Part shown: positions 1 to 64,000 of the stretch, one piece after another | Numbering within the stretch: the stretch's first letter is position 1 | Layout of the letters: every line of letters starts with the position of its first letter | Sequence record: OM858838 | DNA: 64,000 nt | From: Shigella phage B2 | Direction: 5' to 3' (one strand) | Translations under genes and position numbers: made by a program | The notes under the pieces: model-generated | The model's input: the letters and a program-made list of their open reading frames with translations, nothing else | Databases searched by the model: none | Told to the model about the DNA's origin: nothing

Positions 1-1017
1 ATGCGTCCTTCAGCTATTAAAAAAGCTATTGAAAGAGCTTTTGCGGCAGGACTAGTTCCTTTTATTAAAGGTAGTCCGGGTATTGGTAAGTCTGCAATCA
101 TTCGCCAGATTGCTAAAGAAGCGAAGTTATGGGTTATTGACCTTCGTTTAGGTCAGTGTGACCCAACTGACTTGCTGGGCTTTCCAAATATTGAGAATGG
201 ACGTTCGGTGTATCATCCTCCGAAAGACATTCCAATTGTCGGGGATGCAGTCCCTGAAGGGTATAACGGCTGGTTACTGTTCCTCGATGAGATGAACACT
301 GCACCCAAAGCCGTACAAGCTGCTGCATACAAACTGTTGGATGGTATGGTTGGTCAAACCAAACTCCATCCTCAAGTGTATATTGCTGCGGCTGGTAACA
401 AAGATACAGATGGTGCAATCACTACCACAATGAGTAGTGCAACCCTGTCTCGTATTGTTTCTATGGAGTTAGAAGTTAACTTCGATGATTGGTCTGTTTG
501 GGCGATAGCCGAAAAAATAGACCATCGTATCTTAAGTTTCTTAAACTTTAAGAAAGAACTCTTTCATAAGTTTGACCCAAAGAACTTAAGAGAAACATTC
601 CCTTGTCCTCGTACATGGGACTTCACTAACCGAGCTATTAATGGTTTGGAAGTGGATATCAAAACTGATTTAGGCTTATTGTCAGGTGTAATCGGTAGAG
701 GTGCTGCTCGTGAATTCATCGAGTACTGCGCTATCTATGGAGACGTTTCTTCTATTGAAGAGATTCTGGCTAATCCAGAAGGTATCGTCATCAAAGACCG
801 TCCTGATATTAAGTTTGCTTACGCTGGTTATGCAGCATCTTCTATCACCGTAGAAAATGCTCCTCAATTGATGAAGTTCATCAATCGTCTGCCAGTAGAA
901 TTCCAAATTGTTGCATTGAGCAATGCGTTTAAAGCCAAACCAATGATTTCAGCAGTTCCTGAAGTTATGGATTGGGTTACTCGCTATGCCAATGATTCCG
1001 GTGAAGGAATGCTCTAA
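1..1017 (+). CDS. MoxR-like AAA+ ATPase (ORF begins at window edge, 5' end may be truncated)
   Basis: Walker A GSPGIGKS and Walker B LLFLDEMN; followed directly by a VWA-domain partner as in MoxR-VWA pairs. Confidence 0.75.
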   Translation: MRPSAIKKAIERAFAAGLVPFIKGSPGIGKSAIIRQIAKEAKLWVIDLRLGQCDPTDLLGFPNIENGRSVYHPPKDIPIVGDAVPEGYNGWLLFLDEMNTAPKAVQAAAYKLLDGMVGQTKLHPQVYIAAAGNKDTDGAITTTMSSATLSRIVSMELEVNFDDWSVWAIAEKIDHRILSFLNFKKELFHKFDPKNLRETFPCPRTWDFTNRAINGLEVDIKTDLGLLSGVIGRGAAREFIEYCAIYGDVSSIEEILANPEGIVIKDRPDIKFAYAGYAASSITVENAPQLMKFINRLPVEFQIVALSNAFKAKPMISAVPEVMDWVTRYANDSGEGML

Positions 1018-1027
1018 GGAGGTTCCT

Positions 1028-2128
1028 TTGGATAAAGACAAGGCATTAGATTTAGCTAAAGTAGATTTGTTTGCTAAGAGTAAGAATGCTTTTATCTGTT
1101 CTATCTTTTGTTCACTTCAACTTAAGTGGGACGATACCATTCCTACAGCTTGTACGGATGGTTTAAACATTCTGATAAATCCAAAGTATTTTATGGATTT
1201 ACCCCGTCCTTGTAGAGTGACACTCCTCGCTCATGAGACGTGGCATGTTGCTTTAAAACATGTCTTAAGACTTGCAGCAAGAAATCCTGAGTTATGGAAT
1301 TGGGCCTGTGATTTCTATATCAATAATATGCTGGATAGCTCTGGCTATGTAATTGGTATTGGTTGGCTCTTAGACCATCAATATGATGATTTAAGTGCTC
1401 CTCAAATCTATGACAAATTACTTCAGCAAGGCAGTAAACAACAACAGAACTCTTTAGGCATGGACATTAAACCATGTTCAATGGCTGATGAGGAAGAAGT
1501 TGAAGTACAGATTGACTCTATGTTGATTCGTGGCTCTATAGCTGCACAACAAAGTGGTCAGGCTGGGTCAATACCAGGGGAAATTCAGGCTTATATAGAT
1601 GAACTTCTTAACCCTAAACTACCGTGGAATGACATTCTCAGAAACTTTGTTAATGAGATGACTCGCAATGATTACACTTGGGCTAAGCCTAATAAGCGAT
1701 ATCTGCCTGATGTATATCTACCTTCACTAAACTCCGAAGGACTGGAACATATCATTTTTTATACTGATATATCCTGTTCTGTAACTGATGCACAGTTTGC
1801 TGTGTATATCAGCGAGATTCATGCAATTAAAACAACTCTGAATCCTAAACGAATTACTGTATGTACATTCGATACAAGGATTCATGATATTCATGAGTTA
1901 GAAGAAGGTGACAACATTGCTGATTGTAACTTCACTGGTAGAGGGGGAACATCTCTCAAGTGTGTTTATGAACATGCTAAGAAAGAGAAGCCTGAATTGA
2001 TTGTTGTATTCTCGGATTTGGAATGTCCTCCAATGAACGAACCACCAGCACCTAATATTATTTGGGTATGTCTGGATAATCCAAGTGCAACAGTTAACTT
2101 CGGGCAACTGATTCACGTAAACAGTTAA
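1028..2128 (+). CDS. VWA-domain protein with N-terminal HExxH metallopeptidase-like region (MoxR partner)
   Basis: HETWH motif near N-terminus; DISCS (DxSxS MIDAS-like) motif; SD AGGAGG 5 nt upstream of in-frame TTG at 1028 (alternative ATG at 986 overlaps upstream gene). Confidence 0.7.
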   Translation: MDKDKALDLAKVDLFAKSKNAFICSIFCSLQLKWDDTIPTACTDGLNILINPKYFMDLPRPCRVTLLAHETWHVALKHVLRLAARNPELWNWACDFYINNMLDSSGYVIGIGWLLDHQYDDLSAPQIYDKLLQQGSKQQQNSLGMDIKPCSMADEEEVEVQIDSMLIRGSIAAQQSGQAGSIPGEIQAYIDELLNPKLPWNDILRNFVNEMTRNDYTWAKPNKRYLPDVYLPSLNSEGLEHIIFYTDISCSVTDAQFAVYISEIHAIKTTLNPKRITVCTFDTRIHDIHELEEGDNIADCNFTGRGGTSLKCVYEHAKKEKPELIVVFSDLECPPMNEPPAPNIIWVCLDNPSATVNFGQLIHVNS

Positions 2129-2178
2129 ATATATCTACGTGGCTAGGTAAACAATTTGCTTACCTTTCAGATGTTTTT

Positions 2179-2205
2179 GCCCTCCTTGTGAGGGCATCTT
2201 TTTTG
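2179..2205 (+). terminator. intrinsic terminator (GC stem gccctc/gagggc plus T-run)
   Basis: inverted repeat followed by TTTTTT immediately after stop of the VWA gene. Confidence 0.6.
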
Positions 2206-2213
2206 GAGCTTAT

Positions 2214-2471
2214 ATGGGTTTATATCTGTATTGCCAAAATACCGAATGTGGTCAGTACGTTGATGGTATGGACTGTCAATGTTGTGGATGGACTCAACCA
2301 TTACCTGAGCCAGAATTCGAATTACCTGAAGACTTAAAACAAGCCTTACAGGATGCGTTAGATTTTGTAGGTCATGATTGTCGTTTTGACCATCATGGTT
2401 ATTGCCAAGAACATGGACTTCAAGAAGAAGACTCCTGCTTCGCAGGTGTATTCCGAAAATATTTGGAGTAA
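2214..2471 (+). CDS. small Cys-rich (zinc-ribbon-like) protein
   Basis: GGAG SD; CxxxxC...CxCC and C..H..H..C patterns in an 85-aa ORF. Confidence 0.5.
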   Translation: MGLYLYCQNTECGQYVDGMDCQCCGWTQPLPEPEFELPEDLKQALQDALDFVGHDCRFDHHGYCQEHGLQEEDSCFAGVFRKYLE

Positions 2472-2474
2472 ATC

Positions 2475-2879
2475 ATGTTCAAGATTCGGAAAGCTATACG
2501 TGATGTAGCGAACGCTAAGTACCCTAGAAAGCTCTCAATGAGTTTGGCTAGTAATATGCCCCTGTCTAATCATCGATGCCATTACAACGCTGTACAGGCT
2601 GTCAAAAATGATATGGCTGTAGGCGTGATAGAAGTAGTCATTATTTATGATGACACTTGTAGTGTTCACTTCGTGAATCTCATGGCTGATGGCTCAGTAG
2701 TTGATTACACATTGGGATTGATGTGCATTGACGATGATTATCGTTTTGTACGTCATGTATCTCCTAATGAGTATGACTCCATTAATCGTGCTCTGATGGA
2801 TGCTAAGCATAAGCTTCATGCTGAAACTCCTTGGCATATCAGAAAGTTAATTAAACTGTCCAAACAGGACTGGTGTTAA
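2475..2879 (+). CDS. hypothetical protein
   Basis: GGAG SD 6 nt upstream; tightly packed in operon. Confidence 0.5.
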   Translation: MFKIRKAIRDVANAKYPRKLSMSLASNMPLSNHRCHYNAVQAVKNDMAVGVIEVVIIYDDTCSVHFVNLMADGSVVDYTLGLMCIDDDYRFVRHVSPNEYDSINRALMDAKHKLHAETPWHIRKLIKLSKQDWC

Positions 2880-3694
2880 CCATGAAAGAGCAAGAACAAC
2901 TCAGGAAAGATATTTCCCGTATCTTTTCTATCTTTAAAGCCAGTGAATGTGAGTTACGTCCTCATTTTATTCTGACTGGCGAAAGTGGTACTGGAAAAAC
3001 CTTTTTAATTAAGTCTCTGGCTGACCAGCATAAGATGGATTACATCGAAATTAATGCTGCTCAGTTAACCAAAGAAGGCTTATCGGGTAATAGCTTAAGT
3101 AAGGCATTAGCTCCTCTTCGCCAAGCCAATGGTAATCCTGTCATCTGCTTTGTAGATGAATTCGATAAGTTATTTATCGCGGGTAACAACAATAGTGAAT
3201 TGGCTCATGAGTCTACTAATGGAGTTCAGAATGAATTCCTTAAGATTCTTGAATCTGATTGTACTTCGGTATTTGGCGACTATGGCAAGTATGTAGACGT
3301 TCCTGTTAGTAACGTTCTATTCGTATTTGCTGGAGCATTTAATGGAGAACCAGATATCACTCTGGATAAACTCCGTACCTTTGGTGTTAAGACTGAATTC
3401 TTAGGTCGTGTTGGTTTGGTATACAACACAGTGAAAGTCAGTCTGGAAACACTAATCAAAATCCTGAAAGACTCCAAAACTCTCGCTATGTATCTGGACT
3501 TGTTTCCAGAGGTTAAGCGCGAGAAAGCTGTTTCAGATATCTCTGCATTTATCAGAGATAACTATGAAATGAACACTCTGGGTATTCGTATGGTTAATAC
3601 GTTAATTACTCAGTACTTCATTCAAGATGGCAAACTTACCCGTGAAGAAGTTAAGTCTAGTACTTTCCAAAATAAACTTAAATTTGGTGAGTAG
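2873..3694 (+). CDS. ClpX/HslU-like AAA+ ATPase lacking the N-terminal zinc domain
   Basis: Walker A GESGTGKT, Walker B ICFVDEFDK; overall resemblance to the ClpX ATPase core (…AAQLTKEGLSGNSL…, …GVQNEFLKILES). Confidence 0.65.
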   Translation: MLTMKEQEQLRKDISRIFSIFKASECELRPHFILTGESGTGKTFLIKSLADQHKMDYIEINAAQLTKEGLSGNSLSKALAPLRQANGNPVICFVDEFDKLFIAGNNNSELAHESTNGVQNEFLKILESDCTSVFGDYGKYVDVPVSNVLFVFAGAFNGEPDITLDKLRTFGVKTEFLGRVGLVYNTVKVSLETLIKILKDSKTLAMYLDLFPEVKREKAVSDISAFIRDNYEMNTLGIRMVNTLITQYFIQDGKLTREEVKSSTFQNKLKFGE

Positions 3695-3695
3695 T

Positions 3696-3830
3696 ATGTC
3701 TAAACATCCTATCGCTTGGGATATCTTTCGTATCCCTGCAAAACTCGTCTGTCGAACCAAGAAGAACCATGTAGCCAATATTGCTCGTAGCAATGGCTTC
3801 AGAGTGATTCCTGTGTTCGGTAGAGGTTAA
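3696..3830 (+). CDS. small hypothetical protein (44 aa)
   Basis: short ORF with ATG 2 nt after upstream stop; weak. Confidence 0.3.
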   Translation: MSKHPIAWDIFRIPAKLVCRTKKNHVANIARSNGFRVIPVFGRG

Positions 3831-3853
3831 AGCCCCTTCGGGGCTTGCTTTGG
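3831..3853 (+). promoter_or_regulatory. TTC-triloop hairpin (agcccc-TTC-ggggct) followed by TGCTTTGG; candidate hairpin promoter or processing site
   Basis: 6-bp perfect stem, 3-nt loop, no T-run; same architecture recurs at 6112 and 52104. Confidence 0.4.
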
Positions 3854-3928
3854 AAAAAAGAAAGAGGAATTCATCCTCTTCAAATCAAACTGTAATTTTT
3901 AATCCCAATCTGAAAAGGTAAAAAAGAA

Positions 3929-5371
3929 ATGGCTAAGACTCTTGAGCAAGATGAAAAGAAAGTACACGTTGCTGAAATCGTTCGTCACGGCGAAAAACTG
4001 ATTGTGCCGGAAGGCATGTCTCTGAGCGATGTTATCGACCTCGCTAAACGTCGCATGAAGTTCGAAGAAGAAGAAGTTCTGGTACGTCGTACCTATAACG
4101 TATTCCCATGGGATGGTGCTCATGCTCTGATGCTGGCACTGACCGAACGTTATGGCTGGGCTGCTGCTGAAGCAACTCCTGGTTTCTTCGGCTCCAATCC
4201 TCCGCAAATGCTGGATGTGCAGGTCGGCTATGGCAAAACCAAAAAAGTTCCATGGGGACGTTTCTCTCTGCCACAGGTAGATGGTTTTGTTCAGTGTTCT
4301 GCACAGAAGAAAGATGGTCGTATCAGCTTCGAACTGGTCGGTAAAGTCCTGCGTAAAGACGAAAAGACTATCGAACTGCTGTTTGATACCGTTGAGCAAA
4401 CTCTGCGTACCAACTCCATTTACATGGGTCAGGCTATCAAAATCCGTTTCCGCGATAACGATGGCGACCTGCTGGAAATGCCGGAACCAGAATTCATGGA
4501 CCTGCGTGGTATCAGCCGTGATTCTCTGGTTTATTCTGACGATGTTCAGAACCTGATTGAAACCAACCTGTTTACGCCGATTGAGCGTGTTGCTGACTGT
4601 ATCGCTAACGATATGCCGGTTAAACGTGGCGTTCTGCTGGGTGGACCATACGGTACTGGTAAAACTATGGCTGCAACTGTTGCTGCTGCTCTGGCTACCA
4701 ACGTGGGTGTTACCTACGTATACGTACCGCGTTCTGATGAACTGTCTGATGCAATTCAGTTTGCTAAGCAGTACAGCGATAAAGCCTGCGTAATCTTCTG
4801 TGAAGATATCGACCGTGCCGTATCCGGTGAACGTAGCGTGAAGATGGACGATATCCTGAACATTCTGGATGGTATCGACACCAAAACTTCTCGCATCATC
4901 ACCGTTCTGACCACCAACCATCTGGAAAACATCAACCCAGCAATGCTGCGTCCGGGCCGTCTGGATGCAATCATCGATGTTACTGCGCCTGATGCGAAAG
5001 CTGTTGAAAAACTGGTTCGCCTGTATGGTCGTGACACCATCGCTGCTGATGCAGACCTGACTCTGGTCGGTGAAGCTCTGGCTGGTACTATTCCTGCGGT
5101 AATCGCGGAAGTTGTTAAGCGTGCGAAACTGCACCAGCTTCAGTATCAAGAAGCAGGTACTCTGATTGAAGAAATCAGCGGTCAAGCTCTGCTGGATTCC
5201 GCTCTGACTATTCAGGCACAGCGTAAGCTGCTGGAAGAACAGTCCAAGCCGAAAGTTAAAGAACCAACCTTCAACGAAACTATCGCTGCTGCTGTTGCTC
5301 CGGCAATTGCTGAAGCTGTAGGTAAAGTTGCTGGTCAGGTTTCTGAACTGCACGAACGTATCGTCGGCTAA
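3929..5371 (+). CDS. classic-clade AAA+ ATPase, codon-optimised (highly expressed)
   Basis: Walker A GGPYGTGKT, Walker B VIFCEDID, second region of homology with RPGRLD; strong host-like optimal codon usage (CTG, CGT, GGT, AAA) distinct from neighbours. Confidence 0.85.
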   Translation: MAKTLEQDEKKVHVAEIVRHGEKLIVPEGMSLSDVIDLAKRRMKFEEEEVLVRRTYNVFPWDGAHALMLALTERYGWAAAEATPGFFGSNPPQMLDVQVGYGKTKKVPWGRFSLPQVDGFVQCSAQKKDGRISFELVGKVLRKDEKTIELLFDTVEQTLRTNSIYMGQAIKIRFRDNDGDLLEMPEPEFMDLRGISRDSLVYSDDVQNLIETNLFTPIERVADCIANDMPVKRGVLLGGPYGTGKTMAATVAAALATNVGVTYVYVPRSDELSDAIQFAKQYSDKACVIFCEDIDRAVSGERSVKMDDILNILDGIDTKTSRIITVLTTNHLENINPAMLRPGRLDAIIDVTAPDAKAVEKLVRLYGRDTIAADADLTLVGEALAGTIPAVIAEVVKRAKLHQLQYQEAGTLIEEISGQALLDSALTIQAQRKLLEEQSKPKVKEPTFNETIAAAVAPAIAEAVGKVAGQVSELHERIVG

Positions 5372-5434
5372 CCGCCAGTAGTACTTGGATAGCCCTTCAA
5401 TGAGGGGCTATTCCAGTTATCACTGGAGGTAATC

Positions 5435-6112
5435 ATGAAGAATCTTTACCAGAAGATTGATGGAAGCCAATACAACCGAATCTTCGTTGTAGGAGATTTA
5501 CATGGTTGCTTTGATGAATTCCAAAAAGAGATGTGGGCTGTTCAGTTTAATGCTGAAACAGACTTAATCATCTCTGTAGGTGATTTAATTGACCGTGGTT
5601 CACAGAATGTGAATTGCTTACGTCTGTTAAATGAACCTTGGTTTAAAGCTGTTCTGGGTAATCATGAAGTAATGGCACTCAATGCCTTATCTTCTGAACC
5701 TTCTTCTGAAGAAGGGGATTTAGCATATTACAATTGGTTCCGTAATGGAGGCATTTGGATTATGGATATTCCTGAAGAACAGAAACCAGAAGTATTAGAA
5801 TTATTTACTCAGGTAGCAGAACTGCCTGGTATCATTGAAGTCTCAGTAGGTGACAAGACTATTGTTATCTGCCATGCAGACTACCCTTCAAATCAGTATC
5901 AATTCGATAAACCAGTTGATGAGGAAACTCTTATCTGGGGTAGAGAGCGTATAGCTCAAAACCAAAATGGAGAAGGTACTGTCATTCAAGGTGCTGACGA
6001 ATTCTACTTCGGTCACACACCTGCCAAAGACCCTATGCAATTTCATAACCAACATTACATTGATACCGGAGCAGTATTCGGTGGTCGATTAACATTGGTT
6101 CAAATCAAATAA
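5435..6112 (+). CDS. PPP-family Ser/Thr protein phosphatase (metallophosphoesterase)
   Basis: GDLHG, GDLIDRG and GNHE signature motifs in canonical order; GGAGG SD. Confidence 0.85.
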   Translation: MKNLYQKIDGSQYNRIFVVGDLHGCFDEFQKEMWAVQFNAETDLIISVGDLIDRGSQNVNCLRLLNEPWFKAVLGNHEVMALNALSSEPSSEEGDLAYYNWFRNGGIWIMDIPEEQKPEVLELFTQVAELPGIIEVSVGDKTIVICHADYPSNQYQFDKPVDEETLIWGRERIAQNQNGEGTVIQGADEFYFGHTPAKDPMQFHNQHYIDTGAVFGGRLTLVQIK

Positions 6113-6134
6113 CTGCCTTCGGCAGTTGCTTTGG
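6112..6134 (+). promoter_or_regulatory. TTC-triloop hairpin (actgcc-TTC-ggcagt) followed by TGCTTTGG
   Basis: 6-bp stem, 3-nt loop, overlaps stop codon of phosphatase gene; identical downstream octamer to hairpin at 3831. Confidence 0.4.
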
Positions 6135-6164
6135 TTACTCTTCACATCTGCATAGGTGCTCAAT

Positions 6165-6470
6165 ATGAAAATCCAAAAATTCGGTACTATCAATTTCACT
6201 GACTCCCTCAACTTGCCAATATTCTCGGGGTTCACTTTTAGTATTGAGAGTGAATCTGAACAGAGTATGACTCAAGATAAAAAGCTTAAAACTTTAATAA
6301 TGGTAACGGCTATCCGTGACCACTTAAGTAAAGTAGTTAAGTTTATTGAGGAAGATATCAGTAAAGCTTCTCTAAGAGATTCTGGGGACTTTTCTACTCC
6401 TGTAGGTAAAAGTACTAAGTCACCTGAAGAAATCGTCTCAGAGAGCCTCTCACGAATCATGGCTAAGTAG
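6165..6470 (+). CDS. hypothetical protein
   Basis: ORF with AGGTG SD; ATG at 6165 preferred over GTG at 6156. Confidence 0.5.
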   Translation: MKIQKFGTINFTDSLNLPIFSGFTFSIESESEQSMTQDKKLKTLIMVTAIRDHLSKVVKFIEEDISKASLRDSGDFSTPVGKSTKSPEEIVSESLSRIMAK

Positions 6471-6498
6471 TATTGAGCCTCTTTGGTTAAGGAGGCGT

Positions 6499-6759
6499 AT
6501 GTCTGAATCCCCAAATGCTACATATCGTGGAAACATGATGTGTATCAACTTTAGTTATGACTTTAAAATAGTCCTCCCTATTGAAGATGGTAAAGCCTTA
6601 CTTGAATTATTGAGTAAGGCTGAAATCTACAGGGAAGAATATAATAAAGACCCTTTCATTGAGCCAATGGATAAATCTTTAGATATCAAATTCATTGCTC
6701 GGAGTAAGTATGAGCTTCTTAAGCTCGCATTTTTAAGGACTGAGAATGAGTCTAACTAG
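6499..6759 (+). CDS. hypothetical protein
   Basis: AAGGAGG SD 4 nt upstream of ATG. Confidence 0.5.
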   Translation: MSESPNATYRGNMMCINFSYDFKIVLPIEDGKALLELLSKAEIYREEYNKDPFIEPMDKSLDIKFIARSKYELLKLAFLRTENESN

Positions 6760-7990
6760 TTGCCAAGAACAAGCAGCTAAGCAGTTCTTATCGTTTCTTT
6801 GTACTCCAATGAAACATATGGTTATTTCTGGTCCACCTGGAGTAGGCAAGACATTCATGCTTAATCACATGATTGATATGTTGCCTAGTACTAGACGTAT
6901 CACAAATATTATGGGTGTTGACCCAATTAATAATATTGCTGTTACTGCTACAACCAATAAGGCTGCTGAAGTATTACAGGAAAGGTTCTCTAATAGAACT
7001 GTATCCACAATCCATTCAACGTTAGGTCTAACAGTAAGGGATGATTACCGAACAGGTAAAACATTCACTGCTAAGGGCAAAAACTTTATACCTCTATCCG
7101 ACACTCTCATCCTTATGGATGAATCCTCAATGGCGGATACTCAACTACTGAAGTTAATCGATGAAGGTACTGCTAAAAACTGTAAGATAGTTTTTATTGG
7201 TGACCATTGTCAGTTGGCTCCAGTCTCAGAAACAATGAGTCCAGTTTTCAACTCGGGCTACATTACTTCATATCTAAATACCCAAATGCGAACTAACAAT
7301 AGTCCAGCATTAACTCTACTTAATGACCAGTTACGTCAGACAGTAGAAACGGGTGTCTTCAGACCAATCATTCCTGTTCCCGGTGTTATCGATTTCGTTA
7401 ATGACGATGAGATGCGCCGACTGATGAATGCAAATTTCATTTTGCAGGAAACTCCCGGTCATAAAATCCTAGCTTATACAAATAATGGGGTTCAAGAGTA
7501 CAACTCGTACATACGAACCAAGAAGCATTTACCTCCAACTTTGATGGTAGGTGATGCTGTCGTATCAAATAACAGCATTGAAACTGCTGGTTCTCGTACC
7601 ATTATCGAAAAGGTATACCGAGTACATTCAATATCTGGTGTACATCATAATGATGGTATTCCTTACTACATGGTAGATATTGGAGTAGGTGGTTTAGTTA
7701 AACAACCTGTTAACTATAGCCAGTTACAACAAGCAATCAGAGAAGCAGCCAATAATAAAGATTGGGTTGAGTACTTTCGTTTAAAGAATGAATTTGCTGA
7801 CTTACGGTTTGCATATGCATCTACTGTACATAAGTCTCAAGGCTCAACATTTGATACTGTCTATATCGATTTAGGTGACTTGTGCATCTGCAAGGATATG
7901 GAACAATTAGCTCGTATGCTTTATGTAGCTGCCAGTCGTGCTACTACTCGTGTTGTGTTCTATGGTAATCCTCCTCACTTCATGAGGTGA
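6746..7990 (+). CDS. Dda/RecD-like superfamily 1 DNA helicase
   Basis: Walker A GPPGVGKT, Walker B LILMDESSM, motif TVHKSQGSTFD and C-terminal AASRATTR typical of RecD/Dda helicases. Confidence 0.8.
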   Translation: MSLTSCQEQAAKQFLSFLCTPMKHMVISGPPGVGKTFMLNHMIDMLPSTRRITNIMGVDPINNIAVTATTNKAAEVLQERFSNRTVSTIHSTLGLTVRDDYRTGKTFTAKGKNFIPLSDTLILMDESSMADTQLLKLIDEGTAKNCKIVFIGDHCQLAPVSETMSPVFNSGYITSYLNTQMRTNNSPALTLLNDQLRQTVETGVFRPIIPVPGVIDFVNDDEMRRLMNANFILQETPGHKILAYTNNGVQEYNSYIRTKKHLPPTLMVGDAVVSNNSIETAGSRTIIEKVYRVHSISGVHHNDGIPYYMVDIGVGGLVKQPVNYSQLQQAIREAANNKDWVEYFRLKNEFADLRFAYASTVHKSQGSTFDTVYIDLGDLCICKDMEQLARMLYVAASRATTRVVFYGNPPHFMR

Positions 7991-7992
7991 TT

Positions 7993-8466
7993 ATGTCCAC
8001 ACTCACTACTCCAACAAGTAGGCATAAAGAAGATATTCTGGATTGGTTACTTAACTTAATTACAGATAACTTCTGTACTTTTGTACATAATAAAGAATTG
8101 CAATTATGCATTGATAACAATGCTCCTGATGGATTCATGTTTAATAATATGACATTCAGAGGAACTGACAGAATGGTTTTCACATGTAAACCAGAACTGG
8201 AAGAAACTGCAAAAGAAGTATGGGAATTGAAGCAAAAAGTTAAGAGAGACTGGATGTATCTCGAAAACTACTTCAAAAGAGTATTGGCTCGTATGACTAA
8301 CTATGGTCAGTTGTACTGCTATGTACCTCCCTTTATGCATAACAAGCTTAATGAAATCTTTGTTCATGCTTTCATAGGCGAGAAAGAACCAATCAGAGGT
8401 ATGCCTCCTGATGAGTCTATTCATAAACTTATCTCGTTCTATGTGATGACTAAATTGGTTATCTAA
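7993..8466 (+). CDS. hypothetical protein
   Basis: ORF; GAGG SD before ATG at 7993. Confidence 0.5.
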   Translation: MSTLTTPTSRHKEDILDWLLNLITDNFCTFVHNKELQLCIDNNAPDGFMFNNMTFRGTDRMVFTCKPELEETAKEVWELKQKVKRDWMYLENYFKRVLARMTNYGQLYCYVPPFMHNKLNEIFVHAFIGEKEPIRGMPPDESIHKLISFYVMTKLVI

Positions 8467-8711
8467 TGGATATCGCATTTGTAGTATCAAAAGTAATTGT
8501 TACAGAGTACACACTGCTTAGGCAGTGGTGGCCTGAACAGTTACGCGAGTCTAGATATGTCGATACAGATATGACTAGAACCTACTTCTTAGATAGACTT
8601 CCCTCTCCTGAATTGTATGAGCTTATGGATAGGCTTAATGCAGAAGGAAGAACCTATCGATTTATGGACTTAAGAGGAGTGGACTCAGAAGATGCGTCAC
8701 ATAATCTTTGA
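8466..8711 (+). CDS. hypothetical protein
   Basis: ORF with ATG overlapping upstream stop. Confidence 0.45.
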   Translation: MDIAFVVSKVIVTEYTLLRQWWPEQLRESRYVDTDMTRTYFLDRLPSPELYELMDRLNAEGRTYRFMDLRGVDSEDASHNL

Positions 8712-10347
8712 ACAGAACCAAAGATATCCAATAGCAATTCTCATCAAACCACAGCAACTAAAGAAGCGTGAGTTACAGGAAGCGTATATCGACCCTACTG
8801 GAATCAAGCCAAAGCAATTCATTGCATTTGACCTTGAGTACAATGGTAAGAAAGCTCCTGTATCTATGCAGAAAGACTATCTTAAAGACCTGTTACCAGA
8901 GCTATGCAACTTAAGAACAGAGTATGTTCTATGTTGCGATAGTGCTTACTTCAAGACTCTAACCAAGCAAACCAAAGCAGAACCTCATTATGGTTATGTA
9001 TTGCCTTGTGCTATTGCTGGTTTCGAGCACTTGAATATTATCTTTTGTCCTAACTATGCTCAGATTTTCTATGACCCATCAGTTCAGGATAAAGTCGATT
9101 TAGCACTTAAAGCATTGGTAGATAAAGTGAATGGGCAATACCAAGAGATTGGTAAGGATATTATTCATTCTGCTTATTACCCTTCAACAGTTGAAGACAT
9201 TGAAGCTTGGCTTGAATCTCTTCATCAATATCCAGTATTGGCGTCAGATATTGAGGCATTTAGCCTCAAATTCTATACAGCAGGTGTAGGTACTATTGGT
9301 TTTGCATGGGACCAACACAATGGAGGAGCATTCGCTGTTGATTACACGAATGAACCAGACAAGGCTAATAGGATAAGGCAGGCTCTTAAGAAGTTCTTTG
9401 AAACTTATAAAGGCAAACTGATTTGGCATAACGCTAGTTATGACTTAACAGTGCTTATCCATCAGCTTTGGATGAAAGGTCTAATAGACCAGAAAGGACT
9501 GCTTAAGGGGTTGCATATTATGTGTCGTGATTTTCACGATACTAAGATTGTAACTTATCTGGCTACAAACTCTTGTGCAGGTAATGAATTGGGACTGAAA
9601 GCTCAGGCTCATGAATTTGCTGGCAACTATGCACAAGAAGATATTAATGACATTACTAAGATTCCTCTTCCAGAGTTACTGGAATACAACTTAGTTGACT
9701 GTTTAAGCACTTGGTATGTTGCAGACAAACATGCAGATACTATGGTGCTGGATGAACAGTGGGAAATCTATAATGACCTAATGTTACCTTCGCTGAAGAA
9801 TATTATTCAGATGCAATTAACTGGTATGCCTATTGATATGGCAGAAGTTAAGAAGGTTAAAATAGAGATGACTAAAGAGCGTGATGGATATCTCAATGCT
9901 ATCCGTTCATTTGCTGTAGTAGATTTACTAGTTCATAACTTGCGTGAACAACATGTAGCTACTCGTAATGCTGCCCTTAAAACCAAGCAAATTACAATGT
10001 CTGATGATGAGACATTAAAAATAGAGTTTAATCCAAACTCTAACCCTCAGATGCAAGAACTCTTGTATGAGATTATGGGATTACCTGTAATCGATTATAC
10101 CGAATCTAAACAACCTGCTACTGGAGCAGATACTTTAGATAAGTTAATTAACCATACAACAGATGACCGTCAGAAAAAGATACTCGAATGCCTTATTAAG
10201 TATTCTAAGGTAGAGAAGATTTTATCTGCATTCATCCCTGCATTTGAAGAAGCACCTTTAGCCGAAGATGGTAACTACTATCTGTTCGGTAGCTATAACT
10301 TAGGTGGTACTGTATCCGGTCGTTTGAGTTCATCAAAGCCTAAATAA
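8692..10347 (+). CDS. DNA polymerase I family, N-terminal part (3'-5' exonuclease and palm start), ends inside the conserved GRLSS..PN.QNIP motif
   Basis: exonuclease-like DIEAFSLKFY region; C-terminus …TVSGRLSSSKPK matches the first half of the Pol I motif …TGRLSS.DPNLQNIP. Confidence 0.85.
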   Translation: MRHIIFEQNQRYPIAILIKPQQLKKRELQEAYIDPTGIKPKQFIAFDLEYNGKKAPVSMQKDYLKDLLPELCNLRTEYVLCCDSAYFKTLTKQTKAEPHYGYVLPCAIAGFEHLNIIFCPNYAQIFYDPSVQDKVDLALKALVDKVNGQYQEIGKDIIHSAYYPSTVEDIEAWLESLHQYPVLASDIEAFSLKFYTAGVGTIGFAWDQHNGGAFAVDYTNEPDKANRIRQALKKFFETYKGKLIWHNASYDLTVLIHQLWMKGLIDQKGLLKGLHIMCRDFHDTKIVTYLATNSCAGNELGLKAQAHEFAGNYAQEDINDITKIPLPELLEYNLVDCLSTWYVADKHADTMVLDEQWEIYNDLMLPSLKNIIQMQLTGMPIDMAEVKKVKIEMTKERDGYLNAIRSFAVVDLLVHNLREQHVATRNAALKTKQITMSDDETLKIEFNPNSNPQMQELLYEIMGLPVIDYTESKQPATGADTLDKLINHTTDDRQKKILECLIKYSKVEKILSAFIPAFEEAPLAEDGNYYLFGSYNLGGTVSGRLSSSKPK

Positions 10348-11053
10348 ATTGGGCTGTTTAAACTTCGTGAATTCGGGGAAAATCCAGAACGGACAATCCC
10401 GAGCCAAGTCAACCAATCATGTCTTAAGAGGCAGAATGGACACTAAAAAATTAGAATATTTATATGAAAACACTTCTTTATCTCAGAAAGAGATTGCTAA
10501 GTGTTTAGGATTAAAATCTGCTAGGGCTGTTCAAAAATATTGTTACAGACACTATACAAGTGCCTATCGTAAAGAAAGGCATTCCAAGCTATTAGCTAAA
10601 GCTAAACTAGGAAGTTTAAACCCTATGTTTGGTAAATCTGGTTTATACCACCCCAGATATCTAGGAGTTGTCTCTGACAACAAAGGGTATTGGATGGTAT
10701 TAAAACCAGAGTGGTATACAGGGCGTAAAAGCAGTAAGCATGTATTTTTACATTCTGTAGTTGTATGTGAACATCTAGGATGGACAGAAATACCGAAAGG
10801 GTATGTAGTTCATCATTGTGATTTTGACCCATCAAATAATGATTTTGATAATTTAGTGGTGCTTACTGTAGCAGAACATATGAGCTTACATGCAGCATTG
10901 AAAGGTGTAACGACTATCTCGAAAGAGAGTACACTCAAGTGGGTGGAAGCGCGAAGGGCTGGTAACAGCCATGATATAGTCTGACCTGTATAGGAATATA
11001 CAGCAGCACTGAATAGTGCGAGTACAGCTTAACGAACTGTACTGAACGTAGTG
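10342..11053 (+). mobile_element. candidate group I intron carrying an HNH homing endonuclease ORF, inserted in the DNA polymerase gene
   Basis: insertion splits a single ultra-conserved motif; proposed 5' exon ends in T (10341), insertion ends in G (11053); joining 10341 to 11054 is in frame and restores SKPNMQQIP. Confidence 0.5.
10436..10984 (+). CDS. HNH homing endonuclease
   Basis: VVHHCDFDPSNNDFDNLVVLTVAEHMSLH HNH motif; GAGG SD before ATG 10436 (track ORF starts further upstream at non-ATG 10349). Confidence 0.8.
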   Translation: MDTKKLEYLYENTSLSQKEIAKCLGLKSARAVQKYCYRHYTSAYRKERHSKLLAKAKLGSLNPMFGKSGLYHPRYLGVVSDNKGYWMVLKPEWYTGRKSSKHVFLHSVVVCEHLGWTEIPKGYVVHHCDFDPSNNDFDNLVVLTVAEHMSLHAALKGVTTISKESTLKWVEARRAGNSHDIV

Positions 11054-11995
11054 AATATGCAACAAATCCCATCCTCTAAGAGTCCTTATGCCAAGCCTAT
11101 TAAGCGATGCTTTAAAGCTGGTAAAGGTTGGCTTCTTATTGGGTTAGACTTTGCATCTCTAGAGGACCGTATTTCAGCTCTGACAACCAAAGACCCCAAT
11201 AAACTTAAAGTTTATACTGATGGGTATGATGGTCATTCTCTCAGAGCATTCGCTTACTTTGGCGACCAAATGCCTGATATTCAGAATACAGTGGATAGTA
11301 TTAATAGTATTCAGGACTTATATAAGGACTTTAGACAAGAATCTAAAGCTCCTACTTTTGCACTTACCTATCAAGGTACTTATCACACATTGATGGCTAA
11401 CTGTGGCTTCCCAGAAGACAAAGCGAAAATGGTTGAAAAGAGGTATCACGAACTCTATTTCGTCTCTGACCAATGGGTAGACGCCAAGTTAGCACAAGCC
11501 AGCAAAGATGGTTATATCACTGCTGCATTCGGATTAAGAATCCGTACTCCATTACTCAAAAATGTTGTCTGGGGAATTAAACAAACACCATATGAAGCCA
11601 AAGCAGAAGGCAGAACTGCTGGTAATGCTTTAGGTCAGTCTTGGTGCTTGTTAAATAACCGAGCAGCAAATGAGTTTATGGAACGTGTATGGAATTCTCC
11701 TTATGCAGATGTAATCAAACCATGCGCTCAAATTCATGATGCTCAGTATTATCTGGTTCCAGATGATATTGATATTGTTCATTGGGTTAATGAGAACTTA
11801 GTTGAGTGTGTTCAATGGCAAGACCATCCCGATATCTATCACGAGGAAGTGAAGTTAGGAGGAGATTTAAGTGTCTTTTACCCATCATGGGCTAATGATA
11901 TCTCCTTAAAGAATGGAGCTTCTAGAGAAGAAATCTTAGATACATGTGAAGTTGGATTGGATAAGTATCTTCACCCGGAGAAATATAAAAAATGA
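11051..11995 (+). CDS. DNA polymerase I family, C-terminal part (fingers/palm with motifs A and C)
   Basis: begins NMQQIP (second half of the split motif), DFASLEDR motif-A-like, QIHDAQYY motif-C-like. Confidence 0.85.
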   Translation: MNMQQIPSSKSPYAKPIKRCFKAGKGWLLIGLDFASLEDRISALTTKDPNKLKVYTDGYDGHSLRAFAYFGDQMPDIQNTVDSINSIQDLYKDFRQESKAPTFALTYQGTYHTLMANCGFPEDKAKMVEKRYHELYFVSDQWVDAKLAQASKDGYITAAFGLRIRTPLLKNVVWGIKQTPYEAKAEGRTAGNALGQSWCLLNNRAANEFMERVWNSPYADVIKPCAQIHDAQYYLVPDDIDIVHWVNENLVECVQWQDHPDIYHEEVKLGGDLSVFYPSWANDISLKNGASREEILDTCEVGLDKYLHPEKYKK

Positions 11996-12369
11996 GTATC
12001 TTACAGTCCCCTATTGATAATGCTCCTGCAATCTTACAGGAAGCACATCGTTGTATTGCTGACAGAGCACATGAACGTGACCAAGAATCTGAACGTTCAA
12101 TGGAACGCACTGTAGCAGCCTTCAATGCAATGTATAAGCTCAACCTGACAGAAGAACAGGGTTGGATGTTTATGGTCTTCCTGAAAGCTGCAAGAGCTTC
12201 AGGAGGCTCATTCAAGCTTGATGACTATGTTGATGGCTCTGCTTACTTTGCGTTAGCTGGTGAAGCTGCTATGCCACATCCTCAATTAGAACTGTCACTT
12301 TCTGAACCAGAAATGACTAGAAAACATGCAGAACATTTCGGAATTCCATTAGGAAAGGAACAAATCTAA
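11992..12369 (+). CDS. hypothetical protein
   Basis: ORF with ATGA overlap to polymerase stop. Confidence 0.5.
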   Translation: MSILQSPIDNAPAILQEAHRCIADRAHERDQESERSMERTVAAFNAMYKLNLTEEQGWMFMVFLKAARASGGSFKLDDYVDGSAYFALAGEAAMPHPQLELSLSEPEMTRKHAEHFGIPLGKEQI

Positions 12370-13133
12370 TGCAAGTTAAGTATGTAGACCATATGGGTAA
12401 TGACCAACGTATTGTTGATGTTGCTCGTCAGTCATTTGCTAAGACAGATGCCACTGTACGTACTGAAGCTCAGAACCAAGGATTGATTCGTTATTTAGCT
12501 GAAGGTATTTCTTCTAAAGAAAGAGATTCAATTATCTTATCTATCCTGAAAGGTGTAAGTAATGAATTCTATTTTGATACTGAAGAAGATGCCGAGAAAG
12601 CTGCTGAAGAATTGTATAGAGATATTCGTCACCAAGCAGTGCATTGGACTCCATTTGCTCATACTGCAATAACCCTTCAGATGCAGGCTCCTATTCCTAT
12701 TCGTACCCAAGCTTTTAAACATAAGCAGGGTTTAGTAGAGAATGAGGAATCTCGTCGATATATCAGTACAACGCCTGAAATATTTGTACCTGAATTTCGT
12801 TTAAGACCTGAAGGTTCAATCAAGCAAGGTAGTGCTGGTATTCATCCTGCTAATGATGATTGGAAACATACATACATTCAGATGACACAGGATGCTGTGT
12901 TTACTTATGAACGTATGATTGCAGAAGGTATTGCTCCTGAACAAGCCAGATTCATCTTACCTCAAGGTGTAGAAGTTAACTGGACTTGGACTGGCAACTT
13001 ATTAGCTTTTGCTAACTTCTATAACAAAAGAAGTGATGCCCATGCTCAACAAGAAATCCAAGATTTAGCTGAGATGGTTCGTGCAATCATTGAACCACTA
13101 TTTCCAATATCTTGGAAAGCTCTTACTCAATAA
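12369..13133 (+). CDS. hypothetical protein
   Basis: ORF, coupled start. Confidence 0.5.
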   Translation: MQVKYVDHMGNDQRIVDVARQSFAKTDATVRTEAQNQGLIRYLAEGISSKERDSIILSILKGVSNEFYFDTEEDAEKAAEELYRDIRHQAVHWTPFAHTAITLQMQAPIPIRTQAFKHKQGLVENEESRRYISTTPEIFVPEFRLRPEGSIKQGSAGIHPANDDWKHTYIQMTQDAVFTYERMIAEGIAPEQARFILPQGVEVNWTWTGNLLAFANFYNKRSDAHAQQEIQDLAEMVRAIIEPLFPISWKALTQ

Positions 13134-13143
13134 GGATTAACTT

Positions 13144-13773
13144 ATGTCTGTACGTTTAACTAATGCTGCTCGTGATGAAATCGTAAAAGCTGCTGTAAAT
13201 AAATCTGGTTTTCCTAAACGTATCGAAGAAGCACGTACTGCTTTAGAAGATATTAAAATGGAATGCTGGATTGCAGCATTTGGTGGATTAAAAGCTTATC
13301 GTCGTTTATGTGACCGCTTTGAAACCATTGAAGAAAAGATTAGTGAACTTCGCAAATCAGGTGTGAATGTACCAAGTCTTGGTTCAGGGCATACTTGGAG
13401 CAATTCCAAACTGAACCTCGCAGGTATGCAAGTTCCATCTCCCGATATGAATTGGGTATCGGATAAGTTTAAAGAGTTACGTGTCATTTATATGTATGAC
13501 AGTAAACCTACTTTAACTGCGGATAACCCATTGGTTCAGAAATTCCTTGATGCTGAAAAAGCATTAGAAGATTTGAAATCATCTCGTCAACAAATCAAAG
13601 ACAACGTTCAAGCAGTAGTTTACTCAGTATCTACTACCAAACGTTTGATTGAAGTATGGCCTGAATCTGCTGAACTGATTCCAAGAGAAGTTGAAGTAGT
13701 TCGTGCAGGTTTACCTGCTATTAACTTTGAAAGTCTGAACGCATCAATTGGTATTCCATCCGAGAAGAAATAA
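13144..13773 (+). CDS. hypothetical protein
   Basis: ORF with AAGGA SD. Confidence 0.5.
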   Translation: MSVRLTNAARDEIVKAAVNKSGFPKRIEEARTALEDIKMECWIAAFGGLKAYRRLCDRFETIEEKISELRKSGVNVPSLGSGHTWSNSKLNLAGMQVPSPDMNWVSDKFKELRVIYMYDSKPTLTADNPLVQKFLDAEKALEDLKSSRQQIKDNVQAVVYSVSTTKRLIEVWPESAELIPREVEVVRAGLPAINFESLNASIGIPSEKK

Positions 13774-13775
13774 TT

Positions 13776-14762
13776 ATGAAGCTAACCAATAATACTAACA
13801 TCGCTTTATCGATGGCTGTCTGGTTAGCGGCTGATGATTATGACTACGTTGAGAAACCAAACTATATCTCTGCCACCAGCTTACTTAAGAGCGTTCGTCA
13901 ATTAGTCTTGATGAAGCGTCTCACAGGCTCTCTGGAGGCTTCTGCTGATGTATCTGGACGAATCTCTAACCGTATGGGTTCAGCCTTCCACGATGCGATT
14001 GAGAGAGCTTGGAAGGAGAAATACAAACAGTCCTTAACTGACCTTGGTTATCCAAAAAGAGTCATTGAAGCTGTGCGTATTAATCCAACAGAGGAAGAAC
14101 TCAATGATGATGTGATTCCTGTCTGGTTAGAACAGAGAGTTGAGAAGGATTTCCGAGGATGGACTATCGGAGGTAAGTTCGACATGGTTATGGAGTACAG
14201 ACTGAGAGATGTTAAATCTACCAGTGTGTTCACATACCAGAACAAATCCAATGATGAAAAGTTTCGTATGCAGGGAAGTATTTACCGTTGGCTTAACCCA
14301 GAGAAAATCAAGCATGACCACATGTACATTGATTATCTCTTCGTAGATTGGTCTGCCAATCAAGCCAAAGGTAATAAAGATTACCCTCAACAGAAGATTT
14401 TAGAATATCCATTGCAGTTGAAATCTGTGCATGAAACGGAGCAGTATGTTGCCTCCAAGCTAACTGCTTTGGAAAGGTACATGGATACCCCTGAACCAGA
14501 ACTTCCTGAGTGTACAGAAGAAGACTTATGGCGCTCTGACCCTGTCTATAAGTATTACAAAAACCCTGCCTCTACAGGCCGTAGTACAAAGAACTTTGAT
14601 AACTTACACGATGCTAATCTGAGGTTTGCTGAAGATGGTGCAGTAGGTATTGTTGTCACTGTTCCGGGTGAAGTTAAAGCGTGTAAATACTGTCCAGTAT
14701 TTGCTATCTGTACTCAGAAAGATAAGTATTTGGCTTCAGGGGAACTTAACGTTTCAGATTGA
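13776..14762 (+). CDS. putative PD-(D/E)xK nuclease with C-terminal Cx(n)CxxCx5C iron-sulfur cluster (Cas4/RecB-nuclease-like)
   Basis: C-terminal Cys cluster PEC…ACKYCPVFAIC; central acidic/lysine motifs; location in replication module. Confidence 0.5.
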   Translation: MKLTNNTNIALSMAVWLAADDYDYVEKPNYISATSLLKSVRQLVLMKRLTGSLEASADVSGRISNRMGSAFHDAIERAWKEKYKQSLTDLGYPKRVIEAVRINPTEEELNDDVIPVWLEQRVEKDFRGWTIGGKFDMVMEYRLRDVKSTSVFTYQNKSNDEKFRMQGSIYRWLNPEKIKHDHMYIDYLFVDWSANQAKGNKDYPQQKILEYPLQLKSVHETEQYVASKLTALERYMDTPEPELPECTEEDLWRSDPVYKYYKNPASTGRSTKNFDNLHDANLRFAEDGAVGIVVTVPGEVKACKYCPVFAICTQKDKYLASGELNVSD

Positions 14763-14770
14763 GGAACCCA

Positions 14771-16933
14771 ATGTTTGACTTATCATCTGCCCAATATCAT
14801 CCAATCTCTGAACAGATTGTAGATGTGTTAACAAAGAAAACTCTAAACAGTAACCGATTGTTCTTCAGAGTTCAGGTTAGTTACTTTTTAGCTAAGATGG
14901 CATCCAGTATGAGATGTACTCTGGATACCTTAGATAGAGGAAAGATTCCTGTTAATGTATATGCCTTGAACTTAGCTCCGTCAGGCTCAGGCAAAGGGCA
15001 TTCCACTAACATCATTGAAGGCCAGTTCTTGAACCAGTTTAAGAACACATTCCTTCAAGATACTTTCCCCTATATAGCTCAACAGAATCTTGTTGATATA
15101 GCTGCTAAAAGAGCCAATAAAAATGGAACAGACCCTGCTGATGAGTTAGTGAAACTGGAGAAGGAATTTGCTTCTACAGGTGCATTAGCATTCTCATTTG
15201 ATAGTGGTACTGTGCCTGCTCTCAAGCAGTTACGTCACAAGCTGTTACTGGCTAATGCAGGTGCTGCATCCTTCGAGTGTGATGAGTTAGGTAAGAACCT
15301 TATCGCTAACATGGACTTGTTAACAGCTTTTTTAGAGTTGTATGACCAAGGACTTATCAAACAGAAGTTAACCAAGAATACAGCAGACTCCCAACGTGCT
15401 GAGGAATTGGAGGGTAAAACTCCAACCAATATGCTCCTGTTTGGTACTCCAAGTAGTTTGCTGAATGGCGGTAAGGAAGAAGACGAATTCTATGCATTAC
15501 TGGAAACAGGATATGCTAGACGTTGTTTGTTTGGTTATTCTCGTAAAGAGGATTTCCAACAAGAAATGTCTCCAGAACAAGTCTTCGATATGCTGACTGA
15601 CTCTACATCCAACTCAACCATTGCTCAGTTATCCCAGCACTTTGGTATGTTGGCTGATGCCATAAAGTACAATCAGCAAATCATGGTTAACAGGGATGTG
15701 AGTATCAAACTCATTGCCTACAAACTCCATTGTGAACAGATAGCTGACAAGCTGCCTGACCATGAGGAGATTCGTAAAGCTGAATTACGTCATAGATATT
15801 TCAAAGCACTGAAGCTTGCAGGTGTGTATGCATTTGTGGATGAAACTCCTGAAGTAACTGAAGCCCAGCTTTTATCTGCAATCAAACTCGTAGAAGAGTC
15901 TGGTGAAGCATTCAATAGAATTCTCAGCCGTGAGAAGAACTATGTGAAGTTAGCCAATTATATTGCAGAAGTAGGTAAGGAAGTTACCCACGTAGATTTG
16001 GTAGAGGATTTACCATTCTATAAAGGTAGCAATGCGCAGAAGCAAGAGCTAATGAACTTAGCTATCGCATATGGCTACAAGCACCACATCATCATCAAGA
16101 AAACATTTGTTGATGGCATTGAGTTCTTTAAGGGTGAGGCTCTTAAGCCAACAGACTTAAGTAAACTCATTGCTTCTTATAGTGGGCATGTAGCTTATAA
16201 CTATCTCTCTGAACCAATCTCCTTTAGTAATCTTCAGGCTTTATGCCAGATGGATGATATGCATTGGATTAATCATGCATTGATTAAAGGTGCTGATGGA
16301 GATGGGCATAGAGATGGTTCAAACATTCTGCCGGGCTTTAACGTTATCGTCATCGATGTAGATGAAGGAACATCATTAGATGAAGTTAGAGTATTGATGA
16401 AAGATTATACATATTTCATTCATACAACTAAACGTCATCAAACAGAAGGATATGGCGATAGATTCAGGCTTATCATGCCTATCAATTATCATCTTAAACT
16501 TGATGAAAATGAATTCAGAGAGTTTATGAATAACGTCTATGAATGGCTTCCATTTAAAGTCGATGAACAAACTAGTCAACGTTGTCGTAAGTGGGCAACA
16601 CATCAAGGAATCACATTCTCCAATGAAGGAGAGATTCTAGATGCTTTAGCTTTCATTCCGAAAACAAGTAAGAATGATGAGTTGAAGAAGACTATGGTTG
16701 ATTTAGGTAATTTAGATAATCTTGAACGTTGGTTTGCTCAGCGAATGGGTAACGGAAATCGCAACAATCAACTGCTGAAATTTGCTATGATGTTGGCAGA
16801 TACTGGATTGGATTATCAAGGAATCTTGGATAAGGTTCTTGGCTTCAATGCCAAACTGGATAGCGGACTTCCAGAGATTGAAATTCACAGTACTATCATG
16901 CGCAGCGTTAGCAAGAAACTTTCCGAGAAGTAA
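14771..16933 (+). CDS. putative primase-like replication protein with N-terminal P-loop domain
   Basis: P-loop APSGSGKGHS; C-terminal IDVDEG and downstream His motifs resembling archaeo-eukaryotic primase motifs; GAGG SD before ATG 14771. Confidence 0.5.
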   Translation: MFDLSSAQYHPISEQIVDVLTKKTLNSNRLFFRVQVSYFLAKMASSMRCTLDTLDRGKIPVNVYALNLAPSGSGKGHSTNIIEGQFLNQFKNTFLQDTFPYIAQQNLVDIAAKRANKNGTDPADELVKLEKEFASTGALAFSFDSGTVPALKQLRHKLLLANAGAASFECDELGKNLIANMDLLTAFLELYDQGLIKQKLTKNTADSQRAEELEGKTPTNMLLFGTPSSLLNGGKEEDEFYALLETGYARRCLFGYSRKEDFQQEMSPEQVFDMLTDSTSNSTIAQLSQHFGMLADAIKYNQQIMVNRDVSIKLIAYKLHCEQIADKLPDHEEIRKAELRHRYFKALKLAGVYAFVDETPEVTEAQLLSAIKLVEESGEAFNRILSREKNYVKLANYIAEVGKEVTHVDLVEDLPFYKGSNAQKQELMNLAIAYGYKHHIIIKKTFVDGIEFFKGEALKPTDLSKLIASYSGHVAYNYLSEPISFSNLQALCQMDDMHWINHALIKGADGDGHRDGSNILPGFNVIVIDVDEGTSLDEVRVLMKDYTYFIHTTKRHQTEGYGDRFRLIMPINYHLKLDENEFREFMNNVYEWLPFKVDEQTSQRCRKWATHQGITFSNEGEILDALAFIPKTSKNDELKKTMVDLGNLDNLERWFAQRMGNGNRNNQLLKFAMMLADTGLDYQGILDKVLGFNAKLDSGLPEIEIHSTIMRSVSKKLSEK

Positions 16934-16952
16934 TCCCCAAGCAGGAGATAAA

Positions 16953-17681
16953 ATGTCAGAACCAATTAAAGACCTAGTCTTAATTGCAGGTGCATCATCA
17001 TCTGGTAAATCAGCTTCATTGATGAATCTGGAAGACCATCCGGGAGTGATGTATCTAAACTGTGAATCTGGTAAACGTCTGCCATTTCCAAACAAGTTTG
17101 ATAAGTATGTAATCACTGACCCACTACAAGTGTATGAAGCATTTGATGCTGCTGAGACTATGCCTCACATTCATACCATTGTAGTTGATTCAATTACATT
17201 CCTGATGGATATGTTTGAATCCCTTTATGTTATTGGTTCAGCCAATACCATGAAAGGTTGGGCTGATTACAATCAGTTCTTTAAGAATCTGATGCAGGTT
17301 AAGGTAGCCAAATCTACCAAACGAGTAATCTTTACTGCTCATACTCTGTCTCAGTTAAATGAGAATGAGATGATTGTAGAAACCAAAGTTCCAGTGAAAG
17401 GTGCACTGAAGAACCAAGGTATTGAAGCTTACTTTACCTGTATTGTTTATGCCAAGAAGATGCAGCTTAAGCATCTGAAGCCTTATGAGAATGACCTATT
17501 GGTTATTACTCCAGAGGAAGAAATCCTTGGCTATAAGCATGTCTTCCAAACTTGTATCACCAAAGATACTGTCCATGAACGTATTCGTTCTCCACGCTTT
17601 ATGTGGAAGATGAATGAAAGTTTCATCGATAACGATGTAACTAAAGTACTTGGTCGTATCAAAGAATTTTACGAAGAATAA
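16953..17681 (+). CDS. P-loop ATPase, possibly RecA/Sak4-like recombination protein
   Basis: Walker A GASSSGKS near N-terminus, VVDSITFL Walker-B-like; AGGAG SD before ATG 16953 (track ORF start 16839 overlaps upstream gene). Confidence 0.5.
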   Translation: MSEPIKDLVLIAGASSSGKSASLMNLEDHPGVMYLNCESGKRLPFPNKFDKYVITDPLQVYEAFDAAETMPHIHTIVVDSITFLMDMFESLYVIGSANTMKGWADYNQFFKNLMQVKVAKSTKRVIFTAHTLSQLNENEMIVETKVPVKGALKNQGIEAYFTCIVYAKKMQLKHLKPYENDLLVITPEEEILGYKHVFQTCITKDTVHERIRSPRFMWKMNESFIDNDVTKVLGRIKEFYEE

Positions 17682-17690
17682 GGAACAAAT

Positions 17691-18434
17691 ATGTCTCTGT
17701 TAAAAAATCTGGAAACTAAAGCTGGCATCGAAGGTGAAAAGGATATTCTGGGCGGTGATGGTGCTCTTGAATCAGGTCTGTATGACCTGACTATCAAAGT
17801 AGCATACGTCACTACCTCTAGTGGTGGTGCATTAGCTTTGAATACCGTATTTGACTATAACGGTAAAGAAGTACGTCAGCAGTTCTGGATGACTTCTGGT
17901 ACTGCCAAAGGTGGCAAGAACACCTATATCGATAAGAGAACTGGTAAAGAACAGTATCTCCCAGGATTCCTGACAGCTAATAGCTTGGCTCTCCTGACTG
18001 TTGGTAAGGAAATTAGCCAACTGGAGTTGGAAGAGAAAACCATCAAACTGTATGACTTTGATGCCAAAGGTGAAGTACCTACTAAAGTACAGGTATTCAC
18101 TGAACTGACTGGTCAAACAATCACTGCTGGTGTACAGAAACAGACTGTTGATAAGAACATTGATTCTGGTCAGGTAGATGGGCAAGGTCAGAAAATCTAT
18201 GTCCCATCTGGGGAGACTCGTGATATTAACGAAGTTGTTAAGTTCTTCCGTGCAGATGATGGTCTGACTGTTCCTGAAATTGAAGCTCAGGTAACTGAAG
18301 CTAAATTTAAAAATGATTGGGATGCCAAGTATACTGGTAAAACCATCAATAAAGCCAAAGGCTCTAAAGATGGTGTAACAGCAGGTGCTCCATCAGCAGG
18401 AGCTAAACCTACTAAATCCCTGTTTGCTAAATAA
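17691..18434 (+). CDS. abundant protein, candidate single-stranded DNA-binding protein
   Basis: strongly optimised codon usage, position at end of replication module as for the SSB of N4-like phages; C-terminal PTKSLFAK tail. Confidence 0.55.
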   Translation: MSLLKNLETKAGIEGEKDILGGDGALESGLYDLTIKVAYVTTSSGGALALNTVFDYNGKEVRQQFWMTSGTAKGGKNTYIDKRTGKEQYLPGFLTANSLALLTVGKEISQLELEEKTIKLYDFDAKGEVPTKVQVFTELTGQTITAGVQKQTVDKNIDSGQVDGQGQKIYVPSGETRDINEVVKFFRADDGLTVPEIEAQVTEAKFKNDWDAKYTGKTINKAKGSKDGVTAGAPSAGAKPTKSLFAK

Positions 18435-18442
18435 GGATTTGT

Positions 18443-18688
18443 ATGGATTCTACAATTAGTTCAAATGACCATTTGCCTGTAATAATCATTAAGATTAAAG
18501 AGATTAAAACTTTCAAAGGTACATTTACAATTATTCCTGAGAATGAAGAACAAACTGAGTTCGAAGTTCGTCCAGAATATATTGCTAAATTTGCACCGAA
18601 GGTTGGAGGCTACTATATAGTCTATGCAGGAGGGTACGAATCTTACTCAGAAGAAGACCCTACTCCACCTAAAGTTGAAATCCAATAA
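18443..18688 (+). CDS. hypothetical protein
   Basis: ORF with AAGGA SD. Confidence 0.5.
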   Translation: MDSTISSNDHLPVIIIKIKEIKTFKGTFTIIPENEEQTEFEVRPEYIAKFAPKVGGYYIVYAGGYESYSEEDPTPPKVEIQ

Positions 18689-18695
18689 AAAATAA

Positions 18696-18717
18696 GCCCT
18701 CATTAGAGGGCTTTTTT
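18696..18717 (+). terminator. intrinsic terminator
   Basis: stem gccctc/gagggc with T6 run directly after stop. Confidence 0.6.
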
Positions 18718-18731
18718 AATAGGTAAATGGT

Positions 18732-18965
18732 ATGACAATCAAAGTAAGGATGTTCCAAAATGTTTCTGGTACAGCTTACCAGAAAGTGTCATATAAAATC
18801 ATCCAAGGGATTGTAGAAAATCCACATGACAAAGAGATTGATGTTCTTTTAACTGGATGGGAACATGCTTGTTCTAAATCATTAATGAGAACACAAATCT
18901 TACAGCAACTAGAATGGTTTAAGTCTCAGGGATACACTGTCATTTTTAATGACAAGAGACTATAA
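18732..18965 (+). CDS. hypothetical protein
   Basis: ORF after terminator, own SD. Confidence 0.5.
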   Translation: MTIKVRMFQNVSGTAYQKVSYKIIQGIVENPHDKEIDVLLTGWEHACSKSLMRTQILQQLEWFKSQGYTVIFNDKRL

Positions 18966-18967
18966 CC

Positions 18968-19351
18968 ATGTACAAACTTATCGCTCCCCTCCGAGTACAT
19001 AAATCCAAAGCCAAACTATTAAGTCTCAATCTTAATGCTTATAGAAATGAGCATCATATGAGTCTTAATAATGCTAAGGCTAACTTTAAAAAGATTATGG
19101 AAGAACAGATTAGAGCACTACCTAAGTTCTCTAAGGTGCATCTTACCTATGTCTTTTATCCCGGAACCAAACATCTAAGTGATGTTGGTAATGCTTGTAC
19201 CATAGTTGATAAGTTTTTTGCTGATGCTTTAGTCGAACTAGGGAAACTCCCAGATGACAATTATCTTTACATTCCTGAGTTGGTTTTTCGGATGGGGTCT
19301 ATAGACCGCGAAAACCCTCGTGTAGAAATCTTTATTAAGGAAATTGATTAG
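18968..19351 (+). CDS. hypothetical protein (weak resemblance to RusA-type resolvase)
   Basis: 127-aa ORF; D…D..K..DAL pattern only. Confidence 0.4.
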   Translation: MYKLIAPLRVHKSKAKLLSLNLNAYRNEHHMSLNNAKANFKKIMEEQIRALPKFSKVHLTYVFYPGTKHLSDVGNACTIVDKFFADALVELGKLPDDNYLYIPELVFRMGSIDRENPRVEIFIKEID

Positions 19352-19352
19352 T

Positions 19353-19799
19353 ATGCAAATCACTCTGAACCAAGACGAAATCATGGAAGCCCTGAAAGAT
19401 TATGCTTTCCGTGTAATCAATGTAGCTCCGGGCAATGATATCACTATCGACCTGAAAGCTGGTCGTGGTGAGAATGGCTATTCAGCCACTCTGGAAATCA
19501 CTCCACAGCGTTTAACGGAATCACATGACCCAAAGGGTCCTAATGTACGTGCAAGCTCCTCAGAAGGCTCTGTAGGCTTACGTACAGAAGTAATTGAACG
19601 TACAGTTGTTGAGCCAAGTAAGGGAATCCTGCGTGAGGTAGCTCCTGAACTTCCAGTTGAAGGTGAAACTGTAGTTGATACTGCTCCTACGGAGCCAGTG
19701 GACCCAGCAGCCCATCTGTCTGAAGAACAGGTTGATGCTGAAGTTGATGAATTCTTAGCTATCCAGAATCCTACCAAATCACTCTTCGCACGTAACTGA
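19353..19799 (+). CDS. hypothetical acidic protein sharing C-terminal PTKSLFA tail with 17691-18434 protein
   Basis: AAGGA SD, ATG at 19353; C-terminus …NPTKSLFARN. Confidence 0.55.
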   Translation: MQITLNQDEIMEALKDYAFRVINVAPGNDITIDLKAGRGENGYSATLEITPQRLTESHDPKGPNVRASSSEGSVGLRTEVIERTVVEPSKGILREVAPELPVEGETVVDTAPTEPVDPAAHLSEEQVDAEVDEFLAIQNPTKSLFARN

Positions 19800-19812
19800 T
19801 TAAGGAGCCAAG

Positions 19813-19959
19813 ATGAAAGCACTTAAAGCTGCTTTCATTACTGCTCTCATAGTAGGGGTCTTCTTTGCATGGCCCCTAGTATTAACAGTAGCTGTGATAG
19901 CAGGTATATTCTGGTTCATCTATATGGCTCTTAACCAAACAGAAGAGGAAGACGAGTAA
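19813..19959 (+). CDS. small membrane protein (48 aa, not in ORF track)
   Basis: AAGGAG SD; single hydrophobic helix; TAATG coupling to next gene. Confidence 0.4.
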   Translation: MKALKAAFITALIVGVFFAWPLVLTVAVIAGIFWFIYMALNQTEEEDE

Positions 19960-20186
19960 TGTATATCTGGCTTTTAATTGGCTTAGCTGTATCCATTTAT
20001 GTAGTACATGGACCTAAGCTAGATAATGAAGAAGCAAAGAGAATCAGAAAGAATGTTAAATTAGCGTTCGAACGTGTGGCTCTATTCAGAGCTATTATGA
20101 TTCCTGCATATATATTTTGGATGTGTGTGTTCTCTTTGATATGGCCTCTGATGATTTACATCAGATTCTTCTATAAAGATAAATAA
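19959..20186 (+). CDS. small membrane protein
   Basis: two hydrophobic segments in 75-aa ORF. Confidence 0.5.
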   Translation: MYIWLLIGLAVSIYVVHGPKLDNEEAKRIRKNVKLAFERVALFRAIMIPAYIFWMCVFSLIWPLMIYIRFFYKDK

Positions 20187-20190
20187 AATT

Positions 20191-20218
20191 AAGCCCCATC
20201 CTTGGGGCTTTTCTTTTA
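20191..20218. terminator. bidirectional intrinsic terminator between convergent + and - strand genes
   Basis: stem aagcccca/tggggctt flanked by A-run upstream and T-run downstream. Confidence 0.55.
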
Positions 20219-23200
20219 GTACAAACTCACCAGAGGGTGTACTGTAAGTCCATTCAATGCTGTACCCATCCCAACGTTATAACTCAGACTACCAGTTACT
20301 AAGTTGGCTTCAGTAATGTTAGGTAATCCAGATTCAACACTGTTACCAAACATCAGGAACAATGCTCTCAATGGATTCTCTCTAATCGTTCTCAGAATGA
20401 TTTTCTGGATACGAATCTTATAGTTCAGGAACCAAGTTAAACCAATAGCATCCAGATAGAATCTGGTACGACTTGGTAACACATCATAGTTCACGAACTC
20501 ATCCATCACTCTGTTAAGCGCACTGTCTTTATCCATTGGATTACTCTTACGAGTAGTCAAATGTTTATACAATGAATACTTAGCAACAAAGTCACCATAC
20601 TGGATTGAACGGTTCAGTAAGAAGTACACGTTACTATCTCTTGAAAGGGTAACTTCCTTAGCAACACGTTTAACACTATCTGGAATACCAGATGTGTATT
20701 CATCCATCTTATTAAGTAATTTATCTTTCAATGAATAGTTATCTTGCTGTCCTAAATCCTCTGCAATGGTAGGCAGTAAACCTGCTTTGATTAAATCAGC
20801 AACAGGGTTACGAGCCTGAGAATCTTTCAGTTCTGAAATCTTTCTCTGATATTCGTCAGCCATTTTAGGATTATGGTTTACAGCCAGATAGTGAGAATAC
20901 TCGTTAATCAGTTTCTCATTCTTTCTGTACTCCTCAGCAGCCAGTACAGCAGTAGACATATCCTTAGCCATAGTCACAGGGCTTACACCAACAGTAGCTA
21001 AGTGAACCATGTTAGAAACAATGTTCGCTGCTGATACAACTATTGAACGAACTACAATCCAATCCTTCATTTCCTTCACGAATTCCATCAGACCACGTTC
21101 ACCAAGTCTCAGATAGCGAGCAGCATTCTTACCTAAGAAGGTTTCAGCAATGCTGGTGAAAGCTTTCTGGAACTCTTTAGAGTAACCAGTCTGACCAGTC
21201 CACATATTCAGTACAGAAGGTTCACGATAACCAAATGCGTTATTCAGTAAATCCTTACGTACTTTAATCTTACCATCAGGCCAAATCTTCTTAGCTTGTT
21301 CCTTCATCTCAATAGGCATCAGTTCATAAATCTCTTTTAACTGATGGTCTGTAGAGTTCTCATCCATAGTAATGTATTGGTATGCCCTGCCTTCTCTGGC
21401 ATCCTTCACATACATTTCATGGAGTCTCTGGAGCAACATTTCATTGTATCTGGCTGCCTGAATCTCCTCAGCAATACGACCTTCCCAAGCACCGATTACC
21501 TTAGTGAAATCATTATCTACATCCAAATGTGCTTCTTTGTTAGCTCTAGGCATCTGATATGAGTAACCCATAATTGAACCAGCACGATTCAATACAGGTT
21601 GCATATATGAGTTATTGCCAGTAGGCATAGGAGCATTTGCATCAAATAAATTATCAATACTGCTTCTCTTACGAGTAGATAAATTATTCTTCTCAGTAGC
21701 TCTCCATATACCCGGAGTCATAGCACCATTCACAGTTCTACCTGTAATTGGGTTTACTCCACCTACGGTGTTTTGCAGGGTACTCATTACACCAGCAATC
21801 CAACGAGGTTCACCACCATTGTTTGAATGGTAGTAATACATTGGTTCCTTGTTGGTATCCTGTGGGTCACGAGCAACCTGAGCACCTCTGGTATACCCTC
21901 TACGAGATAAGCTTGGTTCATCTTTAATAGATGCAATAATCACTTTCTTGTTAGGGTCTGACAGAGTAGGAGTAAATCCTTTAATCCCAGCTAGTGCTTG
22001 GTTTTGACCAGACTTAGCTAACTCTGCACCCTGCAAGCTTGAATAATATTTGAGAGTGAAAGTCATCCCATTATTATTTGGTTCACCTTTAGTCATCTCT
22101 CTATTAATCAAATTACTTACAGTAGCAATATCAGTCTGAGATAACTCTTTCAGTGCTGCCAGAGAAGCCATAGTATCAACCAATTGAGTAACAGTATTAA
22201 CTGTTGCATCATTAGGTCTAACTCTGCCAGTACCAATTAAACGAGCAATAGCTGCTGCGTTAGGTAACTGATAAGCCAGTGGACTAACTCCATGAACCAT
22301 TTGTTTAGCTAATCCATATGCAGACTTAATATAGAAAGGAGCATTCTGTGCACCTGCTGTCTGCAATTGAGATTCAATAGAAGCAATCTCTTTAGCCAGT
22401 TCAGTTGGATTGGTTAAGAGTTCATTCAGTCGTGCCAAGTCATATCCATTGGCAAACAGATAAGCCATATCAGTATTAGCAACTACTCTCTGAATAGCTT
22501 CTTTCTCTGTTTGGTTCAGGGATACAAATGTACTCTCAATCATACCCGGAACCATCTCACGAATAATCTGACGTGCTCTATCAGCAGCCATATTCTTCTG
22601 AGTCAGTAAGGTATGAATGGTGCTATTGGTTTCGTTAGAACCAATGAACTCATTAATCAGTTCAGCAACAGTACCTAACTTGCCATTCTGGTGAATGGTC
22701 ATATAAATGTTAGTGATAGCATCACGTACATCCTGAGCATCTTGGTCATTGAATACTGCTGAACCAGCAGTGATACCAAATGCTACAGACTTAGGTACTT
22801 TCTTCTCTACCTTGAGTAACTGTCTACGGATAGTGTGACCAAAGGATTTGAGTTTATCCTGAGTAGTATCAGTGATTTTCTCTGCACCTCTAACCAATCT
22901 ACCAAACAGATTGTCTCTGGCTTCACTATCAACATGACTAATATTCTTAGCCAGTTTAGTTAAGCGAGAAGCAACGTCAGTATTACCCAAAGACTTAGTA
23001 GCCAAACCCGATAACCAAGTAAGAATGGCATTGGTTAAATCACCAATACGTTCTCTCAGAGTTGTAGCTGGAGTCTGTCTGGTACGCTTAACACTAATCT
23101 GAGAAAGTTTATTTCTCAGTTGTTCATTGGTTTCTGCCAGTGCAATGAAGTTAGCCAGTCTATTAGTACGACCAGTAGCATCAGTAGTCACAGCAGTGTT

Positions 23201-26200
23201 ACCAAATACAGCATCATATCTTTGTTTAGCTAATGCCATTTCACTAGCTGAACGATTATTAGGGTCAGTTAAGAAGTCTTCTACTTTCAAGGTATCTCTG
23301 GCTTGTGCATACAAACTACGTGCAACCAGAACACTTGGAGAAAAGTTCTCTAAACCATACTTCATAGAAACTTGCAGCATCTTGAATACAAATGCTTCTT
23401 TCTCACTCATGTTAAAACCATGAGCAATCAATGCATTTGGAGAGTTATCAATCTCTGGGTCGATACTATCTACCAGAAGTTTTTCCTGATAATGGTCTAA
23501 ACCAGAGATTTGCTGACCAGTATTCTTAATCACTTTAATGATATTTGACTGGAGATAATCCAGTGTATCAGTCAAATGATTCACATGGTCTTGCGTAGCT
23601 TTACCAGCATCCAGTTTATTAAACAGAGTTTCTGCATCTAATCTATTGATGTTATTAGCATTGGTTTGAGCATAGCTAGTTTCATCATTAGATTTAACCG
23701 GATTAGTAGAGTCAGTTAAAGCAACTGTATGCCCTAACAGACGTGACCAGTAAGAGGTAACATCTGGATTAGAGCCAATAGCAAACAGGCGCTTAATAGA
23801 ATCAGCTAACTGTTTGAGTACATTGGTAACAGTCCCAGCAATAGTCTTCTGAGTCATTGCATCAATCATTCTTGGGTTAACTAATCCCCATGCAATAAAC
23901 TCAGCAGTAGCTTGAGACATATTACCAGAAGCGATATGAGTATTAATCAGGTCTACTACAGCATCAGTTTCTGGATTGGTGCTTGAATATTCATTCACAA
24001 ACTTATTCATCAATCCTTCAATTGAAGCTACTTCTACTCTCTGAGCAGGAGTAATTGCTTCTGGATTGCTGTAATAGTTATGAACAGTATCAGCAGTAGC
24101 AGCATGAATTAACTCATGCATTACTGTCTCAATAGACTGAGAACCAATATAGATGTTCTGGCCTTGTGTAAGACCCAAGAACGTGTCATTAAACTCAACC
24201 TTAGTATCAGGTGTCATTTCCTGTTGAACGCCTGAGAGAGCTTCTGGTGAGCCTACATACACATTAATATCATTAGGGATAGAATTGATAATCTTATCCA
24301 GAATGAAACCAGTGATTCTATTCTGGCGAGAAGGCAGAGATTTAGCTGCCTCTCTTACAGCAGCAACCACATCACCTTTAGCCAGAACTTTAACACCTTC
24401 ATGACCTTTTACAGTTCTACCATTTCTATCCAGAGCCTCAGTCATCTGACGAGTAGGAGGAATGGTTACTCTACCTTTAGGTAGAGATACAGAATCCATA
24501 GTAGGTAATTCAGTATTGGCTACTAACTGTTCCAGAGGAGTTCTGGTATCAGTTGCTTCTCCATCAGTCTGTTTACCATTCTTAACATTGAATGGAATAT
24601 TGGCACCAGTCATCTGGTTAATGGAGGTAATAGCCTCACCACCTAACAGACCTTGTTTAATAGCAGTCTGAGTAGCAGCTTCTCTCTTAAGCAGAGTAGT
24701 GAATGCTTCAACCACTTCTGGACTAGTAGGTGCATTAGTTTCATCAGCACCAATCATTTCCATAATTCCACGGAAAGACTGTTCCAGACGAACATCTGCT
24801 TCTGGACCTAATTCCTCTGCCAGATTCACTCCATCCATTGCTTGCTCAAAACGGTTAGTGAAATCTTGCAGTAAATCGAATTCATTCCAGCTTTGCAGAA
24901 CACCTTGGTTAATAGCCTGAGAACCAGTATCCAAATGAGATACAGCATTGATGTAGCCATCGAATACGTTCAGAGCATTGTTAGGATTGATATCACGAGC
25001 AATAGCCTGCATAGCTGCTTCTACAGACTGAACCAGTAAAGGCATTACACGAGTACCCGGTTCAGTATAAGTAGGCATATCTACACCGAAGGTAGAACGA
25101 CGCATCTTACCATCCAGTTCTCTACGTCCTCTGGATTCCATTCTGTGTACGTCAGATGGAACACGCCCTTCCTCACTCAGAAGAATACCTTCATTCAGCT
25201 TTTCAACATCTAAGTTGTTAGCAGTAAACCAAGAATTGAAGATTGGCATTGAACCAATCAAGTAATTCTTAATGTCGTTGTACTGCTGCTGAGATAGAGA
25301 TTCATATTTAGATAACTTACCTTCTTTACGAAGTTCAGTTTCTAATCTCTCTACTTCTTTATTCCAACGAGACATGAATACTTCATGCATTACAGCAGCA
25401 GCATAGACCATCATCTTGCCACGATTAACTACAGTACCAAATTCATTAGCAATGGATTCGTTTACTGCTGCACCAATACCAATCTTGATGTTCTGAGTAA
25501 TAGCTTCGATTTGTTCACCGTCAAATTCAAACATAGTCACATCCTGACCTAAGTTGATAGGTGAACCAATCTGAACCCAAGAACCATTTCTGAATACCCG
25601 AGCAGTAGTCAGTTCATTAGTTGTATTAGTTAAGTCATTGATGTGTTCAATAGCAGCATCACGTTCTTCCTGATTAGTAGCTGCATCAACTGCTCTCAAT
25701 GCTTCTGTGATTGCTTCGTAATATCCATTAGCAATACCCATAGCAATCTTTCTATTGATTGCAGTAGCACCGCCTGAATAAACAGTTACTGTTACTGGAT
25801 TCTTAAGTAAACCTCGACCAATCTGAATTGGATGGTCTACATTTTCACCTTCAACAATATTCACATCACCAATCAGTTTGGATGCAGCAAGAGTAACCCT
25901 CATCTGATTCTTCAGACGTTCAATTTCACGCATTTCTTTTTGCTGGAATTGACGTGGTTTATTCTTCATTGCAGCAATTCGGTTAGGAATATTTCTAACT
26001 GAATCCATCATTCTATTGATGTATTGCTGACTATCAGCAGCAGCAGTCTTATACAGGTCTAAGAATCCCGGTTCTTCAGCAGCATCATTATACAGACGGT
26101 CAGACTGCCCATAGAAGAAACCGCCCTTCTCCAATTTATTCAGTAAGTCCTGGTTCACATCTTTCAAACCAAGCTGAACAATGGAGTTAAATGGTCCATT

Positions 26201-29200
26201 AGTAACACCATCAAGCTCCAGCATTACATGAGTCTGGAATGAGGTCTTACCTTGTTCTACAGCCAGTTCATATTGAGCCTGTGCATACAGAGCATGGAGA
26301 GTCTTAGTCTTCTCCTTACCTGCTTTAACAGCCTGCAACAAAGTCTCAGCATCACTATCACTGATGGCATCCTGATTCTCAGCAGCTTTAAGGATATCGA
26401 TAGCATCTCTGAACAGACCAGTACTGATAGCTTTATTCAGTCTATCTCTGGCTGTTTCAGAAGACAGCTTATCAACAGCAATATCTAAGCCCTGAGCAAT
26501 TGCATAATCAAGGAATGCACCATGCTGAGGGTTATTCAGTTCAATGGTAGATGGTTCAACAGTAACCAGTTCACGATGTAATTTAGCTGACTGAGGATTC
26601 AGGTCACCAGAGTTAAGCATCATACGGAAGTTACTGATTACGTTATAACCAAAGTAAACAGGAGTGGTAGCCAAAGGTAATCCAGCTTCAACCATTCTAG
26701 TTAAACCATTAACCAGAGTATTTATATCTCTTTCAATGGTACGGTTAGAACCCTGAATAGATTTCAGGTGAGCACCGTTAGTATTCTCTTCTGACTGAAT
26801 GCCTAACATTCTACCAATCCACTGAGTACCTAACTTATCAAGCATCAGGTCATGCAGACCCATGTTAATGAAGTGAGGTTGTTTGCTAGCTTTGTTACGA
26901 GCAGCAAGCATCTTCTCAGGGATATCCTGACCACCACCATTCTTAACTTTAGTGCTTTGACCTTTTGGTGGAGTACCAAAGTATGCACCTGCTCTTTCTC
27001 TCTGAGGATTAGTCAGTTGACCTAACAGGTCATTAGAATTCTGCATCAATTCTACTAAACGAGTAGCAGCAGGAGACTCTTCATTCATACGAATGAATAC
27101 ACGAGAGTTCTTCATGTTTGAGTCATTTACTTTAGTAGAACCAACAGCAGCTAATTCAGAGTTTTTAACAACTGATTCCTGAACCAGATTAGCATTAATC
27201 ATTACGTTCAATACTTCAGATGCCATTGCTTTAGACACAGCATCACGTACAGAGATAGGTGCATTAGGGTCTGCATTGATACCTAATACTCCAAAGATTT
27301 CTCTGCTTAAATCATCAATAACATTCTGACGGTCAGTACCAACGTTACGCAGTAAGTCAGTCTGTTCTACAGTTGGCCTAGTCTTGTTATCTAAACCAAG
27401 AATATCCATTACTGTACGGTCATCATTGAATGTAGTTTCAGATGCATTACGTACAAACCACTGCATCATTCCAGCAGTCATTGCTTCAATTACTGGCTGC
27501 GGTAAGAAGTAAACATTCTCACCATTGATGTTTCTAACTTCATCAAAGTACTCAACAGGATAAGTTTCCCAGAAGATACGCTGACCTTCAGGAGTTAATT
27601 TACCCCAAGACTGAATCAGAGATTGTTCAATAGCAGGGACTAAACCAGCAAACTGACGAAGTACATTTACTTCTTTCTCAGTTACTTGTTCTGGTTTGAT
27701 ATAACCTTTAAACAGATTCTGAATCTGAGTAATAGGATTAGAACCATTAGTAAAGATGCTATTAAGTCTCCCAGAGAAATTAGAAGTTCTCAGGAAAGCT
27801 GAACGTTTACCGGTAGGTTTAAACCATTTCTTAACTTGGTTTGTAGCTTGATATTCTTTATCTACATCAGAAGTAGACTTAGCATCAGAGCGTATTGTCT
27901 CTGCTTGCAGTCCATTCAGAATGTCATAGTTAACACCTTTCTCTGAACCAAGGTCTAATTGAGACTCATCCATCAGGTCAGTTTCTACATCAGTAGGTTT
28001 TTCCTGTAACTGGATATCAGATTCTACAGTATCTGGTTTCTCAAACAGTTCACCCTGTACAGGTTCAGTACGTACAGCTTCCTCAGACGCTACTGGCTGA
28101 GTTATTTCAGGCTGTACTGGTGTTTGTACCTCTTCCTGAGAAGTCTGCTCAGAAGTCTCTACAGGAGCTTCTACAGTAGTCTGCTGAGATACAGGTTGAG
28201 GGAAAGTATTCCTGACGTGGTTCAGGAAATCAGTACGTGCCTGAGAAGGTGTAGCCCATACTTCACGAGTACTACGTAAACTGAAGATATGCCCATCTGG
28301 TGTCATAACGTAAGGTACATTAGTGTCACCATAATTAAAGGAAGACAGAACATCCTGTTTACCAGTAACTGTGTCCTCTCCAGGAATAATAGTAGTTTTA
28401 CCACCATTAACCGGAACGGCACGAATACCCCCCATGTCTTTACCAATAGCAATATAGTCTTTGCCATTATAGGTAAAGTACTGACCTAACTGCATATACA
28501 GTGCCTGCTGCTGTCCAGTAAATTCAGCAGATTTCATCTCAGGACCGGCAGGGATACCACTAGAAGTAGTCTGCTGAGGAGCTGGTTTAGTTTCTTTTTT
28601 AACAGGTGCAGATTCCTGAGTCTGGTTGTTCACTTCTTCAGAAGCAACAGGAGCAGACTGTGCAGGGATATCTACAGGTTTACCATCTACCAGTTGACTG
28701 GTAAGGGTATGAGCCAGTCTTACTGCATCAGCATCATTACGAATCTCTTGGATTAATCCTTTAGAACGTACCGGATGGTACGTCATTGGATTTCCATCGA
28801 GAGACAGGTATGGCTGACCAGTAGTAGGATTAATTACTTCTACAGGTTGATTTCCAGTAAAGTTCTGAGCAGCTTGGTCAAAGGCAGCAGCCTTAGTTTC
28901 CATATGTTCAGCAAAGCGATTCAGGTGGTCTAACAGACCCTGAGCACGAGCAGTATCACCTAATGATAATGCACGGAAGATACCTTGCTGATATTGCTGG
29001 ATACCAATAAAGCCATCCGAACCTTCACGTACATCTTTACCTACTTGGCTCATAGCCTTACCAGTAGCAGAGATGACCTTAAGTTTATCCACATCCTGCT
29101 GACTTAAACCAAGAGTATCAGCAGAGTTAACTAAACGGTCAGCTACATCTGGAGTAATAGAAGATGCATCTAAGTTCATCTGAGCCAGAACAGATTTAAC

Positions 29201-31441
29201 ATTCTTCTGAACTTCAGGAGATTTGTAAGTCTCTGGAGTAATCTCAGAAGGTAATGATTCCATGACTTTAGTCATTTCATCAGGAGTCAGTTTAAATCCT
29301 TCAGCAGTAGTCTTAACTGCCTGTACATCAGGATGATTCAGTACAGCATTAATATTATCAATAGCAGTCTGATACTGAGCTTTCTGGTCTTCTGGAGCAG
29401 CATCCATCTGTGCCTGAATCTGAGGTAATGCTTCTTCATATGCAGAGATAACACTGTTACCAACAGTAGCTAAATCTCTACGAGAAGCTTCATCTAGATT
29501 ACGTTCTTTAATGGCACGAGAGATTCTCAGAATAGAATCAGGAGAACTGATTTCTTCTTCTGGAATAGCTTTGAATACTTCTTTGGCAGCAGGTTCAGTA
29601 ACAGCATCTACAGCTTTAGTAGTTACAGTTGGTTCTACTGGCGCTTCAGTATTAGTTTGTGGGGCAGCTTGTTTAACTGATTCATTGGCAGCAGATACAG
29701 TATTTCTAAAGTCTTGTGCTCTGCTTTCAGTTCTACGAGTCTGTCTTGCATCAAATGCTGTACGACCTTGTTGAACTCCTTCTTGGATTGCTCTAGGTGT
29801 CTCACTGATAGCTGAACCAACAGCACCCATACCCGCACCAGCAATAGCAGATTCAGCAACGTTTGAACCAATACCCTCAATGAGGGATTGAGATTCGTCA
29901 GCAGAGCTACGTACCCCGAGATTAGAAGCGAACTGACCAGAAGCGCCCTGTAATGCTTCCTCAACAGTCTCTTTAGCAGCATTCTGTGAAACCCTTGAAG
30001 ATGCAGCCAGTAATCCTTTACCTTCCAGTAAAGATGGAGTTAACAGACGTGATTCAAAGGGAGCAGCAACCTTACCAGTTAATGCACCTAAAGTACCTGC
30101 CACAGCAGAAGTAACATTACCTGCTTGAGTACGTACCTGACTTCTAGCCTGAGATGGTGTAGCACCTTCAGCAATAAGGTCACGATACATTGGTGATTTT
30201 TCAGCTAACTGAGCATCAGTTAATTTATCAATCTCATCCAGTGACTGTTGAGCATTTGAACCAGCTTCTTGGAAACCAACGTAACCAATAAATGCTCTTT
30301 CAGCAGCATCCTGTAGACGCTTTCTACCAAACTCAGTAGCAGCTAATTTAGTAGCAAAGTCCTCACCATACTCTTGAGCCAATTGCTTCAAAGCACCACG
30401 AGTAGCTAACTTACCTACGATACCACCAGTCAGTAAGTCTGGAGCAGATTCAGCAATCAGAGTAGTTAATGCACCTGGTGAAGTACCATACTGTTCAGCA
30501 GTATTAACGAACTGACGTAACTGTTCCTTAGCACCAGCTACTAATGGATTATCACCTTTAGCAATATCAGCAGCTTCTCTTGCTGCACCGCCTTGTTCAA
30601 AGCGTTGCTTATTGGCTTCGATAACAGATTGTTCATATTGAACAGCAGGAGAATACTGAGAACGCTGTTCATCAACGAATTCTTTTAATGGCTTATCAAT
30701 ACCTGCTTGGTCTAACAGAGTAGGTTGCCCTACTTGGTCTTCTTGACCAGTAACATTAGCAATTAAATCCTGAGCATTCTGTAATGCTAAGTTACCTAAA
30801 CTAGTAGCAAATCTTGCAGTATTACCTGCCCATACTTGGGCAGCATTACCAATGTCTGAAAGTTCCATAGGAGCATTTTCAAACTGGTCTGTATTAGCTT
30901 GAGCAATATTTAATGCAAGTTTGTCTCTAGCCGCTTGAGGACCATACTTCTGCTGTAAAGCAGAGATAGGCATATCTTTTAAATCAGCAAGATATTGGTC
31001 ATTTGGATTAGTCTGTGCAGCTTGATTAGGAGCTACATAGTTAGGATGACTTGGGTCAAAAGGACCAGTACCACCAAATTCAGGAGATACTTGAGGATTA
31101 ATCATCCTACGATAGAAAGGCTTAGTTGCTGCAATAGCATCATAGTTAGCCTGCATATCAGGAGTGGTTGGTTGAGTCTCAGGAATATTAAAATTATTAA
31201 TATTCTGACCAGTCAACATTGCCTGCATCTGTTCACGAGTATATTTAGGACCAGATTCAGCCAGACGAATAGCTTCCTGTCCTCTCTGATATTCAGGAGA
31301 ACCTACAGGGAAATCTGTTTCTACTCCGGGTACTGGAGCACCCATCTCTACTTGTTTCTGCTGAGTGGCTTGATTTAGTTGTTGTGTTTTTTGTAAATCA
31401 ACTCCAGCTAATTGTTGTTCTTTTTCAAATCCGGTAGCCAT
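20216..31441 (-). CDS. giant virion RNA polymerase (N4 vRNAP-like), 3741 aa
   Basis: T7-like RNAP motifs: A (MLELDG, D1744), B (R1876-x3-K1880-x7-Y1888-SG), C (VFDG, D2161); Y-to-D spacing of 273 residues equals that I recall for N4 mini-vRNAP; position downstream of structural genes. Confidence 0.85.
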   Translation of the reverse strand: MATGFEKEQQLAGVDLQKTQQLNQATQQKQVEMGAPVPGVETDFPVGSPEYQRGQEAIRLAESGPKYTREQMQAMLTGQNINNFNIPETQPTTPDMQANYDAIAATKPFYRRMINPQVSPEFGGTGPFDPSHPNYVAPNQAAQTNPNDQYLADLKDMPISALQQKYGPQAARDKLALNIAQANTDQFENAPMELSDIGNAAQVWAGNTARFATSLGNLALQNAQDLIANVTGQEDQVGQPTLLDQAGIDKPLKEFVDEQRSQYSPAVQYEQSVIEANKQRFEQGGAAREAADIAKGDNPLVAGAKEQLRQFVNTAEQYGTSPGALTTLIAESAPDLLTGGIVGKLATRGALKQLAQEYGEDFATKLAATEFGRKRLQDAAERAFIGYVGFQEAGSNAQQSLDEIDKLTDAQLAEKSPMYRDLIAEGATPSQARSQVRTQAGNVTSAVAGTLGALTGKVAAPFESRLLTPSLLEGKGLLAASSRVSQNAAKETVEEALQGASGQFASNLGVRSSADESQSLIEGIGSNVAESAIAGAGMGAVGSAISETPRAIQEGVQQGRTAFDARQTRRTESRAQDFRNTVSAANESVKQAAPQTNTEAPVEPTVTTKAVDAVTEPAAKEVFKAIPEEEISSPDSILRISRAIKERNLDEASRRDLATVGNSVISAYEEALPQIQAQMDAAPEDQKAQYQTAIDNINAVLNHPDVQAVKTTAEGFKLTPDEMTKVMESLPSEITPETYKSPEVQKNVKSVLAQMNLDASSITPDVADRLVNSADTLGLSQQDVDKLKVISATGKAMSQVGKDVREGSDGFIGIQQYQQGIFRALSLGDTARAQGLLDHLNRFAEHMETKAAAFDQAAQNFTGNQPVEVINPTTGQPYLSLDGNPMTYHPVRSKGLIQEIRNDADAVRLAHTLTSQLVDGKPVDIPAQSAPVASEEVNNQTQESAPVKKETKPAPQQTTSSGIPAGPEMKSAEFTGQQQALYMQLGQYFTYNGKDYIAIGKDMGGIRAVPVNGGKTTIIPGEDTVTGKQDVLSSFNYGDTNVPYVMTPDGHIFSLRSTREVWATPSQARTDFLNHVRNTFPQPVSQQTTVEAPVETSEQTSQEEVQTPVQPEITQPVASEEAVRTEPVQGELFEKPDTVESDIQLQEKPTDVETDLMDESQLDLGSEKGVNYDILNGLQAETIRSDAKSTSDVDKEYQATNQVKKWFKPTGKRSAFLRTSNFSGRLNSIFTNGSNPITQIQNLFKGYIKPEQVTEKEVNVLRQFAGLVPAIEQSLIQSWGKLTPEGQRIFWETYPVEYFDEVRNINGENVYFLPQPVIEAMTAGMMQWFVRNASETTFNDDRTVMDILGLDNKTRPTVEQTDLLRNVGTDRQNVIDDLSREIFGVLGINADPNAPISVRDAVSKAMASEVLNVMINANLVQESVVKNSELAAVGSTKVNDSNMKNSRVFIRMNEESPAATRLVELMQNSNDLLGQLTNPQRERAGAYFGTPPKGQSTKVKNGGGQDIPEKMLAARNKASKQPHFINMGLHDLMLDKLGTQWIGRMLGIQSEENTNGAHLKSIQGSNRTIERDINTLVNGLTRMVEAGLPLATTPVYFGYNVISNFRMMLNSGDLNPQSAKLHRELVTVEPSTIELNNPQHGAFLDYAIAQGLDIAVDKLSSETARDRLNKAISTGLFRDAIDILKAAENQDAISDSDAETLLQAVKAGKEKTKTLHALYAQAQYELAVEQGKTSFQTHVMLELDGVTNGPFNSIVQLGLKDVNQDLLNKLEKGGFFYGQSDRLYNDAAEEPGFLDLYKTAAADSQQYINRMMDSVRNIPNRIAAMKNKPRQFQQKEMREIERLKNQMRVTLAASKLIGDVNIVEGENVDHPIQIGRGLLKNPVTVTVYSGGATAINRKIAMGIANGYYEAITEALRAVDAATNQEERDAAIEHINDLTNTTNELTTARVFRNGSWVQIGSPINLGQDVTMFEFDGEQIEAITQNIKIGIGAAVNESIANEFGTVVNRGKMMVYAAAVMHEVFMSRWNKEVERLETELRKEGKLSKYESLSQQQYNDIKNYLIGSMPIFNSWFTANNLDVEKLNEGILLSEEGRVPSDVHRMESRGRRELDGKMRRSTFGVDMPTYTEPGTRVMPLLVQSVEAAMQAIARDINPNNALNVFDGYINAVSHLDTGSQAINQGVLQSWNEFDLLQDFTNRFEQAMDGVNLAEELGPEADVRLEQSFRGIMEMIGADETNAPTSPEVVEAFTTLLKREAATQTAIKQGLLGGEAITSINQMTGANIPFNVKNGKQTDGEATDTRTPLEQLVANTELPTMDSVSLPKGRVTIPPTRQMTEALDRNGRTVKGHEGVKVLAKGDVVAAVREAAKSLPSRQNRITGFILDKIINSIPNDINVYVGSPEALSGVQQEMTPDTKVEFNDTFLGLTQGQNIYIGSQSIETVMHELIHAATADTVHNYYSNPEAITPAQRVEVASIEGLMNKFVNEYSSTNPETDAVVDLINTHIASGNMSQATAEFIAWGLVNPRMIDAMTQKTIAGTVTNVLKQLADSIKRLFAIGSNPDVTSYWSRLLGHTVALTDSTNPVKSNDETSYAQTNANNINRLDAETLFNKLDAGKATQDHVNHLTDTLDYLQSNIIKVIKNTGQQISGLDHYQEKLLVDSIDPEIDNSPNALIAHGFNMSEKEAFVFKMLQVSMKYGLENFSPSVLVARSLYAQARDTLKVEDFLTDPNNRSASEMALAKQRYDAVFGNTAVTTDATGRTNRLANFIALAETNEQLRNKLSQISVKRTRQTPATTLRERIGDLTNAILTWLSGLATKSLGNTDVASRLTKLAKNISHVDSEARDNLFGRLVRGAEKITDTTQDKLKSFGHTIRRQLLKVEKKVPKSVAFGITAGSAVFNDQDAQDVRDAITNIYMTIHQNGKLGTVAELINEFIGSNETNSTIHTLLTQKNMAADRARQIIREMVPGMIESTFVSLNQTEKEAIQRVVANTDMAYLFANGYDLARLNELLTNPTELAKEIASIESQLQTAGAQNAPFYIKSAYGLAKQMVHGVSPLAYQLPNAAAIARLIGTGRVRPNDATVNTVTQLVDTMASLAALKELSQTDIATVSNLINREMTKGEPNNNGMTFTLKYYSSLQGAELAKSGQNQALAGIKGFTPTLSDPNKKVIIASIKDEPSLSRRGYTRGAQVARDPQDTNKEPMYYYHSNNGGEPRWIAGVMSTLQNTVGGVNPITGRTVNGAMTPGIWRATEKNNLSTRKRSSIDNLFDANAPMPTGNNSYMQPVLNRAGSIMGYSYQMPRANKEAHLDVDNDFTKVIGAWEGRIAEEIQAARYNEMLLQRLHEMYVKDAREGRAYQYITMDENSTDHQLKEIYELMPIEMKEQAKKIWPDGKIKVRKDLLNNAFGYREPSVLNMWTGQTGYSKEFQKAFTSIAETFLGKNAARYLRLGERGLMEFVKEMKDWIVVRSIVVSAANIVSNMVHLATVGVSPVTMAKDMSTAVLAAEEYRKNEKLINEYSHYLAVNHNPKMADEYQRKISELKDSQARNPVADLIKAGLLPTIAEDLGQQDNYSLKDKLLNKMDEYTSGIPDSVKRVAKEVTLSRDSNVYFLLNRSIQYGDFVAKYSLYKHLTTRKSNPMDKDSALNRVMDEFVNYDVLPSRTRFYLDAIGLTWFLNYKIRIQKIILRTIRENPLRALFLMFGNSVESGLPNITEANLVTGSLSYNVGMGTALNGLTVHPLVSLY

Positions 31442-31516
31442 TAGGAATCCTCAGAAGGGAAATAACTGATATGAAGTGTACTAAAAGAAATCCCTCACTA
31501 GGAGGGATTTTGTCAT

Positions 31517-32941
31517 TTATCTGGTAGAAGTATTCACTTTTGGATTACCTAACGTATCCTCAAGGAACTTTCTAAGCTCTTGCCGTTGTCCTGTGTAATC
31601 AGGAACAACTGGCTGGAATGCAGGTACATCAGTACCAGTGATATTAGCTTTAGGAATATTCCTTTGAAACTGAACCAATGGAGCACTGGCTTGTTTCATT
31701 AAAGTATCACCTGACTTATCTACCAATCTTAATGCATCTGTTAATGCTTGCTTGGCAGCAGCATTGTTAGCAGTCTTCATAATGTCTTTAGCATTGGATT
31801 CAACATCCCCAAAAGAGATTGTTACACCATCTGCTAAACCACCCCATCTAGATGGGCTAAGAGACTTCTCAACAATGTATCCAATGGTTGCTGGAGTAGC
31901 ATTAGGATACGCTTTCTTAGCTCTAGTATAGGCTTCTGTGGCTTCATTAGGGTCTGCTAATCTACCTTGCAAACTCTTAATTACATCATCAGCAGAAGTC
32001 TTTTTATCGTCCTGTAAATTAAATACAGTTGGGTCAATACCAGAACTTAAGAATGCAGCATTAACTTCCTGTGTAGCATCAGCTTTATACTGGTCAGCAG
32101 CTTCTTTAATCAATGCACTCTGGTTCTGAATAACTGCTGTTTGAGAAGGAGTAGGAGCACCAAGAGTAGCAATGTTTTGAGCTACAGCACCAGCAACCTG
32201 ATTACCTGTAACAGGGTTAATATCATATTTCTTCTGCAACTCAGCAGCTTTAGCAGCAGGAGATTTATCTGGATTATCCAGAACCCATTGGTTTAATTCC
32301 TGACCATAAGAACGTAAATTACTACGCTCTTTATTAGCAGCATTCCTTTCAGCATTAGCAGAAGCTCTAGCAGCACGAGATTCAGCAAGCTGTGCTCTCT
32401 GTAATCCCATCTGTTCAATCTGCTGTCTACGGTTAGTCAAATCACCATACAATTGACGAGAGTCAGCAAAATTAGCTTCATTGGCTCTCAAGAACTGTTC
32501 AGCCTGATTAGGATTAGAAGCCAATAAAGAATAGAACTGATTCTCAAATGGTTGAGAAGCCTGTTCCTTCTGTGCTTGTTCTAATTGAATCTGACCTTGT
32601 AAGTCCTGTCTCAATTGTCCGGGACGAGTAGCCAATGTCTGGTTAATAGCAGACTGGTCTACAGCAGCACCAAACCTTTCTCTTAAAGCATCTGGATTAA
32701 AGTCTGCTCTTGCAGCATCTAATTGAGATGGGTCAGTAAAACCAAGTAATTGATTCTGAATATCAGCAGTATTTTGAGTACGTGCCGTATTAAAATTGAT
32801 ATTACTTAGCTGTTGATTCTGCTGAATAGGGGCTAATAAACCAGAGATTGCATCTCTGATACTTTGATTGCCAGCAAGTTGAAGTCTGGCTACTCCACCT
32901 AAGTCTGGAGCATCAATATTTCTCCAAGTAATCTGAGCCAT
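31517..32941 (-). CDS. virion structural protein (Q/N/A-rich)
   Basis: large ORF in late operon upstream of vRNAP. Confidence 0.55.
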   Translation of the reverse strand: MAQITWRNIDAPDLGGVARLQLAGNQSIRDAISGLLAPIQQNQQLSNINFNTARTQNTADIQNQLLGFTDPSQLDAARADFNPDALRERFGAAVDQSAINQTLATRPGQLRQDLQGQIQLEQAQKEQASQPFENQFYSLLASNPNQAEQFLRANEANFADSRQLYGDLTNRRQQIEQMGLQRAQLAESRAARASANAERNAANKERSNLRSYGQELNQWVLDNPDKSPAAKAAELQKKYDINPVTGNQVAGAVAQNIATLGAPTPSQTAVIQNQSALIKEAADQYKADATQEVNAAFLSSGIDPTVFNLQDDKKTSADDVIKSLQGRLADPNEATEAYTRAKKAYPNATPATIGYIVEKSLSPSRWGGLADGVTISFGDVESNAKDIMKTANNAAAKQALTDALRLVDKSGDTLMKQASAPLVQFQRNIPKANITGTDVPAFQPVVPDYTGQRQELRKFLEDTLGNPKVNTSTR

Positions 32942-32950
32942 GATTTCCCC

Positions 32951-33415
32951 TTACAGACGGTTCTTATCTAAATAGCTTTGAACGTCCTGTTCTTTACCAG
33001 CATAGTCAGAAGTACGACCTCTAATACGGTCTTCTAAAGCAGTATTATAAGTCTGTCTCTGGTTAGCCAAGTTTGTATTAAAAGCATTCTTCTGGAAGTT
33101 CAATTGGTCTTTAGCTAAGCCAAGAGTCTGCATACCATTCCATGCTTGGAACAATGAACCAAGACCTTGTAAGGTAGGAGATACTATACCCATAGATTGA
33201 AAGCCTGTAGATGGGTCAGTACCACCAAACAAAGAACGACTAGTATCGCCATTTAACCAATTAGAGAATGCTGAAAACATTCCATTATCTGCAACTGGAG
33301 CATTACCTGTACTCAAAGGAGCATTTAATACAGAACTTTGAGTAGGATTATATCCACCCGTTAATAGTTGAGCTTGGTCTGGGGCTTGATACCCAAAATT
33401 TAAATCAAATGCCAT
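32951..33415 (-). CDS. virion structural protein
   Basis: ORF in late operon. Confidence 0.5.
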   Translation of the reverse strand: MAFDLNFGYQAPDQAQLLTGGYNPTQSSVLNAPLSTGNAPVADNGMFSAFSNWLNGDTSRSLFGGTDPSTGFQSMGIVSPTLQGLGSLFQAWNGMQTLGLAKDQLNFQKNAFNTNLANQRQTYNTALEDRIRGRTSDYAGKEQDVQSYLDKNRL

Positions 33416-33417
33416 CG

Positions 33418-35745
33418 TTAACTCCTTAATGAATTTAAGTCAGTAGGTAATGTTAAAGCATAATCCACATAACTACCGATACTATCTAGTGTAACAGTAC
33501 CTGGATTCATATTTAATGTTCTGGCGAAAAATTCATCTGGTTGTTCAAACAGATTAAAGAATGCAGCATTCATTAAACCATCAATATCAATATTGGGATT
33601 TGGATTACCAAGAGCATCCATAGCATCTTCGATATCTTGCATCTGCTTCTGGTAGTTTTCTTGGTTCTTCTGCATGTCTTTAATTACATCTTGTAATTCT
33701 CTCTGTAGCTCTCCCTGAGCACCTTTTGATACAGCAGGTACTAATCCCATTACCTCATTAGCATAAGGCAACCCAGCATTGCCTGTAGAGCCATATGATT
33801 GGTATGCAGATACTGCCCCATATGCCAGCATAGCTACAGCAGCAATAAACATGATATTTGGTCCAAGGTATCTAGCCAACAAAGACATACCTACACCAAT
33901 AGCAATACCAATTGCTACTTGAGTAGCTAAGTAAATTGCTACAGCTAATGCCACTGATGTACCAGCAGCAGTTGCACCTGCGGCAGCAGCAGCTACCCCA
34001 GCAGATAATGTACCAGCAGAGTACACAGCAATTACAACAGCAATGATAATGGTTACTACTTTGAATATACCTGTCTGATACCACTTAGCTTTAGTAACTT
34101 CATATGAGTTAACCACTATATGTAAGCAGTCAAACGTCATCTGAGTACGTTGAACAATCTGCTGTGCTTCTACTACGTTTACACATAAAGGAATTAAGAA
34201 GCCTTCATTGTCTGGGTCATTCAAACTAGCTTCACCAGTGATATTTACTGAGTGTCCTTTATATACATAATTAACATGTTCTAAACCACATACCTCTACT
34301 TCTTCATATTGAGTAGCTGAAATCTGTTTACGGAAAGTAATGACAGTTACATCAGCAGTCATCTCTGTTGATTGGTTAAATTGATTAATTATCTGGATAG
34401 CAGCAGCAGGTCCAGATGTTCTAGTCACAGTTCCTTTAGGACCAATAGAACCAGTCTTCACAATCAATGATGAGTATTGGTAAGCAATAGAAATATTGTA
34501 TGGGTCTTCCTTAAGACTCAATCTGTTTACAGGAGGCTTAGGGGATATGTTTGATATGCTACCTGTATCTGGGTCAACATTCTCATTATACCAAGTTACG
34601 TACTTGGTTTTATCTGAGGGGGATACCTGAGCCAAGTACTTAAAAAACTCATGTAAGTAATCCATAGAGGATTCATATTGTGAGTTCAGTGAGATGCCTA
34701 ATACAAAAAATGCATGGTCAATATCATCAACATCAGGGTTCTCATTAATCTTATCTCCAAGCATAGTGTACTTGAGATTAAGTTTATTCATGAGAGTCTT
34801 AGATGTTTTAAACATCTCAGGGCTTACATTAGCAGGGTCAGTGTAATCAGTGTTATTTACTCGTAATGGAACTACAGGATAGTAAGCAGAATCCTTAATG
34901 AAACTATCTTGAATAACATCAAGAGTAGGATACGTACCTAAGCCAGCCTGATAAATGAAGTACTGCTTACGAGACAAATCATCAACAATGACAGTTGTTG
35001 TAATCTTGGTTTCAGTCTCAGCATCATTTACTTCAGTCACTACTGTAGTTGTAGTGATAGTGAAATGACCAAAGTTATTATCTGTAGTCTCACTAGTAGT
35101 AGTGCCATCTACATCGCCCGGTTCAAATGGTCTGGTTTCAGTAGTGACAGTAGGAGTACCGGGAGTACGTACACGGTAAATAACTTGGTAGTATTCTTTG
35201 GTGTAATCGATATCAGGGAATGATTTATTCTCTGTAAAATCTATATCAGGTGGAGTATTACTCATCTGAATAGTAGCTACACCGTTGTTATCAATTGTCC
35301 AATCAATAACAGCATTAGCATTTACACCGGATGGTGGATTACCCATGCCTCCATAGTCTGCATCCCATTGGTATTGGTCAGTAAGATACTGCTCAATCCA
35401 ATAAGATAAATCAGCTACGTTATAATCAGACATGACTATAGATACTTGTTTGCCTGCATTCAGAGATGATAATACAGCCAGCAAATCATCATTATTAGGT
35501 GTTCCATAGAAGATGGAACCATCAGGTAAACCAAGTTCATAGTAATCTCTACCGTATCTATAGACCTGTCTAATCTTGGTTCCCATTCCTTTGAGATATG
35601 CTTGTGGGATAGCTGTACCAAAGTCACTACCCTGCATTACAGAAGACGTGATTAGTTTCTGTAAAAAGTTAGTAGGGTTATCCCCTGCTAAGTTAACAGT
35701 GACTGAAGATACAGAGATGATTTTCTTTCTACTGAATAATCCCAT
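33418..35745 (-). CDS. virion protein with ~80-residue hydrophobic membrane-spanning segment (candidate ejection/channel protein)
   Basis: long Ala/Ile/Val/Gly-rich hydrophobic tract; T-rich N-terminal half. Confidence 0.55.
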   Translation of the reverse strand: MGLFSRKKIISVSSVTVNLAGDNPTNFLQKLITSSVMQGSDFGTAIPQAYLKGMGTKIRQVYRYGRDYYELGLPDGSIFYGTPNNDDLLAVLSSLNAGKQVSIVMSDYNVADLSYWIEQYLTDQYQWDADYGGMGNPPSGVNANAVIDWTIDNNGVATIQMSNTPPDIDFTENKSFPDIDYTKEYYQVIYRVRTPGTPTVTTETRPFEPGDVDGTTTSETTDNNFGHFTITTTTVVTEVNDAETETKITTTVIVDDLSRKQYFIYQAGLGTYPTLDVIQDSFIKDSAYYPVVPLRVNNTDYTDPANVSPEMFKTSKTLMNKLNLKYTMLGDKINENPDVDDIDHAFFVLGISLNSQYESSMDYLHEFFKYLAQVSPSDKTKYVTWYNENVDPDTGSISNISPKPPVNRLSLKEDPYNISIAYQYSSLIVKTGSIGPKGTVTRTSGPAAAIQIINQFNQSTEMTADVTVITFRKQISATQYEEVEVCGLEHVNYVYKGHSVNITGEASLNDPDNEGFLIPLCVNVVEAQQIVQRTQMTFDCLHIVVNSYEVTKAKWYQTGIFKVVTIIIAVVIAVYSAGTLSAGVAAAAAGATAAGTSVALAVAIYLATQVAIGIAIGVGMSLLARYLGPNIMFIAAVAMLAYGAVSAYQSYGSTGNAGLPYANEVMGLVPAVSKGAQGELQRELQDVIKDMQKNQENYQKQMQDIEDAMDALGNPNPNIDIDGLMNAAFFNLFEQPDEFFARTLNMNPGTVTLDSIGSYVDYALTLPTDLNSLRS

Positions 35746-35776
35746 AAGTATTAAAGGAGGCTTTCGCCTCCTCTCC

Positions 35777-36397
35777 TTAGTAGTTTACGCTAACCCCATC
35801 TGCTACTTTCCTCGTAAACGCATCCACCGCAGCAGTGTCGAATCCTGTTGGTAATGGCGTACCATCATCAACTGTCTTACGAGTAATCCAAGTATCAGAA
35901 ATAATCTTCAATGCCTTCTGTTCAGCATCTCTGATGAAGCCATCTTTCTGTTGTTTATACAGTGCAATCTGAGCACCAATAATACCGGTTACAGGTACAC
36001 TATCAACAGTATCTGAAATCTGTGCTTTCTCAGTCTTAACCTTCTGAGCAATAAGTTCCTTGTTAAGCTCTAACAGTTCAATCTCTTTATCAGCTTTCTC
36101 AAGTTCCTTATCAGCCAGTTCAATTTGCTTATTGGCTAATTCAATCTGAGCATTAATCAGAAGGTTATTGAGATAGGTTTTATCCTTTTCAATAAGGAAA
36201 GTAACAGCTTGTTGTAGAACTGCTGTTAACTGGCCTAAGTATACCTCTGCATACTGAGTACCAGTGATTCTTTCCATATCCCACTGAGCACTAAGATGAG
36301 CATTGGCTGCTGTCATCAACTCATCAAAGATACCAGTACCATCAACTACTTTAGTAGTCAGGTCTTCATTTGTAATTGGTTCGATAACAACAGCCAT
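35777..36397 (-). CDS. structural protein with coiled-coil segment
   Basis: ELANKQIELADKELEKADKEIELLELNKEL heptad-like repeats. Confidence 0.5.
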   Translation of the reverse strand: MAVVIEPITNEDLTTKVVDGTGIFDELMTAANAHLSAQWDMERITGTQYAEVYLGQLTAVLQQAVTFLIEKDKTYLNNLLINAQIELANKQIELADKELEKADKEIELLELNKELIAQKVKTEKAQISDTVDSVPVTGIIGAQIALYKQQKDGFIRDAEQKALKIISDTWITRKTVDDGTPLPTGFDTAAVDAFTRKVADGVSVNY

Positions 36398-36407
36398 TAT
36401 CTACTCC

Positions 36408-36956
36408 TTAATCGATAGATTTAGCAGCAGCCTGTTGGTTCTTCAGGTCTTCTAACTCAGCAGGAGTCAGATTAGGAAGAACTTCAATTGCATAAGCATT
36501 GGCTTGAACAGACTGTTGTGTATCACCCTTAGGACCTTTGATGGTCTTAATGGATGCATACTTACGGTCACGTAAGAACTTATAAATGATGTTAGGTACG
36601 TGGTAACCATTCTCGTAGAACTCTTCACGATAAGGTACGAACACTTTAATGTTACCTACCACGTCATTGGAGACAGTAATAATCTCACCTTGATAATCTG
36701 CTTTGTTTGGGTCCATACAAGTCAGACGAATACGTACAAGCTTCATAGCTTCATCTGCTGCTTCAGCACGTAACTGTGCAGGGGATTTGGTTTTAGTTTC
36801 AGTCACAGTTTCTACCTCAGCAGTTGTATTGGATTCACCATTTAATTTAGCTTGGACTTTCTCACGTAACTTTTCCAAACCAATGTTTGGATGATAAGCA
36901 ATACCTAGCTGGTCAGCTTGTGTTTTTAGTAAATCAAGTTCGTTTAAATCAGACAT
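36408..36956 (-). CDS. structural protein
   Basis: ORF directly downstream of capsid-gene terminator. Confidence 0.5.
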   Translation of the reverse strand: MSDLNELDLLKTQADQLGIAYHPNIGLEKLREKVQAKLNGESNTTAEVETVTETKTKSPAQLRAEAADEAMKLVRIRLTCMDPNKADYQGEIITVSNDVVGNIKVFVPYREEFYENGYHVPNIIYKFLRDRKYASIKTIKGPKGDTQQSVQANAYAIEVLPNLTPAELEDLKNQQAAAKSID

Positions 36957-37028
36957 ACAGTTTCCTTTTAAATTTCTGGGTGGAACCAGTTTTAACTAGT
37001 CTCGGTAAGTTTACCGTATTTTATAGAT

Positions 37029-37057
37029 AAAAAAAGAGTGGGTTTCCCCACTCTTAG
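37029..37057 (-). terminator. intrinsic terminator after putative major capsid gene
   Basis: stem agagtggg/cccactct with A7 run on + strand (U-run on - strand transcript). Confidence 0.6.
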
Positions 37058-37071
37058 TTAGTTTTAGCTCA

Positions 37072-38241
37072 TTACATAGCAGCTACAGTTTTGAACAGAG
37101 CAATCCATTCAGGACGCAGAATCAGTGAACCGTAGTACCACTTGATTGAGGTCAGGCCCATTTCACCATACGGGTCAGCATAAGACACAGTCTCAATGCC
37201 TGGTTTCTTAGTATAAGTGGTGAACTTAACAGTCTTACCATCAGTCTGGAAACCGATAGTGGTGAAGGAACCAGAACCAACACACAGCATTGGGAATACA
37301 TCATACTTACCAGAGGTAGCATAGTAACCCGGATTGGTAGTAACGGTAGCACCAGCACCTGCCCATTTCAGCATCTTAGGAACGACGATGACACGGAAAG
37401 AAGCGATGGAACCAATCTCACCTTTTAACAGGTTACCAGCATCAGCATACTGCTGTACTGGAATGAATGCTGCATTATCAAACGGGTCTTTCATCTTACG
37501 AAGCTGAAGTTCCAATTCAGAACCAATGTACAGAGCACGAGCACCTTGAATGGTACGAGTGTCAGTCATCAGAGAACCAGCAATCAGCTTAGTCTGCATA
37601 GGACACAGGTTATCGTTCAGGGTAATACCCATCTTAACCAGACCTTCGTAGGTAACTACAGTAGCAGTACCTTCACCAGTCATATCAGCATTAGATGTAG
37701 CAGCACCTGGATAACGAACAACACCTGCACCATTCAGCAAATCAATTTGCAATTGGTCTTCAGTGATTTCGTTAGCACCTTTAACTGCTTCCTGAATCAG
37801 ATGGCTATCCAGTTCTTCATCAGTATCGAAATCCATTGCTTCCTGAGTCCACTCATAGAAGAAACCGAATTTCTTGATTGAACCAATCAGTTGGATACGG
37901 GTGAAACCAACACGGTTAACTCGACCACCATTCTCAGTCAGAGCAGGCAGTTTAGATGGGATAGTACCAATGTCTTTGCTAGAACCATACAGGTTACCGT
38001 TAGCAATGGTAGCACCAGCAGCATCAATACCTTGGTCGTTAACGTTACGGTCATCTAACAGCGGTACATAGTGATACAGCTTAATTTGTTTACCCATGTT
38101 CTTAGGCATGTTGGTAACTTCAGCCAACTGACCAAAGTACATTTCTTTAGCTGCATCAACCAGTGCTTTCTTGTAGTAGTAGTCCAGACGAATCTGAGGA
38201 CCAATACTAGAAGGGGTTGTATTCGGAGCATTATACTTCAT
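37072..38241 (-). CDS. putative major capsid protein
   Basis: 389 aa, between portal/scaffold-like genes and strong terminator; position matches N4-like gene order; no motif-level proof. Confidence 0.55.
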
Positions 38242-38257
38242 AAGTTATCATCCTCGT

Positions 38258-39349
38258 TTAACGGAATTTTGATTTAAACGCTTTCTCAAACTCTTCATCA
38301 GACATAGCCAGAGGATTTAACTCTGGTTCTTTTGCCTGACCTGAAGGCTTGCTTGGACTTGCAGCTTTACGCTTTGCAGCCCTATCAGAATCTTCTTGCG
38401 TAGGAACACGAGGCTTAACTTCTACCGGCTGTTGTGGAGGTGCTTTACCAAAGGCTCCTTTAGCCGCTAACTGTTTACCTACTGCTTCATACGCCTGTAA
38501 ATCTGAAAGACCACTCAAATTCCCCAATGCTCTTTGCTTCATCATCTCAGATGCGATTGTGTCAAAGATTCCATTTGCCACATGCTCATTGATGAGTGGA
38601 ATAAGATTTGGTTCATTCGCAAGTGCACGTTTACTGTTATCATCCCATTCATCGAGAATGACGGTCATTGTCCGACCATATGTTGGAGTATGCTCAATGC
38701 TATCCAACACTGTATCTAGATTAACCTGTGCATCCGGGACAGAATAATTACCAGGTGTGTACTTAGGTTCTTCCTGTGTATTTACATCAAGTGGGTCAAT
38801 CCCACTGTCTTTAATAAGTTTGCTGATTGCTTCAGGGTTCTTCTTATCTAAGTCGATTAGATAAGTAAGTTTCTGTTCATCAAGCAATCCATTATTTTCT
38901 AACATCTTAAGAACTTTTAAAGATGGTTTCAAGGCTGCCATCTTTTTATTATAGTTCGCTCCTTGTTGCATAAGCTTAATAGCATCATCAACATTATCAA
39001 TTTGAATGTCTCTACCATTAGCTTTGAACGGACTAAATAATTTCTTAAGTTGTTCTTCAGCAGAACCAGTCTCTACTTCCTGAGTAGTTTCAGTTTCCTG
39101 ATTCTCAGTATTAGTTTCTTGGTTCTTATCTGTATTTTCTTCTGTAGTAGTTTCTTGTTCAGTAGTAGTGGTTTGTTCAACCTCTTCATTCTGCTGAGTA
39201 GTTTCTACTTCAGTTTCTTCTGTAGTCTGTTCCTGAGTAGTTTCCTGTTGCTCTTGTGAAGATGCCGACTCAAAGGTCGGCATCGGAGCTTTCAGGAAAT
39301 CAGCATCAGACATTGCAAGAATTGATTGTTCAACGCTGTTTCCAGACAT
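38258..39349 (-). CDS. scaffolding-like protein with acidic T/E/Q-rich low-complexity region
   Basis: N-terminal QEQTTEETEVETTQQNEEVEQTTTTEQETTTEE tract; located between portal and capsid genes. Confidence 0.5.
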   Translation of the reverse strand: MSGNSVEQSILAMSDADFLKAPMPTFESASSQEQQETTQEQTTEETEVETTQQNEEVEQTTTTEQETTTEENTDKNQETNTENQETETTQEVETGSAEEQLKKLFSPFKANGRDIQIDNVDDAIKLMQQGANYNKKMAALKPSLKVLKMLENNGLLDEQKLTYLIDLDKKNPEAISKLIKDSGIDPLDVNTQEEPKYTPGNYSVPDAQVNLDTVLDSIEHTPTYGRTMTVILDEWDDNSKRALANEPNLIPLINEHVANGIFDTIASEMMKQRALGNLSGLSDLQAYEAVGKQLAAKGAFGKAPPQQPVEVKPRVPTQEDSDRAAKRKAASPSKPSGQAKEPELNPLAMSDEEFEKAFKSKFR

Positions 39350-39355
39350 AAGCTA

Positions 39356-39694
39356 TTACTCCTGTGCTTCTTCTTGTAACAGTTCTACCTGAGTTTCTTC
39401 ATCCTCTGGCAGAGCCTTACGAGCCAATTCAGCCATATACTGAGTACGACCTAAGAAGCTACGGAAATAGGCAATAGCCAACATCTGATTACGAATCTCT
39501 TTCTGGGAAGCCTCATCTTGCATATCAGGATGAGCCATAAGATGAACCAATCGAGCAGGTTCTTTATCAAAGAATTCACTATCGATAATACGTTTCCAGT
39601 CACGAGACTTAGAAATACGAGTGATAGCATCACCTAACGCAATTGTTTCTTTCTTCTGTTCAATGCTGATACGAATTTGTTCTGACTGACTCAT
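39356..39694 (-). CDS. hypothetical protein
   Basis: ORF in late operon. Confidence 0.5.
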   Translation of the reverse strand: MSQSEQIRISIEQKKETIALGDAITRISKSRDWKRIIDSEFFDKEPARLVHLMAHPDMQDEASQKEIRNQMLAIAYFRSFLGRTQYMAELARKALPEDEETQVELLQEEAQE

Positions 39695-39715
39695 ACGTGT
39701 GTCCTCATAATGAGA

Positions 39716-41836
39716 TTATATTTCACTTAGTGGCTTACCAGATTTAAGGATGTAATCCACAATCTTGGTTTGAGTTTGGCTTTCAGCTTGTGCAGAAATC
39801 TTCTGAACATCTCTAGCCTGTTTAACACCGGACTCTTGTTCAACGTAATCCAAGTTTTTAAGGTCTGTATCACTTTGAACATTCTGAGCTTGTGTAGCTT
39901 TATACCCTGCTGAAGCTCTATTTTCAATTGCTTTAGATTGGGTTTCAGCAATTTGAGCCTCTAAAAGTGCAATTTCAAGCTCTGCTTTACGTTGTGCCAA
40001 TGGGTCAGGTTGTGGCTGATAGGATTCAATTCTCTTAGCTAAGTCAGGCATATTTCTAAGACGAGCAATATCACTTAATACCATCTGAGACATTTCAAAT
40101 GGTAAGCTATTACCCATAGTCTGAAGCATGAAAGCTAATTCCTGTGCTTTCTGGTTATCTGCCTCAGCAGTAGAAATACTTAACTTAAGGTCAAATTCCC
40201 CAGCTAATTCATCTCTTCTAACAGTAACGAATTGTTCATTGGTTACTCGTACCACTTCCTCTTCTGATAAGAACTCTGAGTTCATAGAAATAATCTTACG
40301 ACCAATCTCTACAACACCTTGAGCCAATCTACGAAGAATACCTAACTCACGTTTAGAAGCTGCATCCAATGCTCCTCTAATACCAGCAGCAACATCACCT
40401 AATGCTTGTGATGCAATACCTTGTGAGAAGGATTTAACACCTGTAAGAGACTCTGCTTCATTATTCTGATATTGAATCATCATAGGAGCAGATTGAGGAA
40501 TCTCAGGGGATACATGCATGTAGATACCTTGTCTTGGGTCTACGTTAGCATTGAACTCATAATCCTCACCTTTATCAAATTTACGTCTATTGGTTACATC
40601 CAACATATCCTTACGAATACCTGTCTGACCATTAGCACTACGAGCCAAGATATCAATCATTGCTCTAGTAGTAGCACCAATAATCTTTTGGTTATCCTCA
40701 AGTAATGCACCATCAGGTTCACCATAAATAGAACGTGGTACAGGTAAATATGGAACCACAACAAATGGAATCTTTTTATCTGGGAATGGATTCTCTTCAA
40801 GACGAATCATAGTATTACCAACAAAGGTAGCTACGATTGGTACAGTCTTACCATTACCATTAATATCCCACCAACCCCAATACTCATAAGCTACAAACTT
40901 CTTACGAGGTTCATCTTTAAAGTTGAAACCAGATTGGTCTTCTACTTGATGGTCAGGGGTATTCAGGGGATTAGACATACTGGCAGAAATCTTATCCAGA
41001 TTCTTATATCTACCATCTTTCTCTAAGTCAGATTTAGAGGTTTCAAAACTATAAATAACAAACTGAGCTTGAGAAATATCACCATTACATGTTGGGTCAA
41101 TAACTACGTTCTGTGAGTTAACTACTTCAACAGTAGGTTGATTCTTAATTACCTTCTCATACTCAACTTCTTCCGTACCAGTTTGTACAGCAACAAAAGC
41201 ACCACGATTCTCAAATGAGTAATCAACTGATGCGATGATATCATCTGGCAAACTATTGTAGGCATTAGGATTCTCTAACTTAAGTTGTAGAGCTTCTTGT
41301 AATGCAGCTACTTGGTCTTCATTAGCAGCAGGGTAATAAGCATATACAGGAACGGTTTCTTTAACCATTTGAGTATAGTTACACCAACCAACACGAACAA
41401 TTACAGTACCCTCATTTACAGCATTACGAACATAATCATCAATGAAACGTACCTTATCAATCTTAATATTGAATTGATAATTAAGTACTAACTGGTTCTG
41501 TATAGCTGCTTCACGGTCTTCCCATGTAACAGGGGATACAGCAAATAATTCATCTGTACTTAGAAATGGTTCAGTAAGAGCAGAGTATCTCCATTCAGCT
41601 TGCTTACGAATAAGCATAGGCTGTACAGAAGACCTCCCCGGAACTTTCTTAGGTTTAGCTGAACCTTCAACATTCAGGTTATTGAGCCAAGTAGTAATCT
41701 GACTCATCTGTGCAGAATGAGAACTATAGGCAGAATCATAGTCTGACTTCAAATCAGATACTGTTGGTTCATTATCCCAATCTGTCAGGTTTCCAGTCTC
41801 TTCTGGATTAACAATTGGTAACTCGTCTTTAGCCAT
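39716..41836 (-). CDS. putative portal protein
   Basis: 706 aa, first gene of capsid block; size and position as in N4-like phages. Confidence 0.55.
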   Translation of the reverse strand: MAKDELPIVNPEETGNLTDWDNEPTVSDLKSDYDSAYSSHSAQMSQITTWLNNLNVEGSAKPKKVPGRSSVQPMLIRKQAEWRYSALTEPFLSTDELFAVSPVTWEDREAAIQNQLVLNYQFNIKIDKVRFIDDYVRNAVNEGTVIVRVGWCNYTQMVKETVPVYAYYPAANEDQVAALQEALQLKLENPNAYNSLPDDIIASVDYSFENRGAFVAVQTGTEEVEYEKVIKNQPTVEVVNSQNVVIDPTCNGDISQAQFVIYSFETSKSDLEKDGRYKNLDKISASMSNPLNTPDHQVEDQSGFNFKDEPRKKFVAYEYWGWWDINGNGKTVPIVATFVGNTMIRLEENPFPDKKIPFVVVPYLPVPRSIYGEPDGALLEDNQKIIGATTRAMIDILARSANGQTGIRKDMLDVTNRRKFDKGEDYEFNANVDPRQGIYMHVSPEIPQSAPMMIQYQNNEAESLTGVKSFSQGIASQALGDVAAGIRGALDAASKRELGILRRLAQGVVEIGRKIISMNSEFLSEEEVVRVTNEQFVTVRRDELAGEFDLKLSISTAEADNQKAQELAFMLQTMGNSLPFEMSQMVLSDIARLRNMPDLAKRIESYQPQPDPLAQRKAELEIALLEAQIAETQSKAIENRASAGYKATQAQNVQSDTDLKNLDYVEQESGVKQARDVQKISAQAESQTQTKIVDYILKSGKPLSEI

Positions 41837-41996
41837 TGCGGTTATCCCTCATTTACTTTGCAAGCAGTATATATGTTTTGGTCTAATTCTGTACTTAGTT
41901 TGCTTCCTCCCTTAAGAATTATCTAATCTTTTTAGATGTATCAGGGTATTCTGAGCACACTTCTTAGGAAGTAATTCTAATATTGGAGGCTTTCAA

Positions 41997-42371
41997 ATGC
42001 ATGAACCAGTTTCTGGAACTGCTATTACGTCAGGATTGGGTGCAACTACCTTACTATCTTATTGGGCTGGGATTCCATCAGGAGTCATTATTGGTTCCTT
42101 TGCTGGTGCAGTTGTCTATGTTCTGACTAATTCAGATGTTCCCTTATTCAAAAGATTATCTTTTTTCTTTATATCTTTTGTAGTGGGAATCATTGGGGCT
42201 GGGTATACAGCTAAAGTTATAGAAGGATTCACTCGTCTATGGACCCAATCTGAAATCAACGTGGACCATTCTGTAGGAGCTTTGATAGCAGCAGCACTAG
42301 CTATTAAAGTTTTAATCAGTTTGATTGCTAAGGCTAAAGTTCCCGACTTACCAACGGGAGGAAAATCATAA
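41997..42371 (+). CDS. holin-like membrane protein
   Basis: three hydrophobic helices, charged C-terminus, directly upstream of endolysin. Confidence 0.5.
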   Translation: MHEPVSGTAITSGLGATTLLSYWAGIPSGVIIGSFAGAVVYVLTNSDVPLFKRLSFFFISFVVGIIGAGYTAKVIEGFTRLWTQSEINVDHSVGALIAAALAIKVLISLIAKAKVPDLPTGGKS

Positions 42372-42661
42372 TGACTATCGTTGAGTATCTGAAATCATTC
42401 TCTCCAATGGAGCTAGGTAATGCATTCATTTGCATGGGTATAGCCCTACGTTTGATGATATTTAGACAAGGTACTGCAAGACATAAGTTTTGGTATTCAG
42501 TCTTTGCCTATGTACTCATCGTATCTTCAGCAGCAATAGCAATACGTATCCTAATGAAGCACTATATCCAAGTAGACTTATGGGAACTTGTTCTCAATAG
42601 TTCAGTACTCTTGGGTGTAGTATTAGCTAAAGGTAACGTAGGAAGACTATTGAGGAACTAA
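42371..42661 (+). CDS. membrane protein (second holin/antiholin candidate)
   Basis: 96 aa with hydrophobic helices; ATGA coupling. Confidence 0.45.
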   Translation: MTIVEYLKSFSPMELGNAFICMGIALRLMIFRQGTARHKFWYSVFAYVLIVSSAAIAIRILMKHYIQVDLWELVLNSSVLLGVVLAKGNVGRLLRN

Positions 42662-42665
42662 CTTC

Positions 42666-43166
42666 ATGAAACGTACTATCTCTAATAATGGTTTAAAATT
42701 TACTGCTGCTTGGGAACAACTGAAAACCAAAGCATATAGAGCTACTAGTCAGGAAGAGTATCTCACTATTGGATATGGGCATTATGGTCCTGATGTAAAA
42801 CCAGGAGATACAATTACTCCAGATGGTGCTTTAAATCTTTTAAACAGTGATATGGCTAAAGCTACACGTAAAGCTAATGAACTGGTCCATCCTAACTTTA
42901 ACCAAGCTCAATTCGATGCAATCGTTGACCTATGTTTTAACGTGGGTACAGGTGTTATTGAAAAAGATAATGTCTTAGGTGACTTTGATGATGCTGTCAG
43001 ATTAGGTAACGTCAAAGAAGCTAGACGTATTATGTCTCAATTTATCTATCAGAATAAGAAACCATTACTTGGATTAAAAAGACGTACTGAAGGACGTCTT
43101 GCACTCTTTGATGGTAAGACTTGGTCTGAAGCAGAAAGAATTGGGAGAGAGGTGAAGTCGTTATGA
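42666..43166 (+). CDS. endolysin, GH24 lysozyme-like muramidase
   Basis: AWEQLKTKAYRATSQEEYLTIGYGHYG matches the E…D…T catalytic region of phage lysozymes. Confidence 0.85.
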   Translation: MKRTISNNGLKFTAAWEQLKTKAYRATSQEEYLTIGYGHYGPDVKPGDTITPDGALNLLNSDMAKATRKANELVHPNFNQAQFDAIVDLCFNVGTGVIEKDNVLGDFDDAVRLGNVKEARRIMSQFIYQNKKPLLGLKRRTEGRLALFDGKTWSEAERIGREVKSL

Positions 43167-43708
43167 CAGATAGAACCAAGTTAATATTACTTGGTTTAGT
43201 TGCTGTAGCTCTCATTTCGGTGGGAGCTTTTTTTGCTTGGTACATTACCAGCAATAAATATGAAAAGGACTTAGCAACTTTAACCAGTGAATATAATACT
43301 CAACTCAAAAAGATATCTGACAAAGCTTCAGCAGATATGGCTGATGAAATCAAAAGACATAATGCTACTCAAGCTCAGTTAGATGCTCTTGATGCTAAAC
43401 ATACTAAAGAGAATCTTGAACATGAAAAAGCTAATGCTCAGCTTAAACTTGATATTGCTACTGGCAATCGTAAGCTGCAATTCGCCAACGCAGGTCTTGC
43501 AACCTGTAAGCTCTCCAAAGATACAGGAGACAAAGCCAGCAGCTTGGGCAATGGAACCGAAGTCGAACTCTCTCCAACTGTTCAACAAGACCTTCTCGAT
43601 ATCAGAAATGGAATCCAATCAGACCAAGATAAATTAGACTATCTTCAGAATTACATAAGAGTAAGAGGATGGGATGATGGCAGTACTATCCAGCAAACAG
43701 AGAAATAA
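43163..43708 (+). CDS. Rz-like i-spanin
   Basis: N-terminal TM helix LILLGLVAVALISVGAFFAWYI then coiled-coil periplasmic domain; follows endolysin. Confidence 0.7.
   Translation: MTDRTKLILLGLVAVALISVGAFFAWYITSNKYEKDLATLTSEYNTQLKKISDKASADMADEIKRHNATQAQLDALDAKHTKENLEHEKANAQLKLDIATGNRKLQFANAGLATCKLSKDTGDKASSLGNGTEVELSPTVQQDLLDIRNGIQSDQDKLDYLQNYIRVRGWDDGSTIQQTEK
43422..43637 (+). CDS. Rz1-like o-spanin embedded in Rz in the +1 frame
   Basis: signal peptide with lipobox IVSC, Pro-rich mature part; entirely nested in Rz. Confidence 0.6.
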   Translation: MKKLMLSLNLILLLAIVSCNSPTQVLQPVSSPKIQETKPAAWAMEPKSNSLQLFNKTFSISEMESNQTKIN

Positions 43709-43877
43709 ACTTCCTGATTCTGCATTTGCAGGACCAGATAGAAGTTATCCAGTACATGATAAAGCTCATGCTGCTAACGCTAAAGCCAGAGCAACTCAAC
43801 AATATGAAGCAGGTAATCTAAGTAAATCAGCCAGAGATAAGATTCGTGCCAAAGCCAATAAAGTGTTGTATGGCTAA
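43674..43877 (+). CDS. small basic hypothetical protein
   Basis: GAGG SD, ORF overlapping Rz 3' end. Confidence 0.4.
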   Translation: MMAVLSSKQRNKLPDSAFAGPDRSYPVHDKAHAANAKARATQQYEAGNLSKSARDKIRAKANKVLYG

Positions 43878-43918
43878 TTAGTTATGTATACTCATACTGC
43901 CAACTTATAGGAGGTCTT

Positions 43919-44218
43919 ATGGCATACTCAGATGTTGATGCAATTCTTGCTGATGGTAAACAAGCTGTAGCTGTTAAACATGGTGGTGGTTTAGTTGTTG
44001 TAGGTGAACTTGGTGCTCAAGTACTTGCAGCTAAAGACGTAAGTGAATTACCAGATGGTGTAGGTGGTACTGCTCCAGGTGCTGCTACTACTACTACTGC
44101 TGGTGTAGTTAAACAATCAACTACTCAAGCAGCTTCAGTAGCTACTGATGTAGCAGGTGTAGTTACTGATTTGAATGCTTTAATTACTAAGCTAAAAGCT
44201 GCTGGTATTATGGCTTAA
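43919..44218 (+). CDS. small Gly/Ala/Thr/Val-rich protein sharing N-terminal module with next gene
   Basis: GGAGG SD; N-terminus MAYSDVDAILADGK…GGG…LAAKDVSELP; biased codon usage. Confidence 0.55.
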   Translation: MAYSDVDAILADGKQAVAVKHGGGLVVVGELGAQVLAAKDVSELPDGVGGTAPGAATTTTAGVVKQSTTQAASVATDVAGVVTDLNALITKLKAAGIMA

Positions 44219-44238
44219 TTCTTACGAAAGAATATACA

Positions 44239-44262
44239 AAGCTCCTTCGGGAGCTTTTTTTG
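44239..44262 (+). terminator. intrinsic terminator with cTTCGg tetraloop
   Basis: 8-bp stem aaagctcc/ggagcttt, TTCG loop, T-run. Confidence 0.6.
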
Positions 44263-44295
44263 TATACTGTCATTGCCTACTTATAAGGAGGGCAT

Positions 44296-44931
44296 ATGGC
44301 TTATTCAGATTTGGATGATGTATTTGAAGATGGTAAAGATATCATTCCAAAACAAGGTGGAGGAATTGCTGTAATTAGTCCTTTTGGAGAAGAAATACTT
44401 TCTGCTAAAGATGCTACAGAACTTCCATTTGTTGTTACTCCTCCAGAGACACCTGAAGATATCTTCTTATTAGATATCTTTAACTGGACTGGTAATTTAT
44501 CTATTCCTACAAGTGCTACTACATTCACTAACTTCTTTGCATTATCAGGTATAACCAAGAATCCTATTGGTACTGCTGGGTTGACTATTACTTCTGGTAA
44601 TCTCCTATTCCCATTGAGAACCAAACATAGTCAAGTAATCTTCTCCATTCGTGTTTCTGGAAGTGTTGCTGGTGCAGCAGGTACTGATAGAGAATGGAAG
44701 ATTCAAACCAGAAGACCTAATGGAGATATTGTTGGTTCTGATTTTGCTGTTAAAACTGTAGCTGATACAGATATCAGTAACCGTGATACTACTTTATCAA
44801 GTTATGCACTAGCCAATACTGACCCATTCTTTACTCAGGGTATTCAGTTAGGTCTATTTAATAACTCGGGTCAAACTATCACTCTTACTTCAGTATCTGT
44901 TCGAATACTACAAACAATTAATCCAAGCTAA
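44296..44931 (+). CDS. protein with same N-terminal module (MAYSDLDDVFEDGK…) and divergent C-terminal domain
   Basis: GGAGG SD; paralogous first ~45 residues to 43919-44218 product. Confidence 0.55.
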   Translation: MAYSDLDDVFEDGKDIIPKQGGGIAVISPFGEEILSAKDATELPFVVTPPETPEDIFLLDIFNWTGNLSIPTSATTFTNFFALSGITKNPIGTAGLTITSGNLLFPLRTKHSQVIFSIRVSGSVAGAAGTDREWKIQTRRPNGDIVGSDFAVKTVADTDISNRDTTLSSYALANTDPFFTQGIQLGLFNNSGQTITLTSVSVRILQTINPS

Positions 44932-44971
44932 ATATAAGGCCCTACGGGGCCTTTTCTTATTGAGGTAATAC

Positions 44972-45292
44972 ATGAGAGTCAAAACATATCTAAGACGCCA
45001 GAGAGAAGGCTCTATACCTGTTAAATCAAGTAATGATGATATAGGTATACAAGAGTATCCTGACGTACTCTTAACCATGTACATCAACACACTTGAAAAT
45101 GGAGATTCTCCGAGAGCCTTACGTGAAGGTATTAAGGAAATTATGAAACGAGTTCAATCTCCTAGAGTTAAGTCCATCCTCCAAGATATCAAACGAGCTA
45201 CATCACCAGTAGGCAGATTACATTTTTACTATGGTGCTTTGGAACGTGACTTAGAAGAGATTAGAGACATATCAAAAGAAAGCCCCCAATAA
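44972..45292 (+). CDS. hypothetical protein
   Basis: ORF ending in bidirectional terminator. Confidence 0.5.
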   Translation: MRVKTYLRRQREGSIPVKSSNDDIGIQEYPDVLLTMYINTLENGDSPRALREGIKEIMKRVQSPRVKSILQDIKRATSPVGRLHFYYGALERDLEEIRDISKESPQ

Positions 45293-45299
45293 GGGGGCT
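45281..45299. terminator. bidirectional hairpin between convergent genes
   Basis: stem agccccc/gggggct with AATAA loop. Confidence 0.5.
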
Positions 45300-45305
45300 A
45301 TTTAC

Positions 45306-47639
45306 TTAGATGGATGCTTCAGAGTTACCAAACATATCCCAAGCTTCTAACTCAATATTCCAGTATGAAGTTGGAGGAGTAGAAGGCCACGTTATATTAA
45401 TATCTAAAACAAGTCCGCCATTCCCTGCACCTACACCAATAGTGACATAAGAAGCCATATCAATATCTCGTATGGTTTCTAATGGCATATTAGGGCCATT
45501 AGCTCCAGCAACTTTAAGGTCTTTCATACTATAGTGGGCCGCAGTTGCTGTAATAGCTGTTGGTTGGTTACCTGTTGCATATGTAGTCTTAAGGATTTTA
45601 CCAGTGAATACATACCCACCACCAGTAGTCTTGATTAATAAGACCTCTAAATAATCCCCACTACTGTTACTAATTTTAAGTACGGAATGCCCACAGTTAT
45701 AGAAATTAGTACCTAAATCTCCAGAAATAGATGGAGTAGTAGGAAGCATACTTTGTGGCATTGGTACTTGAAAATTAACTAATGCAGTAGCCGTAGGCAA
45801 AGTTGCTTGGTTATATGCCTGCGGAATTTTTTTAGAATAAACAGCACGATGACCTTTATCAAATCTAGCCCAATTACGTGCTTGAACAGACATACCTACA
45901 GGCACAGGTTGTACAGTCAAAGAGTTAAGATAAAAATCTCCTCCAGTACCCTGTAAATTGGTAAAAAATGTAAGAGTTTTCCAACCACGACCCAGAATTC
46001 TACCAACAAATTTCCTATCTGCTGAGTATGTAGTACTCAGGTCAACAATGGCATTATTCGCTGCTTGAGGTGAGTTAGAAAAATTAATGGACTGGTTATT
46101 AGCGAAATCATAATAATCTTGTGCGCCATTATTCCACCAACTAGGAGCATCAACAAGAACGTTTATTGGACCAGCACCACTACCATGTACAAAAATATGT
46201 GCTGCTTCTGCATCTAAATAAAAACTGAATGTTGCAATAGATGCTACATTAGCAAGCATACCCCCCACAACTTTAGTACGGGTATACGCACCATCAGAAC
46301 GACCTAAGTTAATATTACCCGTAGCATCGCAATAGCCAATGCTATCATCTAAACGACCACACCAAGTATTAATCTCATTAGTGAGTGGACGGTAGGTTGG
46401 TAACAAACCACCAGCCATAAACATAGATGCTAGCATCTGACCATGAATCGCATAACCCATGGAGTTAAAGTGACCACCATCAGATTGCACTGCACCATTA
46501 TGACGATAGTACTGAACTTCATCAGCATTGAAATGAGCACAACCATATGTGTCAGCCATCATACGCATACGTTTTGCCCACAGGTTAGCAACAACACCGC
46601 CAGAACCCTGACCACCAGTAGAGCAAGTCTGGACAACTACACCCATACCCCAATCAATGAAGCGACGGATGAGTTTTTCCATATACTCCATGTAAATATC
46701 TTCAGTAGTTCCAGCAACACCACCAGCATCGTTCAAACCTAACATTAAAATAACAACATCACAGTTAGGATTGGATTGCCATGATGGTTCATTGTATGAC
46801 TGAATTGCTGTATGTCCTGAAATAGCACGATATACACCAGTAACACTACAACCTGACTGTTCTGGTAAGTAAGCCATAAAACGTTGAGGATAAGTCATAC
46901 TAGCATGAGTAGCCCAATCCCCGTTGTTAGCAGGAACACGGTCAGTAGAAGTAGTATCGTAACCAGCAGTCATTGAGTCACCCTGGAACAATACTTTGAT
47001 TGAACCACGACTATGAACTTGCTTATCTACCCAAGCTAATTTCTGGATATTACGTGCACGGTAATTTGCTGAATCATTAGCAATAATCCACTGTTGTACA
47101 GTTTTACCATCAGACGTACCAATCTGGGATGCACCACCAGTAGTAGCTAATTCATCTCGTAACTCTTCACCAGTAACTTCAATCCATGCTGATGCACTAA
47201 TACCTCCACTTGAAGCAGGAGTTGAACCAGCAGGAACTACTTTAGGTACTGCCCCCGCCCAACGATATTGAGCGCCATTAGAATGGGTAAGAATTTCATT
47301 CTTAACCTGAATGGTTGCACCAGAAGTAAAGTCACCAGGAATAGTCACATACTCTTTACGCAAAACAGCTACTGCTCCAAGGTCTACAGAACCTTGTGAA
47401 TGTACAAGTACAGCAGCAGTACTAAGACTGATGGCAGTAGTACCAGCAGGAATACCAATAGGTAAGGAGTAAGCTCTTTGCGTGGTCTTGTCATAAATTA
47501 CTTTATATCCAGAGATATCAACACCAACAGAGAAATAAACAACCTCAGACTGTTTAACTCCGAAGTGTCTAGCTACTGCTTGTTTATTGGTTAGGATTCC
47601 AGCAGAACCTTTACCACCTTGACTAAATAACTGATTCAT
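45306..47639 (-). CDS. tail fibre/spike-like protein with SGNH (GDSL) hydrolase domain
   Basis: SGNH block ILMLGLNDAGG and upstream GDSMTAGY; 777 aa late gene. Confidence 0.6.
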   Translation of the reverse strand: MNQLFSQGGKGSAGILTNKQAVARHFGVKQSEVVYFSVGVDISGYKVIYDKTTQRAYSLPIGIPAGTTAISLSTAAVLVHSQGSVDLGAVAVLRKEYVTIPGDFTSGATIQVKNEILTHSNGAQYRWAGAVPKVVPAGSTPASSGGISASAWIEVTGEELRDELATTGGASQIGTSDGKTVQQWIIANDSANYRARNIQKLAWVDKQVHSRGSIKVLFQGDSMTAGYDTTSTDRVPANNGDWATHASMTYPQRFMAYLPEQSGCSVTGVYRAISGHTAIQSYNEPSWQSNPNCDVVILMLGLNDAGGVAGTTEDIYMEYMEKLIRRFIDWGMGVVVQTCSTGGQGSGGVVANLWAKRMRMMADTYGCAHFNADEVQYYRHNGAVQSDGGHFNSMGYAIHGQMLASMFMAGGLLPTYRPLTNEINTWCGRLDDSIGYCDATGNINLGRSDGAYTRTKVVGGMLANVASIATFSFYLDAEAAHIFVHGSGAGPINVLVDAPSWWNNGAQDYYDFANNQSINFSNSPQAANNAIVDLSTTYSADRKFVGRILGRGWKTLTFFTNLQGTGGDFYLNSLTVQPVPVGMSVQARNWARFDKGHRAVYSKKIPQAYNQATLPTATALVNFQVPMPQSMLPTTPSISGDLGTNFYNCGHSVLKISNSSGDYLEVLLIKTTGGGYVFTGKILKTTYATGNQPTAITATAAHYSMKDLKVAGANGPNMPLETIRDIDMASYVTIGVGAGNGGLVLDINITWPSTPPTSYWNIELEAWDMFGNSEASI

Positions 47640-47657
47640 AAATACCTCTATTTTTTC

Positions 47658-48890
47658 TTATACAACAGCACCAGTTGAGTCTACCCATGCAGTTCCATTA
47701 AACCAAATAGGTTTACCTAACGTAGTATCAAAATGTTGTGTACCAGTTAATACTCCAATAGGTCTTTGTGCAGTAGTACCACTCAGTCCTAACGTAACAA
47801 TAGGAGTCAAGGTTACTACAATATTACCCGGCAGATAAGTTAACTGACCATTCACTACACTTTGAATATATACGTTGTTAGGTACACTAGAAGGAATCCA
47901 ATAGTAAACCTGAGACACAATATCATACAGGATACGCTTACCATTTAGAGTCTCTACAGTGTTATCACTTTTGATAACCTCTGAGTCCTTCATGTTAGTT
48001 GCTCTAGCAATCTCATACAGGCTTCTATCTGGAGATTCTAATGTAACTAACTCACCTCCAAGCTGAACTACTAATCTATCATTAGTAGATAATGGTTCAG
48101 TCAGTAAGATACGTTTGTTATCTTGGTCTACAGTATAAGATTGAGTTGATAATCCACCTTGATATCTCAATCCATTCTTAAAGATTGCTGGTACAGTTTG
48201 GAAGGTATATGGAATAACAATTACCTGTTCTCCGCCAACTGCTGCACCATTGTTATAAATCCAGTTAATAACAGTCCAACTATCAATGTTTGGATTATCA
48301 GGTACAGCAGGATTACCTGAAAGCATCAGAACAACTTCATCACCTTGCTCTAATGGCTGAGCTAAAGTAACAGTCAGATTAACAGAGTTAAAAGTAAATC
48401 CTCTGCCTACCTGTTGACGGAAACCTTCCACATAAATTTCTGGAACACCAATAGTGTAATCAGGAACTACAATAGTAGTTTCTCCACCAGCAGCAGAACC
48501 ATTATTAAATACAAATGGGATATATGCACCAGTGCCTGTAGCAGCACCGCTATTAGATGAGCCAACAACTACCCAGCTACCAGTAGCAGTAGGGTCACTT
48601 GGTAATACTCCAGTACGGTCACCTTCTACATAGAGGTAATCAGTATAGATTCTGACACCTGTAGGGGTAGAAGAATACACACGAGTATACTTAGCAGTTG
48701 TAGGTAATTCCTGTAACTCTGTAACTGAGTCAACTGTAATCAATACACCATAATCATTTAAAAAATTATAGATGAACTGAATCTCACCCAGATTATCATA
48801 TACAGTTTTAACTACATCGTAAGCAGTACCAATGAATTTCTCCACCATACCTGCTTGATTACCACAGCACGTATTTGTAGTTCGAATCAT
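47658..48890 (-). CDS. tail-associated structural protein
   Basis: Gly/Thr/Val-rich beta-type composition, late operon. Confidence 0.5.
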   Translation of the reverse strand: MIRTTNTCCGNQAGMVEKFIGTAYDVVKTVYDNLGEIQFIYNFLNDYGVLITVDSVTELQELPTTAKYTRVYSSTPTGVRIYTDYLYVEGDRTGVLPSDPTATGSWVVVGSSNSGAATGTGAYIPFVFNNGSAAGGETTIVVPDYTIGVPEIYVEGFRQQVGRGFTFNSVNLTVTLAQPLEQGDEVVLMLSGNPAVPDNPNIDSWTVINWIYNNGAAVGGEQVIVIPYTFQTVPAIFKNGLRYQGGLSTQSYTVDQDNKRILLTEPLSTNDRLVVQLGGELVTLESPDRSLYEIARATNMKDSEVIKSDNTVETLNGKRILYDIVSQVYYWIPSSVPNNVYIQSVVNGQLTYLPGNIVVTLTPIVTLGLSGTTAQRPIGVLTGTQHFDTTLGKPIWFNGTAWVDSTGAVV

Positions 48891-48891
48891 C

Positions 48892-49596
48892 TTATACCCA
48901 TCCTCTCATTTCTGGTTTAACGTTAGTTTGTGCAATGTGAGCATTGTCCAAATCTAGATTCTCAATCTTCGTACACTCTGCTTCAAATCTCTGACTCCAT
49001 TCAACCCCTTTAGCTGCTGTCTCTGGATTAGGTGAATTGGAATAAAGCTGTGAAGCAATGTAATACGTCAGAGCCTTTTCATGACTAGCTGGGATACGTA
49101 CTTCTGTATTCAAGTCTGTAGTCGTCAGAGCAATCTTAGGATGATTTGCCCTATAAGTCACAAACAATGCATTAGTTTCAATTGGATAAACAATCTGAAT
49201 GCAGTCAAATGAAGGGGTCACAATAGAACCACAGCAAGGTTCATTGTTTAAATACAACGGACAACCACATTCATCAAAGACTCTCTCTACTCTAATAACA
49301 TCATCTAAGAATCTTTCAGTTGGTGAATCCATTAAGTACTTATACTTTTCTGTAGAAGTAGTATTCATCTGAGCAAACTCACTGCGCAGATAATACTTAG
49401 AAATTTGCTCATATTGCTGAATGATTACTTCTTTTTCTAACAGAGGAAATCTGGCATGAAGGTTAGTTAAGCCAGCATTCAATTGAGCAATAACTTTAGG
49501 ATAATCTTGAGTACGAATACCCTGTCCATCATTACCAGTTCGAATGAGGCTTAACTCACCTACAGATAACATCTGAAATAATTCTGACAATTTCAT
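48892..49596 (-). CDS. structural/assembly protein
   Basis: ORF coupled to neighbours. Confidence 0.5.
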   Translation of the reverse strand: MKLSELFQMLSVGELSLIRTGNDGQGIRTQDYPKVIAQLNAGLTNLHARFPLLEKEVIIQQYEQISKYYLRSEFAQMNTTSTEKYKYLMDSPTERFLDDVIRVERVFDECGCPLYLNNEPCCGSIVTPSFDCIQIVYPIETNALFVTYRANHPKIALTTTDLNTEVRIPASHEKALTYYIASQLYSNSPNPETAAKGVEWSQRFEAECTKIENLDLDNAHIAQTNVKPEMRGWV

Positions 49597-49639
49597 AATG
49601 TAGCTCCGAGAGTTAACGTCACCACATTATAAGCCAGAG

Positions 49640-51265
49640 TTAAACCAGATAACTATCTATTCCATTGGATTGGGTTGGTTCAGGCATGTCCCATATACCA
49701 TCATCCTGTACACCTCCTGTAGAGCCTTGTGAGGGCTTCCATACTTTAAGACACCCTAACATACTGATGGTATCAATAAAGTCGTCATGCTTGCTCTTAA
49801 AGCCCTCTACAGTAGCTAACTGAAGCTCATCCATAGCTTCTAACATAATCTTCTCTTCTTTGAGTTCTTCAGGGAAATACATCTTACCTGCTTTGAACCA
49901 AGGAAGAACTGAGTTGAATCTCACCATCTTATTACTATTAGGTCGAATACCCGGTCTACTGTTATTGCCATCAGAGGCAAAATTGAACCAAATATTACGA
50001 GTCATCATCTCATTCTGAAGTAGCGGGATGAATCCACCTTGCTGACCTGTAACTTCAATGCCTACAGATTGAGGTTGGTACTCTACAACTAGTCTAAATA
50101 GGTCATCAAAGTTCTTATCCATAAGCTGGCGTCTACAAATACCATCAACCCAGAACCAATCACCATTAGAGTTGATGGCCCATACAGAAATAACTGAATA
50201 GTCAGCAGACTGTTTCTCAGAAGTAGCAAAGTCAGTAGTGATATAGAAATTAAAATGACCTCTATTCAGCAGAAGAGACTTACGCTTATACCATTGGATA
50301 TCAGAATCCATGACAAGCCTCTCTTCATCAGAGGTAATTCGTAGCATCAATTCCTGATTGAATGCAGCAACCTGTCCAGTTGATACAGCAAGGTCGTATT
50401 GCCCTTTAACGAAGTCATATGAGAAGCGGTCTTCCCAAGCTCCTACAAATTCTTCACGAGAACATGGGAATTTCTCACAAATAGGGAATACGTTTACATA
50501 CCAACCACCTGATTCTACTGCTTCATAAAGAATATCGTTCTTATTAAAGGGTGTTCCACTGAAAACAATCTTTCTACGTACAGGGTCGAGAGCATAATCG
50601 ACACCTTTGTACACAGTATCCTTGATTGCCTGCATAGTTGACTTAGATTTAGCATCATCATCACTAACTAAGTCATCCAATACAGCTAAAACAGGACGTT
50701 TACCAAAGATTTTAGTACCACGAAGACCTGTCTTAGCACCAAACATACGAACACCTAGCTTATGCCCATCAGCATTAGTGAATTCTAGGTATGCATCAGT
50801 GAATTTGGCTTCAGGAATGTACTTCTGAAGGAATTCAGAGTTGTTATAACGGTATTCGATATTCTTTCTAAGTGATTTTACCCCGTTCTCCATTGAGTCA
50901 GAGACATAAATCATACCTTCGATTTCACCAAATCCATCAATCTCCCCATATAAGGCAATATACAGAACCAGATACTCACCAAATAAGGTAGTTTTAGCCA
51001 TACCACGAGAACAAAGATTGGCTAATCGAGTACGTTTACCTGCTAACTCATCAAGCATTTTAAGATGAACAACAGGAGTAAGGTTAGATTCACCTGCTTC
51101 ACCATTAACCATCTTGATAAAGTTCACATAGTTAATTGCGAATACAGAAGGAACATAGTTACCGTCATTGAGAGTGCTGTAATCAACAGTATTCAGCCAC
51201 TCTACAACTGACTTTTTAACCATTGGGTCTTCTTTAATCATCGACACGTTCAGATTCTCCATCAA
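49640..51265 (-). CDS. terminase large subunit
   Basis: Walker-A-like SRGMAKTT, Walker-B-like PVLAVLDDLVSDDD, C-terminal acidic nuclease-like region; 541 aa. Confidence 0.7.
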   Translation of the reverse strand: MMENLNVSMIKEDPMVKKSVVEWLNTVDYSTLNDGNYVPSVFAINYVNFIKMVNGEAGESNLTPVVHLKMLDELAGKRTRLANLCSRGMAKTTLFGEYLVLYIALYGEIDGFGEIEGMIYVSDSMENGVKSLRKNIEYRYNNSEFLQKYIPEAKFTDAYLEFTNADGHKLGVRMFGAKTGLRGTKIFGKRPVLAVLDDLVSDDDAKSKSTMQAIKDTVYKGVDYALDPVRRKIVFSGTPFNKNDILYEAVESGGWYVNVFPICEKFPCSREEFVGAWEDRFSYDFVKGQYDLAVSTGQVAAFNQELMLRITSDEERLVMDSDIQWYKRKSLLLNRGHFNFYITTDFATSEKQSADYSVISVWAINSNGDWFWVDGICRRQLMDKNFDDLFRLVVEYQPQSVGIEVTGQQGGFIPLLQNEMMTRNIWFNFASDGNNSRPGIRPNSNKMVRFNSVLPWFKAGKMYFPEELKEEKIMLEAMDELQLATVEGFKSKHDDFIDTISMLGCLKVWKPSQGSTGGVQDDGIWDMPEPTQSNGIDSYLV

Positions 51266-51929
51266 TTACTAACTTGGTATGAGCTACTTCTTTAGCTGAA
51301 TAGACTCCGCCTTCAATCAGTTGTCGCTGCTTCGCAGCTAGCTGTGAGGTTAATTCCCTCAGTTCACTAATTACACCACCTTCCTGCAATCCAACATTAA
51401 GTTCAATCTTATTGGCTTCAGGACGTTTGAGATGATTAAGTAATGAGTTAGCTGCTTCACACTTAACCTTCTCACTTTTAGCATTAAGCATTAAATCTGC
51501 TTGAACGTTAATAGCTTTCTGAAAGATATCAGCATTAAGAACATGAGTTGGAACCAAAGTCTGTTCATAGATAAGGTTAACTAACTTACCTTTGTTGTAT
51601 GCAGATACATAACAATGAATATCTTTAGTGGAAGTACCGGAGTTCAAGAAGTTTTGATATCGGTCTGGGAAAGTTTTTATATAAGCTTCAAAGTTGGTAT
51701 GTCCCATTAGTTTAAAACTGACATACTTAACTGCGGATAAGTAGTCTTCAATCTTAAACTTACCATCCTTCATTACATGGGTATAAGACATTAAGTTATC
51801 TCTCAATACTTCACCCATAATGGGGTCAGAGAGAATCTTATTAATCTTATCCATTAAATCCTGATTAACACTGCCTTTATGATTTTGAGGCATTACAGCT
51901 TTAAACTGTTCTACTGATAACTGAGTCAT
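51234..51929 (-). CDS. possible terminase small subunit
   Basis: immediately upstream of and overlapping large terminase gene; no motif proof. Confidence 0.4.
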   Translation of the reverse strand: MTQLSVEQFKAVMPQNHKGSVNQDLMDKINKILSDPIMGEVLRDNLMSYTHVMKDGKFKIEDYLSAVKYVSFKLMGHTNFEAYIKTFPDRYQNFLNSGTSTKDIHCYVSAYNKGKLVNLIYEQTLVPTHVLNADIFQKAINVQADLMLNAKSEKVKCEAANSLLNHLKRPEANKIELNVGLQEGGVISELRELTSQLAAKQRQLIEGGVYSAKEVAHTKLVIDGESERVDD

Positions 51930-52103
51930 AGTTACTCCGAAGGGGTTTACAAATAGATTATCAGTACTATATAGTACTTTTCACAGAAAGTAGAAGATTC
52001 TTAAGTGAGAGGTGTATTAGAACGTAACGGACTCATTATCCAATCTACGTTCAGTTGTTAAGATTGCAGTCTTAATAACATTTGATGATACATCTCTCTC
52101 TTA

Positions 52104-52126
52104 AGCACCTTCGGTGCTCTCTTTGG
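52104..52126 (+). promoter_or_regulatory. TTC-triloop hairpin (agcacc-TTC-ggtgct) followed by CTCTTTGG, upstream of tRNA cluster
   Basis: 6-bp stem, 3-nt loop; third copy of hairpin plus TTTGG architecture. Confidence 0.4.
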
Positions 52127-52134
52127 AAAGTTTT

Positions 52135-52209
52135 GGTTCTATGGTCCAGTGGAAAGGATATTCCCCTGTCACGGGAAAGGCCCGAGTTCAATTCTCGGTA
52201 GAACCGCCA
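52135..52209 (+). tRNA. tRNA-Asp (anticodon GTC), CCA encoded
   Basis: hand-folded cloverleaf: acceptor ggttcta/tagaacc, anticodon loop CTGTCAC, T-arm ccgag-TTCAATT-ctcgg. Confidence 0.8.
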
Positions 52210-52213
52210 ATTA

Positions 52214-52288
52214 CAGGATATAGCTCAAGTTGGTTAGAGCACTCGGCTCATAACCGAGAGTGTCCAGGTTCGAAACCGGGTGGAACCA
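52214..52288 (+). tRNA. tRNA-like, anticodon CAT (Met or Ile2); acceptor stem does not pair by hand-folding, possible pseudo-tRNA
   Basis: canonical D-arm tagctcaagttggttagagca and anticodon arm ctcgg-CTCATAA-ccgag, T-loop TTCGAAA. Confidence 0.4.
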
Positions 52289-52298
52289 CCAAATAATG

Positions 52299-52383
52299 AA
52301 GAGAGTCGTATAGCGGCCCAATACGCCACCCGAACGTTACGACTAGTACGGAGAACACGCAGGTTCGAATCCTGCCTCTCTTC
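52299..52383 (+). tRNA. type II tRNA-like element, anticodon unresolved
   Basis: acceptor aagagag/ctctctt, perfect T-arm gcagg-TTCGAAT-cctgc, 85 nt; anticodon arm not foldable by eye. Confidence 0.35.
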
Positions 52384-52389
52384 ACAAAT

Positions 52390-52463
52390 TGTCTCATAGC
52401 TCAGTAGGTCAGAGCGTTCCCCTGATAAGGGAAAGGTCACTAGTTCGATTCCAATTGAGACAA
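52390..52463 (+). tRNA. tRNA-Ile (anticodon GAT)
   Basis: acceptor tgtctca/tgagaca, D-arm, anticodon loop CTGATAA; T-stem has two mismatches. Confidence 0.55.
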
Positions 52464-52605
52464 CCATCCAATAGATTACAGTTCGTATCTCTTAGGGGAA
52501 TACACTTGTAATTGCGGCCCGATAGGAAAGGGTAATTTCTCGACGATGGGAGTAGACCATTGACTGTTTGGAATAGACAACTGACGCTGTGAACGAGAAC
52601 AGGAA

Positions 52606-52692
52606 CAAGATGAGTCGTATAATAGGCAAATACAATATTCATGTTTCGCTATAGGCATGGAGAAGGAACGTGAGTTCGAGTCTCACCTCATC
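52606..52692 (+). tRNA. type II tRNA-like element, anticodon unresolved (paralogue of 52299 element)
   Basis: acceptor agatgag/ctcatca, T-arm gtgag-TTCGAGT-ctcac; shares 5' tcgtat…atac D-arm with 52299 element. Confidence 0.35.
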
Positions 52693-52794
52693 AATAGTTC
52701 TTATCAGGGATTACTTACTACTATATATCATACATTACCTCGCCTGGTGTGTTGGTGTTACCTCGGTAGATAAGTAATCCACTAATAAGAATTT

Positions 52795-52880
52795 GGAAGA
52801 TTCCGCTCAGTGGTGGGCAATCCGGTTTGAACCCGGAGGTGCTGGTAACGGTAGGGGTTCGACTCCTCAATCTTCCGCCA
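52795..52880 (+). tRNA. tRNA-Ser (anticodon TGA), type II, CCA encoded
   Basis: acceptor ggaagat/atcttcc, anticodon arm tccgg-TTTGAAC-ccgga, long variable arm, T-loop TTCGACT. Confidence 0.75.
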
Positions 52881-52886
52881 ATATTT

Positions 52887-52962
52887 GATAGGATAGCTAA
52901 CTCGGTAAAGCGGCAGACTGTTAATCTGCGACATTAGGGTTCAAATCCCTATCCCATCGCCA
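52887..52962 (+). tRNA. tRNA-Asn (anticodon GTT), CCA encoded
   Basis: anticodon arm gcaga-CTGTTAA-tctgc, T-arm taggg-TTCAAAT-cccta. Confidence 0.8.
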
Positions 52963-53127
52963 AACTTGCAGGTAACTCTGCAATCCGTGACCAGTCGGTA
53001 TGTTTATTAGTATGTAAAAGGCTGGGCTTCCTGCCTCTCATAGCCATACTCTTAAATGAATAACTGGTAGTCCAGCCAAGCGCACGAAGATGGGGACCCT
53101 CACCATCGGACAAAACGAGGGTACTAA

Positions 53128-53204
53128 GCATCCTTAGCTCAGTTGGATAGAGCAGTAGCCTTCTAAGCTATTGGTCACTGGTTCGAATCCAGTAGGGTGT
53201 ACCA
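53128..53204 (+). tRNA. tRNA-Arg (anticodon TCT), CCA encoded
   Basis: D-arm gctcagttggatagagc, anticodon loop CTTCTAA, T-arm actgg-TTCGAAT-ccagt. Confidence 0.8.
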
Positions 53205-53205
53205 A

Positions 53206-53281
53206 GCTCACTAAGTTCATATGGGTGAACGCCTGCCTTGTAAGCAGGATGAACGCGGTTCGATTCCGTGGGTGAGCACCA
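53206..53281 (+). tRNA. tRNA-Thr (anticodon TGT), CCA encoded
   Basis: acceptor gctcact/ggtgagc, anticodon arm cctgc-CTTGTAA-gcagg, T-loop TTCGATT. Confidence 0.8.
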
Positions 53282-53283
53282 AT

Positions 53284-53369
53284 GGGAGTATGGTGAAATC
53301 GGTAGACACAAGGGATTTAAAATCCCTCGGCTTATAGCTGTACGAGTTCGAGTCTCGTTACTCCCACCA
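53284..53369 (+). tRNA. tRNA-Leu (anticodon TAA), type II, CCA encoded
   Basis: acceptor gggagta/tactccc, anticodon arm aggga-TTTAAAA-tccct, long variable arm, T-arm acgag-TTCGAGT-ctcgt. Confidence 0.75.
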
Positions 53370-53392
53370 AATTAATACAAGGAAAATCCCAA

Positions 53393-53568
53393 TGCGTTTT
53401 ATCCAAATGAATTCTGGACCTAATCGTGCAGAACGCCGTAAAGCGTCTCATAATATTCGCAGAACAGAAGTAAAATCTCGTGTAGCCAAACGTATGGACC
53501 GTCCTCACAAGATGGATATCATCGATGCTGGCTATAACAAAACGATGAATTTCTTCTTCCCAGCGTAA
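53393..53568 (+). CDS. small basic protein (58 aa, below ORF-track cutoff)
   Basis: AAGGA SD 6 nt upstream of ATG; Arg/Lys-rich. Confidence 0.35.
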
Positions 53569-53688
53569 AGAACTCGCTGCCAGCGGGTGCCTGAGTACAA
53601 CTGAGTGTGGGAGCTATCAACTCCACGGTATACTTTCCTTAAAGTCGGCTCACGAGTACAAGCCTCTCAGCTATGAGTAAATAGCACT

Positions 53689-53720
53689 AAGCCTCCTTGG
53701 TCACGCAGGGAGGCTTTTTT
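53689..53720 (+). terminator. intrinsic terminator
   Basis: stem aagcctcc/ggaggctt with T-run. Confidence 0.5.
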
Positions 53721-53755
53721 ATTTCTCTTTTTCATAACATCTGAAGGATTACAAA

Positions 53756-54364
53756 ATGTCTGAAGTTAAAAAAGTTATTACCGTTTCTGACCGTTCTACC
53801 AAAGCTCTGGTAGTTGCTATTGCTGGCTTAGGCAAGATTGCCACTGACCTTCAAGGTCTAGGTGATATTACCGTTAAGTTGGCTGATGATATTGAATTCA
53901 AACAGTCCCAATTGGACAATCTGGATTCTGAATTCGAAAACAAATTCCGTGAATCTGCCGCACAACTGCGTCTGCGCGTACTGGAAGATGAAGAAGGTGT
54001 ACTTCTGAACATGCTCCAGCAGCGTGGTCTGGCACATGTCACAACCTTAGCACTGAACGAACTGCAAGATAAGCTGGTTGAAGCCACCTCTGATAACTCA
54101 GAAGCTCTGGCTCAAGCTGAATCCGCTGGCTTCCGTAAAGGTGCTGCACAGTTCGAACAGAAACTGAAAGATGCCGATGCAAACCATCGTATTGCAATGG
54201 CTGAACTTACCGCTAAATCCAACGCGAAAGACGATAAAATCGCTCTGCTGGAAAGCCAACTGGAAGATGCACGTAAGCAGATTACTGCTGAACGTGAAAC
54301 CCGTCTGGCAGTAGCACAGGCTGAATCTGCTCGTCAGGGTGTTGTAGTAAACACCGGTAAGTAA
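53756..54364 (+). CDS. coiled-coil protein, codon-optimised (highly expressed)
   Basis: GAAGGA SD; Ala/Glu/Leu-rich heptad-like sequence; host-optimal codons. Confidence 0.7.
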   Translation: MSEVKKVITVSDRSTKALVVAIAGLGKIATDLQGLGDITVKLADDIEFKQSQLDNLDSEFENKFRESAAQLRLRVLEDEEGVLLNMLQQRGLAHVTTLALNELQDKLVEATSDNSEALAQAESAGFRKGAAQFEQKLKDADANHRIAMAELTAKSNAKDDKIALLESQLEDARKQITAERETRLAVAQAESARQGVVVNTGK

Positions 54365-54992
54365 TAAACTCAGATTGTCGTTTTACTACGACGATTGGGA
54401 TAGCAAGCTGGCTCTGCTTAAACCAGCGCATAGTAATGAGAGCATTTGCAGGGGCGATGGATTGATGTTATTTAACCATGCGTGTAAGTGTTCTCTTTAC
54501 TATGCTGCCATAGTAACCCGAAGATTGCTTTCCTTAGAGGAAGCAGAGTTTAAACAGGTATATCCTGTCCTGTATTGAAGGTGTAACAACTGAATATACC
54601 AGAGTACTAGAACTCTGTTACCGAACTCAGGGAGTTGCTGGCCTAACCAGCTTAACATCCTATCAATGAGTACACTTGATTGAGGTCAGAAGATGAAATG
54701 AAGCTTCTGTAAAATGAATCCACAGAGTGTACTCTTTGATAGTTTTCGTATGCGATTATGCGGTTTTTTAAAAACGAACCATAAAACATAAATGCAAACG
54801 ATGATGTTGTTCTGATGGCGGCTTAACAGCCTATAAATCAGTGAGGTATTCCAGTTCCTCATAACAGAATCTGGCGCACTGGCCCGGTGTGATTAATAAT
54901 GGGCAACCAATATCTCTTTAAGTGTATTGAATCAGTATATTTACAGAGATACGCGCCAAGTATATCTCACTTCCGAATACGTTGATTATTTT

Positions 54993-55019
54993 GCCCATCT
55001 CCCTTGATGGGCTTTTTTT
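54993..55019 (+). terminator. intrinsic terminator at start of early region
   Basis: stem gcccatc/gatgggc with T7 run. Confidence 0.55.
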
Positions 55020-55113
55020 ATCCCAATCCCCGCCTTACGCTTATGCGCTTCCATCGCTCACTACGTTCGCTCGGAGCGCTTCGCTTCAGGCTAGTCGTAG
55101 GAGACTCTTAAGA

Positions 55114-56376
55114 ATGTCTACCCCTTGTGAAAGATTAGGTTATAAAGAAGGAATGCAGTTCACTCTCGTCAACGATGATGTTGATGGATTGAGTGCTGGT
55201 GATACCCTCTGGCTTCATAGTGATGATGGTTCACATAATCCTGAATTCCGTGATACTGAAAAAGTAAACGATGATACTGAAACCTACTACATCGATTTAA
55301 ACTGTGTAGCTCGTTGTACCGAAGATGAAACACTCGCCTATAACCGTGGCTTAAGAGAAGGAGATATCCTTCAGATGGTTATGGATGATGATGGTGAGGA
55401 AGCCTATGAAGGCGATATCATCACATTCATCAAAGATGATGGAGATACCTGTCCTCAATTTGAAGTACAGAAGGATGGTAATAAGGCTTACCTGTACCTC
55501 TCTCATGTAGGTGGATTAGAACCTAAAGTAGGTCGTAAGGTTCGTGTAATCCATAACTGTACTGGTGGGTTCTCTTCAGGTACTGAAGGAACTATTGTTG
55601 ATATCTGTTCTGATGGGGACTATTTGATTGCAGCACGTGGAGATACCATGTATCACCATGCTGACTCCTGTATTGTCTTCGGCTATGCAGATGACGAATC
55701 CTCTGACAGTAAAGACCCTGAACCAGTAAAAGAAGATTACCCAACTAAACCTGCTTCTGAATGGAAACAAGGTGATAGAGGTATTGTTCGTGGTCAGCAA
55801 GATAATGACCCACATAACTTCCAGATTGGTGAAGAGATTACCTTTGAACGGGGAAGAGACTCAGAAAGAGGTATCTTCCGAGGTACTAAGTACACTTCTA
55901 CTCAAAACATTCAATATGATTTGATTGAAGTAGTCTCTATTGAACCGTACCCAATCACTGTTACTAAAGTATCCAAAGAGAATCCTGTAGCCTGTATCAA
56001 AGCTATACGTGCTGCTACTGGGTTAGGTTTGTATGAAGCTAAACAAGCTTATGACTTTGTTAGAGATAACGAAGAACCATACAGCTTACAGATAATCATC
56101 TCTAAAGGTGAGTTAACTCATCTCTTTACTGAAGCAGGTATCGAATACTTCTTTGATAGACAAACTGAAGTATCTGGAACCAAACCAACAGTAATCATCT
56201 GTGATGAGTTAGCTGATACTTCTAAGAAGTATAAATACTTCATTGATGGTGATTCCATTGAAGTAACATTAGTTGGATACTTCGAAGGTGAACCCATCTG
56301 TGCTTACAAAGACAGATGGGGTGATATTCAAACCTTCGTAGCTAAACAATCACTTCTGGTATCTGATGATGACTAA
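55114..56376 (+). CDS. early protein with acidic DDG-repeat N-terminal region and ribosomal protein L7/L12 C-terminal-domain-like segment
   Basis: VACIKAIRAATGLGLYEAKQAYDFV closely parallels the L7/L12 CTD core [29 protein letters not shown] SD before ATG 55114 (track ORF start 54982 rejected). Confidence 0.6.
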   Translation: MSTPCERLGYKEGMQFTLVNDDVDGLSAGDTLWLHSDDGSHNPEFRDTEKVNDDTETYYIDLNCVARCTEDETLAYNRGLREGDILQMVMDDDGEEAYEGDIITFIKDDGDTCPQFEVQKDGNKAYLYLSHVGGLEPKVGRKVRVIHNCTGGFSSGTEGTIVDICSDGDYLIAARGDTMYHHADSCIVFGYADDESSDSKDPEPVKEDYPTKPASEWKQGDRGIVRGQQDNDPHNFQIGEEITFERGRDSERGIFRGTKYTSTQNIQYDLIEVVSIEPYPITVTKVSKENPVACIKAIRAATGLGLYEAKQAYDFVRDNEEPYSLQIIISKGELTHLFTEAGIEYFFDRQTEVSGTKPTVIICDELADTSKKYKYFIDGDSIEVTLVGYFEGEPICAYKDRWGDIQTFVAKQSLLVSDDD

Positions 56377-56547
56377 ACTACCTGGCATTGGTACTAAACC
56401 TTTGTTTGTAATTGATGGCCTCAATCCTGTTGAGGTCTCTATTGTCGCCCACTACAAAGACAAAGCTGTATTCATCTACTTAACCAAAGATAAGTTTGAA
56501 CGAGTAGATATGGCTACAGCTCCCTGCTTCAGGAACCAAAAGTAATC

Positions 56548-56790
56548 ATGGTAAAAGACCCACTTGCTCTCTCATTAGAAAAACGTAAGCTATGGAGAAG
56601 GGCTGCTACTCGATGGTTAGAACTATTAACATCCAGAGACTTAACAGCTACTGAGATGGATTGGGTCTTAGCCAGAAGAGACTATTGCACTAGAAAGACT
56701 AAGAGAGCAGAACCTCTTATAGATTCTGGAGTAATACACGGAGCACCTAACTCATTTATCTATGATTACTTTGGCTTTCTCCGTAAATGA
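56548..56790 (+). CDS. hypothetical early protein
   Basis: 80-aa ORF. Confidence 0.45.
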   Translation: MVKDPLALSLEKRKLWRRAATRWLELLTSRDLTATEMDWVLARRDYCTRKTKRAEPLIDSGVIHGAPNSFIYDYFGFLRK

Positions 56791-56906
56791 ATAATGGGGT
56801 ACAGATAGTACCCCATTTCATAAACCAGTATCAAACCAATAGTAACTAACTCTATCACTAACCATTTCATCTCCCTACCCTCATAACATTCATAGGAACC
56901 AATCCA

Positions 56907-57149
56907 ATGAACGAAATCATTATACTCTCTTCTCTTGGTTTTATCTTTGGTTGGATTACATCAAGAGTTAACTACAAACGTAAGATTATTAGATGCATTA
57001 GTAACATTACCTTTGAATCTAACTCTTCTAACAAGGATTTCAAGAATGGTATAGACAGGGGAATAGAATCTACTAAAGACTACATAATCAGAGTACTTAT
57101 CAACAACAAGTTAGATAAGGATTATAGTAAAAGATATAATAAAGACTAA
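56907..57149 (+). CDS. small membrane-anchored early protein
   Basis: N-terminal hydrophobic helix. Confidence 0.45.
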   Translation: MNEIIILSSLGFIFGWITSRVNYKRKIIRCISNITFESNSSNKDFKNGIDRGIESTKDYIIRVLINNKLDKDYSKRYNKD

Positions 57150-57360
57150 CTAACTACTGTCAATATGTAATTTAATACAGTACTAACTAAGGAATACCAA
57201 TGAAGTTACATGATATCTTATTCATAGTACTAGCTATTGTACTGTTTGGATTAGCAGTATATCTAAGTAAATAATTATTATTTTTTAAAGGGTTAGAGAA
57301 TTTTTAATAATTACTTACCAATGTAGTATTACTGCACACAATCTTTTATTAATCCGAATA

Positions 57361-57371
57361 CCCCCCCCCCC
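57361..57371 (+). repeat. poly-C homopolymer tract (11 C)
   Basis: uninterrupted C11 run in an otherwise AT-rich intergenic region, 18 nt upstream of a triloop hairpin. Confidence 0.9.
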
Positions 57372-57388
57372 ATACTTCACACATCCAT

Positions 57389-57401
57389 GAGTCTTCGACT
57401 C
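57389..57401 (+). promoter_or_regulatory. TTC-triloop hairpin (gagtc-TTC-gactc), candidate vRNAP-type hairpin promoter
   Basis: 5-bp stem, 3-nt loop, followed by TAGTGGAG; upstream of gene at 57447. Confidence 0.4.
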
Positions 57402-57446
57402 TAGTGGAGCAATGGTGCTCTACTTAATCATGATTAGGAGTATGTT

Positions 57447-57788
57447 ATGAAACCTGTTAACTCTATCGGTATCTTCGGTGCTGTATCTTCCTCAACTGTA
57501 TCTGCATTGAATGCAATTGAACGTGGTGCAGTAGCTGTAGCCAATACTGCCAACATGGCTGTAGCTGTTACTGAATGGGGCAATGATGAAATCGAGAACC
57601 TTCGTCATCACCGTGCTATCAAACGTGAGGTAGAGGGTGAAATCTTCCGTACTAAATATGTTATGGAAGCTGCTAAAGAAGTAGCAGAAGTACATGCAGA
57701 AGCAGAGAAATCCATGAAGGATGCATCACCAGAGGTTAAAGCAGTGTTCGATGCACTGGTAGCCAAACATTTGGGTAACAAGAAATAA
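57447..57788 (+). CDS. hypothetical early protein
   Basis: AGGAG SD; 113 aa. Confidence 0.55.
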   Translation: MKPVNSIGIFGAVSSSTVSALNAIERGAVAVANTANMAVAVTEWGNDEIENLRHHRAIKREVEGEIFRTKYVMEAAKEVAEVHAEAEKSMKDASPEVKAVFDALVAKHLGNKK

Positions 57789-57804
57789 TCACTAAGGCTC
57801 AAGG

Positions 57805-57990
57805 ATGAGCCAAGGAACAATTATGTTAATCAACATTGAAATTATTATCCGTAAACTAAAGTGCAAAGCAATCTATCATCTGAATGTTATTGCTCTACAT
57901 GCATACGCTAAAGGTCTACGTACCTCCGGTAATATTACATCAGTAGCTGTACGGTATGTACGTATCAAAACCATATCTTCATCACTGTAA
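57805..57990 (+). CDS. small hypothetical protein
   Basis: 61-aa ORF only. Confidence 0.3.
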   Translation: MSQGTIMLINIEIIIRKLKCKAIYHLNVIALHAYAKGLRTSGNITSVAVRYVRIKTISSSL

Positions 57991-58201
57991 TCAATCTCTT
58001 ACCTCTGGCTAATGCTGGAGGTCAAGAGCAAATCACACATTACACATATGATAGATAGTATGTATATATTACCAGTGTATAAACATACACCATGCTGTAA
58101 CGCTCTAGGAAGCTCTACAAGAGGTTTTGAGAAGAGGTAATAGGGTAGGAGAGTTGATACTATTCTATCTCAATCTAGGTAGCATTGAGGACTTATATTG
58201 C

Positions 58202-58231
58202 ACTTACTTCGTAAGTATCTCACTTCGTGAG
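58202..58231 (+). promoter_or_regulatory. tandem pair of TTC-triloop hairpins (acttac-TTC-gtaagt and ctcac-TTC-gtgag)
   Basis: two perfect hairpins 2 nt apart immediately upstream of ORF at 58234. Confidence 0.4.
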
Positions 58232-58233
58232 TA

Positions 58234-58572
58234 ATGGGTAGAGCAAAAGAGAGAATTCACATGGCTATCATCCATTCAATCATTGGTTCTAATTCAGAAC
58301 CATCAACAGTAGTAGTCAACAAGTATAAGGAACCATACGATGTATATATCGGTAGAGGTAGTCTATGGGGAAATCCTTATACAGTTCAAGAACATGGCAG
58401 AGAACTATGCATTGCAATGTATGAGCAATACATACGTGCAAGACTACATCAAGAACCTGATTTATATCTTCAATTACTTGAGCTTAAAGGTAAGAAGCTA
58501 GGCTGCTTCTGTAAACCTAAACCATGTCATGGTGATGTATTAGTTAGACTCATCCAAGAGTACTCAAACTAA
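58234..58572 (+). CDS. hypothetical early protein (start may be ATG 58261)
   Basis: 112-aa ORF; Cys/His-containing C-terminal half. Confidence 0.5.
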   Translation: MGRAKERIHMAIIHSIIGSNSEPSTVVVNKYKEPYDVYIGRGSLWGNPYTVQEHGRELCIAMYEQYIRARLHQEPDLYLQLLELKGKKLGCFCKPKPCHGDVLVRLIQEYSN

Positions 58573-58648
58573 TAATCTAATACCCTTCAATTCCAATAAA
58601 CATACTATAGAGCACTTAGTTACTATCTAGGTGTTCAGGAGTGTATTT

Positions 58649-58855
58649 ATGTCTATTAAATTAACTGTTGTTGCTAAACGTTATAACTCAGAGAAACTCA
58701 TCAGAATACTTATGCCATGGGGTTCTAACATCTCATATGGTAGACGTTGGCAAGTGTCATTTAGGGATGGTAGAGGTAGACACTATGACCATTCATTCGT
58801 AGCTAAACCAACTCGTAAACAGATTCGTAAACTCATCAAGGATATCAACAAATGA
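58649..58855 (+). CDS. small basic early protein
   Basis: AGGAG SD before ATG 58649. Confidence 0.45.
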   Translation: MSIKLTVVAKRYNSEKLIRILMPWGSNISYGRRWQVSFRDGRGRHYDHSFVAKPTRKQIRKLIKDINK

Positions 58856-59142
58856 AACAGTACAAATTACTTGAAGGCTTTCACTCTATGCTTCCTCAAG
58901 AAGCTATCGTTCCATCTCAACCATCAGACGTTCAGGAAGGTGATTACGTCAAGATTGGTGTAGAAACCAATGATGGTAAAGCAACAGAGAAGTTCTGGGC
59001 TGTTGTGTACTGCATTGACAGAGATAACTGGAAGTATGGAGTACGTATCAATCAAGACCTCTGTCAAACTCAATTACATGGTCTTAGTGATGGTGATGAA
59101 CTCATTGTTGAATTCAAACATATCGTAGCTGTTATTAAATAG
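58852..59142 (+). CDS. hypothetical early protein
   Basis: ATGA-coupled ORF. Confidence 0.5.
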   Translation: MKQYKLLEGFHSMLPQEAIVPSQPSDVQEGDYVKIGVETNDGKATEKFWAVVYCIDRDNWKYGVRINQDLCQTQLHGLSDGDELIVEFKHIVAVIK

Positions 59143-59228
59143 GAGCTATCAAATGGAATGGTGGTTAGCAGAGATTGTACCTAGCTTATTCGGAGCTATC
59201 GTAGGTGGTCTGGTTGTATATCTAGCTG

Positions 59229-59474
59229 TTGCTAAAGGAGAGGATGATGATGATGCGTAAGTCATTACATGTAGGTACTAAAACTGATGTTATTAAACGT
59301 CGCTCTAAACCAGTATTAGATGTGGAATTTTTACATGTACGTATTAGTGAAACTTATAATGAATGTGGTCAGATGATTGCTGCTGGTGTTAATCCTTATG
59401 CTGCTGTTGTAGCTATGGATACCAAGCTCAGTCGTATTGTTACATTCAATCATCCTAATCTTCTGAACATGTAA
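59229..59474 (+). CDS. hypothetical early protein (start within ATGATGATGATG run)
   Basis: AAGGAG SD followed by four tandem ATG codons. Confidence 0.45.
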   Translation: MLKERMMMMRKSLHVGTKTDVIKRRSKPVLDVEFLHVRISETYNECGQMIAAGVNPYAAVVAMDTKLSRIVTFNHPNLLNM

Positions 59475-59483
59475 TATCTTCAT

Positions 59484-59551
59484 CACCGTCTTCGACGGTG
59501 GTGGAGTTCTCCCTTAAGTTCTCCTTCTCCTGTAAGAGCGACTTCGTCGCT
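59484..59551 (+). promoter_or_regulatory. tandem pair of TTC-triloop hairpins (caccgtc-TTC-gacggtg at 59484-59500; agcgac-TTC-gtcgct at 59537-59551), each followed by GTGGA
   Basis: 7-bp and 6-bp perfect stems with 3-nt loops, 36 nt apart, upstream of codon-optimised gene at 59593. Confidence 0.45.
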
Positions 59552-59592
59552 GGTGGAATAATCCAATTCAATTAACTATCGAGGTAATTATC

Positions 59593-60009
59593 ATGGCAGT
59601 ATTAAACGGTTCTAACAACGCTTCTTCTATCATCGGTGCTGCTCTGGGTGGTAAACCTGCTGCTGGTGCACAGCGTCCACAAGCTGAAGTATTTATCAAC
59701 GTTGGTATCAACGTACAGATGCCTAACGAAGAAGGTGAGATGGTTGATACCTTCCTGTCTCTGCCTTTCGGCCTGCCGTTGGATACCATGAATGAACTGG
59801 TGATTCGTGGTAATAACCAGCAGTGGAATGAGCAGGCTGCTGCTCGTAATGAGCTTCTGAAAGCTCTGGTCAAAATGGGTGAAGCTCTGGATGCTGGTAC
59901 TGGTACAGAGATGCCTAAGCTCAGTGTTCAACTGTATCGCCGTAAGGCTCAGGAAGAACATCAGGCCAGCAACAACGCAATGGCTCAGATTCTGGCTGCA
60001 TTGAGCTAA
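59593..60009 (+). CDS. abundant early protein (codon-optimised), function unknown
   Basis: host-optimal codons; flanked by tandem hairpins upstream and tetraloop terminator downstream. Confidence 0.75.
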   Translation: MAVLNGSNNASSIIGAALGGKPAAGAQRPQAEVFINVGINVQMPNEEGEMVDTFLSLPFGLPLDTMNELVIRGNNQQWNEQAAARNELLKALVKMGEALDAGTGTEMPKLSVQLYRRKAQEEHQASNNAMAQILAALS

Positions 60010-60018
60010 TCGAATAAT

Positions 60019-60047
60019 GGGATACCTTCGGGTATCCCTTATTTTTT
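60019..60047 (+). terminator. intrinsic terminator with cTTCGg tetraloop
   Basis: 8-bp stem gggatacc/ggtatccc, TTCG loop, T-run. Confidence 0.55.
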
Positions 60048-60056
60048 GGAGGGGAC

Positions 60057-60239
60057 ATGCGTGTATTAGCAGTGTTAATTCTGTTTCTAGTTATCTTCGG
60101 GAAACTAGTACTCAATGTTATCGAAGAAGATACAGTGCAATACCAGCATCAAATGAAATGCGTCAAAGAGAAGATTGCCAACGGGATTCCTCGTAGTGCA
60201 ATCAAGTTAACTACTGATTCATGTGAGGTTATCAAATGA
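60057..60239 (+). CDS. small membrane protein
   Basis: 60-aa ORF with N-terminal hydrophobic helix. Confidence 0.4.
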   Translation: MRVLAVLILFLVIFGKLVLNVIEEDTVQYQHQMKCVKEKIANGIPRSAIKLTTDSCEVIK

Positions 60240-60403
60240 ATTTATTCTTGTTGTTAGTGTTCATCGTGCTGCGCACGCTCATTGGGTTGTTCTGGTTTGT
60301 AGTGGAAATGGTATGGTTCCTGTTCTGCGTAATGATTGGAATCCTATCTTTACCCTATTACTTAGGTGTCATCATCAGAGCAGTAGCTAAGCCCTCGAAA
60401 TGA
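60236..60403 (+). CDS. small membrane protein (55 aa, not in ORF track)
   Basis: ATGA coupling; two hydrophobic helices; followed by hairpin agccctc/gagggct. Confidence 0.4.
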   Translation: MNLFLLLVFIVLRTLIGLFWFVVEMVWFLFCVMIGILSLPYYLGVIIRAVAKPSK

Positions 60404-60433
60404 GGGCTATATTACGCTTAAGGTAGATAGTCA

Positions 60434-60637
60434 ATGAATGGAGATTTGATAGATATATTAGAACTAATAGTTGTTCTCAAATTAGGTAATAGAAATAAAG
60501 TATGTAACCACATAATGATACATAGAATGTGTAATGATATTCCATGTAGTGAATGCCTACTTAATACAAGTAAAGTATATATTTCTGACTATCCAATTCA
60601 AATCATTGAAATGAAAGGTAAGCTAAATGAACAATGA
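60434..60637 (+). CDS. Cys-motif mini-protein family member 1
   Basis: N-terminal MNGDLIDILELI, C-terminal C…C…C..C cluster. Confidence 0.5.
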   Translation: MNGDLIDILELIVVLKLGNRNKVCNHIMIHRMCNDIPCSECLLNTSKVYISDYPIQIIEMKGKLNEQ

Positions 60638-60839
60638 TTTATTCTTAATTCTTAGTTCTATTAAAGCTGCATTAGGTGAAGGTAGAGGTAAAAATACTTC
60701 TGCTGATTTTCTATGTAATGGTATTCATGATACTGACCCTGAACAATGTCATTATGTTAATTGTATTGATTGTATAGTTGGATATAAAGATTCAACTAAA
60801 TATGCACATCAGATAATCCAGACATGGAAAATATTATGA
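60627..60839 (+). CDS. Cys-motif mini-protein family member 2
   Basis: MNNDLFLILSSIK…C…C..C.DC; overlaps neighbours. Confidence 0.5.
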   Translation: MNNDLFLILSSIKAALGEGRGKNTSADFLCNGIHDTDPEQCHYVNCIDCIVGYKDSTKYAHQIIQTWKIL

Positions 60840-61045
60840 ATAAAGAACTTAAGTTAATTTTATTTACTTTAAAAATGAAAATTAAATTTGGTAATGGAAC
60901 TGCCGAAAACTTATGTAGAAGTATGGTAATAGATATTGATGGAGAATTAATTCCTCAATGTACTCAAATTTCTTGTTTTAATTGTCTATTTTATCAAGAT
61001 TCTACTTATGCAGAAAAGGTAATACATGTCTGGCATCAACTCTGA
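60836..61045 (+). CDS. Cys-motif mini-protein family member 3
   Basis: MNKELKLILFTLK…C…C..C.NC; ATGA coupling at 60836. Confidence 0.5.
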   Translation: MNKELKLILFTLKMKIKFGNGTAENLCRSMVIDIDGELIPQCTQISCFNCLFYQDSTYAEKVIHVWHQL

Positions 61046-61271
61046 ATTATTATTCATACTTCAAAGTATTAAAAACTCTATGGCAAAAGAAGAAGTACAA
61101 AATAAGAGAGGTATTCAATGGGGAGAATCAGATAAATTGTGTACAGAACATTTATATAATGTATGTGGGGATAAAACATCTAAAAATATATGTGATGATT
61201 GCTTAATTGGATACAAAGATAATGTTGGATATGCATCCAATATGATTATTGTAATTCAAAAGTTAATCTAA
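61026..61271 (+). CDS. Cys-motif mini-protein family member 4
   Basis: …SELLFILQSIK…C…C.DC. Confidence 0.5.
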   Translation: MSGINSELLFILQSIKNSMAKEEVQNKRGIQWGESDKLCTEHLYNVCGDKTSKNICDDCLIGYKDNVGYASNMIIVIQKLI

Positions 61272-61344
61272 GGGCTATCAATATTGGTAGTCCAATATTA
61301 ATGTCTCGTTAGATAGTTGTACTTCAATCCAAGAGGATATCAAT

Positions 61345-61584
61345 ATGTCAAAGAAAACTAAGTCAGCTAAACCAGTAGAAGTTAAGTTAGGTAATGTTCC
61401 TGATTATACAGTGACTTATAGTCGTCAAGAACAGTTATGGGGAGTCCATATTAATGGTATCTCTGCATACATTCTCAAACGACCTATTGGTAAAAAGAAT
61501 ATGTATTACGTAGGTACTCGTTATTTCAAAACACTACGTGATGCAATCTTCAGTGTTGTATTGGGGAATTCACTTCCCTTCTAG
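61345..61584 (+). CDS. small basic hypothetical protein (not of the Cys family)
   Basis: 79-aa ORF with own SD. Confidence 0.45.
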   Translation: MSKKTKSAKPVEVKLGNVPDYTVTYSRQEQLWGVHINGISAYILKRPIGKKNMYYVGTRYFKTLRDAIFSVVLGNSLPF

Positions 61585-61592
61585 GAGAAGTA

Positions 61593-61766
61593 ATGAACCA
61601 AGAGTTAATACTTATTCTCTCAGCCATTAGAGAAAATAAAGGAATATGTACTAAATATTCTGTTAAATGTCATGGAATAGATTGTGGAAACTGTATTCTA
61701 GCAGAAGTATATATACAAAACTTCTACAAAGATTATATAGTTAAAATGGGTGAGAGAATATTATGA
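61593..61766 (+). CDS. Cys-motif mini-protein family member 5 (57 aa, not in ORF track)
   Basis: AGGAG SD; MNQELILILSAIR…C…C..C.NC. Confidence 0.45.
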   Translation: MNQELILILSAIRENKGICTKYSVKCHGIDCGNCILAEVYIQNFYKDYIVKMGERIL

Positions 61767-61993
61767 ATAGAGAATTACTAACAATAATAGAATCTCTATG
61801 TAAAAAGGTAGTATTTAAAAGCCATTCAGGGCTAGAGTTCATAGAAACTAAGCCTGAAATGTGTCGTATTATTTCATTAAGAGTTCCTCGTAGATGCGAA
61901 GGAACTAGTTGCTGTAATTGTTATTTCTCAAGGAGTAAACAATTACATGAAGTTTATACTTTATATTTAAAAAGACTTATTCAACGTATTTAG
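61763..61993 (+). CDS. Cys-motif mini-protein family member 6
   Basis: MNRELLTIIESLC…C..CCNC. Confidence 0.5.
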   Translation: MNRELLTIIESLCKKVVFKSHSGLEFIETKPEMCRIISLRVPRRCEGTSCCNCYFSRSKQLHEVYTLYLKRLIQRI

Positions 61994-62015
61994 TTTTCCT
62001 TGTCGCTTCGCTCCT

Positions 62016-62028
62016 CAGCCTTCGGCTG
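62016..62028 (+). promoter_or_regulatory. TTC-triloop hairpin (cagcc-TTC-ggctg), candidate hairpin promoter
   Basis: 5-bp stem, 3-nt loop, followed by TTCTGGTGAA; upstream of macro-like gene. Confidence 0.4.
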
Positions 62029-62058
62029 TTCTGGTGAATTATAAACTTAGAGGTAAAT

Positions 62059-62562
62059 ATGTTAGAAGCTCGCGGTAATATGCTTGAAATGGAATGTGAT
62101 GCGTTGTGCATTACTACCAATGGATTTGTTAAAAGCAATGGTGCATCAGTTATGGGTGCTGGTATTGCAAAGCAGATGCGAGTAACTATTCCTGGACTGG
62201 ATAAAATTCTAGGTCAGAAGATTGCTCGTGAAGGTAACAATGTTCATTTCTTATTAAATTATAACAATATTGGAATTGTATCCTTCCCTGTTAAACCAAT
62301 AACAGAAATTAGTAATGGTGAGAACTTTGTTAAACATAAGTTCTTCCCTGTAGGTACAACAGTTCCGGGATGGGCATGTAAAGCAAACATCGATTTGATT
62401 GTACGTTCATGCCAGCAACTGGTAGCACTGGCTGACCAATATGGTTGGCAGAAAGTCTTATTACCAAGACCGGGATGTGGTGCTGGTGAGCTTAACTGGA
62501 GCCATGTGAAGAAGGTTATTGAACCTTTGTTAGATGACAGGTTTATCGTCTGCACCTATTGA
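62059..62562 (+). CDS. macro-domain-like protein (possible ADP-ribose binding/hydrolase)
   Basis: N-terminal …DALCITTNGFVKSNGASVMGAGIA… resembles macro-domain Gly-rich ADP-ribose pocket; GAGG SD. Confidence 0.5.
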   Translation: MLEARGNMLEMECDALCITTNGFVKSNGASVMGAGIAKQMRVTIPGLDKILGQKIAREGNNVHFLLNYNNIGIVSFPVKPITEISNGENFVKHKFFPVGTTVPGWACKANIDLIVRSCQQLVALADQYGWQKVLLPRPGCGAGELNWSHVKKVIEPLLDDRFIVCTY

Positions 62563-62569
62563 GGTGAGT

Positions 62570-62773
62570 ATGGGTAACCAATTAATAGTAATATTTAAAG
62601 AATTACTTCACTCAGGAGTGAATCCTACTTTATGTCATAACTATATTGGCACTGAATGTGTAGACATACCATCATGCGCAAATTGCCCTTTATCTAGTAC
62701 TTCATTCGCAAAACATCCTGAAAGAAATTTCCCTAATCAGTTATTTACTGTATTGGAGAAGTTGAATGGATAA
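62570..62773 (+). CDS. Cys-motif mini-protein family member 7
   Basis: GAGGTGAG SD; MGNQLIVIFKELL…C…C…C.NC. Confidence 0.5.
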   Translation: MGNQLIVIFKELLHSGVNPTLCHNYIGTECVDIPSCANCPLSSTSFAKHPERNFPNQLFTVLEKLNG

Positions 62774-62996
62774 ATTAATTACCATTTTAAATGGAATATA
62801 TAATTTACCTGAACGCAAAGACTACGCTCCAAAAGAGTACATATGTGATTTAATCATATGTCCTGATGTACTTTGCAGTAATTGTCCAATGGGCAACCCA
62901 CATTATTTAAATCCTGACAAAGAATTATTTGTCACTCAAATCCATAAAACATTGGAAGTCATGAACCATGAAACAAGAAACTCAACTCCTGATTGA
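62766..62996 (+). CDS. Cys-motif mini-protein family member 8
   Basis: MDKLITILNGIY…C…C.NC. Confidence 0.5.
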   Translation: MDKLITILNGIYNLPERKDYAPKEYICDLIICPDVLCSNCPMGNPHYLNPDKELFVTQIHKTLEVMNHETRNSTPD

Positions 62997-63891
62997 ATCT
63001 ATGTTCAACCGTCACCAATCTCGTGACCTAATTAGAAATGAAATTAGAACTTCACCTGAAGTTATGGAGTTAGTTAGTGCTGCTGTAGATAAAGCACTGG
63101 AATGGGTAGAAGGTGATTACTTTGAAAGTAAGAACAAACGTCTGGCATTATTGGATACCAATATCCTAGAAGACTTCTACATTGATGTTGCTGGTTCATT
63201 GGCTCAATTTGGTAAGGCTAAGTATACCCAGATAGTAGGTATGGTATCTGGAATGATTTCTACTATGCCTCAGAAAGAGGCTATAAGGACTGCTGGAGAG
63301 CTTATCTCATTAGCAGCTATGGTAGACCTCATTGACCTGATTCCAGCCTCTATGAGCGTTACAGGCTCTATGGAACTGGTATCCCGTATACAGCTTGAAC
63401 CAAAGACATTGGAACTGATTAACCAGTATCAATATCTGCCTCCTATGCTTGTTCCCCCTGAACCAGTTAAATCAAATACTGGTAGTGGGTATCTGTCCAT
63501 CAAATGGGATTCCCTGATTCTGAAGAAGAATCATCATGAGTTTGATATCTGTTTGGATAATATCAACAGATTTAACTCAGTAGCTTTCTCTCTGGATGAC
63601 CGTGTAATCCGTAATATTAGGGATAACCGTAAACATCTGGATAGTGCTAAAGCTGATGAATCTGCTGATGAGTACAAAGCACGAGTTGATTCATTTCTGA
63701 AAATGGAAAAGGAATCTATGCGTGTATTTGCAATGCTCATCAATGAAGGGAACAGATTCTATCTGACTCACAAGTATGACAAACGAGGTCGTACTTACTG
63801 TCAGGGCTATCATGTCTCCTACCAAGGGAATACCTATCGTAAAGCTATTCTTGAATTAGCTGATAAAGAAATCGTACCCATTGAGGAATAA
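62968..63891 (+). CDS. T7-like RNA polymerase, N-terminal subunit of a split (two-gene) phage RNAP (N4 RNAP II-like)
   Basis: C-terminal YDKRGRTYCQGYHVSYQGN matches the T7 RNAP D.RGR.Y…QGND region; gene continues as a separate ORF. Confidence 0.65.
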   Translation: MKQETQLLIESMFNRHQSRDLIRNEIRTSPEVMELVSAAVDKALEWVEGDYFESKNKRLALLDTNILEDFYIDVAGSLAQFGKAKYTQIVGMVSGMISTMPQKEAIRTAGELISLAAMVDLIDLIPASMSVTGSMELVSRIQLEPKTLELINQYQYLPPMLVPPEPVKSNTGSGYLSIKWDSLILKKNHHEFDICLDNINRFNSVAFSLDDRVIRNIRDNRKHLDSAKADESADEYKARVDSFLKMEKESMRVFAMLINEGNRFYLTHKYDKRGRTYCQGYHVSYQGNTYRKAILELADKEIVPIEE

Positions 63892-63893
63892 TC

Positions 63894-64000
63894 ATGTTTT
63901 GCATTATTACAGCAGCATATCTACGTCTTAAGAATAAGGTAGATGAAGATATAGTAATTGGTTCATGGCTTGCTGGTTTATTAGAGCTATGTCTTGAAGT
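63894..64000 (+). CDS. start of the next gene, presumably the catalytic subunit of the split RNAP (truncated by window end)
   Basis: GAGGA SD then ATG at 63894; open to end of window. Confidence 0.4.
   Translation, partial: MFCIITAAYLRLKNKVDEDIVIGSWLAGLLELCLE

Follow-up and report, generated by a model that had tools for sequence, protein, structure and literature searches.

The window analysed here, a 64,000-nucleotide stretch of the genome of the N4-like Shigella phage B2 (record OM858838), contains two open reading frames at 8692-10347 and 11051-11995, each of which encodes one half of a DNA polymerase of family A; these and all features described below lie on the plus strand. The preliminary description of this DNA gave both coordinates correctly; the upstream frame terminates with …GRLSSSKPK* and the downstream one starts with (GTG)M-NMQQIP. 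Exon 1 (8692-10341, 550 codons) covers the 3'-5' exonuclease domain as well as the beginning of the polymerase domain and terminates with …SSKP at U10341, and exon 2 (11054-11995) extends from NMQQIP… through the stop codon. Joining of position 10341 to 11054, proposed to be in frame, indeed yields an open frame of 2592 nt, which is collinear and free of gaps relative to the uninterrupted polymerase gene (2592 nt) of Salmonella phage FSL SP-058 (97.4 % nucleotide identity; 67 nucleotide and 4 amino acid differences, the vicinity of the junction being free of amino acid changes). The protein encoded by the joined exons forms a single continuous match to Pfam DNA_pol_A (profile positions 14-303, 136 bits), with positions 14-126 contributed by exon 1 up to residue 550, the last one it encodes, and positions 127-303 by exon 2 starting at its residue 1. 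The insertion site (…SSKP|NMQ…) corresponds to position 674 of E. coli Pol I, located between the P and the N of the conserved motif RLSSxxPNxQxIP.

The separating insertion of 712 nt (10342-11053) had been claimed to be preceded by T and to end in G, and both T10341 and G11053 were confirmed. By DNA comparison alone, three registers are possible (starting at 10342, 10343 or 10344), since AA is repeated at both ends; the register 10342-11053 was chosen by group I rules only, i.e., the U•G pair in P1, the terminal G, P9.0 and P10. Conserved motifs of polymerases are preferred by inteins, too, and the length of the insertion exceeds one divisible by three by a single nucleotide (712 = 3 x 237 + 1). 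However, removal as an intein or skipping by programmed translational bypass was rejected because of stop codons and frame: an in-frame TAA (10345-10347) is present one codon past the junction, stops occur in all frames, and the 712 nt cannot be divided into whole codons. In addition, the Pfam search revealed no intein domain, the sole domain being HNH_3, which belongs to a distinct ORF that has a start of its own.

The insertion displays the full core of a group I intron of subgroup IA2 (td-like), comprising P1, P3 to P9.2 including P7.1/P7.2, P9.0, P10 and the terminal G, with P2 absent and 68 of the 69 predicted pairs being standard. P1 (10335-10357) is formed by the exon end AGCCU (10337-10341) and the guide GGGCU (10351-10355), enclosing a loop at 10342-10350; U10341•G10351 is located at the 5' splice site and an additional A10335-U10357 pair is possible. 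The 5' strand of P10 (AUU, 10348-10350) pairs with AAU (11054-11056), the first three bases of exon 2. The 5' strand of P3 (CUUCGUG, 10363-10369) has its partner CGCGAAG at 10950-10956 and is followed by P4 (10373-10378 with 10397-10402) and P5 (10383-10385 with 10391-10393), J4/5 and J5/4 within this stretch (10373-10402) being A-rich. In the adjoining segment 10403-10412, the 5' strands of P6 (GCC, 10403-10405) and P6a (UCAA, 10409-10412) pair with GGU (10904-10906) and UUGA (10898-10901), respectively, the ORF being placed in the P6a loop. As in the td intron of phage T4, J6/7 (UAAC) directly precedes the 5' strand of P7 (GACUAU, 10912-10917), the partner of which (AUAGUC, 10976-10981) creates the pseudoknot with P3. 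The segment 10918-10945 holds P7.1 (CUC-GAAA-GAG, 10918-10927) and P7.2 (CACUC-AAGU-GGGUG, 10932-10945) linked by AGUA; such helices between P7 and P3', linked by G-U-A, are the signature of subgroup IA (PMC3428280). The subsequent segment 10950-10982 consists of the 3' strand of P3 (10950-10956), P8 (GGCUG-GUAA-CAGCC, 10957-10970), J8/7 (AUGAU, 10971-10975) and the 3' strand of P7, with J8/7-P7' (GAUAUAGUC) agreeing with the Rfam consensus and the td intron. The 3' terminal part (10984-11053) comprises P9.0 (AC 10984-10985 with GU 11051-11052), P9 (10986-11003), P9.1 (11006-11019), P9.2 (11021-11043), the tail GAACGUAGU and the terminal G11053. Two other placements of the P7 5' strand, at GGCAGA beside the ORF start and at GGUGGA just before P3', were dropped in favour of the td-like GACUAU/AUAGUC pairing together with P7.1/P7.2.

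The order of elements P3-P4-P5-P6(a)-[ORF]-P7-P7.1-P7.2-P3'-P8-P7'-P9-P9.1-P9.2 is likewise that of T4 td, the archetypal self-splicing phage intron (IA2). Both introns have in common long strings including GACAAUCCCG (from the P4/P5 region, 10373-10402), UAACGACUAUC and GAUAUAGUCUG, the P9.2 loop UUAACGA and the tail CUGAAC, and 106 of 164 aligned columns of the 3' core are identical. In both cases an ORF resides in an extension of P6. However, td interrupts a thymidylate synthase gene and possesses P2, and its ORF encodes a GIY-YIG enzyme (I-TevI) and lies entirely in the loop, whereas the HNH ORF of the window intron continues into the 3' core.

A search with covariance models, suggested earlier as a check, gave at a lax E-value only partial matches to Rfam RF00028, one in each half of the insertion (24 bits, E = 1e-3, and 15.7 bits), both below the gathering threshold of 50 bits; with gathering thresholds, tRNAs were the sole hits in the whole window. 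The window copy thus fails this automatic test; the low score is explained by the ~490-nt ORF in P6a, which breaks the model, and was not taken to speak against an intron, since the ORF-less homologues of Klebsiella phage RCIP0099 (70.6 bits) and Xanthomonas phage Valrath (69.7 bits) pass the threshold. When an ORF-deleted construct is folded for minimum free energy, P1, P3, P4, P5, P7.1, P7.2, P8, P9, P9.1 and P9.2 are obtained, and folding of the 3' half additionally yields P7; the latter reaches only a modest thermodynamic z-score (-1.85).

Covariation was analyzed across 11 introns in polymerase genes of T7-like and N4-like phages. A plain MAFFT alignment of the ORF-deleted introns (A2), in which P1, P8 and P9.1 were misaligned, was replaced by an N-padded alignment made by hand around the proposed helices (A3), the source of the pair counts. 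In A3, the counts of which lean towards structure due to this mode of construction (chiefly for P1, P8, P9.1 and P9.2), 97.6 % of cells are paired versus 29-46 % after sliding of the partners, both sides change in 39 of the 73 pairs, and the observed covariation values were matched by 0 of 500 shuffles. P3, P4, P5, P7.1, P7.2 and P9 are contained in stretches that plain MAFFT aligned identically; among them, P3 (three pairs with both-side changes), P4 and P5 (compensatory changes) and P7.1 and P7.2 (both-side changes) are 100 % paired. In case of the hand-aligned P8 and P1, pairing of P8 is complete with both-side changes in all six pairs, and P1 combines an invariant U•G (11/11) with both-side changes in 6/7 pairs. 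P9.0 and P10 are paired in 77 and 79 % of cells, respectively, with both-side changes among the homologues, and P7 gives no covariation evidence because it is invariant. P1 and P10 are complementary to each phage's own exon ends in every homologue, covering four insertion sites.

The ORF at 10436-10984, predicted beforehand to encode an HNH endonuclease, is intact and specifies a protein of 182 aa, residues 104-149 of which match Pfam HNH_3 (41.4 bits, cut-off 24.8). It begins in the P6a loop, and its final ~75 nt double as ribozyme core (P6' to P7'). The predicted protein is 53-64 % identical to the ORF products of seven related introns (175-178 aligned residues with six of them and 119 with the shorter phiB1_1 ORF), and the catalytic motif HHCD…NN…N…H (HH…N…H) is conserved in the alignment. 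A sequence search against the PDB retrieved no related solved structure. The Shine-Dalgarno sequence of the HNH gene (AAGAGG, 10426-10431) is held by the hairpin UGUCU-UAAG-AGGCA (10420-10433), which is kept with compensatory changes in eight related introns.

Homologous introns are present in phages of the same family, Schitoviridae. The annotated polymerase introns of the N4-like PhAPEC5, PhAPEC7 and Moonfish (Gamaleyavirus), of which that of PhAPEC5 is already labelled as intron in a GenBank note, are 68-69 % identical to the window intron over 93 % of its length, occupy the same site (…SEP|NLQTIP), have the identical guide GGGCU, and contain ORFs with 59-60 % protein identity to the HNH protein. 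They differ in belonging to another subfamily, in their length (706 nt) and in being flanked by exons only ~70 % identical to those of the window. In the literature searched, group I introns were not connected with PhAPEC5 or Schitoviridae by any paper.

Polymerase introns of T7-like phages (Autographiviridae), i.e., of a host family different from that of the window phage, share the core with 77-84 % identity and mostly the same HNH family. These homologs reside at site 674 (PPWS1, RCIP0039), at site 676 (PS3, BF25/12, Valrath, phiB1_1) and in motif B (Vi06, RCIP0099, DES1), and an intron at site 676 has reportedly been published for phiL7. In several of them, the insertion point is thus shifted downstream by 6 nt (PNL|Q) or lies in motif B, the guides being altered to match, and two lack an ORF (230 and 272 nt). 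According to PMC3428280, Bonocora and Shub (2004) described for T7-like PhiI and W31 an IA2 intron that splices itself and whose P6a contains an HNH ORF.

Position 674 of phage family A DNA polymerases is described as an intron hotspot, occupied in the Bacillus phages SPO1, SP82 and Bastille and in the cyanophage Pf-WMP3 by IA2 introns encoding HNH nicking endonucleases (I-HmuI in SPO1, I-PfoP3I in Pf-WMP3; PMC3428280). The published descriptions place these introns, which belong to other hosts and phage families, at the same codon boundary as in the window (P|N of …PNLQNIP); that of Pf-WMP3, which splices in vivo and in vitro, also resembles the window intron in its subgroup (IA2), the lack of P2, the presence of P7.1/P7.2 and an ORF extending from P6a through P7 (PMC3428280). 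None of the four was among the DNA matches obtained.

The claim of a group I intron carrying an HNH gene is thus supported by the full core, the homology to td and the covariation across 11 introns, and the gene is restored exactly by its removal. Judged from these sequence features, the insertion is most probably (probability about 0.93) a td-type group I intron (as in T4) of the ordinary mobile kind with its own HNH gene, and the polymerase, owing to RNA splicing of such an intron, is almost certainly one chain. In the pre-mRNA, the intron would fold and the exon end AGCCU would pair with the guide GGGCU (P1), enabling a free guanosine bound at P7 to attack after U10341. P10 and P9.0 would then align the 3' exon, and upon entry of G11053 into the G site the exons would be ligated. 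The spliced junction would read …TCAAAGCCT|AATATGCAA…, with SKPNMQQIPSSK as the peptide across it, and the product would be an mRNA for a single polymerase of 863 aa (…GRLSSSKPNMQQIP…). On unspliced RNA, translation would end one codon into the intron. The gene may accordingly be annotated as one polymerase gene, join(8692..10341,11054..11995), with the HNH ORF as intron-encoded. In the collection searched, this is the first such intron seen among Ithacavirus-like phages; the finding holds nothing unexpected for phage biology. It extends the host range of a single widespread intron lineage to an Ithacavirus-like phage. This lineage is found at four or more codon-level sites of family A polymerase genes from two podophage families, with guides retargeted per site, and provides a clean natural series for the movement of group I introns and HNH genes between sites and hosts.

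As recommended earlier, related phages were compared, and the insertion is missing from all nine closest genome records (96-97 % identity). Relative to the intron-less SP-058, the exon bases at -4 and -1 represent synonymous differences that create a G-C and the U•G pair within P1, and the one at +3, the third base of exon 2, creates P10. In total, eight synonymous differences to SP-058 cluster between -25 and +44 of the junction, compared to a background of ~0.85 per 100 nt over the 2 kb around it, with the caveat that divergence is likewise raised in the initial 600 nt of the gene. Such clustering, together with the intron-less closest records, is the expectation of recent homing with co-conversion. 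The HNH protein, translated from the start served by the Shine-Dalgarno sequence in the conserved P6a-loop hairpin, would presumably nick polymerase alleles free of the intron close to codon P674/N675 (E. coli numbering), the SP-058 allele reading …TCATCAAAACCAAACATGCAACAG… around the presumed site. Recombinational repair from the intron-carrying allele would then copy in the intron and nearby exon bases.

Alternatively, the intron may splice but no longer be mobile, the HNH ORF being a relic or serving another role, e.g., as maturase, and inheritance being vertical only. No donor can be named, since segment-wise identities are approximately equal to every sequenced relative (57-66 % for the ORF body); an exact search of IMG/VR for the 5' junction gave no match, and the HNH protein has no solved structure related to it by sequence. 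Immobility is nevertheless rather unlikely, considering the full-length ORF with its conserved catalytic motif, the compensatory changes in the ribosome-binding hairpin, and the concentration of exon differences at the junction against intron-less closest records.

The alternative offered in the preliminary description, a genuinely split polymerase, is very unlikely. The insertion would then be a never-removed homing-endonuclease cassette or a dead intron, and the polymerase a two-subunit enzyme of 551 aa and ~313 aa. There is precedent in the N4-like phage 10Gb, where an insertion of ~800 bp in g39 gave no spliced RT-PCR product, and where two recombinant polypeptides were obtained for the polymerase with its unspliced homing-endonuclease insertion (bioRxiv 10.1101/542787). 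Furthermore, the same gene is interrupted within ~60 codons downstream of the window site in the N4-like phages Pollock, SP5M, Pylas, phi G17 and ST4 by insertions consisting of a homing-endonuclease-like ORF, with overlapping stops and starts, no group I signal in Rfam at E <= 1 and no core motifs. Judging from their sequences, these insertions behave as true gene splits rather than introns, and that of 10Gb probably groups with them: with ~800 bp it is nearer to the ST4/phi G17 type (~840 nt) than to the intron family of 696-712 nt, an assignment by size.

In the window, both ORFs are open and GTG 11051 as well as ATG 11057 are possible second starts. However, the ORFs of the ORF-only insertions overlap with the polymerase parts on either side and are annotated with ribosome-binding sites, whereas in the window no Shine-Dalgarno-like sequence (GGAG, GAGG, AGGA, AAGG) is present at 11031-11053, and the ORF overlap or translational coupling seen in Pollock, SP5M and phi G17 is missing. 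A split would also separate the P and N of RLSSxxPNxQxIP, and the fit of exon bases -4, -1 and +3 to the intron guide is relevant only if P1 and P10 form. The complete, covarying ribozyme core, missing from the ORF-only insertions, would also stay unexplained by a split.

Splicing could also be incomplete or conditional, with unspliced RNA also serving as mRNA for a 551-aa protein that would contain the whole 3'-5' exonuclease domain, the intron thereby setting the ratio of exonuclease-only protein to polymerase. Such regulation is considered very unlikely; in its extreme form, reported for 10Gb, the phage would depend on a polymerase split within RLSSxxPNxQxIP despite an apparently perfect ribozyme.

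The family A DNA polymerase gene of Shigella phage B2 is encoded in two ORFs, one at 8692-10347 ending in …GRLSSSKPK and a stop, the other at 11051-11995 beginning (GTG) M-NMQQIP, as the preliminary description had read them. The region shares 96-97% identity with Salmonella phages FSL SP-058, SP-076, UTK0001/2, SP154, S5 and As2 (Schitoviridae, Humphriesvirinae; SP-058 placed in the genus Ithacavirus), and window and SP-058 are collinear in a whole-window comparison, which places the window among the N4-like Salmonella phages. In 9/9 close genome records the polymerase is a single unbroken gene of 2592 nt, and the two window pieces matching these records are set apart by exactly 712 extra nt. 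Joining 10341 to 11054, as previously proposed, is in frame and restores an open frame of 2592 nt. Alignment with the SP-058 gene requires no gaps and shows 67 nt and 4 aa differences, the latter all distant from the junction. The Pfam DNA_pol_A profile is split over the exons: the end of exon 1 matches positions 14-126 and exon 2, starting with its first residue, matches 127-303, while the spliced protein yields one match (14-303, 136 bits). The DNA comparison permits three registers for the insert, since AA is repeated at both of its ends; the ends 10342-11053, already favoured in the preliminary description, represent the only register obeying group I rules. An intein or translational bypass is ruled out by the in-frame TAA (10345-10347) and the length of the insert.

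A complete group I ribozyme core can be laid out on the insert, with 68/69 predicted pairs being standard in the window copy. P1 is formed by AGCCU (10337-10341) with GGGCU (10351-10355), placing U10341•G10351 at the splice site, and P10 by AUU (10348-10350) with AAU (11054-11056); P2 is absent. The core continues with P3 (10363-10369 with 10950-10956), P4 (10373-10378 with 10397-10402), P5 (10383-10385 with 10391-10393), P6 (10403-10405 with 10904-10906) and P6a (10409-10412 with 10898-10901), the loop of which harbours the HNH ORF (10436-10984). There follow P7 (GACUAU 10912-10917 with AUAGUC 10976-10981), P7.1 (10918-10927), P7.2 (10932-10945), P8 (10957-10970, with a GUAA loop), P9.0 (10984-10985 with 11051-11052), P9 (10986-11003), P9.1 (11006-11019), P9.2 (11021-11043) and the terminal G (11053). 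Minimum free energy folding of an ORF-deleted construct independently recovered P1, P3, P4, P5, P7.1, P7.2, P8, P9, P9.1 and P9.2; folding of the 3' half also recovered P7, the z-score being modest (-1.85).

The element order of the 3' core is that of the T4 td intron, a textbook IA2 self-splicing intron, with 106/164 aligned columns identical. The IA2 intron of cyanophage Pf-WMP3 similarly contains P7.1/P7.2, lacks P2, and carries an ORF beginning in P6a and extending across P7 (PMC3428280). The covariance-model search suggested earlier had a divided outcome: Rfam at curated thresholds did not find the intron in the window, while a lax search returned two partial matches to the group I intron model RF00028, one per half (10299-10607, 15.7 bits; 10752-11003, 24 bits, E = 1e-3, the latter including GAUAUAGUCU and the P9 region). 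In RCIP0099 (230 nt) and Valrath (272 nt) the intron has lost its ORF, and these two homologues reach 70.6 and 69.7 bits, respectively, against a threshold of 50; the family thus consists of group I introns by the Rfam criterion. The lower score of the window copy is attributed to the roughly 490 nt of ORF that interrupt P6a.

Homologous inserts, the ends of which were subsequently defined, were retrieved by blastn with the insert as query from polymerase genes of other podophages: the N4-like Gamaleyavirus PhAPEC5, PhAPEC7 and Moonfish, the T7-like PS3, BF25/12, PPWS1, Vi06, RCIP0039, phiB1_1 and Valrath, RCIP0099 (a 42.6-kb Klebsiella phage record of unclassified family) and DES1 (unclassified Caudoviricetes). 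The GenBank record of PhAPEC5 already labels its insert an intron. In an alignment of 11 ORF-deleted introns, built helix by helix and hand-fitted and hence leaning towards structure, 97.6% of 754 cells hold standard pairs versus 29-46% with partners slid by 1 to 3 columns, both sides change in 39/73 pairs, and 0/500 shuffles reach any observed measure. Pairing is 100% in P3, P4, P5, P7.1, P7.2, P8, P9, P9.1 and P9.2, and plain MAFFT gives the identical ungapped alignment across P3, P4, P5, P7.1, P7.2 and P9. Compensatory changes also occur in P6a and in the hairpin bearing the Shine-Dalgarno sequence of the ORF; P7 is invariant and therefore uninformative either way. In P6, BF25/12 and phiB1_1 have A·C in place of a G•U pair, which we interpret as an isosteric A+•C wobble. 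The window intron is about equidistant from all sequenced relatives (core 77-84%, ORF body 57-66%), and segment identities across these name no donor.

The core, the homology to td, the Rfam-passing relatives and the covariation together support the earlier interpretation as a group I intron with an HNH endonuclease; judged by sequence, the window intron would be expected to splice and to home. The alternative of a truly split polymerase, translated as two chains, has a precedent in the N4-like phage 10Gb, where an endonuclease insertion of ~800 bp (gene 39) is reported in a preprint to be unspliced and to give rise to two polypeptides (bioRxiv 10.1101/542787), but is very improbable here, given that the window insert carries a whole ribozyme, that its ORF overlaps neither polymerase half and that no Shine-Dalgarno-like sequence precedes exon 2. 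In other N4-like phages the polymerase gene is interrupted in two further ways, a few dozen codons 3' to the window site, represented by phi G17/ST4 and by Pollock/SP5M/Pylas. In both types, unlike in the window, an endonuclease-type ORF overlaps both polymerase halves; a search at E <= 1 returned no group I match for either type, and core motifs are absent. In Pollock and SP5M, additional peptide tails are present on the two halves between KVY and GYDGHS. These interruptions have the appearance of genuine gene splits, and the insertion reported as unspliced in 10Gb may be of this sort; the window intron differs from them in kind.

The homologues occupy four sites: between P and N of the motif …PN(L/M)Q… (window, PhAPEC5, Moonfish, PPWS1, RCIP0039), 6 nt downstream between PNL and Q (PS3, BF25/12, Valrath, phiB1_1), and two positions in motif B (Vi06 and DES1; RCIP0099). 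In every homologue P1 is complementary to the phage's own exon ends, and P10 usually so. Closely related introns are thus found 6 nt apart in one motif, with guide sequences altered to suit. At the junction, SP-058 reads AAA CCA/AAC and the window AAG CCT/AAT; the substitutions at -4 and -1 give P1 its G-C and U•G pairs, and that at the third base of exon 2 produces P10. All three belong to a cluster of 8 synonymous differences (-25 to +44), compared with ~0.85 per 100 nt elsewhere in the 2-kb stretch (chance probability of order 1e-5, hand Poisson estimate), although the gene is mosaic anyway, since its first 600 nt are likewise more divergent. Homing accompanied by co-conversion would be expected to leave such a cluster, as would selection for splicing; this intron is missing from all nine of the closest genome records.

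In E. coli Pol I numbering the insertion point falls at position 674, which is also the intron site in SPO1, SP82, Bastille and Pf-WMP3, position 676 being that of phiL7; the Pf-WMP3 intron splices in vivo and in vitro (PMC3428280). The T7-like phages PhiI and W31 possess IA2 introns with an HNH ORF in P6a and demonstrated splicing, according to the passage citing them in PMC3428280. Group I introns have also been described in other genes of N4-like phages. The insert is a familiar type of element occupying an established hotspot, and the finding is of value chiefly for correct annotation and as a further example of how this intron lineage has spread.

The HNH endonuclease ORF (10436-10984), recognized from the outset, has a 182-aa product containing the Pfam domain HNH_3, is full length against seven homologues (53-64% identity) and retains the HH…N…H motif. 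A conserved hairpin contains its Shine-Dalgarno sequence, AAGAGG (10426-10431), and the ribozyme core also codes for its final ~25 residues; from P6' to P7.2 (within 10901-10984) the core specifies the C-terminal tail (…KGATTISKESTLKWVEA…). The ORFs of Vi06 and DES1 show at most weak similarity to that of the window (22% and 29% identity), but finish in the same GATTISKES/GATTIP stretch, and different ORFs have therefore been fused onto one core-encoded tail.

Several other loci differ from SP-058. The neighbour of the polymerase gene, which encodes a flavin-dependent thymidylate synthase (ThyX; Pfam Thy1; 12369-13133), is a divergent allele of 254 versus 210 aa, for which blastn found no alignment of at least 200 nt to SP-058 although the flanks are 98% identical, suggesting replacement of the allele. 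An 81-aa ORF (18443-18688) directly after the SSB-like gene is absent from SP-058 and has no Pfam match. The virion RNA polymerase (20216-31441, minus strand) comprises 3741 versus 3595 aa and carries an in-frame insertion of ~144 aa (extra DNA at about 28189-28613), also without Pfam match, which may be a variable loop or an additional domain. The tailspike region (45331-48042) is replaced, mostly lacking alignments of at least 200 nt, with one 427-nt stretch 70% identical to SP-058. Seven tRNA genes are clustered at 52.1-53.4 kb (52135-53366).

Follow-up and report, generated by a model that had tools for sequence, protein, structure and literature searches.

The window (the whole 64-kb stretch of DNA analyzed) belongs to an N4-like phage and encodes two otherwise dissimilar proteins that carry the same short terminal peptide (Table 1). 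The first, a homologue of the SSB (single-stranded DNA-binding protein) of N4, ends in ...SAGAKPTKSLFAK* (i.e., PTKSLFAK), and the second, an acidic protein whose start (ATG at position 19353) fits the family N terminus MQITLNQ, ends in ...LAIQNPTKSLFARN* (i.e., PTKSLFARN). A sequence-only reading had claimed that two different proteins end in PTKSLFA, and this is confirmed: BLASTP aligns the tail alone, with PTKSLFA[K/R] (7 of 8 residues identical) as the only stretch matched between the SSB and the second protein. The motif is absent from the C-terminal end of every other open reading frame (ORF) in the window.

Table 1. Positions of the features discussed, numbered from the first nucleotide of the window
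Feature	Position	Strand	Basis
Sak4-like (AAA_24) annealing ATPase, candidate alternative tail receptor	16953..17681	+	PF13479 E 4e-11; phrog_124 E 2e-45
N4SSB-type single-stranded DNA-binding protein, 247 aa, N4 gp45 homologue	17691..18434	+	phrog_743 E 6e-75
SSB basic Gly/Ala/Lys-rich disordered linker, residues 226-239	18366..18407	+	residues 226-247 pLDDT <50
SSB tail PTKSLFAK, counterpart of N4SSB KSLFGKK	18408..18431	+	conservation and N4 literature
RusA-like Holliday-junction resolvase	18968..19351	+	phrog_1682 E 2e-41
Second protein, 148 aa, acidic	19353..19799	+	phrog_27655 E 6e-94
Second protein N-domain, residues 1-52	19353..19508	+	one helix and a beta-hairpin, invariant AGRG turn
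Second protein acidic disordered linker, residues 53-139	19509..19769	+	pLDDT 51-68
Second protein tail PTKSLFARN	19770..19796	+	F145 invariant, S143 at least 90% conserved (57 diverse homologues)

The SSB and its neighbors

The match of the SSB to phrog_743 covers residues 1 to 247 (E 6.4e-75), and its homology to N4 gp45 is likewise full-length (38% identity). A confidently modeled core (residues about 25 to 222, pLDDT above 90 in AF2), which gives a weak match to the OB-fold SSB PrgE (E 5e-4), is followed by a linker that is basic in 99% of the homologues (G 21%, A 20%, K 18%). The second protein shares 39% identity with N4 gp47, and its N-domain aligns with that of Ab09 gp61 (hhalign E 1.3e-5, probability 81%); by these alignments, it is a member of the N4 gp47/LIT1 gp66/Ab09 gp61 (Bes2) family, which comprises >2000 clusters at 50% identity and whose linkers (median 82 aa) are net acidic in 206 of 206 cases. 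Searches for Pfam domains found none in the SSB, the second protein, or the adjoining small ORFs, even at E values up to 10.

The second-protein gene lies directly after the resolvase gene, in the interval that separates the SSB gene from that of the virion RNA polymerase, as it does in related loci, with the resolvase stop codon placed 1 nt ahead of the ATG (junction gat tag t atg). Across the family, the gene is nearly always found downstream of a resolvase, which can be of three different kinds, and RusA-like resolvases are fused to the second protein in Rhizobium, Vibrio, and Ruegeria phages as well as in 7 metagenomic representatives. For a programmed frameshift that would join the second protein to RusA in the window, the junction gave no sign (no slippery run was seen; the frame is +1). 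On the other side of the SSB gene, sak4 lies upstream of ssb in 44 of the 44 loci compared, although a dUTPase gene sits in between in loci L053 to L055.

At the DNA level, the shared 7-mer is spelled cct act aaa tcc ctg ttt gct in the SSB but cct acc aaa tca ctc ttc gca in the second protein. Synonymous third-position differences in 5 of the 7 codons rule out a recent origin of one tail from the other by DNA duplication or conversion. By chance, 2.3e-4 pairs with a common 7-mer in their last 12 residues (5e-5 by simulation) would be expected from the window's 71 stop-to-stop ORFs with a length of 100 aa or more.

Conservation and covariation of the two tails

Among the homologues, PTKSLFA turns out to be the local version of a short motif conserved across the Schitoviridae, in which a basic stretch is followed by S or K, L/I/V, F, and a small residue, in this order, at the tip of a disordered linker. 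The pattern S[LIVM]F occurs within the last 20 residues of 119/120 SSB homologues and 116/120 second-protein homologues, compared with 2/71 ORFs of the window (these two being the SSB and the second protein themselves), and in both families its bearers include phages of Enterobacteria, Pseudomonas, Vibrio, Acinetobacter, Rhizobium, and Ruegeria. In 53 diverse SSB homologues, conservation is complete at S243 and F245 and at least 90% at L244, with SLF present in 97% of SSB tails; for the second protein, the motif recurs in 108/118 further representatives at <50% identity. It is kept in both families although the linkers are hypervariable, and the number of residues that follow the Phe ranges from 1 to about 15. 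Some homologues carry two copies, some of them internal, as is typical of short linear motifs. Outside the two families, the tail was found in none of the other real ORFs of 46 related loci.

The SSB tail can be compared directly with that of N4SSB, whose C terminus reads A-A-K259-S260-L261-F262-G263-K264-K265. As cited from Miller et al. 1997, S260, K264, and K265 form an "activating region" for Escherichia coli RNA polymerase that acts via the C-terminal region of beta'; this contact, with a conserved region of beta', is described as turning on sigma70-type late promoters, and point mutants in the motif are reported to lose transcription activation specifically. Host RNA polymerase also transcribes late genes in Pseudomonas N4-like phages. 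Judged by alignment, the SSB tail of the window is the same element as the N4 activating region, which is already-known biology; our literature search found no structural follow-up on the contact of N4-type SSBs with RNA polymerase since 1997. The proposals of the sequence-only reading that the tail is a functional element, and that on the SSB it is a candidate for RNA polymerase activation, both hold up, the former through conservation in almost every homologue of either protein (loss of the tail in homologues had been named as grounds for dropping it) and the latter through the N4 case, where S260, K264, and K265 lie inside the motif. Its further proposal, by which the second protein may use this site as well, is plausible.

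The two tails also travel together. Both are present in 40 of the 40 IMG/VR loci that have a second-protein ORF (43 loci were searched; no such ORF was detected in L014, L035, and L039), in two Logan metagenome contigs, and in phages LIT1, Ab09, RHph_X3_15, Ruegeria V21, Vibrio JA-1, and Acinetobacter Ab2712. N4 itself was represented by phage Jura, which has both tails, as the N4 record contains the gp47 motif in a neighboring frame only: in this reference record, a 1-nt homopolymer difference in an A4/A5 run shifts the reading frame such that the annotated gp47 lacks its tail, which is why the link between the SSB and gp47 tails was missed earlier.

Beyond the core, similarity between the tails of one phage is limited to certain positions. 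In LIT1 and Ab09, both proteins terminate in SLFS*, but outside a few clades the tails have just the core in common; SSBs keep L-F in all cases, but the second protein reads I-F in roughly half of the clades and V-F also occurs in it, and some SSBs end in KKLFG* while their partner reads KSIFSKAS. A first test for strict covariation of L/I or of the flanks was not significant (P 0.22; 21 clades). With 27 clades, the three residues after the Phe covary between tails (permutation P 0.037), the five residues before it do not (P 0.30), and all nine tail positions taken together fall short of significance (P 0.063). The acidity of the flank after the Phe is concordant in every lineage, with 3 acid/acid, 24 non-acid/non-acid, and 0 discordant pairs (27 lineages; Fisher 3.4e-4), the acid/acid cases representing only about two independent lineages. 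This agreement in 27/27 lineages favors a common receptor.

A deletion mutant of Ab09 offers a further view of the tails. Mutant d57-61 is viable, and its deletion coordinates are given in the available part of the Bes2 preprint (bioRxiv 10.64898/2026.06.04.730250). In the Ab09 sequence, the deletion joins two CCGGCAG microhomologies lying 1803 bp apart, and it does so in frame, such that the SSB is predicted to gain the 15 C-terminal residues of Bes2, SLFS among them, and to end in ...GRPAPAAKQAAPASTGGSLFS. The predicted fusion fits interchangeable tails and a need for one of them on the SSB.

Candidate receptors

We tentatively explain the two tails as a docking motif of the Schitoviridae, in which the tails of the second protein and the SSB bind one receptor, RNA polymerase being the most likely; as a whole, this explanation stands slightly below an even chance in our estimation. 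In both proteins, the motif would be displayed at the tip of a flexible, disordered C-terminal linker. The second protein would then be a two-part adaptor, with a small, strongly conserved N-domain that binds some target, an acidic linker, and the docking motif last. By docking on the SSB-tail receptor (most likely RNA polymerase), it could share or compete for the site of the SSB and so tune SSB-dependent late transcription, and/or its tail could place its N-domain and the resolvase at an RNA polymerase hub. For the second protein, the receptor is one that we purely infer, and RNA polymerase is our best guess.

Counting for a common receptor are the co-occurrence of the tails, the agreement of their flanks after the Phe, the disordered linkers, the double motif copies, and d57-61. 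Counting against it are the many tails that have the core alone in common and the lack of covariation before the Phe; moreover, a flip of the flank from basic to acidic is hard to square with the high conservation ascribed to the receptor, and the N4 residues K264 and K265 are missing from many SSB tails. For RNA polymerase in particular, linkage to resolvases points to recombination and not to transcription. The anti-Thoeris/CBASS phenotype of Bes2, which the available part of the preprint reports for Ab09 gp61 alone and without a mechanism (bioRxiv 10.64898/2026.06.04.730250), also has no established link to RNA polymerase. One rather unlikely way of connecting the two is that gp47/Bes2 mimics the SSB tail on beta' and throttles or times the late genes, such that the structural proteins that trigger Thoeris/CBASS stay below threshold, with the resolvase on the same hub; if true, this would amount to immune evasion through tuning of the phage's own late transcription.

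The main rival places a phage recombination or replication protein at the receiving end, be it the Sak4-like ATPase, the DNA polymerase of the N4 type, or the core of the SSB itself. The SSB tail would recruit this receptor to coated single-stranded DNA, and the second protein would bring the resolvase there. Resolvase linkage, gene fusion, and the anti-Thoeris/CBASS phenotype together make this a serious alternative to RNA polymerase, if a somewhat unlikely one in our view. It would account for sak4 being placed directly upstream of ssb and for the association of the second protein with resolvases of three kinds, including its repeated fusion to RusA-like ones, and a flip of charge after the Phe in both tails fits a coevolving phage partner. 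Phage HK620 provides a precedent for a Sak4-like ATPase as an SSB tail receptor, but the HK620 tail is acidic (NDYPPF) and has no sequence kinship with the tails considered here. SSB tails elsewhere bind many partners, according to the available accounts of them, and a replication or recombination receptor would therefore be compatible with an RNA polymerase contact. Against it, binding of the tail by an N4-type Sak4 or DNA polymerase is purely putative, and the sole experimental data on the motif (N4 S260, K264, and K265) concern activation of transcription via beta'.

The tails could also merely look alike and serve different partners, each having converged on a basic stretch with a Phe anchor, with the identity of the 7-mer being incidental. 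The contrast between L-F in SSBs and I-F or V-F in many second-protein clades would agree with this, as would flanks that differ in most clades (with the overall permutation P of 0.063) and linkers of opposite charge, basic in the SSB versus acidic in the second protein. We nevertheless regard separate partners as distinctly unlikely: both motifs are present in every lineage examined, their acidity after the Phe matches throughout, the tails are identical here (PTKSLFA) and in LIT1 and Ab09 (SLFS*), and the viable Ab09 deletion mutant appears to run on a swapped tail.

Very improbable is a reading of the tail as a variant motif for the host beta sliding clamp, by which the SSB and the resolvase adaptor would be held on clamps that remain behind on replicating DNA. 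The bacterial clamp-binding consensus is reportedly QL[SD]LF, the last three positions of which correspond to the S-L-F core; like such motifs, the tail lies in a disordered terminus (pLDDT <50), and its conservation in phages of alpha-, beta-, and gamma-proteobacteria would be expected for a universally conserved pocket. However, Q1 and L2 of the consensus are essentially never present (TKSLF, AKSLF, PASLF, KKKLF, TSSLF), we know of no requirement of N4 replication for the host clamp, and the reading is purely putative. Finally, we give next to no credence to the tail being a C-terminal degradation or turnover tag, or functionless: hydrophobic C-terminal tags do occur in bacteria and the partner of the second protein is still putative, but the N4 point mutants, as far as the available account goes, lose transcription activation specifically, the Phe, in contrast to terminal degrons, often has as many as about 15 residues behind it, internal second copies occur in some homologues, and conservation over thousands of divergent sequences rules out chance.

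Comparison with known tail-docking systems

The closest comparison is with N4SSB, to which the window SSB corresponds over its full length, in the position of its gene after a Sak4-like gene, and in its tail (KSLFAK versus KSLFGKK). The equivalents of the activating-region Ser and of one terminal Lys are present in the window, whereas the second Lys of N4 is absent, and many family members have no terminal Lys or have acidic residues after the Phe. The second protein resembles Bes2, N4 gp47, and LIT1 gp66 in its small N-domain, acidic disordered linker, and SLF tail, and Bes2 also in the placement of its gene directly after that of a Holliday-junction resolvase, although this resolvase is RusA-like in the window and RuvC-like (Bes1) in Ab09. 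New here, by sequence comparison, is that Bes2-family proteins carry the motif of the SSB activating region at their end. This ties the contact between N4-type SSBs and RNA polymerase to the mechanism of Bes2, for which it provides a first testable clue; the available part of the Bes2 preprint makes no mention of a tail common to the SSB and Bes2 (bioRxiv 10.64898/2026.06.04.730250).

Several hubs at which terminal peptides dock are known from other systems, each with likenesses and differences. T4 couples late transcription to replication through a hydrophobic C-terminal clamp-binding peptide common to the gp43 polymerase, gp33, and gp55, and is thus alike in having one such peptide on several proteins at one hub; in N4-like phages, however, the SSB itself is the activator, and we know of no phage clamp in these phages. 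In T7, according to work of the Richardson laboratory, gp2.5 (the SSB) and gp4 (the helicase-primase) bear similar, swappable C-terminal tails that bind T7 DNA polymerase/thioredoxin. Here, too, similar C-terminal tails are found on an SSB and on another, unrelated protein of the phage, but those of T7 are acidic with Phe as the last residue, whereas tails of the window family are basic or neutral and continue for 1 to about 15 residues after the Phe. The tip of E. coli SSB (DDDIPF) presents the same arrangement of an OB-type core, a disordered linker, and a short, partner-recruiting end peptide. That tip is acidic, and its terminal Phe carboxylate takes part in recognition, whereas both linker and tail of the N4 type are basic and unrelated in sequence, and the window SSB has no acidic residues preceding an aromatic at its very C terminus. 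Should the two tails share a receptor, they would define a new, non-acidic hub for interactions of SSB tails within a large family of phages.

Two proteins with one C-terminal tip

The SSB (an N4SSB-type single-stranded DNA-binding protein) ends in ...GAKPTKSLFAK, and the acidic second protein, of the N4 gp47/Ab09 gp61 family, ends in ...IQNPTKSLFARN. The sequence-only reading, that two different proteins carry the tail PTKSLFA, is borne out: PTKSLFA[K/R] is the sole segment aligned by BLASTP, the rest of the two proteins remaining unaligned, and in this window 2.3e-4 ORF pairs would be expected to have a common 7-mer within the final 12 residues. The match is not due to chance, and no other ORF within the 64 kb was found to have this ending. 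Five of the seven codons differ at synonymous sites; the identity has therefore been kept by protein-level selection and does not reflect a recent DNA copy.

Among 120 SSB homologues, the linker ahead of the tail is hypervariable and Gly/Ala/Lys-rich, and tail forms include KPTKSLFAK, TSSLFKRS, TTSLFA, and KSLFED. An alignment of 53 SSB sequences shows no variation at S243 or F245 and at least 90% conservation at L244; the AlphaFold model has a confident core (residues ~25 to 222) and pLDDT below 50 for residues 226 to 247. These tails place the 7-mer within a motif conserved throughout the family. The SSB N terminus (17691-17756) also holds a peptide conserved across the family, MS[LI]L.NL.T..(I).E.D.LGG, followed by a short low-confidence stretch of the model (residues 20 to 22); it may serve as a second motif for interaction or cooperativity.

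The second protein has homologues in N4 gp47 (39% identical), LIT1 gp66, and Ab09 gp61 (hhalign E 1.3e-5 over the N-domain, with matching architecture and gene position). Its very conserved N-domain of 52 residues (MQITLNQDEI...IDLKAGRGENG[FY]SATLDIVP), predicted to fold as one helix plus a hairpin, is followed in the family by a linker of 40 to 136 residues, net acidic in all 206 proteins examined, and by a terminal S-[LIV]-F in which F145 is invariant. Searched against 1.84 billion proteins, a profile of the N-domain matched 2065 cluster representatives; the motif lies in the last 22 residues of 108 of 118 new representatives (<50% identity), and several homologues have an internal second copy. 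Conservation in homologues, on which the sequence-only reading had staked its proposal, thus holds for both families.

Both tails co-occur in every genome examined: Pseudomonas phages LIT1 and Ab09, Rhizobium RHph_X3_15, Ruegeria V21, Vibrio JA-1, Acinetobacter Ab2712, two Logan metagenome contigs, and 40 of 40 IMG/VR loci with a second-protein ORF (no such ORF was detected in L014, L035, and L039 of the 43 loci in the set). In the N4 reference record, the second-protein motif lies in the neighboring reading frame only, and it is intact in the relative Jura. In an alignment with Jura alone, an A run is A4 in N4 (NC_008720, 11679-12120) and A5 in Jura (380-823); the annotated, frameshifted gp47 ends in ...KKYRKKRLKNQYKPNLLCLQV, and both the neighboring N4 frame and the intact Jura ORF end in ...EEEKEVQEEEAKEPVQAKPSLFAGLKR. 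The motif is therefore hidden by the reference annotation. Of 14 other matched Enquatrovirus records, 13 have a segment whose length is not the 601 nt of N4, and six of these are exactly 1 nt longer.

Gene order and the resolvase slot

The window region shares 99% identity with Salmonella phage vB_SenP_UTK0001 and ~97% with FSL SP-058 (genus Ithacavirus, subfamily Humphriesvirinae, family Schitoviridae), whose placement makes the window that of an N4-like phage. Local G+C departs from the background of ~0.39 at 4001-6000 (0.466), 52001-56000 (0.43 to 0.45), and 60001-62000 (0.315).

Genes around the two tail-bearing proteins
Feature	Position	Remark
Primase-like gene	14759-16933	First in order
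Sak4-like AAA_24 ATPase	16953-17681	
SSB	17691-18434	
Small ORF, 81 aa	18443-18688	phrog_11049; without Pfam match
Small ORF, 77 aa	18732-18965	phrog_20544; without Pfam match
RusA-like resolvase	18968-19351	
Acidic second protein, 148 aa	19353-19799	
Small hydrophobic membrane-type ORF, 48 aa	19813-19959	Between gp47-family and virion RNA polymerase genes
Small hydrophobic membrane-type ORF, 75 aa	19959-20186	Between gp47-family and virion RNA polymerase genes
Virion RNA polymerase, 3741 aa	20216-31441	Minus strand

In nearly all loci, the second-protein gene lies directly 3′ of a Holliday-junction resolvase gene; in L038 and L040, it comes directly after the SSB gene instead. Across the window and L001 to L055, the slot between the SSB and gp47-family genes holds a resolvase whose kind varies by lineage: RusA-like (window), RuvC-like of the N4 gp46 type (phrog_159), or a 157-aa protein (phrog_1770). 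With constant flanking genes, this indicates non-orthologous replacement in a fixed slot. Rhizobium, Vibrio, and Ruegeria phages and seven metagenomic representatives encode fusions, ordered RusA-like domain, N-domain, linker, tail; the N-domain is still conserved in them, and its role therefore probably goes beyond holding the resolvase.

L053, L054, and Ruegeria V21 likewise have small hydrophobic ORFs, similar to those of the window, after the gp47-family gene. In the lineage of L053, L054, and L055, whose SSB ends in KSLFED, the Sak4-like and SSB genes are separated by a dUTPase_2 gene (L053 3303-3965; L054 and L055 3316-3978); sak4–ssb adjacency is otherwise constant. The stretch with the 81- and 77-aa ORFs corresponds to a hotspot at which N4-like phages acquire anti-signaling genes, as described in a 2026 preprint (bioRxiv 10.64898/2026.06.04.730250). 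The preprint names Ab09 gp60 (RuvC-like) Bes1 and gp61, which has no recognizable fold, Bes2, and states that neither binds or cleaves signaling molecules; the sections consulted make no mention of a tail common to Bes2 and SSB, and we found no mention of Bes2 in the literature outside this preprint.

One receptor or several

The core motif is common to both proteins everywhere, and identity spans seven residues in the window clade and a terminal SLFS in LIT1 and Ab09. Acidic residues after F are matched: SSBs ending KSLFED have partners ending GKSLFDQE or GKSLFDQD, and KSSLFDD is paired with KSSIFDVD. The acidic or non-acidic class after F agrees in 27 of 27 clade pairs (Fisher 3.4e-4), the acidic cases representing about two independent lineages, and the three residues after F covary (permutation P 0.037, 27 clade pairs). 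No covariation is seen over the five positions that precede F (P 0.30), and SSB always has L-F, whereas the second protein often has I-F.

We tentatively favor a shared docking motif. For SSB, homology with N4 points to RNA polymerase beta′ as the receptor; the second protein would probably bind there as well and would then share the SSB site or compete for it. The main rival, to which we give an appreciably lower chance, is a phage recombination or replication protein such as the Sak4-like ATPase; the conserved sak4–ssb gene pair, the HK620 precedent, and the resolvase linkage of the second protein argue for it. Separate receptors for the two tails seem improbable; the common motif and matched after-F class point to one receptor, and the pre-F residues and the L-F/I-F difference speak against a strict tail match. 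The host beta clamp is a poor candidate, since the motif fits only the SLF part of QL[SD]LF, and a degron is the least probable reading.

A possible tail exchange in Ab09 and the N4 precedent

According to the preprint, phage Ab09 with the Cas3-generated deletion d57-61 (41,096-42,899) grows well, although it has lost 51 bp from the 3′ end of the SSB gene together with most of gp61. The Ab09 record (HG962375) has a 7-bp repeat, CCGGCAG, starting at both 41096 and 42899; loss of the 1803 bp between copies is in frame, whereas a literal 1804 bp is out of frame. The computed in-frame product is an SSB ending in ...GRPAPAAKQAAPASTGGSLFS, bearing the last 15 residues of Bes2, ...AAKQAAPASTGGSLFS. 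From the published coordinates, we infer a natural tail swap; if so, the mutant shows that the tails are interchangeable, not that the tail is dispensable.

The interpretation that came with the sequence-only reading is partly supported. What is new is that the Bes2/gp47 family bears the SSB motif, which gives experiments a concrete way in to how that protein works; the SSB part was already known. N4SSB (265 aa) ends in A-A-K-S260-L-F-G-K264-K265, and S260, K264, and K265 form part or all of its activating region, a function separable from ssDNA binding, as stated in a paper that cites Miller et al. 1997; a review adds that late transcription requires the C-terminal residues of N4SSB and that the protein touches RNA polymerase at a conserved region in the C-terminal part of beta′. 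In Pseudomonas N4-like phages, too, the host RNA polymerase takes over late transcription, at promoters of sigma70-like type. The window SSB tail, proposed as a candidate RNA polymerase contact, matches the N4SSB activating region, and that half of the proposal therefore restates, on grounds of homology, what was known of N4.

Follow-up and report, generated by a model that had tools for sequence, protein, structure and literature searches.

The minus-strand open reading frame that fills positions 20216 to 31441 of the window, a 64,000-nt stretch of the Shigella phage B2 genome (record OM858838), raises two questions: does it encode a virion RNA polymerase (vRNAP) of the phage N4 type, and what does the HExxH motif in its C-terminal part represent? 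A first-pass annotation of the sequence had proposed such a polymerase and regarded the motif as an addition to the N4 plan. We find that the product is almost certainly a virion-packaged, single-subunit, T7-like RNA polymerase, and that its HExxH belongs to a zincin-like metallopeptidase domain, C1.

Identity and surroundings of the vRNAP gene

The gene, its signals and its neighbors are as follows.

20216..31441, minus strand: vRNAP gene, homologue of N4 gp50, 3741 aa plus stop, ATG start (open reading frame list and translation)
31448..31452, minus strand: Shine-Dalgarno sequence GAGGA of the vRNAP gene, 6 nt 5′ of the ATG (read from the sequence)
20191..20210, both strands: bidirectional intrinsic terminator stem-loop, 8-bp stem with T-runs on either strand (terminator scan)
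31517-32941, 32951-33415 and 33418-35745, minus strand: homologues of gp51, gp52 and gp53 of N4/G7C, respectively (blastp)

The terminator starts 5 nt beyond the vRNAP stop codon and separates the convergent vRNAP gene and plus-strand genes. In phmmer searches of PDB chains, the protein matched the full-length N4 vRNAP chains 11gp and 9pnr with an E value of 9e-185, the matching stretches being aa 214-714 and 1306-3739. Homology to N4 gp50 was significant in all three regions, N-terminal, polymerase and C-terminal, with 28% identity over 3268 aligned positions, and all segments of the protein matched PHROG 2206, 'virion RNA polymerase'. Pairwise and HMM alignments bear out the proposed N4-type identity, and every residue and coordinate given in the first-pass annotation was correct. 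The protein has the architecture of N4 gp50 (PDB 2PO4, 3C2P, 9PNR, 11GP), with an N-terminal domain, a low-complexity linker and a T7-like polymerase domain, and it shares with the N4 system equivalent catalytic residues, flanking gp51-gp54 genes and a hairpin-type promoter geometry.

Whole-gene DNA matches came from Schitoviridae only. The closest were the Salmonella phages FSL SP-076/SP-058 and vB_SenP_UTK0001 (Ithacavirus, Humphriesvirinae), in which the gene is annotated as vRNAP and is 97-98.7% identical in DNA over its entire length. Start and stop codons are shared, and most 200-aa windows show 98.5-100% protein identity. The phage itself is 97-99% DNA-identical to phages with a gene annotated "virion RNA polymerase", and judged by its sequence it is an N4-like phage of the Ithacavirus type in the Schitoviridae.

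Genes gp51 to gp54 were matched by blastp to G7C/N4 (E=2e-6 for gp51, 1e-20 for gp52 and 1e-37 for gp53), and the order gp54-gp53-gp52-gp51-gp50 and the strand are kept as in those phages. In N4, gp51 and gp52 are ejection proteins that provide a channel for the polymerase (PMC13434306), and the vRNAP studied here would be ejected through a channel of the neighboring gp51/gp52-like proteins. Our identification is based on homology, motif equivalence, residue invariance, fold, gene order and promoter-like hairpins. By analogy with N4, the enzyme would be packaged, ejected, autoinhibited and dependent on hairpins for transcription. As the catalytic motifs and the HExxH are both real and had both been described for the vRNAP family, this is a known and ordinary finding.

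Polymerase domain and candidate promoters

The catalytic residues were located by alignment to N4.

24476..27826, minus strand: polymerase domain, aa 1206-2322, corresponding to residues 998-2103 of N4 mini-vRNAP
26624..26626, minus strand: R1606, aligned to the Arg of the N4 T/DxxGR motif (R424, full-length R1421)
26210..26212, minus strand: motif A catalytic Asp D1744 (N4 D559)
25772..25816, minus strand: motif B R1876, K1880 and Y1888-S-G (N4 R666, K670 and Y678)
24959..24961, minus strand: motif C catalytic Asp D2161 (N4 D951)

The mini-vRNAP crystal chains 2po4 and 3c2p matched this domain with an E value of 4e-47 (phmmer), and the Pfam models vRNAP_dom_2, N4_RNAP_helical and vRNAP_dom all scored over their cut-offs. 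Each residue that had been assigned to motifs A, B and C aligned with an experimentally defined N4 residue, inside the catalytic motifs. The aligned stretches were 'leldgvtngp' and 'veadgvtngp' for motif A, 'grgllknpvtvtvysgga' and 'krgiaknpltitiygsga' for motif B, and 'lnvfdgy' and 'lkifdgm' for motif C. Conservation within the family was close to complete: the motif A Asp was found in 137/137 sequences, the motif B Arg, Lys and Tyr in 129, 130 and 131 of 131, and the motif C Asp-Gly in 127/127. Compared with N4, the T/DxxGR motif is reduced to I-S-N-F-R here. Its Arg is retained, as it is in 128 of 129 family members, while the T/S (80/129) and G (70/129) positions are variable. The spacing of 273 residues between the motif B Tyr and the motif C Asp, which the first-pass annotation had also ascribed to N4 mini-vRNAP, is indeed identical in the N4 enzyme (Y1675 to D1948, or Y678 to D951 in mini-vRNAP); unlike N4 gp50, the protein has 25 additional residues between motifs A and B.

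D1744 and D2161 would hold the two Mg ions of catalysis, R1876, K1880 and Y1888 would act on the incoming NTP, and R1606 would also serve catalysis. T7 RNA polymerase has the same right-hand single-subunit plan, with T/DxxGR and motifs A, B and C; its relationship to the N4 enzyme is established (Kazmierczak et al., 2002, cited in PMC5512222 and PMC13492108). With phmmer against PDB chains, the vRNAP gave no sequence match to the T7 enzyme. T7 RNA polymerase has only 173 residues between Y639 and D812, compared with 273 here; it is not known to be packaged or to have giant N- or C-terminal domains, and its promoters are double-stranded.

The central domain (aa ~1206-2322) would transcribe early genes from DNA hairpin promoters. 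We defined such promoters by a 5-7 bp stem, a 3-nt loop whose middle base is a purine in the template strand, and a start 11 nt downstream.

57389-57407, 58219-58237, 59484-59504, 59537-59556 and 62016-62034, plus strand: five candidate vRNAP hairpin promoters

On the coding strand, each candidate shows a stem of 5-7 bp, a loop closed as C-TTC-G and, at +10 to +12 from the loop center, TGG. The pattern CTTCG-N7-TGG occurred five times where chance would give 0.56, each time on the plus strand, and none of 100 shuffles reached five. All five are perfect hairpins 5′ of small plus-strand open reading frames. With Y in the loop, the same pattern recovered exactly the three N4 hairpins, including P2, whose oligonucleotide sequence is given in PMC13492108. 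The five hairpins match the geometry of N4 P1, making them candidate promoters.

The HExxH motif and the C-terminal domain

As in N4 gp50, a short linker follows the polymerase and leads to subdomains C1, with the HExxH, and C2.

23708..24424, minus strand: subdomain C1, aa 2340-2578, zincin-like metallopeptidase (MPTase) domain
24104..24118, minus strand: HExxH (H2442-E-L-I-H2446), predicted to supply two metal ligands and the catalytic base
23900..23902, minus strand: E2514 in the helix 'AEFIAWGL', predicted third metal ligand (gluzincin type)
20219..23707, minus strand: subdomain C2, aa 2579-3741, alpha-helical (PHROG 2206 positions 2267-3404)

M-HELIH, aa 2441-2446, contains the only HExxH of the protein. 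It lies 281 residues past motif C, in agreement with the earlier estimate of about 280, and the distance is 280 in N4. The motif is not an extra one, since N4 has H2228-ELV-H2232 at the equivalent position; E2514 aligns with N4 E2310 in 'NEFMAWGL'.

The first-pass annotation had allowed for either a chance match or a metal site. HExxH by itself is weakly unusual in such a long protein: 0.035 motifs are expected from composition, and 3.7% of composition-preserving shuffles contained one, as would suit an accidental occurrence without function. However, the motif was invariant in 11 genera-level relatives and in 151/151 sequences, a count slightly biased because the 150 representatives were retrieved by a query containing it. 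The flanking E-T and A residues and the distal Glu were also kept, and the motif occupies the homologous position in N4 and lies on the helix where a zincin-like fold would have it. This conservation indicates that the motif is real and already refutes a chance match, whose probability is practically nil; the evidence favors a predicted metal site. E2514 was invariant among the 11 relatives and a Glu in 150 of the 151 sequences, 61-83 residues past the second His (68 here).

The AlphaFold (AF2) model of C1 had a pLDDT of 87.5 and placed the HExxH (model residues 111-115) within helix 106-127 and E2514 (model residue 183) within helix 177-190. Its best structural matches were anthrax-lethal-factor-like zincins. 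The C1 profile also matched a phiKMV-type internal virion protein (9sfn_G, E=3e-10) in which the HExxH and Glu are retained, a further point in favor of a metallopeptidase domain. Anthrax lethal factor and the Pro-Pro endopeptidase zincins (MEROPS M34, ATLF-like) nevertheless differ from C1, with only 9-13% sequence identity and a shorter Glu spacing than in the vRNAP. The C1 segment scored no Pfam peptidase family; among the 11 homologues the best hits were Peptidase_M91 (E=0.041) and SprT-like (E=0.076), neither significant. With no Peptidase_M* above the gathering threshold, C1 falls outside the curated peptidase families.

The domain has been recognized in N4 itself, residues 2130-2448 of whose vRNAP were described as a zincin-like metallopeptidase and are one of the founding examples of the MPTase domains (Iyer, Burroughs, Anand, de Souza and Aravind, 2017, PMC5512222). 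Like the MPTase domains of 'polyvalent proteins' (PMC5512222), C1 carries the HExxH on a helix and, past a variable insert, a predicted Glu ligand on a separate helix further along; it is embedded in a giant protein injected with the DNA. No feature sets this copy apart from the N4-clade MPTases, and its function is a prediction for the whole group. Bellis et al. (2026) noted the HExxH in the N4 structure (PMC13434306). Neither 2026 cryo-EM paper reports a metal at the motif, and we found no published evidence of zinc binding or proteolysis for any vRNAP.

From conservation and the modeled fold, C1 likely binds metal, with H2442, H2446 and E2514 as predicted ligands and E2443 as the putative general base. 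We see even odds that it is also a peptidase, with either the ejected polymerase itself or host proteins as substrate. N4 vRNAP is packaged uncleaved, and the recombinant full-length enzyme does not degrade, which counts against proteolysis and fits a structural module that binds metal or just maintains the fold. Such a module might pack the polymerase against the portal or core, or dock the C-terminal domain reversibly on the polymerase. In line with this, the N4 C-terminal domain is needed for encapsidation, and autoinhibitory contacts include C1. A homologous domain is also part of structural ejectosome proteins, namely the LUZ19/phiKMV gp37-type protein (PDB 9SFN chain G) and gp48 of PhiM1 (PDB 8VB2). 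On this reading, the phiKMV-like internal virion (ejection) proteins, of 1100-1340 aa and belonging to Autographiviridae ejectosomes, would use the same domain as a building block; unlike the vRNAP, they have no polymerase domain. A purely structural role, however, leaves unexplained both the His-His-Glu triad and the presence of E2443 in 151/151 sequences that are otherwise ~20-30% identical. Degenerate zincin domains, such as the N-terminal domain of lethal factor (M34 family), normally lose the HExxH and Glu residues. We consider a module that is not a protease rather unlikely. Bellis et al. also mention HExxH in enzymes fused to radical-SAM domains (PMC13434306), which might suggest an Fe(II)/alpha-ketoglutarate-dependent HExxH oxygenase instead of a hydrolase, but we judge this highly improbable.

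Beyond the predicted metal site, the phmmer alignment of the C-terminal region continues to N4 residue 3497. In N4, C2 lies against the polymerase and keeps it autoinhibited, while encapsidation requires the C-terminal domain (PMC13434306; PMC13492108). By homology, a few vRNAP copies would be packed in the capsid, and the helical C-terminal domain would be required for packaging and keep the polymerase autoinhibited until release. A 4-aa gap in the vRNAP studied here removes the counterpart of the N4 'clasp' residue R2279, and its autoinhibition may therefore not match that of N4 in every detail.

The N-terminal domain, the linker and the extra length

The protein had been estimated to be about 240 aa longer than the 3500-aa N4 enzyme; the difference is 241 aa, concentrated in the N-terminal domain and the linker to the polymerase.

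28637..31441, minus strand: N-terminal domain, aa 1 to ~935 (MAFFT alignment to N4 gp50)
31142-31396, minus strand: Q/N/P-rich stretch of 85 aa, aa 16-100, with no N4 counterpart (MAFFT)
27827..28636, minus strand: low-complexity linker, aa ~936-1205, the counterpart of residues 907-1007 in N4
28178..28612, minus strand: 146-aa in-frame module inserted in the linker, aa 944-1088
28193-28546, minus strand: globular core of the module, aa 966-1083

In phmmer, the N-terminal stretch 214-714 corresponded to N4 114-601. The N4 domain inserts into membranes and has been implicated in genome injection (PMC13434306; PMC13492108), and by homology its counterpart here may associate with the membrane. 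Unlike N4, whose linker is described in PMC13434306, the protein has the 85-aa stretch and several linker insertions, including the discrete 146-aa module. The vRNAPs of FSL SP-076/SP-058 and vB_SenP_UTK0001 have 3595 aa, whereas in OM858838 the gene is extended by an insertion of 438 nt (aa 944-1088) that keeps the reading frame. FSL SP-076 shows a clean 438-nt gap at this site, all close relatives are devoid of the module, and the linker around it diverges more from the Ithacavirus relatives (85-92% identity) than the rest of the protein. Among 50,697 phage records, the sole other copy was found in the vRNAP of Escherichia coli phage G7C, at the same linker position, with 65.8% aa and 76.6% nt identity. 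The G7C module is likewise an insertion when compared with PhAPEC5.

The polymerase gene and its catalytic motifs

The virion RNA polymerase (vRNAP), a homologue of N4 gp50, is encoded by a single ORF flanked by the following signals:

20216-31441, minus strand: uninterrupted vRNAP ORF with an ATG start, 3741 codons plus stop (ORF list and translation)
6 nt 5' of the vRNAP ATG, minus strand: GAGGA ribosome-binding site (read from the sequence)
20191-20210, both directions: bidirectional stem-loop terminator, directly 3' of the vRNAP stop codon

The gene shares 96.4-98.7% DNA identity with nine Salmonella phage records, including vB_SenP_UTK0001/2, FSL SP-076, FSL SP-058, S5, SP154 and As2, and 81-84% with the Klebsiella and E. 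coli phages Pylas, MY01, KpCHEMY26 and Pollock. FSL SP-076 belongs to Ithacavirus (Schitoviridae, Humphriesvirinae), and its copy is annotated "virion RNA polymerase". The genes 5' of the vRNAP gene are homologues of N4/G7C gp51, gp52, gp53 and gp54, in the same order. This kind of gene had therefore already been sequenced and annotated.

A phmmer search of all PDB sequences matched full-length N4 gp50 (3500 aa, 11gp/9pnr) at E=9e-185 and the mini-vRNAP crystal chains 2po4 and 3c2p at E=4e-47, and the protein contains three Pfam vRNAP domains above the cut-off. The first-pass annotation had described an N4-type enzyme with motifs A, B and C, and all its coordinates and residues were correct (D1744, R1876, K1880, Y1888-S-G, D2161, and M-HELIH at aa 2441-2446). 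In the HMMER alignment of residues 1701-2241 with 2po4, 'leldgvtngp' of motif A stands opposite N4 'veadgvtngp' (D559), 'grgllknpvtvtvysgga' of motif B opposite 'krgiaknpltitiygsga' (R666, K670, Y678), and 'lnvfdgy' of motif C opposite 'lkifdgm' (D951). An independent MAFFT alignment using gp50 taken from the N4 genome reproduced the five equivalences. Both methods thus placed the residues on the N4 catalytic residues, and none fell outside the motifs. The Tyr-to-Asp spacing is 273 residues in both enzymes, whereas that from the motif A Asp to the Tyr is 144 residues here and 119 in N4.

HMM alignment of family representatives showed Asp at D1744 in 137/137, Arg at R1876 in 129/131, Lys at K1880 in 130/131, Tyr at Y1888 in 131/131, and the D2161-G pair in 127/127. 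R1606, the counterpart of N4 R424 in the T/DxxGR motif, is Arg in 128 of 129; the motif reads ISNFR in the window, and its non-Arg positions vary across the family.

The HExxH domain

The HExxH motif, H2442-E-L-I-H2446, lies in the first C-terminal subdomain, C1 (aa 2340-2578). It is the only one in the protein, with 0.035 expected by composition and one present in 3.7% of shuffled sequences. The window motif aligns with N4 H2228-E-L-V-H2232. Thus, the motif, which the first-pass annotation took for an extra one and for either a possible chance match or a metal site, is common to N4.

We aligned the region from eleven phages, two of them unclassified and the others covering Ithacavirus, Enquatrovirus, Gamaleyavirus, Kaypoctavirus, Eceepunavirus, Dongdastvirus, Oliverunavirus, Plymouthvirus and Zurivirus. 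The invariant columns are a G, the cluster E-T..H-E..H-A, and a second cluster A..E..A..L, which corresponds to 'NEFMAWGL' and reads 'AEFIAWGL' in the window. An exhaustive phmmer search of aa 2330-2600 against 1.84 billion cluster representatives yielded 270 proteins at E<=1e-3. Among the best 150 of these 270, 127 have lengths of 3000-4325 aa, with the match located at about residue 2000-3000, and HExxH is present inside the matched domain in all 150. In the alignment of the same best 150 of 270 representatives, H2442, E2443 and H2446 are kept in 151/151 sequences and E2514 in 150/151, the equivalent Glu being located 61-83 residues beyond the second His. The motif is thus retained in the named phages and throughout the alignment, which answers the question of its conservation in related phages.

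The domain has a history in the literature. The survey of 'polyvalent proteins' by Iyer et al. (2017) took N4 vRNAP as its starting point, already described the His-His-Glu ligand arrangement, and proposed autoproteolysis in the capsid or after injection, or an attack on host proteins; the authors also remarked that N4 vRNAP is packaged unprocessed (PMC5512222). Bellis et al. (2026) solved the structure of the N4 polymerase with its C-terminal domain, which they split into C1 (2124-2375) and C2; their sole remark on the motif is that C1 'possesses a conserved HExxH motif' (PMC13434306). The motif goes unmentioned in a second 2026 structure paper (PMC13492108). Both papers show the C-terminal domain docked against the fingers and palm, where it keeps the loop of motif B in the active site; they also show an intact recombinant enzyme, and neither discusses the invariance of the triad (PMC13434306, PMC13492108). 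No experiment on metal binding or proteolysis turned up in our literature search.

We conclude that the HExxH domain is a known, conserved, putative zincin-like domain. The invariance of its triad, now quantified across approximately 150 divergent vRNAP clusters, is similar to that of the polymerase active site, which argues that the site is functional. As the full triad and the general base are this invariant, the domain probably binds a metal. We consider peptidase activity about as likely as not, because cleavage of vRNAP has never been seen in virions or in vitro.

The observation of the first-pass annotation was confirmed and its interpretation supported, once corrected for the presence of HExxH in N4. 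An N4-type vRNAP with an HExxH domain is ordinary and already known. The analysis adds little, since the annotation was correct, the enzyme family is well studied and phages nearly identical to this one had already been sequenced; the linker insertion and the set of candidate promoters described below are minor new details. Specialists may find use for the triad invariance figures and for the orphan linker insert in two distant vRNAPs.

The domain profile also matched PDB 9sfn chain G ('Internal virion protein', 1337 aa, E=3e-10), which retains 'TvLHEaVHAAT' and 'vkElvAWGLT'. A tblastn search identified this chain as the internal core protein of gp37 type from phiKMV/LUZ19-like phages; our literature search found no paper for 9SFN. 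Weaker relatives include internal virion proteins of Ralstonia/Xanthomonas podophages, a jumbo phage protein and a 'DarB-like antirestriction' protein. This distribution indicates a module common to ejected proteins. The gp37-type protein is the largest internal virion protein of the phiKMV/LUZ19-like phages, with the HExxH...E-x-x-AWGL ligands intact, and records carrying the domain include AJ505558 (phiKMV gp37) and NC_048758 (Serratia phage Parlo). The C1 homologues came from the exhaustive search of representatives and from phage records searched by tblastn; a homologous-protein database search with C1 returned none, and a Pfam search of the segment gave no family. A Foldseek search of the PDB with the C1 model returned nothing at E<=0.001, and the N4 entries were not recovered either.

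The linker insertion and the likely course of infection

The protein had been estimated to be about 240 aa longer than the N4 enzyme. The length was borne out. The excess consists of an additional stretch of 85 aa rich in Q, N and P (aa 16-100), together with several insertions located between aa 866 and 1186. The vRNAP of the closest relatives is 3595 aa long, and the window copy differs from it by one clean 438-nt in-frame insertion in the low-complexity linker between the N-terminal and polymerase domains:

28178-28612, minus strand: 146-aa in-frame module, aa 944-1088 (alignment to relatives)

The insert is missing from all nine Ithacavirus records. The sole relative of its 118-aa core (aa 966-1083) in 50,697 phage records is in the vRNAP of E. 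coli phage G7C, a Gamaleyavirus, at the same linker position. The two copies are 65.8% identical in amino acids over the 144-aa tblastn match, 76% over the core, and 76.6% in DNA over 354 nt, whereas outside the insert the two vRNAPs are 25% identical and their DNA cannot be aligned. In G7C, the module is a 154-aa insertion relative to its congener PhAPEC5, which is 92.7% identical to G7C.

Searches with the insert returned no protein from the homologous-protein database, no PHROGs match, no PDB profile hit below E=0.1, only Ape1_N at E=0.057 in Pfam, only G7C itself in IMG/VR, and no match in one metagenome scan or one GTDB genome scan. A single-sequence model of low confidence gave a weak hint of an SH3-like barrel. 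We rejected an intein, as the Cys/Ser/Thr...His-Asn boundary signature is absent and the flanks are ordinary linker sequence. The insert is an orphan domain acquired independently at the same linker of two distant vRNAPs. This agrees with the 'polyvalent injected protein' concept and identifies the linker as cargo tolerant.

Beyond what homology, residue equivalence, conservation, fold and gene neighborhood establish directly, the course of infection can be modeled on N4. By this analogy, the vRNAP would be packaged in few copies per virion and exit through the gp51/gp52 channel, and its N-terminal domain would go into the membrane. The C-terminal domain would be required for encapsidation and would autoinhibit the polymerase until displaced. 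Docking details may differ from N4, however, because the C1 'clasp' R2279, which is reported to form a salt bridge to the polymerase domain in N4, falls in a 4-residue gap of the window vRNAP:

aa ~2480-2490, about nt 23970-24000, minus strand: R2279-equivalent deletion (alignment to N4)

D2012, the partner of R2279 in N4, is kept as D2233.

If the zincin domain is active, the flexible linkers at aa ~936-1205 and 2323-2339 would be its obvious cis substrates. Two readings go beyond published work, and we put them forward jointly as a tentative and rather doubtful proposal. In the first, the invariant His-Glu-His...Glu site would be an active protease that fires only after ejection, releasing the polymerase from its autoinhibitory C-terminal domain or its membrane-bound N-terminal domain, or cleaving a host protein; N4-like phages would then have a proteolytic switch for the first transcription event. 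In the second, the linker module would be additional injected cargo or an effector domain. It is shared with G7C only, at 76% identity against 25% for the rest, and is inserted in both lineages. If the module is cargo, the polymerase linker would be a site of payload swaps between phages of different subfamilies.

Candidate hairpin promoters and other features

By analogy with N4, the vRNAP would transcribe early genes from hairpins extruded out of supercoiled DNA. Among perfect hairpins with a 3-nt loop and stems of at least 6 bp, 7 of 48 have TTC loops on the plus strand (1.0 expected, P=7e-5). We searched for CTTCG-N7-TGG, which on the coding strand represents a template hairpin of the form C-GAA-G whose start is a GG located 11-12 nt from the loop center. 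Five matches were found, all on the plus strand at 57393-62034 (0.56 expected; at least five in 0 of 100 shuffles), within these hairpins:

57389-57407, plus strand: candidate promoter hairpin (pattern and stem)
58219-58237, plus strand: candidate promoter hairpin (pattern and stem)
59484-59504, plus strand: candidate promoter hairpin (pattern and stem)
59537-59556, plus strand: candidate promoter hairpin (pattern and stem)
62016-62034, plus strand: candidate promoter hairpin (pattern and stem)

Each has a stem of 5-7 bp, a C-TTC-G loop closure and TGG exactly 10-12 nt from the loop center, and lies just 5' of a small ORF. With Y in the loop, the first 9 kb of N4 contain exactly three matches to the same pattern. 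They include P2; its hairpin, GAAGC-GGA-GCTTC, agrees with that in the oligonucleotide printed in PMC13492108. The geometry of the five window hairpins is that of the N4 early promoters P1 and P2, and they are likely candidate promoters for the virion polymerase.

The hairpin scan also gave a second class, with a GC-rich stem of 6-7 bp and a TTC loop followed by (G/T)C-TTTGG:

3830-3853, plus strand: second-class hairpin, 5' of an ATPase-like ORF (3929)
6111-6134, plus strand: second-class hairpin, 5' of a 104-aa ORF (6156)
52104-52126, plus strand: second-class hairpin, 5' of the tRNA cluster

Their GG is 14-15 nt from the loop center, 3 nt beyond the N4 promoter spacing. They do not fit the start-site spacing of N4; they could be a promoter variant, processing sites or terminators.

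The cluster comprises seven tRNA genes (52135-53369, plus strand: Asp-GTC, Ile-GAT, Ser-TGA, Asn-GTT, Arg-TCT, Thr-TGT and Leu-TAA) and is partly responsible for the GC-rich stretch at 52-56 kb. In a region of local GC 0.47, two ORFs of ~480 aa lie opposite each other with nearly complete overlap, one at 3899-5353 on the minus strand and the other at 3929-5371 on the plus strand. The plus-strand ORF matches PHROG 10440 from end to end (E=3e-277) and weakly resembles ATPase families, and the minus-strand ORF is therefore probably a shadow.

Follow-up and report, generated by a model that had tools for sequence, protein, structure and literature searches.

Genomic context of a B2 protein with a long hydrophobic tract

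Among the structural genes on the minus strand of Shigella phage B2 lies an open reading frame whose product contains an exceptionally long run of hydrophobic residues, which raises the question of where in the virion such a tract would reside, and whether it acts on a host membrane or inside the particle itself. An earlier note on this DNA had favoured the former, reading the tract as a possible membrane channel used during ejection. We examined the locus within a window of 64,000 nucleotides of the phage B2 sequence (record OM858838; the whole stretch of DNA analysed), where the gene and its closest neighbours are arranged as follows:

35777..36397, minus strand: tail tube protein, B2 gp34, N4 gp54-like (206 aa; PDB 9d83_C Gp34, E=9e-129, full length)
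35753..35774, minus strand: conserved RNA hairpin AGAGGAGGC-GAAA-GCCUCCUUU, in the 31-nt gap between the tail tube stop codon and the plug ATG
33418..35745, minus strand: the whole open reading frame (775 aa, ATG start), tail plug orthologue by homology
32951..33415, minus strand: gp52-like ejection protein (PDB 8vxq_A 'N4 gp52-like protein', E=4e-13)
31517-32941, minus strand: gp51-position open reading frame (474 aa), placed by gene order

The 775-aa product is residue for residue the NCBI entry 'hypothetical protein B2_gp33 [Shigella phage B2]' (Ithacavirus, Schitoviridae), and the DNA of the window is 99.4% identical to that of Salmonella phage FSL SP-058 (Schitoviridae, Humphriesvirinae, Ithacavirus). 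When gp33 was searched with phmmer against all PDB sequences, N4 Gp53 (9yft_FA, E=6e-52, aligned over residues 1-125, 209-379 and 469-766) and the 'N4 gp53-like protein' of phage DEV (9ze4_M, E=1e-38) were found, and no chains were matched beyond these two. The protein falls in PHROG 2220 (phrog_2220, function unknown; E=6e-251), and in BFVD, a collection of viral predicted structures, all matches at E<=1e-13 were phage proteins, several of them N4-like, which are labelled as uncharacterised, as 'TMhelix containing protein' or, in one case, as 'Secretion system effector C-like family protein'. No Pfam family reached its cut-off with gp33; the sub-threshold matches to Tetraspanin (E=0.053, 13.6 bits vs a cut-off of 32.1) and to an ATG17-like family (E=0.28) were both of the composition type and were rejected. 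By sequence homology gp33 is the Ithacavirus orthologue of the Schitoviridae tail plug, represented by N4 gp53 and DEV gp74.

The gene order agrees with this assignment. Reading along the minus strand, the portal gene is followed by two small genes, the major capsid gene (37072-38241), a 182-aa open reading frame and the tail tube gene, and then by the plug gene, the gp52-like gene, the 474-aa gp51-position open reading frame and a 3741-aa vRNAP gene; the order tube, plug, gp52-like, gp51-position and vRNAP is the same as in N4 and DEV (PMC12892993). The tail tube protein also matches DEV gp75 (E=2e-36) and N4 Gp54 (E=2e-31), and the gp52-like protein matches the N4 16.5 kDa protein (9yf4_OA, E=9e-11); for the gp51-position protein there was no match among the PDB sequences.

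The plug gene is closely packed against its downstream neighbour, as the ATG of the gp52-like gene lies 2 nt past the plug stop codon and its strong Shine-Dalgarno sequence lies inside the 3' end of the plug open reading frame. The upstream gap is occupied by the hairpin listed above, which folds as RNA with a minimum free energy of -17.9 kcal/mol (z=-3.0), is unchanged in phage S5 and contains one compensatory pair in phage Pollock, in whose record it is labelled a terminator. The hairpin was not called by a terminator scan; it was spotted by eye and is backed by folding and alignment, and it would sequester the sole Shine-Dalgarno-like run in the gap.

Correspondence with the published tail plugs

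The N4-like tail plug was identified only in 2025-2026. In N4, gp53 is a single-copy tail plug, as established by cryo-EM and LC-MS, which closes the dodecameric gp54 tube; outside the tube it consists of a globular core and a feather-shaped beta-sheet, and its residues 29-56 and 670-716 together form a 'hydrophobic knot' of short helices which acts as the cork of the tail tube (Bellis et al., Nat Commun 2026; PMC13434306). A receptor-binding sheath protein, gp65, holds the core of the plug, and the model of gp53 stops at residue 724, with the last ~160 residues lost in the lumen (PMC13434306). In DEV, the gp75 tube is closed by gp74, which the gp56-gp55-gp54 receptor-binding fibre keeps in place and which was located in the virion by cryo-EM (PMC12892993), and gp70 of phage Moo19 was found by mass spectrometry. 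The earlier note had described the B2 protein as a late virion protein with a role in genome and vRNAP release, and homology to these plugs argues for both. The name itself needs some care, since the 'plug' of PMC13492108 is a vRNAP module and not gp53.

HMMER alignment of gp33 with N4 gp53 places the published landmarks as follows:

N4 gp53 residues 29-56 correspond to gp33 residues 27-52: N-terminal part of the knot
N4 gp53 residues 670-716 correspond to gp33 residues 563-603: C-terminal part of the knot
N4 gp53 residue 724, the last modelled, corresponds to gp33 residue 611 approximately: end of the resolved model

Residues 604-775 of gp33, including a helix at 662-711 and a C-terminal motif, correspond mostly to the N4 C-terminus past the model end.

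Domain organisation of gp33

An AF2 model of gp33, built on 94 homologues, was combined with the above alignment and with hydropathy to divide the protein into the following parts, all on the minus strand:

34081..35745: core, residues 1-555 (AF2 pLDDT about 85-97)
35590..35667: two short N-terminal helices, residues 27-52, aligned to N4 gp53 29-56 (9yft_FA, HMMER domain 1)
34948..35196: Thr-rich long beta-hairpins, residues 184-266 (AF2 strands of 8-13 residues, pLDDT >90)
34060..34086: KWYQTGIFK motif, residues 554-562, nearly invariant, marking the core exit and the start of the tract
33937..34059: first part of the tract, residues 563-603, equivalent of the knot or cork (aligned to N4 gp53 670-716; hydropathy)
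33757..33936: second part of the tract, residues 604-663, mostly beyond the N4 model end (AF2 pLDDT 39-61)
33421..33756: C-terminal part, residues 664-775, an amphipathic charged helix followed by the motif ExPxxFxxRT...YVxxxLxLP

The core fold matches that of a solved plug, with 355 residues superposing on DEV gp74 (chain 9ze4_M), and the N-terminal helices were modelled at residues 27-38 and 42-51. With regard to the suggestion that the N-terminal half of the protein is rich in threonine, this is true of a patch at residues 190-260, where Thr makes up 31%, but not of the half as a whole, as the level across residues 1-555 is 10%. The Thr-rich region aligns to N4 gp53 residues 283-335, and its hairpins probably represent the N4 'beta-feather' protrusion in a shorter form. 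The amphipathic helix of the C-terminal part was placed by AF2 at about 662-711 (hydrophobic moment 1.18), and residues 664-775 are presumed to be located in the tube lumen.

Confidence of the AF2 model is poor over residues 556-775 (pLDDT 39-77), so the knot is not reproduced computationally; both knot-equivalent segments (27-52 and 563-603) are present, conserved and aligned to N4, with a pLDDT of 39-61 in the tract.

The hydrophobic tract as a probable cork

The proposal of a tract of about 80 residues within a 775-aa protein, at roughly nt 33800-34100, holds well for location and composition: Ala/Val/Ile/Gly account for 64% of residues 560-640 (nt 33826-34068), whose mean Kyte-Doolittle hydropathy is 1.76. 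The low-charge stretch is longer than was claimed, however, as it extends over residues 563-663 (nt 33757-34059), with R625 as its sole charged residue. Hydropathy of the tract is above chance expectation, the top 80-aa window of gp33 scoring 1.74, whereas 2000 shuffled versions of gp33 itself averaged 0.60 and reached 1.27 at most. Small residues spaced as [GAS]xxx[GAS] are found at 28/106 tract positions vs 24/661 elsewhere in gp33, an enrichment which fits tight helix packing, and the AF2 model contains two further helices at about 598-626 and 629-652, the former starting within the knot segment 563-603. That the tract is helical and not the buried core of a beta-helix is indicated by these AF2 helices and by the short helices of the N4 knot seen with cryo-EM (PMC13434306).

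The first ~40 residues of the tract can be read as a cork because they align to the published N4 knot, and by analogy with N4 the tract as a whole is most likely, in the first place, a cork which seals the tube lumen and not a membrane channel. A trans-envelope channel for DNA and vRNAP formed by the tract itself, as the earlier note had envisaged, would be compatible with the helix lengths, which could span a membrane, and with the location of the gene within the ejection cassette. Against this, the N4 segment is a knot corking the tube and is present in one copy, a 12:1 mismatch to the tube, while channels in planar bilayers were measured for N4 gp52 and gp51 and not for gp53, and plug density was seen in full and empty N4 particles alike (PMC13434306). 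With pores assigned to gp51 and gp52, and with the plug staying on empty particles, the channel idea is not supported and we regard it as extremely improbable.

Conservation of the tract and the C-terminal module in the plug family

The pattern seen in B2 extends throughout the family. In the alignment of 94 homologues, with identity down to 20%, all 94 have a small-residue-rich hydrophobic stretch, which starts ~8 residues past KWYQTGxFK; this motif was seen in almost every row of the alignment, and W555, Y556 and F561 are kept in >=90% of the 94 homologues. Hydrophobic character is kept over query columns 560-645, with charged residues at <=4% in columns 565-619 and at 0% in columns 635-644, while columns 575-600 are rich in small residues (45-63% Gly/Ala/Ser per 5-residue block) and conserved Gly residues occupy positions 578, 595 and 628.

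Counted from the motif to the C-terminal end, the module has a near-constant length in these homologues (217 +/- 8 aa), vs a range of 382 to 880 aa for the N-terminal part. When 1.84 billion cluster representatives were searched with a profile of the C-terminal module, 2339 matched at E<=1e-10, and in the best 150 of these 2339 the match covered the last 205-243 residues, essentially the whole profile, and ended within ~20 residues of the C-terminus. Searched against the PDB, the profile was significant for gp53 and gp74 only; coiled-coil matches to swallow, HA2, MakA and NheL1 (E>=0.026) were not significant and were discarded. This analysis of tract and module across the family was made here, and is absent from the literature that we found.

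A module of constant length which is lumenal in N4 could be imagined as a ruler or scaffold for the assembly of tube and neck, in the manner of a tape-measure protein, and a weak PHROG match of gp33 to the hydrophobic part of tape-measure proteins (PHROG 2335, E=1.2e-4, residues 574-710) points in the same direction. However, the tube proteins of B2, N4 and DEV are 206, 299 and 321 aa long while the module does not change along with them, none of the solved tape-measure proteins is significantly similar, and the literature that we found holds no evidence for a role in assembly; we therefore consider such a ruler distinctly improbable.

Residues beyond the knot

The resolved N4 knot accounts for only ~40 of the ~100 hydrophobic residues (~40% of the tract), and ~45-60 more lie within residues 604-775, past the knot equivalent. 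One reading of this surplus is that the protein serves as a membrane pilot or anchor besides plugging: the C-terminal module of the displaced plug would exit first and insert into the outer membrane by way of residues 604-663, especially 604-650, where it would hold the tail fast or initiate the gp52 pore, and the plug would then be both the gate and the first ejection protein. Over half of the tract does lie past the resolved knot, beside gp52 at the extreme end of the tail lumen, and N4 gp53 has been 'predicted to contain transmembrane domains' (PMC12642591). In gp33, segments 563-581 and 598-616 come near the membrane-insertion threshold, with a Hessa-scale sum of ~0 and ~0.5 kcal/mol, respectively, compared to >=7.6 in the rest of the protein, although this sum is crude and position-independent. 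The tape-measure match adds to this, but probably reflects composition. Hydrophobicity of the third helix (629-652) is just moderate, however, and empty N4 particles keep the plug sealed in the tube, for which the N4 authors propose that the plug stays tethered and re-plugs. On balance, insertion of the module in addition to plugging appears rather unlikely.

Membrane-like segments would also be expected if they were to hold the newly made plug in the inner membrane before assembly, or if the protein had a role related to lysis. TM-like segments do exist, UniRef names homologues 'TMhelix containing protein', and a Q98R mutation in gp53 arose in an N4 rapid-lysis screen, but rebuilding Q98R did not bring back the lysis phenotype, and once the N4 virion is mature the segment lies within the tube and not in lipid, which makes this explanation very unlikely.

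Proposed mechanism

Homology, core fold, synteny and the conservation and position of the tract were all observed here, and with these we consider it very probable that gp33 is the tail plug of B2, with its hydrophobic tract corking the tube. The cork role, the single copy and the retention on empty particles are taken over from the N4 and DEV structures and apply to B2 by analogy. In this model, one copy of gp33 would seal the dodecameric tail tube distally, and residues 1-555 would lie outside the tube as a globular core from which a Thr-rich beta-sheet protrudes. Directly past KWYQTGxFK the chain would turn into the tube, where residues 563-603 and the N-terminal helices 27-52 may pack into a knot that corks the tube base, its short helices being rich in small residues. 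We infer that the remaining ~170 residues (604-775), made up of two further hydrophobic helices, an amphipathic one of 50 residues and the conserved motif at the C-terminus, run up the lumen and adjoin the gp52-like ejection protein. The putative trigger in B2 would be receptor binding by the tail protein which holds the plug core, upon which the plug would be displaced and gp52, gp51, vRNAP and DNA could leave. In N4-like phages, the tail plug ties release of the giant virion RNA polymerase to recognition of the receptor.

Relation to the published B2 structure

In the published structural study of B2 (Subramanian et al., Sci Adv 2024; PMC11654681), the entry 'similar to N4's gp53' is given as N/A, and weak cryo-EM density at the distal tube is without an assigned protein. 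The mass spectrometry table of that study lists no gp53-like protein, but the gp52- and gp51-position proteins are also missing from it, so its sensitivity looks low and the absence of gp33 is a weak negative; the supplementary text does not mention gp31, gp32 or gp33. The homology described here demonstrates that a clear homologue of gp53, namely gp33, is encoded by B2 at the expected position. As the candidate plug of B2 and the Salmonella Ithacaviruses, gp33 would fill this gap in the published B2 structure, and it offers a concrete model to dock into the B2 map. While work on N4 had already revealed this protein, where it is located and what its hydrophobic segment does (published in 2026), the family view adds that the plugs belong to a very large family which shares a C-terminal module of constant length.

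Comparison with known systems

The hydrophobic segments of siphophage tape-measure proteins (PHROG 2335) resemble gp33 in having a Gly/Ala-rich stretch in the tail lumen, but their match is far weaker than that of PHROG 2220 and stays within the low-complexity hydrophobic zone, and was thus treated as compositional; similarity to tape-measure proteins was not found beyond this zone, nor with the C-terminal profile in the PDB. The tail needles or plugs of podophages, such as P22 gp26 and the Sf6 needle, seal the channel until receptor contact, but are trimeric coiled coils, unlike an asymmetric globular plug that is present once and has a hydrophobic cork. Needles of the P22/Sf6 type showed no similarity to gp33 in sequence or fold, and tail needles have been cited as an analogy for the plug (PMC12892993).

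Closer to gp33 is DEV gp74 (PDB 9ZE4 chain M; mBio 2026, PMC12892993), although identity is just 13-17% over structure alignments, the beta-feather is lacking in gp74, and DEV retains its plug with the gp56-gp55-gp54 fibre, whereas N4 uses gp65. The N4 plug (PDB 9YFT) differs from gp33 in length (885 aa vs 775 aa, gp33 being 110 aa shorter) and has low identity outside the C-terminal third, but the homology is full-length and the gene has the same position after the tail tube gene. The two proteins have in common the MGLFS N-terminus, the KWYQ(S/T)GIFK motif, the hydrophobic tract and the C-terminal module, and both the knot residues and the Thr-rich beta region of gp33 align with their counterparts in N4, the latter with the feather region.

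Identity of the plug in phage B2

The product of the 775-aa ORF at 33418-35745 is exactly Shigella phage B2 gp33, and at the level of sequence its homology to the N4 tail plug gp53 is unambiguous. Table 1 of the published B2 structure paper gives no gp53-like protein for this phage, and the density at the distal tube was left unidentified there (PMC11654681). The extreme N-terminus of the plug, MGLFS, is nearly invariant, with M1, G2 and F4 each present in at least 90% of the 94 sequences in the family alignment A1 (plug and homologues). The model of the N4 gp53 structure begins at residue 9 and does not include this end (PMC13434306).

35740-35745, minus strand: plug residues 1-2, start of the near-invariant MGLFS

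Predicted RNA structures in the late operon

The gap between the tail-tube and plug genes contains a conserved hairpin (stem AGAGGAGGC, loop GAAA, stem GCCUCCUUU), for which RNA folding gave a minimum free energy of −17.9 kcal/mol (z=−3.0).

35753-35774, minus strand: conserved hairpin, flanked 5' by the stop codon of the tail-tube gene (35777) and 3' by the ATG of the plug (35745)

The hairpin is identical in phage S5; in E. coli phage Pollock a single base pair differs by a compensatory change (A-U to G-C), and the Pollock record annotates the same hairpin as a terminator. The sole Shine-Dalgarno-like run of the gap is sequestered within the hairpin, and the plug ATG, which lies 3' of it, has no Shine-Dalgarno sequence of its own, whereas the gp52-like gene has a strong one (AAGGAG) 7 nt upstream of its ATG. 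The 12:1 ratio of tube to plug could be governed by this predicted hairpin. Two further strong terminator-like hairpins suggest that the late operon is expressed at stepped levels.

37034-37055, minus strand: strong terminator-like hairpin, directly after the major capsid gene
31488-31510, minus strand: strong terminator-like hairpin, between the ORF in the gp51 position and the vRNAP gene

Neighbouring genes

Between the portal and capsid genes lies a 363-aa gene; the record of the Salmonella phage FSL SP-058 (L001) labels it 'tail length tape measure protein', a name which looks doubtful in a phage with a short tail.

38258-39349 (8376-9467 in L001): 363-aa gene, with the portal and capsid genes on either side
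31517-32941, minus strand: 474-aa ORF in the gp51 position

The FSL SP-058 record has a COG0180 Tryptophanyl-tRNA synthetase note on the ORF in the gp51 position. By sequence this ORF matched no PDB chain, the N4 and DEV ejection proteins included, and at 474 aa it is far shorter than the 644 aa of N4 gp51.
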